Below are positions 1 through 52,658 of a DNA stretch of 52,658 bases, one piece after another. Positions within the stretch are counted from its first letter, which is position 1, and each line of letters opens with the position of its first letter. The position numbers and the translations under genes are program-made. This stretch comes from Nemertoderma westbladi. Its lineage: Eukaryota > Animalia > Xenacoelomorpha. The stretch covers positions 1-52,658 of the forward strand of contig JAUCBJ010006048.1 of the NCBI GenBank assembly GCA_032718475.1, given 5' to 3'. The notes under the pieces were generated by a model that had not been told where the DNA came from, searched no databases, and saw only the letters and a program-made list of their open reading frames with translations.

Positions 1-186
1 ATAATTAGCAAGTAAATCGAAAGTGAATCAGCAGTATCAACCTTATATTTGTAGCCCCCAAAAATATGGGTCTAATGGATGGATGAACTTTCCCATTGAT
101 GACAACATTCACAAACTTCGATAGGGCTGCCAGGAAACGATTACTGACTTCTCCGAAACCGAAACTCGTTCCATCTTCAGAATTTC

Positions 187-320
187 ATCTCTGGAAATGG
201 ATTGTTTTCAGCTGGATCCCAGTTCAAGAAGCGAACTGGAAAGCTATGGACTCATAGTGGACCCAGTGGTCACAAGTCCCAGATAGACCATATTCTGTTT
301 CGTAGGAAGTACAGGAGCTC
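187..320 (+). pseudogene. Short fragment of RTE-like LINE APE endonuclease, inverted relative to the main copy
   Basis: Translates on + as ISGNGLFSAGSQFKKRTGKLWTHSGPSGHKSQIDHILFRRKYRS; near-identical reverse complement of 2284-2417. Confidence 0.85.
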
Positions 321-800
321 ATATAGATAGATTTATTTATACATTATGTAAAAACAATAAAAAATACACCAAACATGTACCGGTATAAAGGTATTGTCCA
401 ACATAACATATAGGATTACCCCTAAAACTTTGCAGCTTATTTCCAAGGGGGTCCTTTATGTTACTTGGTTACAAATACAATATTACACTACGCTAACCTA
501 AAACCAATATAAAACGTAATTACACTATGTACATAACTTTACCGAGAGCGTGACAATGCCCGACTCAACGATAAAGATGTAATGTACAGAACAATTTATT
601 ATAAAACGTAATTACAGTATAAATAGTAAATAATTAATAAACTAATAACTTACTGTAGGACTATTGTACCTTTTTATACATTGCACATATATATTTATAC
701 ATATACATTGTGAGATTTAACTGCAGATTTAAAAGAATGTTGATTATCTAGGTTTTTAATTTCATTAGGCAGAGCGTTCCAATTTTTAATTCCGTTAAAA
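321..800 (-). mobile_element. 5'-truncated 3' end of a CR1/L2-type LINE (ORF2 C-terminus plus 3' UTR)
   Basis: Minus strand 800->710 reads FNGIKNWNALPNEIKNLDNQHSFKSAVKSH (WNxLP motif of CR1/L2-group ORF2 C-termini), followed by an AT-rich UTR ending in AAATAAAT near 330. Confidence 0.65.
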
Positions 801-1691
801 AAGAAGCAGCATGTTCTAATGAGCTGAGGAGCCGTTGGCCTCCCTCTAGTGCTTCTGAGAGTACTCCTAAGTCATCAGCAAAGTCTAGATCAGTTAGGTA
901 CTTGGCAGGATTTCCTCGCCTTCTGGAGCCAGTAGGTGGAGTTATTATCACCCGATCATCATTATGATGATCTAAGGACAAAGGATATGCGTAGAACATA
1001 GCCAACAACAATTATGAACAAGAATGGTGCAAGTGTGTCTCCCTGGAGGATGCCCCATAACACTTCAAATGGTTCTGTGTCACCGTAAACAGTAGACACT
1101 TTCTTTTTTGATAACTCTTCAATTATCCTTCTAAGTGCCAAAATGGGCTCCATGGTCCCACGACCTTTACGGAACCCATTCTGATTTCCACAGAGCAGTC
1201 TCTCAATGGGATCCCTGATGCGATTTAATAGAATTCTATTGTATAGCTTTGCAGCAATCGAGATCAATGAGATTCCCCGAAAAGAACCATAGAGTATTAG
1301 GTTGTCCTTCTTGGGAACTGGCACCAACTTATTTGTTTTCATTTCTTGTGGGACTCTTGTTGTTTGGTACATTTTTTTGTCCTTCTTGGGAACTAGCACC
1401 AACTAATTTGTTTTCATTTCTTGTGGGACTCTTGTTGTTCGGTACATGTCTACTATGATGGGATAGGTGAGCTTTAATTAAACATTCAGGTATTTAAAGG
1501 ACCTCAGGGGGAACACCATCTACTCCACTGGCACGATTGGTCTTAATGCTCTTTGCAGCAGCCTTCACTTCAGCAAAGGAGATATCACAAATGGGAATAT
1601 CTGGGAGTACAGACTCAGACACTTTTACTTCTATAAAGTTATCAGGCAATACCCTGTCATTACTGAGGCGCCTGTCCAGTGGGCCTTCCAA
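801..1691 (-). pseudogene. LINE reverse transcriptase, disrupted
   Basis: ASGVDGVPPEVL, VPVPKKDNL, FRGISLISIAAKLYNRILLNRI, QNGFRKGR, GILQGDTLAPFLF, LDFADDL; frameshifts; the D-x-x-KAFD block is missing. Confidence 0.9.
1302..1447. repeat. 75-bp tandem duplication inside RT
   Basis: ttgtccttcttgggaact...ggtacat at 1302-1372 and 1377-1447. Confidence 0.9.
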
Positions 1692-2201
1692 CCATTGAGG
1701 TGATCGGCTGGTGATTCAGCCTTAACCTTGGTGGTTGGTTGGCTTTTTCGACCAGCAAGCAAGTTGATCGACCTCCATGCCTGGGATGATTGCCTGCTGT
1801 AGTCAGCATCATTGATGGCATCAACCTGTTGGTTTATTAGCTCCTGTAAATTTACAGAGTACTGCCTGTTCAGGGACCTAAATGCAGCCTTAACTGCATT
1901 CTTGGTCGCTGTAGTCTGTTTGAGTCGGGACTCTTTCTGCGCCTTGTAGAGGTCATTTCGGCACTTCTGAATTTTGTTGTCAGTCCAGGGGGCCCGTTTC
2001 CTGTTTCGAGGGTATACAGGAACTGTTTCTGCAGCTGCTAACTTAACTGCCTCTGTGAAGGCAGTATAGCCCTCACAGTGATCTGCCGCCTCAGAGGCAA
2101 GAACCTCATACCTGTTGCTCAGCTGTAGTGTGAAGCTGGATCTCAAGCAGGACCAGTCATGCCGCGGCAAGGCAGATTTCGTTGTTCTGCTAGCATGCAG
2201 A

Positions 2202-3320
2202 CTAAGGCATGCAGACCTTGGCCACAATAAGGCGGTGATCACTGCAGAAGGGTTGTAGTGTAAATGCATTACAGTCTTGTATAGAGCTCCTGTATTTCCT
2301 ACGAAACAGGATATGGTCTATCTGGGACTTGTGACCACTGGGTCCACTATGAGTCCATAGCTTTCCAGTTCGCTTCTTAAACTGGGTTCCAGCCGAGAAC
2401 AATCCATTTCCAGAGATCAAATCATGAAGATGGACGTAATTTCGGTTAACACTATTGCAATAGACCCAAGGCGATGTAGGTGATTGATGCAGACTTGCAT
2501 TAAAGTCTCCCAGGAATGTTAAGAATGCATGCTGATCCACTCCATCAGTAGCTGCTTGTAGATTCTGGTAGAAATTTTCCACCTCCTCTACAGGGGCAAC
2601 ACTAGTTGGAGAGTAGCACACAATCAGAACCACCTTAGGAAACTTCTTAGCCAGTCTTCCAGAACATGAGAAGCGGCAACGGATGATGCGGTTAGAGATT
2701 TGGTCTATTTTGTCCAATGCTGCATGTGCAGTTGGATTCATCAATAGACCAATTCCACCATTGCCACTATCATCTGCTGAAGCAAGGGCAAGTCGCCAAC
2801 TGCCCCCCATGTCCTTAATCAGAACTTCATCAGTCTGTCCAGTCTGCATTTGGTGCTCTTGAACACCCACTGCCCTAAGAGAAAGCTTATCTGCCAAGGT
2901 AGTCAGCTCACCTTGTCGCATTGGGGACCCGGGTGTTAGGGGGTTTACTGAGGCTAGTCTAGTGACTTGCCTCAGATTCACCAATGGCTTTGTTGGTCGG
3001 GGTGGAACATGAGAGTAGCCTCCAACTCCAGAATCCCTTTCCCCCTCACAATCTGGCCTCCCTGGTGACCCAGGGTTTGGGCCAGAAAGGTCATCAAGAA
3101 AGGGACTCAAATAATTGTTTGCCACTCTCTCTCCAGTAGGGGGTGACACAGGCAGCCGGTCAGGAGATAACTGACGCCTGTGAGGCCGATTGTGTCCAGT
3201 CATTCCACTGGCCTCTAGTGGCTGGACCTCCGCATTACTAATGTAATCCATAGTGGGGGTTGGGGGGTGCTTTTTTGCCGAGTCAGCGCTCAGGGCAAAT
3301 ACCACACCCTGGTTTGCCAT
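2202..3320 (-). pseudogene. LINE apurinic/apyrimidinic-like endonuclease (APE) domain
   Basis: Motifs VGVQEH, GGIGLLM, IVCYSPT, LGDFNA, QIDHIL, SDHRLIV. Confidence 0.92.
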
Positions 3321-3756
3321 TCCACAGGGTGGGTGTCGTAGTGGAGTCAGATATGAAGCCCATCACCCATATCTACTCTGGTGCACATGACCCACCATTG
3401 GCTGTGCAGCTCATCTGCTGAGTCATGCCCTGTACCCCTGCTGCCAGGTGCAGGTCGCAGTGAAGTGCACTCAGAGTGGACATGAGAACACTCTACTCCT
3501 GACCAGCCATTGGTAGATCACCATCTGCCTGGCCAGGCCATATACCCCTGCAGCCAAGTATATGGGTCCTTAATCCAGGACCAATGGCGTCCTTATCCCA
3601 GAACGAAGGAGGTCCTAGTTACAGGACCAGATTTGCCCTAGTAAGAGGGTCTATGCAGCTACAGGTGGCACCTCCTTTATGCTGCATGGAGGTGGCAAGT
3701 TTTCTTGTTCAATGACCTAGAATACCTGACCTGACCTGATGATGGGGTGATGGTAA

Positions 3757-3903
3757 CTCCACCTACTGGTTCCAGAAATAGAGGGAATCCTGCCAAGTAC
3801 CTAACTGATCTGACTTTGCTGATGACTTAGGAGTACTCTCAGAATCACTAGAGGGAGCCCAATGGGTGCTCTGCTCATTAGAACAGGCTGCTTCTAGTGT
3901 TGA
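3757..3903 (+). pseudogene. Inverted RT fragment of the same RTE-like family
   Basis: Reads PPTGSRNRGNPAKYLTDL/DFADDLGVLSESLEGAQWVLCSLEQAASSV; diverged reverse complement of ~802-942. Confidence 0.85.
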
Positions 3904-3987
3904 ATTTGGTTAAAATTATTGAAGGGGGGGGGGGCTGTCTCAGCTTCATTCCCCTGGGTGCCAGAAGGGCTGGCGCTACGCCTCTGC

Positions 3988-4710
3988 TTCAGCGCATGTA
4001 CAATAAATCAGTTCTTAAACTGATTATTGGGCCCATCGCTCCAAATAATAATTTTATTTACTTGATTGTTAGACCTCAGCTGTTCATCTAAAATGGAGCA
4101 TAAAGATACTATTGCAGTTTGTTTATCATGCACTATAGTGTCACTGCTGACGCAATAATTCTCAGGAGTAGAATCCTCTTTTCAAACACACCCAGTGAAT
4201 ACAGTAATCTGGTTCTGTGCCCAATGAGCACTTTAAATTTCTTTCTGATAGAAGCAAGTATAATTTTCGCTAAAATCAACTTGAAGCACAATGCAAGATT
4301 CGCATGCCATCATCGTTTTATCTCGGATATACTATTGTTCCTGCAATTGTTTTATATTATAGTGGGTCAAAAATTGTGGTATAAGTTTCAGAAACAGAGC
4401 TTTGATGTCATTGCGTCTTCCAGACTTTTCAAACTTCGCAATACGCTTTTCAACACGTTCCCATATAGGTTGGTTTGAATAGTCCCATATAGGATGTCTG
4501 GTTATTTTGGGAATAAGTTTGGTTCCATTCTTATAAGTATCGCAAGCATTATCAAAACAATCATCATTGACAGAGGAACTTTCTCACACCACATTTCTCA
4601 TACCTGGGATATTTTTTGATAATACAACTTCAGGAGGTCTCAATGATGCGAATTTACTGAATCCGACTTCATCATATGGATATTCCTCACAATACATGCT
4701 GTAAACCTAA
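3988..4710 (-). pseudogene. Sola-superfamily (Sola2-like) DDD transposase relic
   Basis: Manual minus-strand translation: VGFSKFASLRPPEV...VLQVDFSENYTCFYQKEI*SAHWAQNQITVFTGCV*...SDTIVHDK...IIIWSDGPNNQFKN*; several stops, absent from the ORF track. Confidence 0.68.
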
Positions 4711-4844
4711 ATATAATATCAATAAGTGTATATTAAGTGGAATTGACGTAGGGAAACACAACGAGAGTATAAAAGTAACGATAATCTTTAACTTCATATT
4801 AATATATTAAAGTACGTAAATACAATGAAATAATATGCATAAGT

Positions 4845-4885
4845 TTTAAACGTTTCGAATTTTACACAAACTCATCATCAGTAAT
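4845..4885 (-). ncRNA. Candidate minimal type-I hammerhead ribozyme (Penelope-associated type), probably degenerate
   Basis: Minus strand UUA-CUGAUGA-U-GAGUUU-gugua-AAAUUC-GAAAC-GUU-UAA: core boxes, 6-bp stem II, palindromic AACGUU stem III; downstream of a Penelope-like ORF on the same strand. Confidence 0.5.
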
Positions 4886-5310
4886 AATGTACAAAATTTA
4901 GCCTAAATGTTGCATACTGCAAGGTTTGAATTTATAAGGTTGCCGCCAAAAAATACATATTAAAAAGATGCTTCTAAGCTAATATATAAATCACCATCAG
5001 TACTTTGCAACAAGTATGTATGTAGTTTTATTTCAAAATTTTAACATTACGAAATGATTGTATATACATTATAAGTGATAGCAACTGCATATATTATATT
5101 ACTTGCTGTATAAATAAATGTAAAAATGGCATAAATTATGTTATAAATAAGTTAGCTTCTATTTATGGTGGCGTTTGGAGCCATGTTATAATAATATAGC
5201 TAGGCCCTACTGGTTATTAATAGCTTTAACCCGCCTACGAGTAGGTATTGCAGTAGGCCTATCTGGCTGTCAGGCAAATTTCCGCCTATGGTTTGTGTAC
5301 GTGGTATCCA

Positions 5311-5361
5311 ATGATGGCGTTAAGTAATGTCCCATTAGTGGACATTACTTAATGCCGTCAT
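5311..5361. repeat. Hairpin with 22-bp arms (2 mismatches) and 7-nt loop
   Basis: atgatggcgttaagtaatgtcc / ggacattacttaatgccgtcat. Confidence 0.8.
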
Positions 5362-5433
5362 GGGTTACAACGTAAACAATAATAACAAATACAATACTAT
5401 TTGTACGGGCCAATACAATGCTGTGGGGCGAGC

Positions 5434-5928
5434 CACGAAGTTGGCGGAGCCTTAGCGAATTGACACTGTTAGGGGGTGGGTCAATTTATGCAAATAGTTG
5501 TCGTCGTCGTTGTCGTCGTTGTCGTCGCCGTCGTCGTCGTCGTCGTTGTCGTCATCGTCGTCGTCGTCGTCGTTACGATTTTGACATGCTAATAACTTTG
5601 TCGGATTTAAAGCTGCCAAGTTGAAAATTTGTAGGTATCAATATGAGCAAAAGTTGAGATTTTTGAGAGACTTTCAGACACCATCAGTGCAATGGTCTCC
5701 CGCTAGAGGGCCACATGTCTAAACATTAAATGCCCTCCCATTTCTTTGCTTTTAATCCGTTTAAGCTGAAACTTGGCAGATATGTATTAGACCATTAGCT
5801 GTGACTTTCAAAGGAGGCGAATCCATCTGCAGTTCTCCAGTCTGCTGCTAGAGGGCCAACGTGACTATTTGCATAAATTGACCTACCCCCTAACAGTGTC
5901 AATTCGCTAAGGCTCTGCCAACTTCGTG
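5434..5928. mobile_element. Non-autonomous element with 65-bp inverted repeats and internal (GTC)n microsatellite (MITE or Helentron-HINE/DINE-1-like)
   Basis: Arms 5434-5498 and 5864-5928 match 63/65; (GTC)n at ~5500-5573; two internal subrepeats ending in gctagagggcca. Confidence 0.78.
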
Positions 5929-6199
5929 CTGCGCGAAGTCCCCACTTCGTGTAATGAATGTCCTCTAAAGTTGTAAAGTGCTAAATACTGTAACAACTCG
6001 TTGTTAATACTAACGGAGTTGAATAATGTTACAATTTTGGAATACAAATATTTACTTAATTATAGAAAGGGATGCTGAAGCTAATATATAGTAAATTTTA
6101 AAATCTAAAATTAATACTATCGGTCGATATGTAAGAGTTACAAATCTGTGTATAGGTTCATATTAGTGATTGCGTTGTGTTTGTTTAGGATAAACAAAC

Positions 6200-7655
6200 T
6201 ATCTATATTAGAGTGTGATAGTTAGAGAAGTTCTAGAGATATCAATTTAACTTTAGTATTTAAAGTGGGTTTGACCTCGAGAATTAGAAGGGCTTCTTTG
6301 ATTAGAGATTAGAATTGGGTGTTAGAAGAAGCAAGTATCGGTTTTAGTATCGGTTGGGTGGTCCTCAGTAAGTGAATGTTCTAGAAAATAATCTAGAAAT
6401 CTAGAAAAAGAAAGTAATTAAATGGTTTTACACGTTTGCCAGTTAGAGGAGATGTTGCCGTATGTTCACCTATGCAGGCACAAAATTGTCGGGTATTTTC
6501 ACCGATATAGGAAGCTGGGCAGCTTCCACATTTGTATAAATAAACTATAATGGACCACAGGTGAGTCAGCATCTTATCATTAACTGAAAACATGTGACCA
6601 ATCCTAATCACAGGTTTAAACACTACTTTTAGATCTGCATAGGGAAGGGAGATTATAAATAGTTTGAGGAGTCTATTTTTAATGAGTGTAGAGTGCATGC
6701 CAGTAGTACGATTACAAAGTTTGACGAGTTTTTTGCAAGTGTGTGTGGGAGGTTTATTGGTATTTATTTTATTTAGTAATTGTTCGGTGGCACCATTGAG
6801 TGTTCACTTGGATAACCATTGCTTAGTAATGTATTGTGTAATTCTAAAAGGTTTATGTGGAAAATTAACATGTTTGTACGAATCTGATACAGCCTATATG
6901 TGAGTGTATAAACGAGAGTAAATTCATAAGAAAACGCAAGGAAACTGTGAAAGCTAGTATGCTATGCAATCCTGTATATGTGGGTTTATGGTAAATGGGT
7001 GTGGTGATAGATAAATGATTGTTGATAGTAACAAGAACGTCCAAGAAAGATGTTTAGAATCGGTTTCGTGTTCACATGTGAAAGTTATGTTAGGGTGCTC
7101 TGTTTGTTGAGGTAGTCTAAAATTAGTACAGATTGTTCTTCATAATCAAAGATCATGATACAATCATCAATGTATATTTTGTATAATGTGGTGACGAAGA
7201 ACAGTTGTTTATCCAGTTAGTTTCGTGGTAGGCCATAAAGACGTTGGCTAGTGCCGGTCCTAGTGGTGAACCCATAGCAATTCCATCAATTTGCTTAAAA
7301 AGTTTGTTCAAAACAAACAGCACCAGAACATAACTTTCACATGTGAACATGAATGAAACCGATTCTAAACTATCTTTCTTGGACATTCTTGCTACTATCA
7401 ACAATAGTTTATCTATCACCACATCCATTTACCATAAACCCACATATACAGGATTGCATACTAGCTTTCACAGTTTTCTTCCATTTTATTATAAATTTAC
7501 AATTTACTCTCTTCTATAAACTCACATATATGCTGTATCGCATTTGTACAAACATGTTAATTTTCCACAGAAACATTTTAGAATTACACAATAGGTTACT
7601 AAGCAACGATTACCCAAAGAGTATACTCTTTGGAAGAGGGAACAATTTTTTGCAA
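6200..7655 (-). mobile_element. Degenerate Penelope-like retroelement (RT + GIY-YIG endonuclease) with inverted 5' segment
   Basis: QIDGIAMGSPLGPALANVFM (7153-7428), YIDD near 7165, HPNITFTCEHE near 7085, IVYLYKCGSCPASYIGENTRQF..IGEH (6393-6698), C-terminus IKEALLILEVKPTLN...LELL* near 6222-6303. Confidence 0.88.
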
Positions 7656-7808
7656 TATTCTCTCGACCCTTTATTAACCTCGCTATCGCTCAGTAAGTAA
7701 AATATTTCGCAAATAGTGAAAAAAGTTATACTTTTTTTCCCATATAATAAATAATTATTCGTAGTCACTCACATAAAACTTCCTGTTATCTATTTCGCCA
7801 CCGTCATA
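7655..7808. repeat. Dispersed ~150-bp repeat, copy 1 (probable transposon end)
   Basis: Diverged direct copy at 8531-8685; core ttattaacctcgctatcgctcagtaa. Confidence 0.7.
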
Positions 7809-8530
7809 AAGAATCCATCTGTCAAAAAAAGCGAATTAAGCGCGCTCGCTGCAAGAATATATAGATATAAAACAAGTATTGTATTAATTCTTTATATAAG
7901 TCTTTAATTGTTTTCCTTCATATAACTGATTAAATATGATTATACATTAGACTAGACGGGTATATATGATTATAGTACAATAGTCCAATAGAGTACAGTG
8001 AACATAAGCCAATGATATTTTCCTGTAGCACTATTTTGCTGTATTGTATGTACAGATGTAGGTATATGATTATAATCACACACACAATAAGGATTGATAA
8101 AATGGAAGCACAATTACTATGTGTACCACCACCATAAATATATAACAGAATTTACAACATAGATAATAACATAATGAAAAACAGTTAGAGGAGGAGGGGG
8201 GGGGGGGGGGGGGTGATAGAAAAGCTATTATTTACATGAGTTTACAAGGCACTGCAGGATCTGTGCATGCAAAATAAATTGTAATAAAGCAAATCGGTCA
8301 TTATTATTGTCATTACCTTTGTTATACACAGCGGCATAAAATGAATCTTATCAGTCAATAACACTGTAATAGGCACATGTTTTGTATAACTATTACCCAT
8401 ATAACATGATTATAACACTTATAAATATAACTATTATCCAGGTAAATAGAAGAGGTGCAGAAAATAAACAAATTATAGTAAAGTAAATACATAAATCAAT
8501 CAAAGAAAAAATGTAGAACACTTTTTTTTC

Positions 8531-8685
8531 AACATTCTCTCCACCCTTTATTAAACTCGCTGTCGCTCGGTAAATAAAATGCCACAAGAATAGTGAAAAA
8601 AGTTCTATTTTTTTCCCATATAATAAATAATTATTCTAACTTACTCGCATAAAACTTCCTGGAACTTATTTCGCCTCCTGTCACA
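8531..8685. repeat. Dispersed ~150-bp repeat, copy 2
   Basis: ttattaaactcgctgtcgctcggtaaataa...catataataaataattattc...cataaaacttcctg shared with 7655-7808. Confidence 0.7.
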
Positions 8686-11600
8686 GACAGATTCTTATGA
8701 TAAATAAATATTATAAAGTATCATGCAAATATTGCATATCTTAGTAGACAATAATATTTAATCTAATTTCGAGGACCTTATGGGGCTTACTGTAATAAGG
8801 TACATTGGCCGTGCCACCAAGCTTTGCCCATGTACCATAGCCTGCCAGAGTGCCCGCGCCATATGTAAGTAAGTAAAGTAAATCAATAATATCCAATAAA
8901 TTTTTCTAACACTAAACACTAAAATTAATTCAATTTCCGGTTCAGGTTGCAGAGGTTCAGGTTACAGAGGCTTTTATAACCAAAACAATATGTACCAGTA
9001 CTTCGAATCCTAATACCAATAAACAAAATAGTTATGAAAGATTGATTAAATGTAGTGAAAAAAAAATGCAATAAAAATAGTGGAAGAATGATTAATTTTA
9101 GTGGTCAAAAAATTAATTGTGAAAAAATAATAAACCTCTTTAGCGCACAGGCATTTCCGTGGTGAAAATGATAATGTCTTAATGGTAGACGTTGATTGTT
9201 GGTGGAGGGGGGTGGGGGCGGTGATGATTGCTTTTGGAGTGGTCTCCGACTGCATGGCTGTAGAAGAGCGCTGCTTCTTCTGCAGGCTTCAGCCAAGACT
9301 TCCCTCCATTCCCGGAAGCTACAGTTTTAAGATTATCCATTTTGTCATTAAATGTCACGATGACCATGTTCTCTTTATTCTTTATATGGTAGTCATGATA
9401 TTAGGATGTTACGGAAGGCTTTAGTTTATTTACCACCTATATTAAAAACTAACAAAAAAAACAATAAATAAGAAATGTACAGTAGGTCATAAAAAGTGTA
9501 CTTAATATCAGCTAACCTCTTTTGTGTACTTCAATGTCAATGTTCGACGATATCTCGTAAGTTTTGTACCTGTCAAATGTTCCACCTTCAGTTTTCCCTT
9601 GTGGTGATTCTTCTTTTGGCCCAGATATTTTTTCTAGTTCCAAAACTAGAAATGAGATGGATTGTGGAATTAATTGGTAGGGTCTGTCTCTTCAATAGAG
9701 TTAGTTTCTTTTTGTAATAGGACTGCTTGCTGCTGTCTTATGGCGCCACGGGCTTCCTTTCTAAAGAGTTAATTCCATGCCCAATGAAATCGTTTGTTTC
9801 TTATCTCACTGAGGCAAATGTATCCTCCTCCTGCTCGTGAATTCCAGATACAGAACATGCCTCTTCAGATACCACTATGTCGCTACCACTATGCTCACAG
9901 AAACCAGTATCAAGATTAACATCCTCTCCCCAGGCAGGAATATTGTAATCGGATTCACACAAGATGGACCAACAAGTTCACCATCAGAAGATTATGGGAA
10001 CTCTAATATACGGAAATGCGAGTTCCTACTGAACACAAACTGGTCGTCTATCGTCACTCCGTTGGTCGCTCCTAGCATCATAAAGAATAGCGCTTGAATA
10101 CCCAAGCAATTGGCTTAAGTCCGACATAATTCAAACTTGATTCGATTATAATATAAATGAATATTCACTAGTATTATAATATAATTATCCACATTGACTA
10201 CGGACTACTAAACAGACAAGACAAGTGCTAAAAAATAATAATAACAAATAGATAATCACAAATTTAAATATTTAAACTGAGTTTAATTAGACCTAACTCA
10301 ATTTCTAATCTACATGCCCCTGTAACCAGCTCCTTTACTAACCTGCATCATCTTGTAACACGTGTCACTTGTATCGTTTATTCTTTTGGTTTTATCTGCC
10401 CGCCTCTGTAACCTGCTCATTTACTAACCTACATAATCTAGTAACACATGTTAAGCTGTTAACTACCGTTTATTGTTTTGGTTCTATCAACATGCTGATT
10501 CGAAAGATGATAATTTTAAAATCTTGTAATTGTGGCTTTTTGAGATATTTGATTAATACTATTAAATAATTTTGTAATAAAGTTCATAAAGGGGTCAAGT
10601 ATAATTGCAGTTATTCAAGTTACTTTTTTACTCAGTTCATAAAGGTGTCAAGTATAATTGCTATGTTTCCAGTTACTTTTACTCAGTTCATAAAAATGTC
10701 AAGTATAATTGCTTTACTTCCAGTTACTTTTACTCAGTTCATAAAGGTATCAAGTATAATTGCAGTTATTCAAGTTACGTTTTTTACTCAGTTCATAAAG
10801 GTGTCAAGTATAATTGCTTTACTTCCAGTTACTTTTACTCAGTTCATAAAGGTATCAAGTATAATTGCAGTTATTCAAATTACTTTTCTACTCGGTTTAT
10901 AAAGGTGTCAAGTATAATTGCTTTACTTCCAGTTACTTTTACTCAGTTCATAAAGTTATCAAGTATAATTGCAGTTATTCAAGTTACGTTTTTTACTCTG
11001 TTCATAAAGGTGTCAAGTATAATTGCTTTACTTCCAGTTACTTTTACTCAGTTCATAATGGTGTCAAGTATAATTGCTTTGTTTCCAGTTACATTTACTC
11101 AGTTCATAAAGGTGTCACGTATAATTGCTTTACTTCCAGTTATTTTTATTCAGTTCATAAAGGTATCAAGTATAATTGCAGTTATTCAAATTGCTTTTCT
11201 ACTCAGTTCATAAAGGTGTCAAGTATAATTGCTTTACTTCCAGTTACTTTTACTCAGTTCATAAAGGTGTCAAGTATAATTGCTTTACTTCCAGTTACTT
11301 TTACTCAGTTCATAAAGTTATCAAGTATAATTGCAGTTATTCAAGTTACTTTTTTTACTCTGTTCATAAAGGTGTCAAGTATAATTGCTTTACTTCCAGT
11401 TACTTTTACTCAGTTCATAATGGTGTCAAGTATAATTGCTTTACTTCCAGTTACTTTTACTCAGTTCATAATGGTGTCAAGTATAATTGCTTTACTTCCA
11501 GTTACTTTTACTCAGTTCATAAAGGTATCAAGTATAATTGCAGTTATTCAAATTACTTTTCTACTCGGTTTATAAAGGTGTCAAGTATAATTGCTTTACT

Positions 11601-13860
11601 TCCAGTTACTTTTACTCAGTTCATAATGGTGTCAAGTATAATTGCTTTACTTCCAGTTACTTTTACTCAGTTCATAAAGGTATCAAGTATAATTGCAGTT
11701 ATTCAAATTACTTTTCTACTCGGTTTATAAAGGTGTCAAGTATAATTGCTTTACTTCCAGTTACTTTTACTCAGTTCATAAAGGTATCAAGTATAATTGC
11801 AGTTATTCAAGTTACGTTTTTTACTCAGTTCATAATGTTGTCAAGTATAATTGCAGTTATTCAAGTTACTTTTTTACTCAGTTCATAAAGGTGTCAAGTA
11901 TAATAGCAGTTATTCAAGTTACTTTTTTTACTCAGTTCATAATGTTGTCAAGTATAATTGCAGTTATTCAAGTTACGTTTTTTACTCAGTTCATAAAGGT
12001 ATCAAGTATAATTGCAGTTATTCAAGTTACGTTTTTTACTCTGTTCATAAAGGTGTCAAGTATAATTGCTTTACTTCCAGTTACTTTTACTCAGTTCATA
12101 AAAGTGTCAAGTATAATTGCAGTTATTCAAGTTACGTTTTTTACTCAGTTCATAATGTTGTCAAGTATAATTGCAGTTATTCAAGTTACGTTTTTTACTC
12201 AGTTCATAAAGGTATCAAGTATAATTGCAGTTATTCAAGTTACGTTTTTTACTCAGTTCATAATGTTGTCAAGTATAATTGCAGTTATTCAAGTTACTTT
12301 TTTACTCAGTTCATAAAGGTGTCAAGTATAATAGCAGTTATTCAAGTTACTTTTTTTACTCAGTTCGTAAAGGGGTCAAGTATAATTGCAGTTATTCAAG
12401 TTACTTTTTTTACTCAGTTCGTAAAGGGGTCAAGTATAATTGCAGTTATTCAAGTTACTTTTTTTACTCAGTTCGTAAAGGTATCAAGTATAATTGCAGT
12501 TATTCAAGTTACGTTTTTTACTCAGTTCATAATGTTGTCAAGTATAATTGCAGTTATTCAAGTTACTTTTTTACTCAGTTCATAAAGGTGTCAAGTATAA
12601 TAGCAGTTATTCAAGTTACTTTTTTTACTCAGTTCGTAAAGGTGTCAAGTATAATTGCTTTACTTCCAGTTACTTTTACTCAGTTCATAATGGTGTCAAG
12701 TATAATTGCTTTACTTCCAGTTACTTTTACTCAGTTCATAAAGGTATCAAGTATAATTGCAGTTATTCAAGTTACGTTTTTTACTCTGTTCATAAAGGTG
12801 TCAAGTATAATTGCTTTACTTCCAGTTACTTTTACTCAGTTCATAAAGGTGTCAAGTATAATTGCTTTACTTCCAGTTACTTTTACTCAGTTCATAAAGG
12901 TATCAAGTATAATTGCAGTTATTCAAATTACTTTTCTACTCGGTTTATAAAGGTGTCAAGTATAATTGCTTTACTTCCAGTTACTTTTACTCAGTTCATA
13001 AAGGTATCAAGTATAATTGCAGTTATTCAAGTTACGTTTTTTACTCAGTTCATAATGTTGTCAAGTATAATTGCAGTTATTCAAGTTACTTTTTTACTCA
13101 GTTCATAAAGGTGTCAAGTATAATAGCAGTTATTCAAGTTACTTTTTTTACTCAGTTCGTAAAGGGGTCAAGTATAATTGCAGTTATTCAAGTTACTTTT
13201 TTTTACTCAGTTCATAGAGGTGTCAAGTATAATTAATTGCTTTGTTTCCAGTTACTTTTACTCAGTTCATAAAGGTGTCAAATATAATTGCTTTACTTCC
13301 AGTTACTTTTACTCAGTTCATAAAGGTATCAAGTATAATTGCAGTTATTAAAATTACTTTTCTACTCAGTTCATAAAGGTGTCAAGTATAATTGCTTTAC
13401 GTCCAGTTACTTTTACTCAGTTCATAAAGGTATCAAGTATAATTGCAGTTATTCAAGTTACGTTTTTACTCAGTTCATAAAGGTGTCAAGTATAATTGCT
13501 TTACTTCCAGTTACTTTTACTCAGTTCATAAAGGTGTCAAATATAATTGCTTTACTTCCAGTTACTTTTACTCAGTTCATAAAGGTATCAAGTATAATTG
13601 CAGTTATTAAAATTACTTTTCTACTCAGTTCATAAAGGTGTCAAGTATAATTGCTTTACGTCCAGTTACTTTTACTCAGTTCATAAAGGTATCAAGTATA
13701 ATTGCAGTTATTCAAGTTACGTTTTTACTCAGTTCATAAAGGTGTCAAGTATAATTGCTTTACTTCCAGTTACTTTTACTCAGTTCGTAAAGGTGTCAAG
13801 TATATTTGCAGTTATTCAAGTTACTTTTTTTACTCAGTTCATAAAGGTGTCAAGTATAAT

Positions 13861-14580
13861 TGGTATAAAACATGTAATGCAAAATCTGACCTTTTTATTA
13901 ACACCCTACCAAAACTACAATATATCTGCTGTATCTAACTTGATTCGATTTTGATCATACATATAGATAGACCAAGAGTATTTATTGTTGTTGTTAAGAG
14001 TTTTAGTACATCGTTCTTTGTTGTGTTTCAGTCACACTTTCATGACTTTGTGAATAAGTTGGGAAGCTCCAACTTCGTCCTTAAATAGGGAGGAATTATT
14101 TAGTCCCTTTGTAACTAACTATAATACACAGTAGCTTTTCCACGAATGGAACCTTCCAGCCTTTACCATGCCAATTTATATATATTGTTATATATAAATT
14201 CTTGTCGGACTGTGGACTTGTGTGACTTGGTTGACTGGTTTCTTATCGGGAGTAGCTGGAATAGCGCAGTGGTTTCACTCTCACTACGAGATGGCACTTG
14301 AGCGTGCCAGCCACAGGAAGATATCCATATTTCCTTGAACAACACTGCCAGATTTTTGTTTTTCGTACAGGATTCAATGATATGGTTTCAATGGACAAGC
14401 TATTGAACCACTAACCCTACAGTACCGAAATTATAAAACCGCAGGTTACACACAATTAAAAAGTTAACGAATTAAGCAACCAGTCACAGTTCAGGTTTTA
14501 ATTATAACTATATTAGTTATTAATAAAATAAAAATTTTATTTTACCTTCCCACTAAGTCGATGTTTCTATACATCTCAAG
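13861..14580. repeat. ~715-bp spacer of the macro-repeat. Other copies: 19226-19945, 43591-44311, 48559-49278, 50438-51157; truncated 17397-17820 and 46723-47146; split 22260-22580 + 38705-39101
   Basis: tggtataaaacatgtaatgc...gatgtttct(a/c)tacatctcaag recurs nearly identically. Confidence 0.95.
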
Positions 14581-17500
14581 TTACTTTTTTTACTCAGTTC
14601 ATAAACGTGTCAAGTATTATTGCAGTTATTCGAGTTACTTTTTTTACTCGGTTCATAAAGGGGTCAAGTATAATTGCAGTTATTCAAGTTACTTTTTTAC
14701 TCAGTTCATAAAGGTGTCAAGTATAATCGCTTTGTTTCCAGTTACTTTTACTCAGTTCATAAGGGTGTCAAGTATAATTGCTTTACTTTCAGTTACTTTT
14801 TTACTCAGTTCATAAAGGTATCAACTATAATTGCAGTTATTCAAATTGCTTTTCTACTCAGTTCATAAAGGTGTCAAGTATAATTGCTTTACTTCCAGTT
14901 ACTTTTACTCAGTTCATAAAGGTATCAAGTATAATTTCAGTTATTCAAATTGCTTTTCTACTCAGTTCATAAAGTTGTAAAGTATAATTGCTTTACTTAC
15001 AGTTACATTTACTCAGTTCATAAAGGTATCAAGTATAATTGCAGTTATTCAAGTTACGTTTTTTACTCAGTTCATAAAGGTGTCAAGTATAATTGCAGTT
15101 ATTCAAGTTACGTTTTTTACTCAGTTCATGAAGGTGTCAAGTATAATTGCAGTTATTCGAGTTACTTTTTTTACTCGGTTCATACAGGGGTCAAGTATAA
15201 TTGCAGTTATTCAAGTTACTTTTTTACTCAGTTCATAAAGGTGTCAAGTATAATTGCTTTGTTTCCAGTTACTTTTACTCAGTTCATAAAAGTGTCAAGT
15301 ATAATTGCTTTACTTCCAGTTATTTTTACTCAGTTCATAAAGGTGTCAAGTATAATTGCAGTTATTCAAGTTACGTTTTTTACTCAGTTCATGAAGGTGT
15401 CAAGTATAATTGCAGTTATTCGAGTTACTTTTTTTACTCGGTTCATACAGGGGTCAAGTATAATTGCAGTTATTCAAGTTACTTTTTTACTCAGTTCATA
15501 AAGGTGTCAAGTATAATTGCTTTGTTTCCAGTTATTTTACTCAGTTCATAAAGGTGTCAAGTATAATTGCTTTACTTCCAGTTACTTTTACTCAGTTCAT
15601 AATGGTGTCAAGTATAATTGCTTTGTTTCCAGTTACATTTACTCAGTTCATAAAGGTGTCACGTATAATTGCTTTACTTCCAGTTACTTTTACTCAGTTC
15701 ATAAAGGTGTCAAGTATAATTGCTTTACTTCCAGTTACTTTTACTCAGTTCATAATGGTGTCAAGTATAATTGCTTTGTTTCCAGTTACATTTACTCAGT
15801 TCATAAAGGTGTCACGTATAATTGCTTTACTTCCAGTTACTTTTACTCAGTTCATAAAGGTATCAAGTATAATTGCAGTTATTCAAGTTACGTTTTTTAC
15901 TCTGTTCATAAAGGTGTCAAGTATAATTGCAGTTATTCAAGTTACTTTTTTTACTCAGTTCATGAAGGTGTCAAGTATAATTGCTTTGTTTCCAGTTATT
16001 TTACTCAGTTCATAAAGGTGTCAAGTATAATTGCTTTACTTCCAGTTACTTTTACTCAGTTCATAAAGGTATCAAGTATAATTGCAGTTATTCGAGTTAC
16101 TTTTTTTACTCGGTTCATACAGGGGTCAAGTATAATTGCAGTTATTCAAGTTACTTTTTTACTCAGTTCATAAAGGTGTCAAGTATAATTGCTTTGTTTC
16201 CAGTTATTTTACTCAGTTCATAAAGGTGTCAAGTATAATTGCTTTACTTCCAGTTACTTTTACTCAGTTCATAAAGGTATCAAGTATAATTGCAGTTATT
16301 CGAGTTACTTTTTTTACTCGGTTCATACAGGGGTCAAGTATAATTGCAGTTATTCAAGTTACTTTTTTACTCAGTTCATAAAGGTGTCAAGTATAATTGC
16401 TTTGTTTCCAGTTATTTTACTCAGTTCATAAAGGTGTCAAGTATAATTGCTTTACTTCCAGTTACTTTTACTCAGTTCATAAAGGTATCAAGTATAATTG
16501 CAGTTATTCGAGTTACTTTTTTTACTCGGTTCATACAGGGGTCAAGTATAATTGCAGTTATTCAAGTTACTTTTTTACTCAGTTCATAAAGGTGTCAAGT
16601 ATAATTGCTTTACTTCCAGTTACTTTTACTCAGTTCATAAAGGTATCAAGTATAATTGCAGTTATTCAAATTACTTTTCTACTCGGTTTATAAAGGTGTC
16701 AAGTATAATTGCTTTACTTCCAGTTACTTTTACTCAGTTCATAAAGGTATCAAGTATAATTGCAGTTAATCAAGTTACGTTTTTTACTCAGTTCATAATG
16801 TTGTCAAGTATAATTGCAGTTATTCAAGTTACTTTTTTACTCAGTTCCTAAAGGTGTCAAGTATAATAGCAGTTATTCAAGTTACTTTTTTTACTCAGTT
16901 CATAAAGGGGTCAAGTATAATTGCAGTTATTCAAGTTACTTTTTTACTCAGTTCATAAAGGTGTCAAGTATAATTAATTGCGTTGTTTCCAGTTACTTTT
17001 ACTCAGTTCATAAAGGTGTCAAGTATAATTGCTTTACTTCCAGTTTCTTTTACTCAGTTCATAAAGGTATCAAGTATAATTGCAGTTATTAAAATTACTT
17101 TTATACTCAGTTCATAAAGGTGTCAAGTATAATTGCTTTACGTCCAATTACTTTTACTCAGTTCATAAAGGTATCAAGTATAATTGCAGTTATTCAAGTT
17201 ACTTGTTTTACTCAGTTCATAAAGGTGTCAAGTATAATTGCAGTTATTCAAGTTACTTTTTTACTCACTTCATAAAGGTGTCAAGTATAATTGCTTTACT
17301 TCCAGTTACTTTTACTCAGTTCGTAAAGGTGTCAAGTATATTTGCAGTTATTCAAGTTACTTTTTTTACTCAATTCATAAAGGTGTCAAGTACAATTGGT
17401 ATAAAACATGTAATGCAAAATCTGACCTTTTTATTAACACCCTACCAAAACTACAATATATCCACTGTAACTAACTTGATTCGATTTTGGTCATACATAT

Positions 17501-17946
17501 AGATAGACCAAGAGTATTTATTGTTGTAGTTAAGAGTTTTAGTACATCGTTCTTTTTTGTGTTTCAGTCACACTTTCATGACTTAGTGAATAAATTGGGA
17601 AGCTCCAACTTCGTCCTTAAATAGAGAGGAATTATTTAGTCCCTTTGTAACCAACTATAATATACAGTAGCTTTTCCACGAATGGAACCTTCCAGCCTTT
17701 ACCATGCCAATTTATATATATTATTATATATAAATTCTTGTCTGACTGTGGACTTGTGTGACTTTGTTGACTGGTTTCTTATCAGGAGTAGCTGGGATAG
17801 CACAGTGGTTTCACTCTCACTCAGTTCATAAAGGTGTCAAGTATAATTGCTTTACTTCCAGTTACTTTTACTCAGTTCATAAAGGTATCAAGTATAATTG
17901 CAGTTATTCAAGTTACGTTTTTTACTCAGTTCATAAAGGTGTCAAG

Positions 17947-19157
17947 TAGAGTTGCAACAGAGACCTGTTTTTCTTAATCCCGGTAAACCAGAGACCTACC
18001 CAGAGAATTATTTTGAAAAATACCGGATACCAGAGCCGGAGATCAGAGACTTTGCATATTTTTGTTCTTACAGTTTGATTAGTCCCATAAAGCACAAACA
18101 GGTACATATGGACTGATAACTGTTTTTATATGGTTGAATTACAGTAAATCCAACCCATTTCAACCCTTAGTTCACACTACCGAGTCAAAGTAAAAGACAA
18201 AATGTAAAACATAATCACAAGAAATATAATTTGTTCTAGAATGCCCTTATGTATTTATTATATTAGGCCTATACATAATGTATTATTATTTATTATTGCT
18301 ACCTAGCTATATTTAATTTATTTTGACTTTGACTCGGTAGTGTGAACGCGGCCTTACCCATTGGAAGAAAATAAGCACACGTACAGTTTGGGGGACTTAA
18401 TTAATATTAATTTGGTTATTTGTTTATTAGTTCGTTCTTATTTTGTTATTTTTAATTAATAATATGTTACATAAATTTGTTTTGCGCCATAGGTACCGGT
18501 ACTTTGTTAATTAAAGGCACTTATTTTACAATTGTTCAAATCATATACATTTCATTCAATGTGCTATAAAATAAACTTAGTAAATTACGAATACAGTGCA
18601 CAGGTATGGCACTCTACTCGCCCCATATACAAGCCTCGTTACGCTCTTTCTCTTCATTTGGTCGTCATATTATCTATTATAACAAGTTGAATGGAGATCA
18701 GCCCTTTCTTTCACTTTTAAACATTATGAGTGCTCAAATTAAGCACCTTTATCCTTAAATAAGAACCATCTTTAGGTGCTAATTTAACTTACAATTAAAC
18801 GCACCTTAAATTAATTAAATAGAAGATTATCGGTACATTTAGTTTGAGTCAGACTTAGAGTTAGATTAAAAACAGTGTAAAAGTGAATATATAATTTTGT
18901 TGAAGCGGAGTATTAAAATATTTAAAAATTACAGAAATTATTAATTGTAAAAAATTTGTGAAAAATAATCTTCAATTCACATTTTGTGTTGTACAGGATC
19001 TATTATTAAATAACTATTTCTAATTTGGAAAATCACTGATCTCTGGGTAAAATGTCTGTTTTCAATACCCGGGAACCAGAGACCTATCCAGAGACCAAAA
19101 TACCGCCCGGAGAATCCAGAGATCAGAGAACAGTTACAAGTCTCTGTTTCAACTCTA
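17947..19157. mobile_element. Non-autonomous hAT-type element, copy 1 (1211 bp)
   Basis: TIR TAGAGTTGCAACAGAGAC / GTCTCTGTTTCAACTCTA (17/18); 8-bp TSD GTGTCAAG from the satellite monomer; subterminal CAGAGA repeats. Confidence 0.9.
18170..18353. mobile_element. Small PIF/Harbinger-like MITE nested in the hAT element (present in all four copies)
   Basis: gttcacactaccgagtcaaagt ... actttgactcggtagtgtgaacgcggcc, flanked by TTA on both sides; left arm lacks the terminal GGCCGC. Confidence 0.62.
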
Positions 19158-20980
19158 GTGTCAAGTATAATTGCAGTTATTCAAGTTACTTTTTTTACTC
19201 AGTTCATAAAGGTGTCAAGTATAATTGGTATAAAACATGTAATGCAAAATCTAACCTTTTTATTAACACCCTACCAAAACTACAATATATCTGCTGTATC
19301 TAACTTGATTCGATTTTGATCATACATATAGATAGACCAAGAGTATTTATTGTTGTTGTTAAGAGTTTTAGTACATCGTTCTTTGTTGTGTTTCAGTCAC
19401 ACTTTCATGACTTTGTGAATAAGTTGGGAAGCTCCAACTTCGTCCTTAAATAGGGAGGAATTATTTAGTCCCTTTGTAACTAACTATAATACACAGTAGC
19501 TTTTCCACGAATGGAACCTTCCAGCCTTTACCATGCCAATTTATATATATTGTTATATATAAATTCTTGTCGGACTGTGGACTTGTGTGACTTGGTTGAC
19601 TGGTTTCTTATCGGGAGTAGCTGGAATAGCGCAGTGGTTTCACTCTCACTACGAGATGGCACTTGAGCGTGCCAGCCACAGGAAGATATCCATATTTCCT
19701 TGAACAACACTGCCAGATTTTTGTTTTTCGTACAGGATTCAATGATATGGTTTCAATGGACAAGCTATTGAACCACTAACCCTACAGTACCGAAATTATA
19801 AAACCGCAGGTTACACACAATTAAAAAGTTAACGAATTAAGCAACCAGTCACAGTTCAGGTTTTAATTATAACTATATTAGTTATTAATAAAATAAAAAT
19901 TTTATTTTACCTTCCCACTAAGTCGATGTTTCTATACATCTCAAGTTACTTTTTTTACTCAGTTCATAAACGTGTCAAGTATTATTGCAGTTATTCGAGT
20001 TACTTTTTTTACTCGGTTCATAAAGGGGTCAAGTATAATTGCAGTTATTCAAGTTACTTTTTTACTCAGTTCATAAAGGTGTCAAGTATAATTGCTTTGT
20101 TTCCAGTTACTTTTACTCAGTTCATAAGGGTGTCAAGTATAATTGCTTTACTTCCAGTTACTTTTACTCAGTTCATAAAGGTATCAAGTATAATTTCAGT
20201 TATTCAAATTGCTTTTCTACTCAGTTCATAAAGTTGTAAAGTATAATTGCTTTACTTACAGTTACATTTACTCAGTTCATAAAGGTATCAAGTATAATTG
20301 CAGTTATTCAAGTTACGTTTTTTACTCAGTTCATAAAGGTGTCAAGTATAATTGCAGTTATTCATGTTACGTTTTTTACTCAGTTCATGAAGGTGTCAAG
20401 TATAATTGCAGTTATTCGAGTTACTTTTTTTACTCGGTTCATACAGGGGTCAAGTATAATTGCAGTTATTCAAGTTACTTTTTTACTCAGTTCATAAAGG
20501 TGTCAAGTATAATTGCTTTGTTTCCAGTTACTTTTACTCAGTTCATAAAAGTGTCAAGTATAATTGCTTTACTTCCAGTTATTTTTACTCAGTTCATAAA
20601 GGTGTCAAGTATAATTGCAGTTATTCAAGTTACGTTTTTTACTCAGTTCATGAAGGTGTCAAGTATAATTGCAGTTATTCGAGTTACTTTTTTTACTCGG
20701 TTCATACAGGGGTCAAGTATAATTGCAGTTATTCAAGTTACTTTTTTACTCAGTTCATAAAGGTGTCAAGTATAATTGCTTTGTTTCCAGTTACTTTTAC
20801 TCAGTTCATAAAGGTGTCAAGTATAATTGCTTTACTTCCAGTTACTTTTACTCAGTTCATAATGGTGTCAAGTATAATTGCAGTTATTCAAGTTACGTTT
20901 TTTACTCTGTTCATAAAGGTGTCAAGTATAATTGCAGTTATTCAAGTTACTTTTTTTACTCAGTTCATAAAGGTGTCAAG

Positions 20981-22191
20981 TAGAGTTGCAACAGAGACCT
21001 GTTTTTCTTAATCCCGGTAAACCAGAGACCTACCCAGAGAATTATTTTGAAAAATACCGGATACCAGAGCCGGAGATCAGAGACTTTGCATATTTTTGTT
21101 CTTACAGTTTGATTAGTCCCATAAAGCACAAACAGGTACATATGGACTGATAACTGTTTTTATATGGTTGAATTACAGTAAATCCAACCCATTTCAACCC
21201 TTAGTTCACACTACCGAGTCAAAGTAAAAGACAAAATGTAAAACATAATCACAAGAAATATAATTTGTTCTAGAATGCCCTTATGTATTTATTATATTAG
21301 GCCTATACATAATGTATTATTATTTATTATTGCTACCTAGCTATATTTAATTTATTTTGACTTTGACTCGGTAGTGTGAACGCGGCCTTACCCATTGGAA
21401 GAAAATAAGCACACGTACAGTTTGGGGGACTTAATTAATATTAATTTGGTTATTTGTTTATTAGTTCGTTCTTATTTTGTTATTTTTAATTAATAATATG
21501 TTACATAAATTTGTTTTGCGCCATAGGTACCGGTACTTTGTTAATTAAAGGCACTTATTTTACAATTGTTCAAATCATATACATTTCATTCAATGTGCTA
21601 TAAAATAAACTTAGTAAATTACGAATACAGTGCACAGGTATGGCACTCTACTCGCCCCATATACAAGCCTCGTTACGCTCTTTCTCTTCATTTGGTCGTC
21701 ATATTATCTATTATAACAAGTTGAATGGAGATCAGCCCTTTCTTTCACTTTTAAACATTATGAGTGCTCAAATTAAGCACCTTTATCCTTAAATAAGAAC
21801 CATCTTTAGGTGCTAATTTAACTTACAATTAAACGCACCTTAAATTAATTAAATAGAAGATTATCGGTACATTTAGTTTGAGTCAGACTTAGAGTTAGAT
21901 TAAAAACAGTGTAAAAGTGAATATATAATTTTGTTGAAGCGGAGTATTAAAATATTTAAAAATTACAGAAATTATTAATTGTAAAAAATTTGTGAAAAAT
22001 AATCTTCAATTCACATTTTGTGTTGTACAGGATCTATTATTAAATAACTATTTCTAATTTGGAAAATCACTGATCTCTGGGTAAAATGTCTGTTTTCAAT
22101 ACCCGGGAACCAGAGACCTATCCAGAGACCAAAATACCGCCCGGAGAATCCAGAGATCAGAGAACAGTTACAAGTCTCTGTTTCAACTCTA
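20981..22191. mobile_element. Non-autonomous hAT-type element, copy 2 (1211 bp)
   Basis: Same TIRs and GTGTCAAG TSD; apparently identical to copy 1. Confidence 0.9.
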
Positions 22192-23540
22192 GTGTCAAGT
22201 ATAATTGCAGTTATTCAAGTTACTTTTTTTACTCAGTTCATAAAGGTGTCAAGTACAATTGGTATAAAACATGTAATGCAAAATCTGACCTTTTTATTAA
22301 CACCCTACCAAAACTACAATCTGTAACTAACTTGATTCGATTTTGGTCATACATATAGATAGACCAAGAGTATTTATTGTTGTAGTTAAGAGTTTTAGTA
22401 CATCGTTCTTTTTTGTGTTTCAGTCACACTTTCATGACTTTGTGAATAAATTGGGAAGCTCTAACTTCGTCCTTAAATAGCGAGGAATTCTTTAGTCCCT
22501 TTGTAACCAACTATAATATACAGTAGCTTTTCCACGAATGGAACCTTCCAGCCTTTACCATGCCAATTTATATATATATATATATATTATATGAGTAAAT
22601 ATGGCCACTTAGTTTTTTTCTTTAACTTTTTTATTGTAAGGCTTTAGAAAACTATAGCTGATAGCTATCTATGGTAAATTGTCATAACCATGGATCACCC
22701 GAGCGCTTTTTTATATTATTGCATAATAATACATATACAAGGATTTTTCTGAAAATCGTAATATCTCTGTCATATATATTATATCTCAATACGATTCCTA
22801 TTCAAAATTCATAATTGATTACATTTATACAAGTTGCAATATGGCCCTCGCAAAATTATCTTCGAAATTACAAACTTTTAAAATAAAAATCATCCGAAAT
22901 ATTGTTCTTCAATAAAATAATATGCCATCTACAAGTTTTCAAAAAATTTAAGCAAACTAATTTTTTACAGTTTTTTTAGGTGACATACATATATAATATG
23001 TATGTCCAAACTTCCCCAAAAAATGAGTTTGAATATAATATTATGGACCTGATACTAACTTTTAGCTGCGAAACAAATTTTTTATAACATTCAATGATGG
23101 TTTTATTTTGCGACTTTTTATATTTGAGTTATGTAACTTACATACACATGACGTATTGAATTAGTGGCCCAATGAACACATTTACCATATTGTAAGGAAA
23201 TTAATTAATTTTTTTAGGTTTTCTCGGTGTGGCCATATGGTTGATATTAGAATCAACTACATCAAGCTATATTATTTTATTTAATTATACTCATTTTATA
23301 ATTATAATTGGCAGTATTATTATTATTTACGCAGAAACCGCATCTGAAAATTGTAGCCTTTTACATACTGCTTTACTAGTGTCTGGAATACAGTCAAAAA
23401 TCCAATTTCTTCGGTACATACTAAAACATAAAACAACCTGAAACAAGATAAACAACATGAACCAAGCTTAGATAAGCATAAAATACATTAGCGGAAACTA
23501 CCAGAGGGGGGGGGGGGGTCATATTGGCCCTCCTTCTCAA

Positions 23541-26500
23541 CTAAGTTCGCGTTTAGGATCTAAGTTGGCACATATGATCTAAGTTCGCATCTAGGATCTA
23601 AGATCACCTATAGGATATAAGTTCGCCTGCAGGATCTAAATTCGAGTCTAGGATCTAAGTTGGCGTATAGGATCTAAGTACGCCTATAGGATCTAAGTTC
23701 GCCTATAGGATCTAAGATCGCATATAAGATCGAAGTTCGCCTATAGGTTCTAAGTTCGCCTATAGGATCTAAGTTCGCGTATAGGATCTAAGATCGAATT
23801 TAGGATCTAAGTTCGCCTATAGGTTCTAAGTTCGCCTATAGGATCTAAGTTCGCGTATAGGATCTAAGATCGCATATCGGATCTAAGTTCGCCTTTAGGA
23901 TCTAAGTTCGCCTATATGATCTAAGTTCGCCTATAGGATCTAAGTTTGCCTATAGGATCTAAACAGAGTCTAGGATCTAAGTTGGCCTATATAGGATCTA
24001 AGTTCGAGTCTAGGATCTAAGATCGCGTCTAGGATCAAAGTTCGCCTCTAGGATCTAAGTTCGCTTTTAGGATCTAAGTTCGCCTATAGGATCTAAGTTC
24101 GAATATAGGATCTAAGTTCGCATATAGGATCTAAGTTCGCGTCTTGTATCTAAGATCGCACATAGAATCTAAGTTTGCGTATAGAATCTAAGTTCGCTTC
24201 TAGGATCTAAGTTCGCGCCTAGGATCTAAGTTCGCCTATAGGATCTAAGATCGCCTATAGGATCTAAGTTCAAATATATGATCTAAGTTTGCATATAGGA
24301 TCTAAATTCGCGTCTAGGATCTAAGTTCGCGTATAGGATCTAAGTTCGCGTCCAGGATCTAAGTTCGCGTCTAGGATTTAAGTTCGCATATAGGATCTAA
24401 GTTCGCCTATAGGATCTAAGTTCGCCTATAGGATCTAAGTTCGAAAATAGGATCTAAGATCGCCTATAGGATCTAAGTTCGCGTATAGGATCTAAGTTCG
24501 CGTCTAGGATCTAAGTTCGCGTCTAGGATCTAAGTTCGCGTCTAGGATCTAAGTTCGCATATATGATCTAAGTTCGCCTATAGGATCTAAGTTCGAAAAT
24601 AGTATGTAAGATCGCCTATAGGATCTAAGTTCGCGTATAGGATCTAAGTTCGCATATAGGATCTAAGTTTGCATCTAGGATCTAAGTTCGCGTCTAGGAT
24701 CTAAGTTCGCGTATAGGATCTAAGTTCGCATATAGGATCTAAGTTCGCGTCTAGGATCTAAGTTCGCATATAGGATCTAAGATCGCCTATAGGATCTAAG
24801 TTCGCGTATAGGATCTAAGTTCGCGTCTAGGATCTAAGTTCGCGTCTAGGATCTAAGTTCGCGTCTAGGATCTAAGTTCGCATATAGGATCTAAGTTCGC
24901 CTATAGGATCTAAGTTCGAAAATAGTATGTAGGATCGCCTATAGGATCTAAGTTCGCGTCTAGGATCTAAGTTCGCATATAGGATCTAAGTTCGCATCTA
25001 GGATCTAAGTTCGCGTCTAGGATCTAAGTTCGCGTATAGGATCTAAGTTCGCGTCCAGGATCTAAGTTCGCGTCTAGGATCTAAGTTCGCATATAGGATC
25101 TAAGTTCGCCTATAGGATCTAAGTTCGCCTATAGGATCTAAGTTCGAAAATAGGATCTAAGATCGCCTATAGGATCTAAGTTCGCGTATAGGATCTAAGT
25201 TCGCGTCTAGGATCTAAGTTCGTGTCTAGGATCTAAGTTCGCGTCTAGGATCTAAGTTCGCGTATAGGATCTAAGATCGCATATAGGATCTAAGTTCGCC
25301 TATAGGTTCTAAGTTCGCCTATAGGATCTAAGTTCGCGTATAGGATCTAAGATCGCATATAGGATCTAAGTTCGCCTTTAGGATCTAAGTTCGCCTATAT
25401 GATCTAAGTTCGCCTATAGGATCTAAGTTTGCCTATAGGATCTAAACAGAGTCTAGGATCTAAGTTGGCCTCTTTAGGATCTAAGTTCGAGTCTAGGATC
25501 TAAGATCGCGTCTAGGATCAAAGTTCGCCTCTAGGATCTAAGTTCGCCTTTAGGATCTAAGTTCGCCTATAGGATCTAAGTTCGAATATAGGATCTAAGT
25601 TCGCATATAGGATCTAAGTTCGCGTCTTGTCTCTAAGATCGCACATAGAATCTAAGTTTGCGTATATGATCTAAGTTTGCATAGGATTTAAGTTCGCGTA
25701 TAGAATCTAAGTTCGCTTCCAGGATCTAAGTTCGCGTCTAGGATCTAAGTTCGCCTATAGGATCTAAGATCGCCTATAGGATCTAAGTTCAAATATATGA
25801 TCTAAGTTCGCATATAGGATCTAAATTCGCGTCTAGGATCTAAGTTCGCGTATAGGATCTAAGTTCGCGTCCAGGATCTAAGTTCGCTTCTAGGATCTAA
25901 GTTCGCATATAGGATCTAAGTTCGCCTATAGGATCTAAGTTCGCCTATAGGATCTAAGTTCGAAAATAGGATCTAAGATCGCCTATAGGATCTAAGTTCG
26001 CGTATAGGATCTAAGTTCGCGTCTAGGATCTAAGTTCGCGTCTAGGATCTAAGTTCGCGTCTAGGATCTAAGTTCGCATATAGGATCTAAGTTCGCCTAT
26101 AGGATCTAAGTTCGAAAATAGTATGTAAGATCGCCTATAGGATCTAAGTTCGCGTATAGGATCTAAGTTCGCATATAGGATCTAAGTTCGCATCTAGGAT
26201 CTATGTTCGCGTCTAGGATCTAAGTTCGCGTATAGGATCTAAGTTCGCGTCCAAGATCTAAGTTTGCATATAGGATCTAAGTTCGCATCTAGGATCTAAG
26301 TTTGCATATAGGATCTAAATTCGCGTCTAGGATCTAAGTTCGCATATAGGATCTAAGTTCGCGTCCAGGATCTAAGTTCGCGTCTAGGATCTAAGTTCGC
26401 ATATACGATCTAAGATCGCCTATAGGATCTAAGTTCGCGTATAGGATCTAAGTTCGCGTCTAGGATCTAAGTTCGCTTCTAGGATCTAAGTTCGCGTCTA

Positions 26501-29500
26501 GGATCTAAGTTCGCATATAGGATCTAAGTTCGCCTATAGGATCTAAGTTCGAAAATAGTATGTAAGATCGCCTATAGGATCTAAGTTCGTGTCTAGGATC
26601 TAAGTTCGCATATAGGATCTAAGTTCGTATCTAGGATCTAAGTTCGCGTCTAGGATCTAAGTTCGCGTATAGGATCTAAGTTCGCGTCCAGGATCTAAGT
26701 TCGCGTCTAGGATCTAAGTTCGCATATAGGATCTAAGTTCGCCTATAGGATCTAAGTTCGCCTATAGGATCTAAGTTCGAAAATAGGATCTAAGATCGCA
26801 TATAGGATCTAAGTTCGCGTCTAGGATCTAAGATCGCATATCGGATCTAAGTTCGCCTTTAGGATCTAAGTTCGCCTATATGATCTAAGTTCGCGTCTAG
26901 GATCTAAGTTGGCCTATATAGGATCTAAGTTCGAGTCTAGTATCTAAGATCGCGTCTAGGATCAAAGTTCGCCTCTAGGATCTAAGTTCGCCTTTAGGAT
27001 CTAAGTTCGCCTATAGGATCTAAGTTCGAATATAGGATCTAAGATCGCATATCGGATCTAAGTTCGCCTTTAGGATCTAAGTTCGCCTATATGATCTAAG
27101 TTCGCGTCTAGGATCTAAGTTGGCCTATATAGGATCTAAGTTCGAGTCTAGTATCTAAGATCGCGTCTAGGATCAAAGTTCGCCTATAGGATCTAAGTTC
27201 GCGTCTTGTATCTAAGATCGCACATAGAATCTAAGTTTGCGTATATGATCTAAGTTTGCATAGGATCTAAGTTCGCGTATAGAATCTAAGTTCGCTTCTA
27301 GGATCTAAGTTCGCGTCTAGGATCTAAGTTCGCCTATAGGATCTAAGATCGCCTATAGGATCTAAGTTCAAATATATGATCTAAGTTTGCATATAGGATC
27401 TAAATTCGCGTCTAGGATCTAAGTTCGCGTATAGGATCTAAGTTCGCGTCCAGGATCTAAGTTCGCGTCTAGGATCTAAGTTCGCATATAGGATCTAAGT
27501 TCGCCTATAGGATCTAAGTTCGCGTATAGGATCTAAGTTCGAAAATAGGATCTAAGATCGCCTATAGGATCTAAGTTCGCGTATAGGATCTAAGTTCGCA
27601 TATAGGATCTAAGTTCGCATCTAGGATCTACGTTCGCGTCTAGGATCTAAGTTCGCGAATAGGATCTAAGTTCGCGTCCAGGATCTAAGTTCGCGTCTAG
27701 GATCTAAGTTCGCATATAGGATCTAAGATCGCCTATAGGATCTAAGTTCGCGTATAGGATCTAAGTTCGCGTCTAGGATCTAAGTTCGCGTCTAGGATCT
27801 AAGTTCGCGTCTAGGATCTAAGTTCGCATATAGGATCTAAGTTCGCCTATAGGATCTAAGTTCGAAAATAGTATGTAAGATCGCCTATAGGATCTAAGTT
27901 CGCGTCTAGGATCTAAGTTCGCATATAGGATCTAAGTTCGCATCTAGGATCTAAGTTCGCGTCTAGGATCTAAGTTCGCGTATAGGATCTAAGTTCGCGT
28001 CCAGGATCTAAGTTCGCGTCTAGGATCTAAGTTCGCATATAGGATCTAAGTTCGCCTATAGGATCTAAGTTCGCCTATAGGATCTAAGTTCGAAAATAGG
28101 ATCTAAGATCGCCGATAGGATCTAAGTTCGCGTATAGGATCTAAGTTCGCGTCTAGGATCTAAGTTCGTGTCTAGGATCTAAGTTCGCGTCTAGGATCTA
28201 AGTTCGCGTATAGGATCTAAGATCGCATATAGGATCTAAGTTCGCCTATAGGTTCTAAGTTCGCCTATAGGATCTAAGTTCGCGTATAGGATCTAAGATC
28301 GCATATAATATTAATTCGATACACCCCCAGGCGGGGTAAATGGAAACCAGTAAAATTTATGTACATAAATAAATAGAAAATAAATTGAATACAATTATTA
28401 GTTATTGAGATGCGAGACGGGAAAGTGGAGGGCAGTCGCTGCAGTTCAGTGCATGATATCGTCGTGTACATGGGAGGTTACAGTACTGACATATACATTC
28501 GGTGGATAGCGAGTGGAAAGGCGTTTGGTTGACGCAGATTAGGTGGTGGAACCCATGGGCGGTCGCACGAGTAATAACGTGCCTGTTACGCTGACCAGCC
28601 ATTTTCCAATGGGAGCTCTGGAATCCGGGGCCGTCCAGGAAAGATTCTGTGATGAAGTTGTTGTTGCGTTCGCGTCGGTGCTCGCGGTATCTGGAGGAGA
28701 CGTCATCAGTTAATAAGTCTGGATATTTCAATAGTACTGCGGCCATAAATGGAGGTTCGTTAATCAAGTTTAGAGCGAGTGTAGAGGAGGCTGATGTGTG
28801 GAGAGACAACATTCTTTTGATGTGTTGCGTCTTTATTTTATCCAATTCTTTAAGGTTCTGTAATGTTAGGTATTTACCAATACTAGTTATTAGGTAGAGT
28901 GCTGAAGGGGCAATTTTCATGTTGAATATTTTTAGTCCTGTTTCAATAGAGAGTAAACGGAGATGTGTCAGTGAACCGATTGTTGAATAAGCAGTGGCTT
29001 TCTTTAACTGGATGTGCTCAGAGAAGCAGAGGGACGGTTGAAGGACTAGATCGCATATAGGATCTAAGTTCGCCTTTAGGATCTAAGTTCGCCTATATGA
29101 TCTAAGTTCGCCTATAGGATCTAAGTTTGCCTATAGGATCTAAACAGAGTCTAGGATCTAAGTTGGCCTATATAGGATCTAAGTTCGAGTCTAGGATCTA
29201 AGATCGCGTCTAAGTTTGCCTATAGGATCTAAACAGAGTCTAGGATCTAAGTTGGCCTATATAGGATCTAAGTTCGAGTCTAGGATCTAAGATCGCGTCT
29301 AGGATCAAAGTTCGCCTCTAGGATCTAAGTTCGCCTTTAGGATCTAAGTTCGCCTATAGGATCTAAGTTCGAATATAGGATCTAAGTTCGCATATAGGAT
29401 CTAAGTTCGCGTCTTGTATCTAAGATCGCACATAGAATCTAAGTTTGCGTATATGATCTAAGTTTGCATAGGATTTAAGTTCGCGTATAGAATCTAAGTT

Positions 29501-31807
29501 CGCTTGTAGGATCTAAGTTCGCGTCTAGGATCTAAGTTCGCCTATAGGATCTAAGATCGCCTATAGGATCTAAGTTCAAATATATGATCTAAGTTCGCAT
29601 ATAGGATCTAAATTCGCGTCTAGGATCTAAGTTCGCGTATAGGATCTAAGTTCGCGTCCAGGATCTAAGTTCGCGTCTAGGATCTAAGTTCGCATATAGG
29701 ATCTAAGTTCGCCTATAGGATCTAAGTTCGCCTATAGGATCTAAGTTCGAAAATAGGATCTAAGATCACCTATAGGATCTAAGTTCGCGTATAGGATCTA
29801 AGTTCGCGTCTAGGATCTAAGTTCGCGTCTAGGATCTAAGTTCGCGTCTAGGATCTAAGTTCGCATATAGGATCTAAGTTCGCCTATAGGATCTAAGTTC
29901 GAAAATAGTATGTAAGATCGCCTATAGGATCTAAGTTCGCGTATAGGATCTAAGTTCGCATATACTGTAGGATCTAAGTTCGCATCTAGGATCTAAGTTC
30001 GCGTCTAGGATCTAAGTTCGCGTATAGGATCTAAGTTCGCGTCCAGGATCTAAGTTTGCATATAGGATCTAAGTTCGCATCTAGGATCTAAGTTTGCATA
30101 TAGGATCTAAATTCGCGTCTAGGATCTAAGTTCGCATATAGGATCTAAGTTCGCGTCCAGGATCTAAGTTCGCGTCTAGGATCTAAGTTCGCATATACGA
30201 TCTAAGATCGCCTATAGGATCTAAGTTCGCGTATAGGATCTAAGTTCGCGTCTAGGATCTAAGTTCGCTTCTAGGATCTAAGTTTGCGTCTAGGATCTAA
30301 TTTCGCATATAGGATCTAAGTTCGCCTATAGGATCTAAGTTCGAAAATAGTATGTAAGATCGCCTATAGGATCTAAGTTCGTGTCTAGGATCTAAGTTCG
30401 CATATAGGATCTAAGTTCGCATCTAGGATCTAAGTTCGCGTCTAGGATCTAAGTTCGCGTATAGGATCTAAGTTCGCGTCCAGGATCTAAGTTCGCGTCT
30501 AGGATCTAAGTTCGCATATAGGATCTAAGTTCGCCTATAGGATCTAAGTTCGCCTATAGGATCTAAGTTCGAAAATAGGATCTAAGATCGCCTATAGGAT
30601 CTAAGTTCGCGTATAGGATCTAAGTTCGCGTCTAGGATCTAAGTTCGTGTCTAGGATCTAAGTTCGCGTCTAGGATCTAAGTTCGCATATAGGATCTAAG
30701 TTCGCCTATAGGATCTAAGTTCGAAAATAGTATGTAAGATCGCCTATAGGATCTAAGTTCGCGTCTAGGATCTAAGTTCGCGTCTAGGATCTAAGTTCGC
30801 ATATAGGATCTAAGTTCGCCTATAGGATCTAAGTTCGAAAATAGTATGTAAGATCGCCTATAGGATCTAAGTTCGCGTCTAGGATCTAAGTTCGCGTCTA
30901 GGATCTAAGTTCGCATATAGGATCTAAGTTCGCCTAAAGGATCTAAGTTCGCCTATAGGATCTAAGTTCGCATATAGGATCTAAGTTCGCGTCTAGGATC
31001 TACGTTCGCCTATAGGATCTAAGTTCGCATATATGATCTAAGTTCGCGTCTAGGATCTAGGTTCGCCTATAGGATTTAAGTTCGCATAGGATCTAAGTTC
31101 GCGTATAGGATATAGGTTCGCCTATAGGATCTAAGTTCGAAAATAGTATGTAAGATCGCCTATAGGATCTAAGTTCGCCTATAGGATCTAAGTTCGCCTA
31201 TAGGATCTAAGTTCGCCTATAGGATCTAAGTTCGCCTATAGGATCTAAGATCGCCTATAGGATCTAAGTTCAAATATATGATCTAAGTTCGCATATAGGA
31301 TCTAAGTTCGCGTATAGGATCTAAGTTCGCCTATAGGATCTAAGTTCGCCTATAGGATCTAAGTTCGCGTATAGGATCTAAGTTCGCGTCTAGGATCTAA
31401 GTTCGCGTCTTGGTTCTAAGTTCGCGTCTAGGATCTAAGTTCGCGTCCAGGATCTAAGTTCGCATATAGGATCTAAGTTCGCCTATAGGATCTAAGTTCG
31501 AAAATAGTATGTAAGATCGCCTATAGGATTTAAGTTCGCGTATAGGATCTAAGTTCGCATATAAGATCTAAGTTCGAAAATAGGATCTAAGATCGCCTGA
31601 TCTAAGTTCGCCTATAGGATCTAAGTTCGCCTATGGGATCTAAGTTCGCGTCTAGGATCTAAGTTCGCGTCTAGGATCTAAGTTCGCATATAGGATCTAA
31701 GTTCACCTATAGGATCTAAGTTCGCGTCTAGGATCTAATTTCGCATATAGCATCTAAGATCGCATATAGGATCTAAGTTCGCCTATAGGATTGAAGTTCG
31801 CCTTTAG
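23541..31807. repeat. 19-bp satellite (TAGGATCTAAGTTCGCNTM), roughly 390 copies; short remnants near 32580, 32960-33195, 37035-37180 and 37700
   Basis: Period of 19 measured directly (ggatct at 24488, 24507, ...). Confidence 0.98.
28308..29047 (-). mobile_element. 5'-truncated non-LTR retrotransposon (post-RT region + CCHC zinc knuckle) inserted in the 19-bp satellite
   Basis: 12-bp TSD AGATCGCATATA at 28296-28307 and 29048-29059; frame open from the 5' break (VLQPSLCFSEHI...KIFNMKIAPSALY) to CQYCNLPCTRRYHALNC and the stop at 28402. Confidence 0.85.
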
Positions 31808-31904
31808 TACACTACTAGTACTGTACTAGATCGGTCGAGGGAGCTCGGACAAATGGTTGAAATATTTCGGTGACAAATATTAATTGTTGAGAAACTTATT
31901 AGGG

Positions 31905-32525
31905 TTAAAAATGCCATTTGAGTATGGCCGGTCCATATTGTAACCCATATTATGTCAGGTTGAAAATTACCTTTTGATTATTTTGCCGGCGTTTTTTTTG
32001 TCCCGCAATACTACACCATATGGTGTTACATTGTTTTTTCATCGTGTGATCTGATAATCTCACCCCCTACACAGAGATACTAAAAATTATATTAAATGTC
32101 ATTTCAATATGGCCGGGCCATATTGTAACCCATATTATCTCAGGTTGAAAATTACCTTTTAGATTATTTTGTCGGCGTTTTTTTGTCCCGCAATACTACA
32201 CCATATGGTGTTACATTGTTTTTTCATCGTGTGATCTGATAATCTCACCCCCTACACAGAGATACTAAAAATTATATTAAATGTCATTTCAATATGGCCG
32301 GGCCATATTGTAACCCATATTATCTCAGGTTGAAAATTACCTTTTAGATTATTTTGTCGGCGTTTTTTTGTCCCGCAATACTACACCATATGGTGTTACA
32401 TTGTTTGTTCATCGTGTGATCTGATAATCTCACCCCCTACACAGAGATACTAAAAATTATACTAAATGCCAGTTGAATATGGCCGGGCCATATTGTAACC
32501 TAGGGTGTATATTATCTCAGGTTGA
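31905..32525. repeat. 185-bp tandem repeat, ~3.3 copies
   Basis: atatggccgggccatatt at 32107, 32292 and 32477 (variant near 31922). Confidence 0.92.
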
Positions 32526-33057
32526 TATAATGCCAAATACATGCGAAATACAATTTGCAACATATGGCCTCAGTTCTAACCTAGAATCTAAGTTCGCATC
32601 TAGGATCTAAGTTCGCATATAGGATCTAAGTTCGCATATCGGATCTTAATCAACCTGTCGAATATTTGAACGTTAATAACTAGGGAAATCCTCGATGAAA
32701 CACTACTAGTACTAGGTCGGTCTAGGGAGCTCGGACAAACCGTTGAAATATTTCGGTGAGAAATATTAATTGTTGAGAAAATTATTATTAGGGTTAAAAA
32801 AGGCTTTTTCTCAGACATCAACAATATCCACTCCCAAACTTGATATTACTAAATTAAATATGGCCGGGCCATATCGTAACATATATTATCTCAGGTTGAT
32901 ATAATGCCAAATACATGCGAAATACAATTTGTCAACATATGGCCTCAGTTCTAAGTTCTAACCAAGGATCTAAGTCCGCCTATAGGATCTACGTTCGCGT
33001 ATCGGATCTAAGTTCGCGTCTAGGATCTAAGTTCGCGTCTTGGATCTAAGTTCGCGT

Positions 33058-33417
33058 CTAGGATCTAAGTTCGCGTTTAGAATCTAAGTTCGCGTATAGG
33101 ATCTAAAGTTCGTTTATAAGAACTAAGTTCGCGTCTAGGATTTACTTTCGTGTATAGGATATAATCTACGTTAGCCTATATGATCTAAGTTCGGATAAAT
33201 CGTTGAAGTATTTCAATGAAAAATATTATTAATTGTTGAGAAAATCATTATTAGGGAGGGAAAAAGGCTTTTTCTCAGACATCAACAACATCCACTCCCA
33301 AACTTAATACCATTAAATTAAATATGGCCGGGCCATATCGTAACATATATTATCTCAGGTTGATATATTGCCAAATACATGTGAAATATAATTTGTCAAC
33401 ATATGGCCTTGACTTTC
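33058..33417. repeat. ~360-bp direct repeat, left copy
   Basis: Matches 37035-37406 from ctaggatctaagttcgcgtttagaatc to catatggccttgactttc. Confidence 0.9.
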
Positions 33418-33909
33418 TAAATCATTATTTATATAAGGACATTCCAAAATTACCTTTTTAATTATTTGTCGGAAAATGCTTGACCCGCAATACTTACCTT
33501 CCCATATTACGTGATCCAAATATTTACCGTACCGATTAAAAAAGTACAATATTTAATACTGAAACAAAATATATTCATTAAAACTAACAGCACATATTTT
33601 AGCACACTGAAGTAAAGTTTTACTTTACCATAATGATACATGCAGAAGAAACAAGATAAGAGTAATAAACAACATTTACTGCTACAATATTTACACTTTA
33701 AAATATTAATTTGAATAACTAAATTGAAGTAATAAAAGGAAAATGAGAAGATGTATTAAAAATGTCTACTCTAAATTAGAAACGAAATTAACAAAGTTTA
33801 GCACGAATCTGCAATCCGAATGTTTACATCGCACTTAATAAGATATTTTTATTTTTGAGATATTCTTACATCTGCAGTCTGTATGTAATGTAAGTTAAAA
33901 CTTCTTAAA

Positions 33910-34583
33910 GCTCGCATGTGTTATAAAACACAATACTAAAACATACGCAACAAAACTAATATAGAAAACTTACTTAACCTCTGAACACATTTAGGTGCTC
34001 GCATGTGTTATAAAACACAATACTAAAACATACGCAACAAAACTAATATAGAAAACTTACTTAACCTCTGAACACATTTAGGTGCTCGCATGTGTTATAA
34101 AACACAATACTAAAACATACGCAACAAAAATAATATAGAACACTTACTTAACCTCTGAACACATTTAGGTGCTCGCATGTGTTATAAAACACAATACTAA
34201 AACATACGCAACAAAACTAATATAGAAAACTTACTTAACCTCTGAACACATTTAGGTGCTCGCATGTGTTATAAAACACAATACTAAAACATACGCAACA
34301 AAACTAATATAGAAAACTTACTTAACCTCTGAACACATTTAGGTGCTCGCATGTGTTATAAAACACAATACTAAAACATACGCAACAAAAATAATATAGA
34401 ACACTTACTTAACCTCTGAACACATTTAGGTGCTCGCATGTGTTATAAAACACAATACTAAAACATACGCAACAAAACTAATATAGAAAACTTACTTAAC
34501 CTCTGAACACATTTAGGTGCTCGCATGTGTTATAAAACACAATACTAAAACATACGCAACAAAAATAATATAGAAAACTTACT
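33910..34583. repeat. 87-bp tandem repeat, ~7.7 nearly identical copies
   Basis: gctcgcatgtgttataaaacac... starts at 33910, 33997, 34084, 34171, 34258, 34345, 34432 and 34519. Confidence 0.97.
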
Positions 34584-34753
34584 ATAAAATAAATCACTAT
34601 TATGATGTCCAAGTCAAAGTCATATTATTACGTGGTGGTGCGTTAGTTGGAGAATTTTCTGTATTTGACAGTAATTGTTGATATAAGTCATCTGAATTTA
34701 TAGCATCACTATTAGTATTTATATTATCACTATTAGTAGTACACAATCCAAAA

Positions 34754-35455
34754 TCATGGGTAGCTAGTAGTAGATGTGTTGGAGAAAGCTTTCGCTTTCT
34801 CCAATCTATGATAGGCATCCACCGATTGTTTTATTGTCTTTGTGGAGTCGTAGGTCCTCTTCTGGGTGATACCACTGTGACCCATATGTTGGACCACATT
34901 TTCTACGTCGCCTGGGTCACCAGGTAGCCGCTGGTTGCATATGCTCAGGGTATGACGAACATATGTACTTCCCGCCTTGCTCTTCGATTCTGGTAGAATT
35001 AATTTCCACAGATTGTTAAAGAGTGTTGAAGTATTGTCAACGGAGTTTCCACTGGGATTTGTAAACATCAGGTCTGATTTACTAGCAAGTGGACTGAATA
35101 GTGTGCGGCCAAACTCAAACAAAGCAAGTAACATATTATAAACGGCTTCAGGCATTGTTAACTTAATGGGCCCTTGATAATTAGATTTGTGATTAAACAC
35201 CTTTATGACCCTGACACCATCATCCGGACAATGCACCACGTCTTTAAATTCAGTTACTAACAGGTTCCGTACAGCACCAGCACGTGCTCCGTTTTTATAT
35301 GACAATATGGCCATAACATATGTTTGCATTTGAACCAAAGAAAATTCATCGCTAACTTTCGATTCAATGTTTAATAGATCACGTTGAAGACGGAGGGAGA
35401 TGGGGTCAGTTTCAAAACGTTGAAGTTCCTCTGCAGTCGGGTATTCTAACTCCAT
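34754..35455 (-). CDS. Tyrosine recombinase (phage-integrase fold) catalytic domain, 233 aa
   Basis: NGAR58AGAVRNL, NHK90, T164YVR167H, HMGH193S, Y202: R-K-(H)xxR-H-Y order and spacing; no stops or frameshifts. Confidence 0.82.
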   Translation of the reverse strand: MELEYPTAEELQRFETDPISLRLQRDLLNIESKVSDEFSLVQMQTYVMAILSYKNGARAGAVRNLLVTEFKDVVHCPDDGVRVIKVFNHKSNYQGPIKLTMPEAVYNMLLALFEFGRTLFSPLASKSDLMFTNPSGNSVDNTSTLFNNLWKLILPESKSKAGSTYVRHTLSICNQRLPGDPGDVENVVQHMGHSGITQKRTYDSTKTIKQSVDAYHRLEKAKAFSNTSTTSYP

Positions 35456-35799
35456 GATACCGATACTATTATACTGATACGGTACGATAGGCTGATAGGC
35501 TGATAGGCCTATGGTAGAACGATAAGTACAAAAAATTATGTACTGGCTTGGTCCTTAGTCAGAGTAGTGCCGGTACGTTATCCTGTTATCTGTATGGCCA
35601 GACAGCCAGATGACTAATTACATGATTATGGATTACAGGAGTACTCCTGCGTCCTGTCAGGTTGTACTGCTGCAGGCCTACTGTGTACCGGGGTACCAGT
35701 ACCGGTACTCAATGCTGAGATGCTCAAGGACAATATCCCACAGCCACTAGCAGACTTAGCAATACAGTATTAAAGTAGGCCTATTGGTACCGGTAATAC

Positions 35800-36915
35800 A
35801 GCTGGTAACGCGTAGTTCGATACATTGGGTGATATATCACCAGTTTCAGAGTTTTAACATTAACACAGTACGCGTAGGTGATACGCGTAGCTACGCGTAG
35901 GTCCTACGCGAACTACGCGTAGGTGCTACCCATAACTATGCCTATACGACGTTTATCATTAGTAAGCAAACATATTCCAAAGCGGTTCGGTACTAAAATA
36001 AGACAATACTGTATGTGATGTTCAATATACAACCATCAAATGGTTTCAACAGAAATGTCTCCTATACCTGTATATATAATCCATGTAGTGGCATACTGTA
36101 CGCTACTACACATTCTTCACTTAATGTGTTGCGCGCGCAATACTGTTTTATAATAATGTTTAGAGTTCAAAAATAGTTTACAAGGAAATAGGCAGATGGT
36201 TCTTATCGATTCTCCATTGCTATTTATTGCCTTTATTCACGAGAGGGAAAGGATATATTTAATATGCTAAATCCGTCGAGAATGGAAGGGGGAGAATAAT
36301 TGTCCACCATGATTGGTTGCACTTGTTATTTTACTAAACAATTGAATTTTACAGTATTATCAGCTTTTCACTTAACCACTTCACCGAGACTGGTAGCTTA
36401 TACAACTGTAGAATATTTAAATTATCCAATGGAAACAAAAAGACTTGGTATAATATACGTGGATTTTAAGTTTACTTTTATTCATCCTGTCCCTGTGATG
36501 TTTGTATATGAAAGAGCCGAATATTATTTGATACCAGTGCTCTGTAGGAGAAATGAGTTTCAGATTATGTTATTCCTTGTGTGATAAATCAGATACCTGA
36601 AATATACAGTACTGTACCAATATTTGCCTAACAACTCAAGCAATACCGGACCTGAAATGAAAAATCTTTGTTATCAGGCTGTTACGCGTAGCTACGCGTG
36701 CACCTACGCGAAGTGCTACGCCGTAGTTTTAAAATACATATGCGTAGTTCCAAAATACCTACGCGTAGTTTTAAAATGCCTACGAGTGGTTTTTAAAAAG
36801 GCAGTAAGTCTGGCCCTACCGGTAAATGACAGCAATTGAAGTTACAAACTACGCGTAGGACTACGCTTAGGTCGGAAAGATTTACCCCAACTACAACTAC
36901 AGCTACACCAGTCAG
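35800..36915. repeat. Segment bounded by two clusters of the palindromic TACGCGTA motif (possible MITE); ends approximate
   Basis: Repeated tacgcgtag at ~35808-35925 and ~36682-36870 around unrelated AT-rich DNA. Confidence 0.5.
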
Positions 36916-37034
36916 GAGTCAGCTGGTACTAGTCACCGGGCATCAGCCACCCCCCCCCCCCCCCACCCCCCCTCTCTATAGACTTACACCAAGGAAAATA
37001 AATTAGTGATCATTAATGTGTGCCAAGTTGTAAC

Positions 37035-37406
37035 CTAGGATCTAAGTTCGCGTTTAGAATCTAAGTTTGCGTATAGGATCTAAAGTTCGTTTATACTGTA
37101 AGAACTAATTTCGCGTCTAGGATTTACTTTCGTGTATAGGATATAATCTACGTTAGCCTATATGATCTAAGTTCTAAGTTCGGACAAATCGTTGAAGTAT
37201 TTCAATGAAAAATATTAATTGTTGAGAAAATAATTATTAGGGTTAAAAAGGCTTTTTCTCAGACATCAACAATATCCACCCCCGAACTTGATACTGTATC
37301 ATTAAATTAAATATGGACGGGCCATATCGTAACATATATTATCTCAGATTGATATATTGCCAAATACATGTGAAATATAATTTGTCAACATATGGCCTTG
37401 ACTTTC
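37035..37406. repeat. ~370-bp direct repeat, right copy
   Basis: Copy of 33058-33417 with two CTGTA insertions and a few other differences. Confidence 0.9.
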
Positions 37407-40072
37407 CACCACATGCTGCACTGTACATATACTTCCTTTCCTATACTGTACAGGCCTACAGTACAGCTGTTACCCAAATATACATATGATAATAAATATT
37501 TCTTTATAGGCCTACTTATTTTTGAACAGTTAATATAATACGCTTTATTTACCTCACGTACCACTGATAACATTTATTTTTACCGAGCGAATGAGGTGAG
37601 CGAGGTCAATAAGACAAGAATAGAAATATAAAATATATAATAAGAAGATAATCTTGAGAAAGGTTATTTTTTGTTTATGTCAAAGTTCAATCGCATGTAT
37701 AGGATCTAAGTTCTTACCAGGATCTATGTTTACCAATCATCATAATGAGGATCTAGGTTCGCTAGGAAGGCGCAATTTTGTGTAAGCTTTGGGTGAGATA
37801 TAAAAATTATTGCTCACCACTAAGTATGAGGGAGTTGAAACTAACTCGGTTTCAATTGTCATGATGCAATCTCATTAACCTTTATCGTGGAGGTGTCCTA
37901 CCTGAATAAAGACTCTTGATATACTGTAAGGTGTATAAGGTTGAATAAAATTGGAAGACGGTTGGACTGGGACATAATGACTAAGGCTAAATATTAAAAG
38001 CTAAAAAAATCTGGCTACACTATCTTCCGAGACGTGTGTAATGGACGGATCAAATTTAATATACTTTGATTATTATTGTTATAAAATACCTGAGGTGTTC
38101 TAGAACTAGATGGTAAAGTAATTGACTGGGAGGAAAAAGGTATCTTTATATTTTTTCAAAAAACTGTTTATTCCAAACATAGACCTCATACGTCTACTAG
38201 AGTATGAGATGAAGCGTAAATCGCAAAGTTTATATAAGCCAATTTTGTCTCTAGTTAAAACAAAAATATTACATTAAAAAACCATCCGGCGGCGTCTAGA
38301 TTAAACATTTAACATTGAACAAGGTGTGAAATTAGTGATGTAAATTTGTCAACCGATCCACACTTAACGTTTCTAGATGTATTTTGAGCATTTAATAAAA
38401 CTAACAAAAACATTTCCTCTAATTAAGTAATTTACTGCACATCTTCACTGTACAGTATTAGATGTAACACATTGGCCACATAATATACAGTGTAATATAC
38501 AACAAGTCATTATATTGATTCAGATACATTAATGTGTGGTGTTGGTTTCAGTATAGGATAGACATATGGCCACGGTGGCCATATGTCTGCAAAAGTAACA
38601 ATATGGCCCAAAAGTTACTCTATGGCCACCATATTATCCCTACCGCCCACCATATGGCCACCTACCTAGGGACCAGTAGGCCATATGGTTACCTATAATA
38701 TCCATTATTATATATAAATTCTTGTCTGACTGTGGACTTGTGTGACTTTGTTGACTGGTTTCTTATCGGGAGTAGCTGGGATAGCGCAGTGGTTTCACTC
38801 TCACTACGAGATAGCACTTGAGCGAGCCACCCACAGGAAGATATCCATATTTCCTTGAACAACACTGCCAGATTTTTATTTTTCGTACAGGATTCAATGA
38901 TATGGATTCAATGGACAAGCTATTGAACCACTAACCCTACAGTACCGAAATTATAAAACCGCAGGTTACGCACAATTAAAAAGTTAACGAATTAATTCAA
39001 CCAGTCACAGTTCAGGTTTTAATTATAACTATATTAGTTATTAATAAAATAAAAATTTTATTTTACCTTCCCACTAAGTCGATGTTTCTCTACATCTCAA
39101 GTTACTTTTTTTACTCAGTTCATAAACGTGTCAAGTATAATTGCAGATATTCGAGTTACTTTTTTTACTCGGTTCATAACGGGGTCAAGTATAATTGCAG
39201 TTATTCAAGTTACTTTTTTACTCAGTTCATAAAGGTGTCAAGTATAATTGCTTTGTTTCCAGTTACTTTTACTCAGTTCATAAGGGTGTCAAGTATAATT
39301 GCTTTACTTTCAGTTACTTTTACTCAGTTCATAAAGGTATCAAGTATAATTGCAGTTATTCAAATTGCTTTTCTACTCAGTTCATAAAGGTGTCAAGTAT
39401 AATTGCTTTACTTCCAGTTACTTTTACTCAGTTCATACAGGTATCAAGTATAATTGCAGTTATTCAAATTGCTTTTCTACTCAGTTCATAAAGGTGTCAA
39501 GTAGAGTTGCAACAGAGACCTGTTTTTCTTAATCCCGGTAAACCAGAGACCTACCCAGAGAATTATTTTGAAAAATACCGGATACCAGAGCCGGAGATCA
39601 GAGACTTTGCATATCTTTGTTCTTACAGTTTGATTAGTCCCATAAAGCACAAACAGGTACATATGGACTGATAACTGTTTTTATATGGTTGAATTACAGT
39701 AAATCCAACCCATTTCAACCCTTAGTTCACACTACCGAGTCAAAGTAAAAGTCAAAAGACAAAATGTAAAACATAATCACAAGAAATATAATTTGTTCTA
39801 GAATGCCCTTATGTATTTATTATATTAGGCCTATACATAATGTATTATTATTTATTATTGCTACCTAGCTATATTTAATTTATTTTGACTTTGACTCGGT
39901 AGTGTGAACGCGGCCTTATCCATTGGAAGAAAATAAGCACACGTACAGTTTGGGGGACTTAATTAAAATTAATTTGGTTATTTGTTTATTAGTTCGTTCT
40001 TATTTTGTTATTTTTAATTAATAATATGTTACATAAATTTGTTTTGCGCCATAGGTACCGGTACTTTGTTAA

Positions 40073-42871
40073 CACTAGAACAGCCGGACGCGTCAATTGA
40101 CGAAAATCAAAATGAAAGATGCTCTATTTTTTAAACTATTTGTTTATATACCATGATTCTCCATGACTTTTATTATTTTTGGCTAATGGTTCGAATGCAG
40201 GAAAAAAAAAGTGTACAAATTTTATACAAAATTTTTAAATCATTGATTGTCTTTAACAGCCACATGCGTCAATTGACGCAATTTCGGTTTTTCCTATAAA
40301 GTTCAGAAAGAAATATAATTTGATGATAGAAAACATGACAATTATTAGTTAGATTTATTTAGACATTATATTATTTAGACAATTATTAATTCATATTACT
40401 GAATGCACTTATTGCACACAAGTGCTTGGCACTTGCCACACATTGGTAGATTACACTTTGCACACTTGGAAACAGTTTTGTTGCGTTGGCAGTTGCTCCT
40501 GATTGCACAGGTTACTCGCTTCCTTGCGGCCAAAGGCAAAGGGGAAGCAACAGCTGGCTCATATGCGGGCTCATCAATCTGGCCAGCAACATCTTTCCGT
40601 AGTTCAGATGACAGTTCCATTAGAAATCGACGACGACTCATTTGGCTACCTGTCTTCTTCCGATACAGAATCCATGCATTTACTCCTGAAATATCAAGGA
40701 TATTGAAGAATACAGCTAAGGGCCATCGTCTGCAGCCCGCCTTTGTTGACATCATCCGAGCCATGGAATCCAGTAAGTCTACTCCAAATTTGTTGTTGTT
40801 ATAGTACACAATCATCTCTGGTTTACGTTTTCCATCATCCTGCCTCCTTGAGCCATTGTGTTGGGTTGATATGATATGTACTACCTTCTTTGCTTTGGCT
40901 TGGTAACGAGTGAGATGAACTTGACCAGTTTGGAAAAAAACAGAATCATGGAGTTGAAGTTTCTGAGAAGGTGGGAGTTCGCGCCGGTTAGATCGCACAG
41001 TCCCGACTAGAGTGATACGTCGTTGCAACAAATTTTCGGCAAGACCTTTGTTGGTAAAAAAATTGTCTGTTGTCACATTATAACCCTTACCATACAAAGG
41101 CTCTGTCAGCTTCATAACAACATGGGTTCCAAGACTAGTTTCTCGAGTTTCATCCTTCCCCAGGTAGGGTAACATGTTGTAGCAGAATTTGGTTTCTACT
41201 TCTGCTAAAATCCAAAACTTTATACCAAACTTATCTGGCTTGTTCGCCATGTATTGAGTAAATTTGCACCTTGCCTTTGTAGGAAACAATTGTTCATCGA
41301 CTGTCATGGATACATCTGGAACATAGCTTTTTTGGCTATTCTCAATGAAGCGATTCAGTACCCAAGAGATCATACAAAAAGTTATCAGTTTCTAGATTTG
41401 CTTGGCGAGTAGATTTTTTATCAAAACGTAAATACTTCTTGATTTCGCGGAAACGATTACGTGGCATTGTTCTGGAAAATGCTGGACATCCCATGCTTTT
41501 TGACCACAATAAGTCTAGTGGAAAATTGCGTTGGTTCATGACACCTCTTAGATATAGTAACCCAAAAAAGGACTCCAACTCTTCCTCAGACAGCAACCAA
41601 TCTGGTAAGAATGTTTGTGCGTATTCCTTTGTACAGTCGAGAATGAAACGTATACATCCCTCATCGATCAGCAGTCTCCATGCATCTGCTGGTGTTTGGA
41701 TATTACGACAATAATTTGTCACTCCAACCCTTGCTGTATAAACATTATGTCTCTCATACCGACCAGCAGGTATTTGCCCAGCAAATTTCCATTTTGTCCC
41801 ATCTTTTCCTTCATGAACCGGAGCATCATTATCAACATCTGTCTCAGACTCACTAGATGAATCAGAATTTTCTTCATTGACTTCACCCGCTTCCGATTCA
41901 TGGTCGTCGCTTTCATCACCACTTTCATCACTCCGGATGTCCAAAAGACGTACCAAGGCTTCTTCAGCTGTATAACGCCGCGCCATAGCAATAAACTTAT
42001 ACAATATGGGTGTAATATTCAGACTTACCTACTTGGGCTATGTAAATAAAAGTATTGCAGTATTTATGATTATATATTATTATTATTTTTGATTGGTAGC
42101 ATACATCAAGCTTAGGTTATATGTTTGTATACTTACTTAGAATATTTACTACTTTATCCCTAGACCATCAGACTCTGTAAGTCAGTACAGCAGTACTGTA
42201 CATACTACTGTATGTACATACATACTATATGAATATTAGATTATAATTATTTATTTATTAGATTATTAATATTAATATTATTATATATAGCATATAATGT
42301 TTAGTAGGCATGCTGTAGTACAGGCAGAGAGGGGGGGGGGGGAGACTCTGGCTGAACACACTGCCTGACTTTACCCCCTAACAGAAATAATAAGCAAGTT
42401 TATCTATAGTACACTAGACACCACTGCCCAGTCAGTCAGTACAGCACAAAAGCAGATTGTCAAGATGTCAAGTTGCTCTAGGCCTATAGGCCTAACTAAC
42501 TACCACTATTCCTGAAACACTGCCTGATGTACTACAGTGAGCCTAACAGGGAATAATAATTATTAAAAAATAGAATAATAAACTAAGTTTATCCATAATA
42601 TACAGTGTTAGACACCACAGCGCATCAGTCAGTCAGTACAGCTCCACTACTGCACTAAGGCAGACTATCAGGTTGTCAAGAAATACCAGCAGGCCTACAC
42701 ACACAGTTATCTGGAATAGTCAGATACTGGTAGGCCCTGATACCACATTCTACCTACAATATTGACAGAGACCTGCAATGTATAAAGACAAGTATTGCTG
42801 ATACAATGTTGACTTGTGTCAATTGACGCAGTTGGCTGTTAACGTGTGTCAAAATTCCGGCTGTTCTAGTG
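40073..42871 (-). mobile_element. Full-length piggyBac transposon (2799 bp)
   Basis: TTAA TSD at 40069-40072 and 42872-42875; perfect 16-bp TIR CACTAGAACAGCCGGA; subterminal inverted repeats containing GTCAATTGAC; empty site present in three sister hAT copies. Confidence 0.96.
40396..42004 (-). pseudogene. piggyBac DDD transposase (~535 aa if joined) with one frameshift
   Basis: ORFs 41342-42004 + 40396-41373; MPRNRFREIKKYLRFD, VDEQL, KPDKFGIKFW, TDNFFT, YNNNKFGVDLLD, RRWPL, Cys-rich C-terminus; frameshift at the A5 run 41376-41380. Confidence 0.95.
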
Positions 42872-45800
42872 TTAATTAAAGGCACTTATTTTACAATTGT
42901 TCAAATCATATACATTTCATTCAATGTGCTATAAAATAAACTTAGTAAATTACGAATACAGTGCACAGGTATGGTACTCTACTCGCCCCATATACAAGCC
43001 TCGTTACGCTCTTTCTCTTCATTTGGTCGTCATATTATCTATTATAACAAGTTGAATGGAGATCAGCCCTTTCTTTCACTTTTAAACATTATGAGTGCTC
43101 AAATTAAGCACCTTTATCCTTAAATAAGAACCATCTTTAGGTGCTAATTTAACTTACAATTAAACGCACCTTAAATTAATTAAATAGAAGATTATCGGTA
43201 CATTTAGTTTGAGTCAGACTTAGAGTTAGATTAAAAACAGTGTAAAAGTGAATATATAATTTTGTTGAAGCGGAGTATTAAAATATTTAAAAATTACAGA
43301 AATTATTAATTGTAAAAAATTTGTGAAAAATAATCTTCAATTCACATTTTGTGTTGTACAGGATCTATTATTAAATAACTATTTCTAATTTGGAAAATCA
43401 CTGATCTCTGGGTAAAATGTCTGTTTTCAATACCCGGGAACCAGAGACCTATCCAGAGACCAAAATACCGCCCGGAGAATCCAGAGATCAGAGAACAGTT
43501 ACAAGTCTCTGTTTCAACTCTAGTGTCAAGTATAATTGCAGTTATTCAAGTTACTTTTTTTACTCAGTTCATAAAGGTGTCAAGTACAATTGGTATAAAA
43601 CATGTAATGCAAAATCTGACCTTTTTATTAACACCCTACCAAAACTACAATATATCCGCTGTATCTAACTTGATTCGATTTTGGTCATACATATAGATAG
43701 ACCAAGAGTATTTATTGTTGTTGTTAAGAGTTTTAGTACATCGTATCTTTGTTGTGTTTCAGTCACACTTTCATGACTTTGTGAATAAATTGGGAAGCTC
43801 TAACTTCGTCCTTAAATAGCGAGGAATTCTTTAGTCCCTTTGTAACCAACTATAATACACAGTAGCTTTTCCACGAATGGAACCTTCCAGCCTTTACCAT
43901 GCCAATTTATATATATTGTTATATATAAATTCTTGTCGGACTGTGGACTTGTGTGACTTGGTTGACTGGTTTCTTATCGGGAGTAGCTGGGATAGCGCAG
44001 TGGTTTCACTCTCACTACGAGATAGCACTTGAGCGTGCCACCCACAGGAAGATATCCATATTTCCTTGAACAACACTGCCAGATTTTTATTTTTCGTACA
44101 GGATTCAATGATATGGTTTCAATGGACAAGCTATTGAACCACTAACCCTACAGTACCGAAATTATAAAACCGCAGGTTACGCACAATTAAAAAGTTAACG
44201 AATTAAGCAACCAGTCACAGTTCAGGTTTTAATTATAACTATATTAGTTATTAATAAAATAAAAATTTTATTTTACCTTCCCACTAAGTCGATGTTTCTC
44301 TACATCTCAAGTTACTTTTTTTACTCAGTTCATAAACGTGTCAAGTATTATTGCAGTTATTCGAGTTACTTTTTTTACTCGGTTCATAAAGGGGTCAAGT
44401 ATAATTGCAGTTATTCAAGTTACTTTTTTACTCAGTTCATAAAGGTGTCAAGTATAATTGCTTTGTTTCCAGTTACTTTTACTCAGTTCATAAGGGTGTC
44501 AAGTATAATTGCTTTACTTCCAGTTACTTTTTTACTCAGTTCATAAAGGTATCAACTATAATTGCAGTTATTCAAATTGCTTTTCTACTCAGTTCATAAA
44601 GGTGTCAAGTATAATTGCTTTACTTCCAGTTACTTTTACTCAGTTCATAAAGGTATCAAGTATAATTTCAGTTATTCAAATTGCTTTTCTACTCAGTTCA
44701 TAAAGGTGTAAAGTATAATTGCTTTACTTCCAGTTACTTTTACTCAGTTCATAAAGGTATCAAGTATAATTGCAGTTATTCAAGTTACGTTTTTTACTCA
44801 GTTCATAAAGGTGTCAAGTATAATTGCAGTTATTCAAGTTACGTTTTTTACTCAGTTCATGAAGGTGTCAAGTATAATTGCAGTTATTCGAGTTACTTTT
44901 TTTACTCGGTTCATACAGGGGTCAAGTATAATTGCAGTTATTCAAGTTACTTTTTTACTCAGTTCATAAAGGTGTCAAGTATAATTGCTTTGTTTCCAGT
45001 TACTTTTACTCAGTTCATAAAAGTGTCAAGTATAATTGCTTTACTTCCAGTTATTTTTACTCAGTTCATAAAGGTGTCAAGTATAATTGCAGTTATTCAA
45101 GTTACGTTTTTTACTCTGTTCATAAAGGTGTCAAGTATAATTGCTTTGTTTCCAGTTACTTTTACTCAGTTCATAAAGGTGTCAAGTATAATTGCTTTAC
45201 TTCCAGTTACTTTTACTCAGTTCATAAAGGTATCAAGTATAATTGCAGTTATTCAAATTGCTTTTCTACTCAGTTCATAAAGGTGTCAAGTATAATTGCT
45301 TTACTTCCAGTTACTTTTACTCAGTTCATAAAGGTGTCAAGTATAATTGCAGTGTATTCCAGTTACTTTTCTACTCGGTTCATAAAGGTGTCAAGTATAA
45401 TTGCTTTACTTCCAGTTACTTTTACTCAGTTCATAAAGGTATCAAGTATAATTGCAGTTATTCAAGTTACGTTTTTTACTCAGTTCATAATGGTGTCAAG
45501 TATAATTGCAGTTATTCAAGTTACTTTTTTACTCAGTTCCTAAAGGTGTCAAGTATAATTGCAGTTATTCAAGTTACTTTTTTTACTCAGTTTATAAAGG
45601 GGTCAAGTATAATTGCAGTTATTCAAGTTACTTTTTTACTCAGTTCCTAAAGGTGTCAAGTATAATAGCAGTTATTCAAGTTACTTTTTTTACTCAGTTC
45701 ATAAAGGTATCAAGTATAATTGCAGTTATTCAAATTGCTTTTCTACTCAGTTCATAAAGGTGTCAAGTATAATTGCTTTACTTCCAGTTACTTTTACTCA

Positions 45801-47272
45801 GTTCATAAAGGTATCAAGTATAATTGCAGTTATTCGAGTTACTTTTTTTACTCGGTTCATACAGGTGTCAAGTATAATTGCAGTTATTCAAGTTACTTTT
45901 TTACTCAGTTCATAAAGGTGTCAAGTATAATTGCTTTACTTCCAGTTACTTTTACTCAGTTCATAAAGGTATCAAGTATAATTGCAGTTATTCAAATTAC
46001 TTTTCTACTCGGTTTATAAAGGTGTCAAGTATAATTGCTTTACTTCCAGTTACTTTTACTCAGTTCATAAAGGTATCAAGTATAATTGCAGTTAATCAAG
46101 TTACGTTTTTTACTCAGTTCATAATGTTGTCAAGTATAATTGCAGTTATTCAAGTTACTTTTTTACTCAGTTCCTAAAGGTGTCAAGTATAATAGCAGTT
46201 ATTCAAGTTACTTTTTTTACTCAGTTCATAAAGGGGTCAAGTATAATTGCAGTTATTCAAGTTACTTTTTTACTCAGTTCATAAAGGTGTCAAGTATAAT
46301 TAATTGCGTTGTTTCCAGTTACTTTTACTCAGTTCATAAAGGTGTCAAGTATAATTGCTTTACTTCCAGTTTCTTTTACTCAGTTCATAAAGGTATCAAG
46401 TATAATTGCAGTTATTAAAATTACTTTTATACTCAGTTCATAAAGGTGTCAAGTATAATTGCTTTACGTCCAATTACTTTTACTCAGTTCATAAAGGTAT
46501 CAAGTATAATTGCAGTTATTCAAGTTACTTGTTTTACTCAGTTCATAAAGGTGTCAAGTATAATTGCAGTTATTCAAGTTACTTTTTTACTCACTTCATA
46601 AAGGTGTCAAGTATAATTGCTTTACTTCCAGTTACTTTTACTCAGTTCGTAAAGGTGTCAAGTATATTTGCAGTTATTCAAGTTACTTTTTTTACTCAAT
46701 TCATAAAGGTGTCAAGTACAATTGGTATAAAACATGTAATGCAAAATCTGACCTTTTTATTAACACCCTACCAAAACTACAATATATCCACTGTAACTAA
46801 CTTGATTCGATTTTGGTCATACATATAGATAGACCAAGAGTATTTATTGTTGTAGTTAAGAGTTTTAGTACATCGTTCTTTTTTGTGTTTCAGTCACACT
46901 TTCATGACTTAGTGAATAAATTGGGAAGCTCCAACTTCGTCCTTAAATAGAGAGGAATTATTTAGTCCCTTTGTAACCAACTATAATATACAGTAGCTTT
47001 TCCACGAATGGAACCTTCCAGCCTTTACCATGCCAATTTATATATATTATTATATATAAATTCTTGTCTGACTGTGGACTTGTGTGACTTTGTTGACTGG
47101 TTTCTTATCAGGAGTAGCTGGGATAGCACAGTGGTTTCACTCTCACTCAGTTCATAAAGGTGTCAAGTATAATTGCTTTACTTCCAGTTACTTTTACTCA
47201 GTTCATAAAGGTATCAAGTATAATTGCAGTTATTCAAGTTACTTTTTTTACTCAGTTCATAAAGGTGTCAAG

Positions 47273-48490
47273 TAGAGTTGCAACAGAGACCTGTTTTTCT
47301 TAATCCCGGTAAACCAGAGACCTACCCAGAGAATTATTTTGAAAAATACCGGATACCAGAGCCGGAGATCAGAGACTTTGCATATTTTTGTTCTTACAGT
47401 TTGATTAGTCCCATAAAGCACAAACAGGTACATATGGACTGATAACTGTTTTTATATGGTTGAATTACAGTAAATCCAACCCATTTCAACCCTTAGTTCA
47501 CACTACCGAGTCAAAGTAAAAGTCAAAAGACAAAATGTAAAACATAATCACAAGAAATATAATTTGTTCTAGAATGCCCTTATGTATTTATTATATTAGG
47601 CCTATACATAATGTATTATTATTTATTATTGCTACCTAGCTATATTTAATTTATTTTGACTTTGACTCGGTAGTGTGAACGCGGCCTTACCCATTGGAAG
47701 AAAATAAGCACACGTACAGTTTGGGGGACTTAATTAATATTAATTTGGTTATTTGTTTATTAGTTCGTTCTTATTTTGTTATTTTTAATTAATAATATGT
47801 TACATAAATTTGTTTTGCGCCATAGGTACCGGTACTTTGTTAATTAAAGGCACTTATTTTACAATTGTTCAAATCATATACATTTCATTCAATGTGCTAT
47901 AAAATAAACTTAGTAAATTACGAATACAGTGCACAGGTATGGTACTCTACTCGCCCCATATACAAGCCTCGTTACGCTCTTTCTCTTCATTTGGTCGTCA
48001 TATTATCTATTATAACAAGTTGAATGGAGATCAGCCCTTTCTTTCACTTTTAAACATTATGAGTGCTCAAATTAAGCACCTTTATCCTTAAATAAGAACC
48101 ATCTTTAGGTGCTAATTTAACTTACAATTAAACGCACCTTAAATTAATTAAATAGAAGATTATCGGTACATTTAGTTTGAGTCAGACTTAGAGTTAGATT
48201 AAAAACAGTGTAAAAGTGAATATATAATTTTGTTGAAGCGGAGTATTAAAATATTTAAAAATTACAGAAATTATTAATTGTAAAAAATTTGTGAAAAATA
48301 ATCTTCAATTCACATTTTGTGTTGTACAGGATCTATTATTAAATAACTATTTCTAATTTGGAAAATCACTGATCTCTGGGTAAAATGTCTGTTTTCAATA
48401 CCCGGGAACCAGAGACCTATCCAGAGACCAAAATACCGCCCGGAGAATCCAGAGATCAGAGAACAGTTACAAGTCTCTGTTTCAACTCTA
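47273..48490. mobile_element. Non-autonomous hAT-type element, copy 4 (1218 bp)
   Basis: Same TIRs and TSD; carries the extra gtcaaaa also seen in copy 3. Confidence 0.9.
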
Positions 48491-51400
48491 GTGTCAAGTA
48501 TAATTGCAGTTATTCAAGTTACTTTTTTTACTCAGTTCATAAAGGTGTCAAGTACAATTGGTATAAAACATGTAATGCAAAATCTGACCTTTTTATTAAC
48601 ACCCTACCAAAACTACAATATATCCACTGTAACTAACTTGATTCGATTTTGGTCATACATATAGATAGACCAAGAGTATTTATTGTTGTAGTTAAGAGTT
48701 TTAGTACATCTATCTTTTTTGTGTTTCAGTCACACTTTCATGACTTTGTGAATAAATTGGGAAGCTCTAACTTCGTCCTTAAATAGCGAGGAATTCTTTA
48801 GTCCCTTTGTAACCAACTATAATATACAGTAGCTTTTCCACGAATGGAACCTTCCAGCCTTTACCATGCCAATTTATATATATTATTATATATAAATTCT
48901 TGTCTGACTGTGGACTTGTGTGACTTTGTTGACTGGTTTCTTATCGGGAGTAGCTGGGATAGCGCAGTGGTTTCACTCTCACTACGAGATAGCACTTGAG
49001 CGTGCCACCCACAGGAAGATATCCATATTTCCTTGAACAACACTGCCAGATTTTTATTTTTCGTACAGGATTCAATGATATGGATTCAATGGACAAGCTA
49101 TTGAACCACTAACCCTACAGTACCGAAATTATAAAACCGCAGGTTACGCACAATTAAAAAGTTAACGAATTAAGCAACCAGTCACAGTTCAGGTTTTAAT
49201 TATAACTATATTAGTTATTAATAAAATAAAAATTTTATTTTACCTTCCCACTAAGTCGATGTTTCTCTACATCTCAAGTTACTTTTTTTACTCAGTTCAT
49301 AAACGTGTCAAGTATAATGGCAATTATTCGAGTTACTTTTTTTACTCGGTTCATAAAGGGGTCAAGTGTAATTGCATTTATTCAAGTTACTTTTTTACTC
49401 AGTTCATAAAGGTGTCAAGTATAATTGCTTTGTTTCCAGTTACTTTTACTCAGTTCATAAGGGTGTCAAGTATAATTGCTTTACTTCCAGTTACTTTTAC
49501 TCAGTTCATAAAGGTATCAAGTATAATTGCAGTTATTCAAATTGCTTTTCTACTCAGTTCATAAAGGTGTCAAGTATAATTGCTTTACTAAAGTATAATT
49601 GCTTTACTTCCAGTTACTTTTACTCAGTTCATAAAGGTATCAAGTATAATTGCAGTTATTCAAGTTACGTTTTTTACTCAGTTCATAAAGGTGTCAAGTA
49701 TAATTGCAGTTATTCAAGTTACGTTTTTTACTCAGTTCATGAAGGTGTCAAGTATAATTGCAGTTATTTGAGTTACTTTTTTTACTCGGTTCATAAAGGG
49801 GTCAAGTATAATTGCAGTTATTCAAGTTACTTTTTTACTCAGTTCATAAAGGTATCAAGTATAATTGCTTTGTTTCCAGTTACTTTTACTCAGTTCATAA
49901 AGGTGTCAAGTATAATTGCTTTACTTCCAGTTATTTTTACTCAGCTCATAAAGGTATCAAGTATAATTGCAGTTATTCAAATTGCTTTTCTACTCAGTTC
50001 ATAAAGGTGTCAAGTATAATTGCTTTACTTCCAGTTACTTTTACTCAGTTCATAATGGTGTCAAGTATAATTGCAGTTATTCAAGTTACGTTTTTTACTC
50101 TGTTTATAAAGGTGTCAAGTATAATTGCTTTGTTTCCAGTTACTTTTACTCAGTTCATAAAGGTGACAAGTATAATTGCTTTACTCCAAGTTAATTTTAC
50201 TCAGTTCATAAAGGTATCAAGTATAATTGCAGTTATTCAAGTTACTTTTTTACTCAGTTCATAAAGGTGTCAAGTATAATTGCAGTTATTCAAGTTACTT
50301 TTTTACTCAGTTCATAAAGGTGTCAAGTATAATTGCTTTACTTCCAGTTACTTTTACTCAGTTCATAAAGGTATCAAGTATAATTGCAGTTATTCAAATT
50401 GCTTTTCTACTCAGTTCATAAAGGTGTCAAGTATAATTGGTATAAAACATGTAATGCAAAATCTAACCTTTTTATTAATGCCATACCAAAACTACAATGT
50501 ATCTGCTGTATCTAACTTGATTCGATTTTGGTCATACATATAGATAGACCAAGAGTATTTATTGTTGTTGTTAAGAGTTTTAGTACATCGTTCTTTGTTG
50601 TGTTTCAGTCACACTTTCGTGACTTTGTGAATAAGTTGGGAAGCTCCAACTTCGTCCTTAAATAGGGAGGAATTATTTAGTCCCTTTGTAACTAACTATA
50701 ATACACAGTAGCTTTTCCACGAATGGAACCTTCCAGCCTTTACCATGCCAATTTATATATATTGTTATATATAAATTCTTGTCGGACTGTGGACTTGTGT
50801 GACTTGGTTGACTGGTTTCTTATCGGGAGTACCTGGGATAGCGAAGTGGTTTCACTCTCACTACGAGATGGCACTTGAGCGTGCCACCCACAGGAAGATA
50901 TCCATATTTCCTTGAACAACACTGCCAGATTTTTGTTTTTCGTACAGGATTCAATGATATGGATTCAATGGACAAGCTATTGAACCACTAACCCTACAGT
51001 ACCGAAATTATAAAACCGTAGGTTACGCACAATTAAAAAGTTAACGAATTAATCAACCAGTCACAGTTCAGGTTTTAATTATAACTATATTAGTTATTAA
51101 TAAAATAAAAATTTTATTTTACCTTCCCACTAAGTCGATGTTTCTCTACATCTCAAGTTACTTTTTTTACTCAGTTCATAAACGTGTCAAGTATAATTGC
51201 AGTTATTCGAGTTCCTTTTTTTACTCGGTTCATAAAGGGGTCAAGTATAATTGCAGTTATTCAAGTTACTTTTTTACTCAGTTCATAAAGGTGACAAGTA
51301 TAATTGCTTTGTTTCCAGTTACTTTTACTCAGTTCATAAGGGTGTCAAGTATAATTGCTTTACTTCCAGTTACTTTTACTCAGTTCATAAAGGTATCAAG

Positions 51401-52658
51401 TATAATTGCAGTTATTCAAATTGCTTTTCTACTCAGTTCATAAAGGTGTAAAGTATAATTGCTTTACTTCCAGTTACTTGTACTCAGTTCATAAAGGTAT
51501 CAAGTATAATTGCAGTTATTCAAGTTACGTTTTTTACTCAGTTCATAAAGGTGTCAAGTATAATTGCAGTTATTCAAGTTATATTGATATAAGTTATTGA
51601 TATAAGTTATATTGATTATTGATATAACTGGAAAAATATGGCATCTCTTAATCTCAATTATCTAACATATGTTCTCATCCGGATTTTGATTCACGTAGCA
51701 AACTATATTTTAAACTCTTGCAGATGGTTGTATCACCTGAGGAATTGCCATCAAACGCAACTACTGTATCAGTACATCCAAAGATAATTCCAAAAATGTT
51801 ATCGACCAAATGAAGGTTAACTGGGCCAAGAAGGTTTTGTTTGAGTTCCGCCTGATTAGTGGAATCGAAAATATTCGCCAGGTAGGGAGAATGGTCAGAA
51901 ATGGTGTAAACACCACTCTGGCCTTTCTATACAAAAATTGTCAACAAAAGAAGGACTTATAAGTACTGTAATATAATGTTACAATATTAATTCAGGATAA
52001 TGTATTCTGTTACCCTTTATTTGAATTATTTATTGCATGTGCTCGTTAGTTATATTCAAATTAATATTCTGTACAGTAGAAGTTATAGAAAAATATAACC
52101 CTCCATGTTAGCTCTATATAAATTTTCCCTGGAATAATAATTCCTTGTTTTCAATATAAATTGGCTGAAACCCCAAATATTTCTTAATGAAGTTAAAAAA
52201 AACTGGCGCAACTATAACACTAAAATCACTTTAATACTTAAGCTAGCTTACTGTAGTTATGCATCACAAAGTCAATGGCGCAAAATGACTGCAAACATGT
52301 GTTTACTGTAGTGGTTTGAAAAATAGATTTAACTTAAACATATGCAGATCAAAAGTAGAAATGAAGTTTATTTCAGAGTAGCCGCAGAGTTGGGTGGGGA
52401 AGGGGGGGGGGGGGGGGGGGGGGTACCGGTAGTTAAAAATTGGTAAAGAAACCAAATATATAACTACCAGTACCAAACTTCATTAAAGTCTATTTTTCAG
52501 TGACCTAACATATTATACTGGAAGGGTATGACAAGAAAAGTATGAGACTATCACCTTTGCCAATATAGACTGTTCGGTTGAACATAAATTAATAAAATAA
52601 TATTATATTATTTAGGACAAAATGCTTTTAATATATTTCTCAATGGATAGCTTGACAT

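Follow-up and report, generated by a model that had tools for sequence, protein, structure and literature searches.

What kind of element is the 16-kb insert that interrupts one of eight spacer copies on a contig of Nemertoderma westbladi (JAUCBJ010006048.1), and is the tyrosine recombinase (YR) encoded within it the enzyme that moved it? The window, which is the whole stretch of DNA that was analysed, is 52,658 bp long. An earlier note on its letters had proposed a large, TA-targeting element with YR as its only enzyme, inserted in a (TA)n site and fitting none of the known groups cleanly.

The insertion is resolved to the base in one of eight spacers

The insertion into one of the eight spacer copies is a real event. 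It comprises 16,113 bp (22591-38703) between two copies of ATTAT, and the empty site is found in all seven sister spacers of the window (14167, 17703, 19532, 43898, 47029, 48865, and 50744). The sister at 48865 is nearest to both flanks of the filled copy, with two mismatches per side and gap columns at a minimum, and both flanks carry the same allele. At the insert the two flanks together reconstitute the empty site base for base except for a gain of TA, the left flank containing (TA)9 versus (TA)4 in each of the seven sisters. Thus the clean insertion with seven empty sisters and the roughly five extra TA units on the left that had been claimed before were both recovered. The exact left end and target duplication, previously called ambiguous, can be resolved at the ATTAT copies (22586-22590 and 38704-38708).

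ATTAT occurs once in the empty site and twice around the insert. The junction can equally be read as an insertion between two T residues without duplication, and because the DNA is AT-rich and this second reading is equally possible, the 5-bp match at this single site is weak evidence. The target forms a palindrome of 28 bp with arms of 12 bp, and no palindrome in the 2-kb spacer is stronger, so the (TA)n site described earlier is TA-rich, but not a plain (TA)n run. TA targeting is read from one site, this TA-rich palindrome with its ten extra TA bases. The features of the insert and its borders are as follows.

22565-22585, no strand: left half of the TA-rich palindrome that served as target, plus 10 additional TA bases absent from all seven empty sisters
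22586-22590, plus strand: left 5-bp direct repeat ATTAT, likely crossover core
22591-23540, no strand: left end, AT-rich and non-coding, with ATATGGCC three times (22599, 22839, 23231) and the left arm of an imperfect terminal inverted repeat
23541-28307, plus strand: 19-bp satellite array, part A
28308-29047, minus strand: nested 3' fragment of a LINE-like ORF2, 12-bp duplication AGATCGCATATA
29048-31801, plus strand: 19-bp satellite array, part B
31802-33430, plus strand: repeated module (19-bp units, a unique stretch, and a palindromic ATATGGCC pair), with 13 ATATGGCC motifs
31909-32500: 185-bp array, inside the module region 31802-33430
33910-34583, plus strand: 87-bp array, 7.7 copies, 98% matches
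34754-35455, minus strand: YR catalytic-domain open reading frame (ORF), 233 amino acids from ATG
35798-37005 (approximate limits, from depth bins), no strand: nested very-high-copy repeat of about 1.2 kb, its ends TACGCGTA-rich and partly inverted
37026-37406, plus strand: further module copy, 373-bp unit
37407-38703, no strand: right end, non-coding, with the right arm of the imperfect terminal inverted repeat
38704-38708, plus strand: right 5-bp direct repeat ATTAT, where the spacer resumes; spacer contigs of X1 and X3 begin their alignment exactly at 38704

Satellite arrays and nested insertions make up much of the insert

The 19-bp array amounts to 434.5 copies over 23541-31801, and its two parts have blocks of 500-750 bp in common at 97-99%. 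As reported before, arrays of 19, 185, and 87 bp are all present in the insert and have no matches elsewhere in the window; the 19-bp unit pattern also had 0 matches in the genome or viral contigs searched. Arrays total about 8.8 of the 16.1 kb, which contradicts the earlier view that they form all of the remainder. The non-array parts include ends of about 0.95 and 1.3 kb, a module of about 370-470 bp in several copies, and the nested very-high-copy repeat. The 373-bp unit runs head-to-tail in contigs of X1, X2, and X3, with a joint from 37398 back to 37026.

The nested LINE fragment that had been noticed is present as a LINE-like 3' fragment with its 12-bp duplication. It has no Pfam match of its own, and among its look-alike protein clusters is one with zf-RVT in 51% of members. 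The second nested insertion, which the earlier note overlooked, is the 1.2-kb repeat, whose summed depth in X1-X3 is in the thousands versus tens in the neighbouring sequence; no terminal repeat or target duplication was identified for it. Only three stop-to-stop ORFs of at least 100 amino acids are found in the insert: the YR, the LINE-like fragment, and a frame opposite that fragment. A Pfam scan of eight insert ORFs gave 0 significant matches, and these ORFs include no DDE transposase, reverse transcriptase (RT)/RNase H, RepHel, or PolB, in agreement with the earlier reading.

Both ends of the insert carry a common motif

The motif ATATGGCC is common to both ends of the insert. It occurs 25 times in the window versus 1.18 expected, with 24 occurrences inside the insert and one outside; 15 of the 24 lie within the internal repeated modules and one within the YR ORF. 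The last 150 bp of the right end contain five of these motifs, which fold as two hairpins. Sites of tyrosine recombinases consist of inverted arms flanking a short spacer. The inverted ends claimed earlier amount to an imperfect match of about 25 bp (reached in 8 of 1000 shuffles and in 9 of 6096 outside windows), the left arm of which begins in the direct repeat while the right arm stops 4 bp inside the junction. Neither a clean terminal inverted repeat nor a long shared repeat was found at the insert ends, and the TC/CTRR ends of Helitron1 are absent from the insert. The right-end pattern had 0 matches in the genome contigs searched, and a search of Rfam returned 0 matches.

The recombinase gene is a catalytic domain of a poorly described animal family

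The ORF at 34754-35455 is a tyrosine recombinase, as judged by its modelled fold and by its conserved catalytic residues (R58, K90, R167, H193, and Y202). The structure model has a pLDDT of 88, and its best PDB matches are XerH, integrases, and Cre. The ORF has no Pfam match at E<=1. Seventy-five homologs were found, ten of which match Phage_integrase at E<=0.01 and none of which match DUF3504 or DUF3435 at the same threshold. By sequence comparison, the YR belongs to an animal family outside DUF3504 and DUF3435; named homologs are cnidarian and crinoid. One homolog with 25% identity has eight Hydractinia members in the cluster of XP_057304499.1; they share 92-99.8% identity with the cluster representative and lie on contigs of four different lengths. 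Copies this similar on several contigs fit a young mobile family. In a tree of 66 sequences, built without reference families from an alignment (A1) that omits nine of the 75 homologs (mostly short matches, and one repetitive protein), the branch of the window is poorly placed.

The architecture of the family comprises a C2H2 finger, a SAM-like domain, the catalytic domain, and sometimes a Myb-like tail, and many homologs reach well past the YR domain. No N-terminal SAM-like or C-terminal region of a YR was found in the insert. A hidden Markov model of the upstream (N-terminal) region, built from 32 of the 75 homologs, recovered 12 of 12 left-out members and had no match in the insert. The tyrosine recombinase claimed earlier is therefore borne out in fold and residues but is a catalytic domain only, with its N-terminal region missing. 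Counted from the right end, the YR comes first, as the only gene, and points into the insert, with arrays downstream; its start lies 3.25 kb from that end, and 1.6 kb of this distance is nested repeat and module. A possible frame shift follows the YR, with an N/S/T-rich open frame (34600-34830) and small gaps in contigs.

Other searches were largely negative. The exact ORF is absent from the protein collection searched, a word-based protein search yielded neither relatives of the ORF nor any long fused form (weak evidence in the latter case), and a PDB sequence search gave nothing relevant. No relatives were found in IMG/VR viral contigs, and a single metagenome locus (L001, 1,947 bp) has a relative, with the end motif absent there. 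A literature search, with Repbase Reports outside its scope, found no paper that describes this YR family or any large YR element from animals.

Parts of the insert recur in sequencing contigs with variable depth and flanks

The contig sets comprise X1 from one study (P1), X2 and X3 from one sample of another (P2), and a further run, X4; one run may be the source of the window itself. Both ends of the insert are covered by contigs of X1 and of X2/X3. The left end appears in X1-X3 as several variants plus a form with an internal deletion (22779 to 23276), and the right end as one contig of 1.2-1.3 kb in each of the three. Single-contig depth of the ends is roughly 3-7 times that of the lowest-depth contigs, on a rough measure by which the spacer, with eight copies in the window, scores just 3.9-7.2. 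Among the contig alignments listed for X1-X4, none bridges a junction, the left one having been skipped as a repeat, and none joins an end to a foreign flank.

The YR recurs in other surroundings. In the main YR contigs of X1-X3 the match starts at 34613, with 214-260 unrelated letters beyond it, and they have 13 differences from the window in about 470-510 positions. The match of the X4 contig ends at 35455 and is followed by 124 unrelated letters. Because these contigs match the window in 34613-35455 only, other copies of the YR are flanked differently on both sides. The depth of the YR and that of the right end do not track each other between samples (6.4 vs 2.6 in X1; 3.7 vs 6.8 in X3). 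X4 has cover on the YR and on the nested high-copy repeat, and almost none on the ends, the 19-bp units, or the spacer; it could be a transcriptome or another lineage, so its missing cover carries no evidential weight.

Comparison with known mobile elements suggests that the insert is nearest to Cryptons

The claim that the insert fits none of the known groups was overstated, since some CryptonV families target microsatellites and Cryptons have 4-6-bp direct repeats; CryptonV, the closest prior art, had been overlooked. It is summarized as a Repbase group of cnidarian YR DNA transposons, some families of which are microsatellite-specific (PMC8869645, citing Kapitonov and Jurka, Repbase Reports 2012), and is named in PMC5753468, PMC4455052, and a supplementary table of PMC6681497. 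The insert resembles it, as far as these brief descriptions go, in a YR as sole enzyme, animal hosts, microsatellite-like sequence at its one observed site, and cnidarian homologs; it differs in being 16 kb long and over half satellite, with a truncated YR. Cryptons more generally are described as flanked by 4-6-bp direct repeats (PMC13465315), and an active CryptonF is reported to have a CACCG/CAYCG match between donor and target (PMC9977147). The insert shares with Cryptons (PMC3212892, PMC13465315, PMC9977147) a YR with catalytic residues and no RT, and a short direct repeat readable as donor-target homology, here the 5-bp ATTAT that matches the target (weak, being AT-rich and from one site). 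Non-autonomous derivatives, a further likeness, are described as common among Cryptons. Animal CryptonA and CryptonI are described as having no terminal repeats (PMC3212892) or C-terminal domain, whereas the insert has an imperfect inverted match between its ends and many of its YR homologs extend past the YR domain. Membership in CryptonA was rejected, there being no DUF3504 match in the ORF (E<=1) or in any of the 75 homologs (E<=0.01).

Starships, by the accounts in PMC9156397 and PMC10104507, are likewise large, with an inward-facing YR first from one end, direct and inverted repeats, and downstream cargo. They are fungal, with DUF3435, gene cargo, and examples of 75-195 kb, whereas the insert is 16 kb with satellite cargo and an incomplete YR. 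Despite the first and inward-facing position of the YR, membership was rejected for want of a DUF3435 match in the ORF or its 75 homologs. YRs of endogenous nimaviruses are described as carrying a C2H2 finger and an N-terminal SAM-like domain, as distinct from those of DIRS, Starships, and Cryptons, and as associated with insertion into simple repeats, with non-viral relatives in decapods (PMC10871703). The likeness to the family here is one of architecture and, at a single site, of insertion into repeat-like sequence; in contrast to these viruses, the insert has no viral gene, and its YR has no relative in IMG/VR contigs. Polinton or nimavirus membership was rejected (no PolB, capsid, or core viral genes among the ORFs), as was membership in DIRS, Ngaro, or VIPER (no RT or RNase H ORF and no long repeat between the ends).

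Helentrons and HINEs are described with conserved ends, variable central arrays, and several array types per element (PMC9659126, PMC12628747), much like the insert. These and similar satellite carriers are rolling-circle or DDE elements, however. Helitron2 is defined by one ATIR that lies 0-2 bp from the 5' end and another that precedes a hairpin, 20-30 bp from the 3' end (PMC3627910). By that definition this layout is absent from the insert ends in both orientations, and Helitron2/Helentron membership was rejected.

A defective Crypton-type copy is the favoured reading

The evidence supports an insert that is mobile, multi-copy, and satellite-carrying, with a YR inside, and this much of the earlier proposal of a large YR-only element stands; movement driven by its own YR is conjectural, given the missing N-terminal domain and the confinement of the match with other YR copies to 34613-35455. 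The lack of this region and the different flanks of other YR copies suggest a non-autonomous copy in which the YR may be a passenger. We favour, with moderate confidence, a Crypton-type DNA transposon whose copy here is defective and non-autonomous; a full-length relative of its YR likely mobilized it.

The principal competitor, which we regard as possible and clearly less probable, is a satellite-carrying, non-autonomous element of another class (Helentron/Helitron2-like, or DDE with subterminal binding repeats) in which an 840-bp YR fragment is a captured passenger. Central satellite arrays are well established in Helentrons, which are also described as capturing host fragments (PMC9659126, PMC12628747). 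The T-to-T reading of the junction, the hairpins at the right end, the restriction of common sequence to 34613-35455, and the independent variation of YR and end depths are all compatible with it. Against this, the Helitron2 layout fails in either orientation, Helitron1 TC/CTRR ends and the clean terminal inverted repeat that DDE elements need are lacking, and there is no trace of RepHel or DDE in the insert; a passenger YR within an element having YR-like ends would moreover be a coincidence.

It is quite unlikely that the insert is a nested stack or transposed block, in which a small element or satellite received independent YR, LINE, and high-copy insertions and reached this site in a single copying event, through repair or recombination. 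Nested insertions number at least two, the 373-bp module is tandem elsewhere, and left-end and right-end depths are unequal within a sample (4.9 vs 2.6 in X1), yet ATATGGCC marks both outer ends as well as the internal modules, the inverted repeat matches one outer end to the other, and the empty site is base-exact apart from the TA gain. That the assembly wrongly joined the spacer array to an unrelated locus at a TA run is highly improbable. Both junctions are TA-rich and lack a bridging contig among those listed, but an artefact would need two misjoins that together restored one spacer exactly, with both flanks best matching the same sister (48865) and carrying the same allele, and boundaries that coincide with paired end motifs.

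For a defective Crypton-type copy, an intact YR of the same family, supplied in trans, would bind ATATGGCC-type sites at both ends and excise the element, probably as a circle. The circle would then recombine with the TA-rich palindrome at the common ATTAT core, leaving ATTAT on either side, and the ten extra TA bases were likely carried over from an earlier TA-rich site. The large size would be secondary, the 19-, 185-, 87-, and ~373-bp internal repeats having likely expanded by unequal exchange, with further enlargement by the LINE fragment and the high-copy repeat. Every move would transplant kilobases of satellite.

Implications for satellite spread

Satellite-carrying transposons are already well known, for example Helentrons (PMC9659126), and rolling-circle and DDE elements are the usual explanation for satellite arrays that appear at new loci. 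"Crypton" and "tyrosine recombinase" each have 0 occurrences in the main text of two reviews, PMC9659126 and PMC12628747. Should the YR prove to be a passenger, or the insert an ordinary derivative of CryptonV, the insert would be a good though routine entry for a repeat library. A bolder and so far tentative idea, on the unlikely side, is an animal counterpart of Starships: large cargo elements, moved by a C2H2/SAM-like/YR family that is unclassified in Pfam and widespread in invertebrates, would target TA-rich palindromes and take along satellite arrays of several kilobases, with modules organized around the motif to which the elements' own recombinase binds; this enzyme would then both generate satellite DNA and disperse it. 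Satellite spread would gain a further route from a YR element that moves about 9 kb of arrays, and the resolved empty and filled sites provide a testable model of ends and target for a poorly described animal YR family outside Pfam.

A 16.1-kb insertion interrupts one copy of a repeated spacer

Across positions 10581-52658, a 51-54-bp satellite and a repeated 1.5-2-kb spacer make up a higher-order mosaic. The spacer core motif occurs eight times in the window; seven copies are intact, and the copy at 22559 is split and picks up again at 38704. The sister at 48865 is the nearest match to each flank of the split copy, with two mismatches per side, and the flanks carry its allele, which indicates that together they made up a single spacer. 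ATTAT is found once in the empty site and on both sides in the filled copy (22586-22590 and 38704-38708), with 16,113 bp between the two. These flanks and the empty site in 7/7 sisters bear out the single clean insertion proposed in the earlier note, as do nine TA units in the left flank, versus four in every sister, its count of about five extra units. Its (TA)n target holds in part: the site is TA-rich, but when empty it is palindromic, two 12-bp arms enclosing 4 bases, and about 2 kb of spacer holds no longer palindrome; ATTAT flanks the insert. This description is of one locus.

Contigs were compared from four of six sequencing runs of one organism (X1 of study P1; X2 and X3, one sample, of study P2; and X4). 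In independent contigs of X1 and X3 the spacer alignment begins exactly at 38704, and among the matches listed from the four runs no contig spanned either junction, the left one being skipped as a repeat.

The next spacer copy contains a piggyBac-type element (40073-42871) with a TTAA duplication, perfect 16-bp terminal inverted repeats and a transposase (PF13843) broken across two frames, so the spacer array has been hit by two different clean insertions. Also outside the insert is a broken LINE that retains parts of an endonuclease and a reverse transcriptase (962-3362, minus strand).

The insert combines arrays, modules and a nested repeat

Features of the insert, left to right
Leftmost 950 bp: left end, AT-rich
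23541-31801: 19-bp array, 434.5 copies
740 bp inside the 19-bp array, splitting it: LINE-like 3' fragment with a 12-bp duplication
Right of the 19-bp array: repeated module including the 185-bp array
Between that module and the recombinase frame: 87-bp array
34754-35455, minus strand, right of the 87-bp array: tyrosine recombinase (YR) open reading frame (ORF)
35798-37005 (approximate), 1.2 kb, just upstream of the YR: very-high-copy repeat whose ends are TACGCGTA-rich and partly inverted
37026-37398, 373 bp, between the high-copy repeat and the right end: further module
Rightmost 1.3 kb: right end

The arrays have no match in the rest of the window, confirming that within this stretch they are confined to the insert. 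They total about 8.8 of 16.1 kb, and the earlier description of the remainder as arrays was wrong, as there are also non-array ends, modules and the nested repeat. Summed contig depth over the latter is in the thousands versus tens in adjoining sequence, which marks this repeat as an independent high-copy element nested in the insert. Blocks of 500-750 bp recur at 97-99% in both halves of the 19-bp array, which suggests that the array grew by unequal exchange.

The motif ATATGGCC, often preceded by a GTAAC- or GTTAC-like lead-in, occurs 25 times in the window versus 1.18 expected, once outside the insert and 24 times within it: the modules account for 15 copies, the left end for three and the final 150 bp of the right end for five, and the one in the YR ORF is a chance occurrence. 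The outer ends pair as an imperfect inverted repeat (8/1000 shuffles; 9/6096 outside windows), the left arm starting within the direct repeat and the right ending 4 bp inside the insert end. The inverted ends claimed earlier amount to no more than an imperfect match of about 25 bp. YR sites have inverted arms around a 6-8-bp spacer, and there are arm-type sites.

Both insert ends are covered by contigs of X1 and of X2/X3. The left end has several variants in X1-X3, and an internally deleted form joining 22779 to 23276 (57 bases in place of 496) is found in all three; the right end is a single 1.2-1.3-kb contig in each, with 3-11 differences. Relative to the lowest-depth contigs, the left end had a single-contig depth of 4.6-5.1, the right end 2.6-6.8 and the YR 3.2-6.4, rough values that do not represent copy number. 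From the variants, the deleted form and the raised depth, the left and right ends, each taken singly, are members of a small family. The 373-bp module lies head to tail in X1, X2 and X3 contigs, which indicates tandem arrays of it elsewhere.

The recombinase is truncated and mostly found in other surroundings

The 233-aa YR ORF had no Pfam match. In language-model space it lies near eukaryotic clusters and phage integrases, and its predicted structure (pLDDT 88) resembles XerH, integrases and Cre (best E 1.8e-5). Its homologs number 75 and are 22-36% identical; in a 67-sequence alignment, from which 9 of the 75 were excluded, K90 is invariant and R58, H89, R167, H193 and Y202 nearly so. Fold, catalytic residues and homologs thus agree with the earlier identification of a tyrosine recombinase. 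Phage_integrase matched 10/75 homologs (E<=0.01), two homologs matched a SAM-like integrase family and two a Myb family weakly; an upstream C2H2-like motif is found in 16/75, and 32/75 have at least 110 residues upstream. The homologs with a named source come from Anneissia, Hydractinia and Clytia. Proteins P0066 and P0101-P0107 are 945-aa, multi-copy YRs of Hydractinia symbiolongicarpus annotated as uncharacterized. The eight members of the Hydractinia cluster are 92-99.8% identical to their representative and lie on contigs of four different sizes, pointing to a young mobile family.

An HMM of the upstream (N-terminal) region, which recovered 12/12 left-out members in a control, found nothing in the insert, which counts against autonomy of its YR. 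The main YR contigs of X1-X3 match as far as 34613, followed by 214-260 further letters, and an X4 contig as far as 35455, followed by 124; these departures from the window count against linkage of YR and element. In both X2 and X3, a contig of low depth (35408-35559) spans the window's junction upstream of the ORF. Taken together, the differing flanks and this bridging contig show that the window's arrangement is real but rarer and truncated, the YR elsewhere being mostly in other surroundings, which belong to an intact parent element or else to an unrelated donor. An N/S/T-rich open frame (34600-34830, minus strand) overlaps the ORF end in a different reading frame and closes with three stops; it may be the former linker, displaced by a frame shift.

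A defective Crypton-type element is the favoured reading

Our best reading, at about even chances, sees the insert as a defective element of Crypton type that was mobilised in trans. In this scheme the motif clusters at the ends would be bound by an intact YR, which would excise the element as a circle and recombine it at the common ATTAT within the TA-rich palindrome. The ten extra TA bases would have been brought along from an earlier site, which seems simpler than slippage given a tract of only four units and a presumably young copy. Passages on CryptonF support a donor-target match model (PMC9977147), and those on Starships a donor-target model in which the circle is hypothesised, not demonstrated (PMC10104507). 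Repeat-targeting nimaviruses with C2H2/SAM-like YRs are a parallel: they too reside in simple-repeat tracts, and some reads connect both of their ends across such a tract (PMC10871703).

A rolling-circle or DDE element carrying a captured YR is possible at lower probability; it would suit the evidence against YR linkage, though a passenger YR in an element with YR-like ends would be a coincidence. That the insert is a one-off transposed stack is unlikely. Misassembly is very improbable, the lack of a junction-spanning contig among the matches listed being set against flanks that both match one sister best.

By the features tested, CryptonA and Starship are ruled out, with no DUF3504 or DUF3435 match, respectively (each 0/75 homologs at E<=0.01), as are DIRS, Polinton, nimavirus and Helitron2 from features of the insert. 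The closest candidate, by its description only, is CryptonV, a cnidarian YR group that includes microsatellite-specific families according to a passage in PMC8869645, and that is also named in parts of PMC5753468, PMC4455052 and PMC13465017 and in a table of PMC6681497. The earlier statement that the element fits none of the known groups cleanly is overstated and overlooked this microsatellite-targeting group.

Transposons that carry satellites and YR elements that target microsatellites are both known already. Their combination in a 16-kb element was not found in the literature searched, the scope of which excluded Repbase Reports, and the main-text portions of two reviews of TE-derived satellites mention neither Crypton nor YR (PMC9659126, PMC12628747). 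It is rather doubtful that the insert represents a Starship-like family of animals through which satellites spread. The 945-aa YR family of Hydractinia symbiolongicarpus is well suited to defining which element this YR family moves.

Follow-up and report, generated by a model that had tools for sequence, protein, structure and literature searches.

Tyrosine recombinases of animal viruses and mobile elements

Kawato et al. 2023 described telomere- and 28S-rDNA-associated tyrosine recombinases (YRs) of nimaviruses, together with non-viral YR-like proteins of decapods (PMC10871703). According to that paper, the nimaviral integrases combine a SAM-like domain at the N-terminus with a C2H2 zinc domain and keep five of the seven key residues; they are set apart from the recombinases of DIRS, Enterprise and Crypton elements, and target the telomere repeat or 28S rDNA (PMC10871703). 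The same text notes related crustacean proteins without a link to a virus, gives two whispovirus recombinases as predicted multi-exon genes, and describes clopoviruses in isopod hosts (PMC10871703). A second group to consider is CryptonV, recombinase-encoding DNA transposons of cnidarians with some microsatellite-specific families (PMC8869645), which are presented as a Repbase-listed, target-specific cnidarian group (PMC8869645, PMC5753468, PMC4455052). CryptonA/I (DUF3504), CryptonF/S and Starship captains (DUF3435) are likewise eukaryotic elements moved by a tyrosine recombinase (PMC3212892, PMC13465315).

The window, by which we mean the whole 52,658-nt stretch of Nemertoderma westbladi DNA analysed here, contains a 233-aa ORF that is the catalytic half of a tyrosine recombinase. 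We conclude that it is probably a 5′-truncated, decaying and inactive relic of a low-copy, recombinase-only mobile element, derived from a transposon. Its relatives share the architecture of the recombinases of Kawato et al. as outlined there (C2H2 zinc domain and SAM-like domain), and the window ORF is tied to them by the sequence of its catalytic domain. The relatives retain R, K, R, H and Y but lack the box II His, and nearly all of them lack the acidic residue of box I too; we infer that the five retained residues are the key residues counted in that paper. Compared with the nimaviral YRs, the window copy is a catalytic domain only, with no viral genes nearby, and the family reaches beyond them into cnidarians and echinoderms (named matches) and chordates and molluscs (Atlas cluster labels). 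CryptonV elements are recombinase elements of cnidarians, and the relatives found here are multi-copy in hydrozoans. Some CryptonV families have a microsatellite target, whereas neither a microsatellite target nor an element end was identified at the window. CryptonV is the obvious candidate name for the family, which we take as a lead only. CryptonA/I, CryptonF/S and Starship captains share the recombinase fold with the window ORF, going by their published outlines.

The ORF and its catalytic residues

The initial annotation had proposed an uninterrupted 233-aa ORF, and translation gave 233 amino acids and a stop codon on the minus strand, which the annotation had not named. R58, K90, R167, H193 and Y202, along with the Thr in box II, are all where it had put them. 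The features are as follows.

34754..35455, minus strand: 233-aa ORF for the catalytic domain of a tyrosine recombinase; its start corresponds to the linker behind the core-binding domain of relatives
35282..35284, minus strand: R58, box I arginine (R in 71 of 74 relatives)
35186..35188, minus strand: K90, catalytic lysine (K in 74 of 74 relatives)
34955..34966, minus strand: T164-x-x-R167, box II, with Thr replacing the usual His (among 69 filled rows, T in 54, His in 0 and R in 67)
34877..34879, minus strand: H193, second catalytic His (H in 68 of 68 filled rows)
34850..34852, minus strand: Y202, nucleophile tyrosine (Y in 67 of 68 filled rows)

The stop-free frame reaches 33 codons above the ATG, to 35554, and none of 500 base shuffles of 33418–37000 held a stop-free frame of at least 233 codons. 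All five residues (R, K, R, H, Y) occur together in 63 of 74 relatives. The R-K-H-R-H/W-Y set is present in its five-residue form only, since the box II His is replaced across the family, and at least 72 of the relatives' 74 rows have no acidic residue three positions past the box I Arg. Given the frequency of Thr at box II and the lack of a single His there, Thr is a family trait; the substitution that had been singled out in the window is present at T164, but it is the family norm and not special to this copy.

Relatives and family range

Among 1.84 billion representatives searched, 75 matched the query (the 233-aa translation) at E ≤ 0.001, with identities of 22–36%. One of them, P0024, is a repeat protein and was removed before all counts, leaving n = 74 relatives. 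None was more than 36% identical, and no conserved orthologue was found. On its own the query gave nothing relevant against Pfam, PHROGs or PDB sequences, and word-based protein searches at near and longer lengths returned no relative. Scans of viral contigs with P0023 and P0001, a method that catches close relatives only, also returned none.

The named clusters (5 of 30 looked up) were those of Anneissia, Penaeus japonicus with BDT61756.1, Armadillidium, Asterias and Hydractinia, so that the named relatives are crinoid, starfish, hydrozoan and isopod proteins plus one endogenous-nimavirus integrase; a Clytia relative was added by profile search. BDT61756.1 is the tyrosine recombinase of the Marsupenaeus japonicus endogenous nimavirus and shares the 90% cluster of one match. 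Its identity to the window ORF is 30% over 190 aa (pairwise E 6e-15). Atlas neighbours were eukaryotic clusters first, with chordates, arthropods and molluscs commonest, followed by bacterial PF00589 clusters. PF00589 itself matched weakly in 10/75, with 1/75 above the Pfam cut-off. From these sequence comparisons we identify the family as the one containing the nimaviral integrases and many non-viral animal proteins. Our literature search, which had Repbase Reports and Kojima 2020 outside its reach, returned PMC10871703 as the only description of the family's sequence features and no account of its wider animal range.

Relatives commonly extend past the query at both ends. A C2H2-like pattern was seen in 16 of 74, and 43 of 74 continue for at least 50 residues past query residue 222; the zinc domain and the SAM-like N-terminal domain found in relatives are absent from the window copy, as would be expected if it is truncated. 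Several members occur in single genomes (8 Hydractinia members on scaffolds of four lengths, and 12 in another cluster), and at one relative locus, L001, a single 771-aa ORF lies in 10.8 kb of repeat-bearing DNA where other ORFs are at most 219 aa. Multi-copy relatives and the lone ORF at L001 fit a recombinase-only mobile element.

Two individual relatives had further features. Just past the stop codon of the 771-aa ORF at L001 is a 400-bp element with 23–25-bp terminal inverted repeats (8892–9291 of that locus), a second copy of which lies 5.7 kb upstream at 3143–3569. The best match, P0002 (Anneissia LOC117114584), has a near-identical partial second catalytic domain at its N-terminus, and this extra copy opens with a Met of the linker that joins the core-binding domain to the catalytic one.

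Predicted fold

Structure prediction and Foldseek, which had been put forward as a check on the annotation, found the integrase fold, restricted to the catalytic domain, with XerH and Cre among the matches. The AlphaFold model of the 233-aa ORF, made from a 68-row alignment, has a pLDDT of 89.9 and a pTM of 0.83. Its top Foldseek match was XerH (E 1.8e-5). VIA-align gave Z 15.8 against XerH residues 170–361 (rmsd 5.6, 184 aligned) and Z 14.3 against Cre 130–341 (rmsd 4.1, 190 aligned), and the matched stretches of both proteins are their catalytic domains only. The family profile matched XerA at E 8.3e-10 over the core-binding and catalytic domains and sets the five conserved residues onto XerA catalytic positions, an equivalence that rests on profile alignment. 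A library of predicted viral structures returned distant integrases only, the best at E 1.5e-4. By the fold of the predicted model, the ORF is confirmed as a member of the tyrosine recombinase (integrase) superfamily. It has the same fold and catalytic order as the catalytic domains of XerH, XerA and Cre, and differs from these proteins in its low identity to them (7–20%), in being without a core-binding domain and in having Thr for the box II His.

Several named groups could be set aside. Neither DUF3504 nor DUF3435 (Pfam, E 0.01) matched the query or any of the 75 matches (0/75), which speaks against a CryptonA/CryptonI identity on the first and a Starship identity on the second. No gag, reverse transcriptase (RT) or RNase H was found in six frames of 33418–34753 and 35456–38500, which speaks against DIRS, Ngaro and VIPER elements. 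The RT that the window does hold (962–1402) adjoins an APE endonuclease 33 kb from the ORF, which also counts against DIRS, as does the small size of all other ORFs (219 aa or less) at the relative locus L001.

Probable truncation at the ATG

The ORF had been described as having no visible N-terminal core-binding domain, and the profile of the core-binding region found none in the window either: 35 of 36 held-out members scored at least 27 bits, compared with at most 1.5 bits for the six frames of the window. A C-terminal profile scored above 10 bits for 37 of 43 held-out members and at most 1.3 bits for the window, and tblastn of all 74 relatives against the window gave nothing beyond the ORF's own frame. 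Ahead of query residue 6, relatives have at least 100 residues in 36 cases of 74, with a core-binding domain among them, and 25–99 residues in 18/74; 7/74 start at the linker and 13/74 inside the catalytic domain. Many of the short relatives are probably fragments produced by automatic gene calling.

Read data were available from four runs (X1–X4) that represent at most three samples, one of which may be the window's own source. Because the ORF stretch is present in four runs, an assembly artefact is excluded for the ORF. The place where other copies diverge, and the sequence beyond it, are listed here.

35455..35456: point at the ATG beyond which similarity to copies from other samples ends, probably the site of truncation (X4 record 30; lower depth on the upstream side in each of the four runs)
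35456..35860: non-coding segment, low in copy number and rich in GTAC, in the place expected for the 5′ part of the gene (11 GTAC against about 1.1 expected; X4 depth 0 at 35460–35663)
35860..36900 (approximate limits): repeat in high copy number that lies upstream of the fragment, is rich in ACGCGT at its ends and has no coding match

A 617-nt X4 contig has 3 differences over its match to the window, which runs from 35455 to 34963; the 124 nt left over lie beyond the ATG and are unmatched (the orientation of the contig follows from records 3, 10 and 20, all of which stop at 34613). Summed contig depth, which is a rough guide only, was 59 in X4 over 35256–35459 and 0 over 35460–35663, and past the ATG it fell from 92 to 32 in X1, from 197 to 36 in X2 and from 306 to 44 in X3 (14–35% of the preceding bin). 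The window's own junction exists in reads too, as an X1 contig spans 35408–35559 with no differences. Taken with the drop in X1–X3, the zero depth in X4 makes the window's upstream segment look like a minority arrangement. The upstream mismatch in X4 could reflect an inserted sequence or an intron at that point. In X2 and X3 there is, in addition, a form in which 128 nt of the ORF are skipped (35148 to 35277). The junction falls on both the ATG and the domain boundary, which for a random break would be a coincidence; a Met lies within the last 8 linker residues in 22 of 54 relatives.

Of the three options that had been offered for the missing N-terminal half, 5′ truncation is favoured by the X4 junction, the depth and the core-binding test, and a minimal enzyme is unlikely. 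The third, a spliced recombinase gene of which this ORF is the final exon, strikes us as quite unlikely; its upstream exons would have to fall beyond the window or escape detection by being very short, and its full protein would act as a normal two-domain recombinase. In-frame AG dinucleotides do stand 18 and 36 nt before the ATG behind stretches of 60–65% pyrimidines, the crinoid relative has seven annotated isoforms, the two whispovirus recombinases are predicted to be multi-exon in PMC10871703, and the 7 relatives noted above begin at the same linker. The would-be acceptors, however, sit in the segment that is absent from X4, and the 17 kb upstream consist of satellite, high-copy repeat and a piggyBac-like element with no core-binding signal, even though the test recovers nearly every held-out member. 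The differences between copies, which look neutral, also speak against a spliced gene.

Differences between copies

Codon counts were taken from 40 of 173 differences listed, 13 of them inside the ORF, and may mix alleles with paralogues. Among these listed differences 11 ORF codons differ, 10 of them non-synonymously and 1 synonymously, with 0 stops. In this small sample, the counts had a P of 0.27 under a neutral expectation of 22% synonymous changes and of 0.001 under a dN/dS of 0.2. At 8 of the 10 non-synonymous codons listed, the other copies bear the more frequent residue of the family; of the other two, one is a tie and one goes the opposite way. Two conserved columns are affected, where the window residue is found in 1/74 and 1/68 relatives and that of the other copies in 69 and 44. 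The dN/dS-type comparison of copies that had been suggested thus gave, for the differences listed, a pattern as for neutral decay. Read from sequence, the listed differences between copies look neutral, and the open frame here would not imply function; a young age of the copy, or chance in having met no stop so far, is probably all that keeps the frame open.

Weak cleavage activity can persist in integrase catalytic domains on their own, and this copy has the five family-conserved catalytic residues, an open ATG-to-stop frame and a confident model. The ORF could on these grounds be read as a functional catalytic-domain-only protein. It might be a minimal recombinase, might nick DNA in the manner of a topoisomerase, or might be a domesticated domain that a partner recruits to DNA. 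We find this very improbable given the 10 of 11 differing codons that are non-synonymous (among the differences listed), the deviation of the window copy at two family-conserved columns, an upstream region that is not common to all samples, copies that skip part of the ORF, and the lack of any relative above 36% identity or conserved orthologue among those found. A window copy that is without its DNA-binding half and shows signs of decay is likely a relic, in keeping with the truncated fragment favoured above.

Surrounding DNA and repeats

The window is repeat-rich and, judged by its contents, of animal type. The ORF lies in a 3.6-kb block that borders a satellite array and is flanked by two 370-bp repeats.

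33910..34583: 87-bp tandem repeat, 7.7 copies, beginning 170 bp past the stop codon
33058..33417, plus strand: left of the two copies of a satellite-linked repeat of 370 bp that enclose the 3.6-kb ORF block (91% identical to 37035–37406)
37035..37406, plus strand: right copy of the 370-bp satellite-linked repeat

We considered the 370-bp repeats as LTR-like ends and dropped the idea, since they are 9% diverged, belong to a satellite-linked unit and have further copies nearby. Around the ORF, a single fragment, we could assign neither a target site nor element ends such as the short direct repeats, without terminal inverted repeats, expected of Crypton elements. Depth over 35860–36900 was 2,500–42,000 in X1–X3, compared with 50–220 in unique flanks. 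ACGCGT palindromes cluster at both ends of this repeat, with 9 of the 10 sites in the window falling in 35808–36851.

Most other transposable-element ORFs had been called broken, and the neighbouring LINE and piggyBac-like ORFs are indeed in pieces. A broken non-LTR retrotransposon (962–3362, minus strand) has pieces of APE endonuclease (PF03372) and RT (PF00078) in three frames. The piggyBac-like transposase (PF13843; 40396–42028, minus strand) is split over two frames of 228 and 331 aa, and its element lies inside one copy of a unit of about 2 kb that is repeated at 95–100% identity over 17399–22587, 38698–40072 and 42870–51152, interleaved with 51–54-bp satellites. A 19-bp satellite fills 23541–31801 with 432 copies and is broken at about 28400–29300 by a 226-aa minus-strand frame that has no Pfam match and ends in a Cys/His cluster, which we take to be possibly a LINE C-terminus. 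A composite repeat (31809–33417 and 37035–37406) combines runs of the 19-mer, a 185-bp unit in 3.2 copies and a palindromic ATGGCCGGGCCAT motif. It is present in several copies that are 79–91% alike, and it may be a non-autonomous element that seeded the satellite.

Phylogeny and the question of a viral source

The kinship with BDT61756.1 raises the possibility that the same truncated, decaying fragment goes back to an endogenous virus with a large DNA genome, of nimavirus-like or another type, for which the recombinase served as integrase. Apart from that match, the isopod relatives come from the host group in which PMC10871703 places clopoviruses, and the query and nimaviral rows are adjacent in one of two quick trees. 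Neither tree places the query or separates a viral from a transposon origin. In the quick mixture-model tree (84 rows, 6 short rows dropped) the query is unplaced on a long branch. In the quick tree of 41 chosen rows the join with the nimaviral protein has a support of 46 and was flagged as two long branches meeting, and placing the query beside the crinoid protein gives an equally good fit (p-AU 0.49).

The surroundings also argue against a virus. No viral core genes, which an endogenous nimavirus would carry in a genome spanning hundreds of kb, were found among the 47 stop-free frames of at least 100 aa in the 52.7-kb window, and a Pfam scan of 9 translations and 12 flanking frames gave only LINE, DDE-transposase and repeat-artefact matches. 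There is no credible Pfam match within 1.3 kb downstream or 3 kb upstream of the ORF, and the remaining long ORFs of the window belong to LINE, piggyBac-like or satellite sequence. Matches to Orthopox_F14, PP1, Peptidase_M24_C and others were rejected, as their frames cross the 87-bp tandem repeat and hold at most one passing stretch. With most named relatives being non-crustacean animals as well, we consider a viral source unlikely.

A model for the parent element and its significance

For a transposon-derived fragment, we picture the following history by analogy with the chemistry of Cre and Xer. The zinc fingers and core-binding domain of the parent enzyme would clamp the element ends, R58, K90, R167 and H193 would activate the scissile phosphate, and Y202 would form a 3′-phosphotyrosine link. 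Two rounds of strand exchange by way of a Holliday-junction intermediate might then allow the element to be excised as a circle and inserted elsewhere. Repeated DNA may have served as the target, as described for nimaviral integrases and, with microsatellites, for CryptonV. The part coding the DNA-binding domains would later have been lost at the present ATG. A 233-aa product without a core-binding domain cannot clamp DNA, and site-specific recombination is therefore not expected of it.

The ORF adds a divergent member to a family that is known but has been little described, and the locus itself is likely an ordinary one. A broader reading, which we hold only tentatively, is that the fragment represents a divergent lineage of animal-wide, recombinase-only elements outside the named Crypton groups, which would target repeats and form the pool from which nimaviruses captured their integrases. 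The architecture in that reading would comprise zinc fingers, a core-binding domain, a Thr-type catalytic domain and a C-terminal helical domain.

Being most likely a dead fragment, the locus itself changes little, and its value is as a pointer to a family that escapes Pfam (a single match of 75 passes the PF00589 cut-off) and is found in cnidarians, echinoderms and crustaceans. This family includes the integrases that Kawato et al. link to site-specific insertion of endogenous nimaviruses (PMC10871703). If the family proves to be a transposon superfamily apart from CryptonV, the donor of the nimaviral integrases would be identified, and animals would have native site-specific recombinases with a natural His-to-Thr active site.
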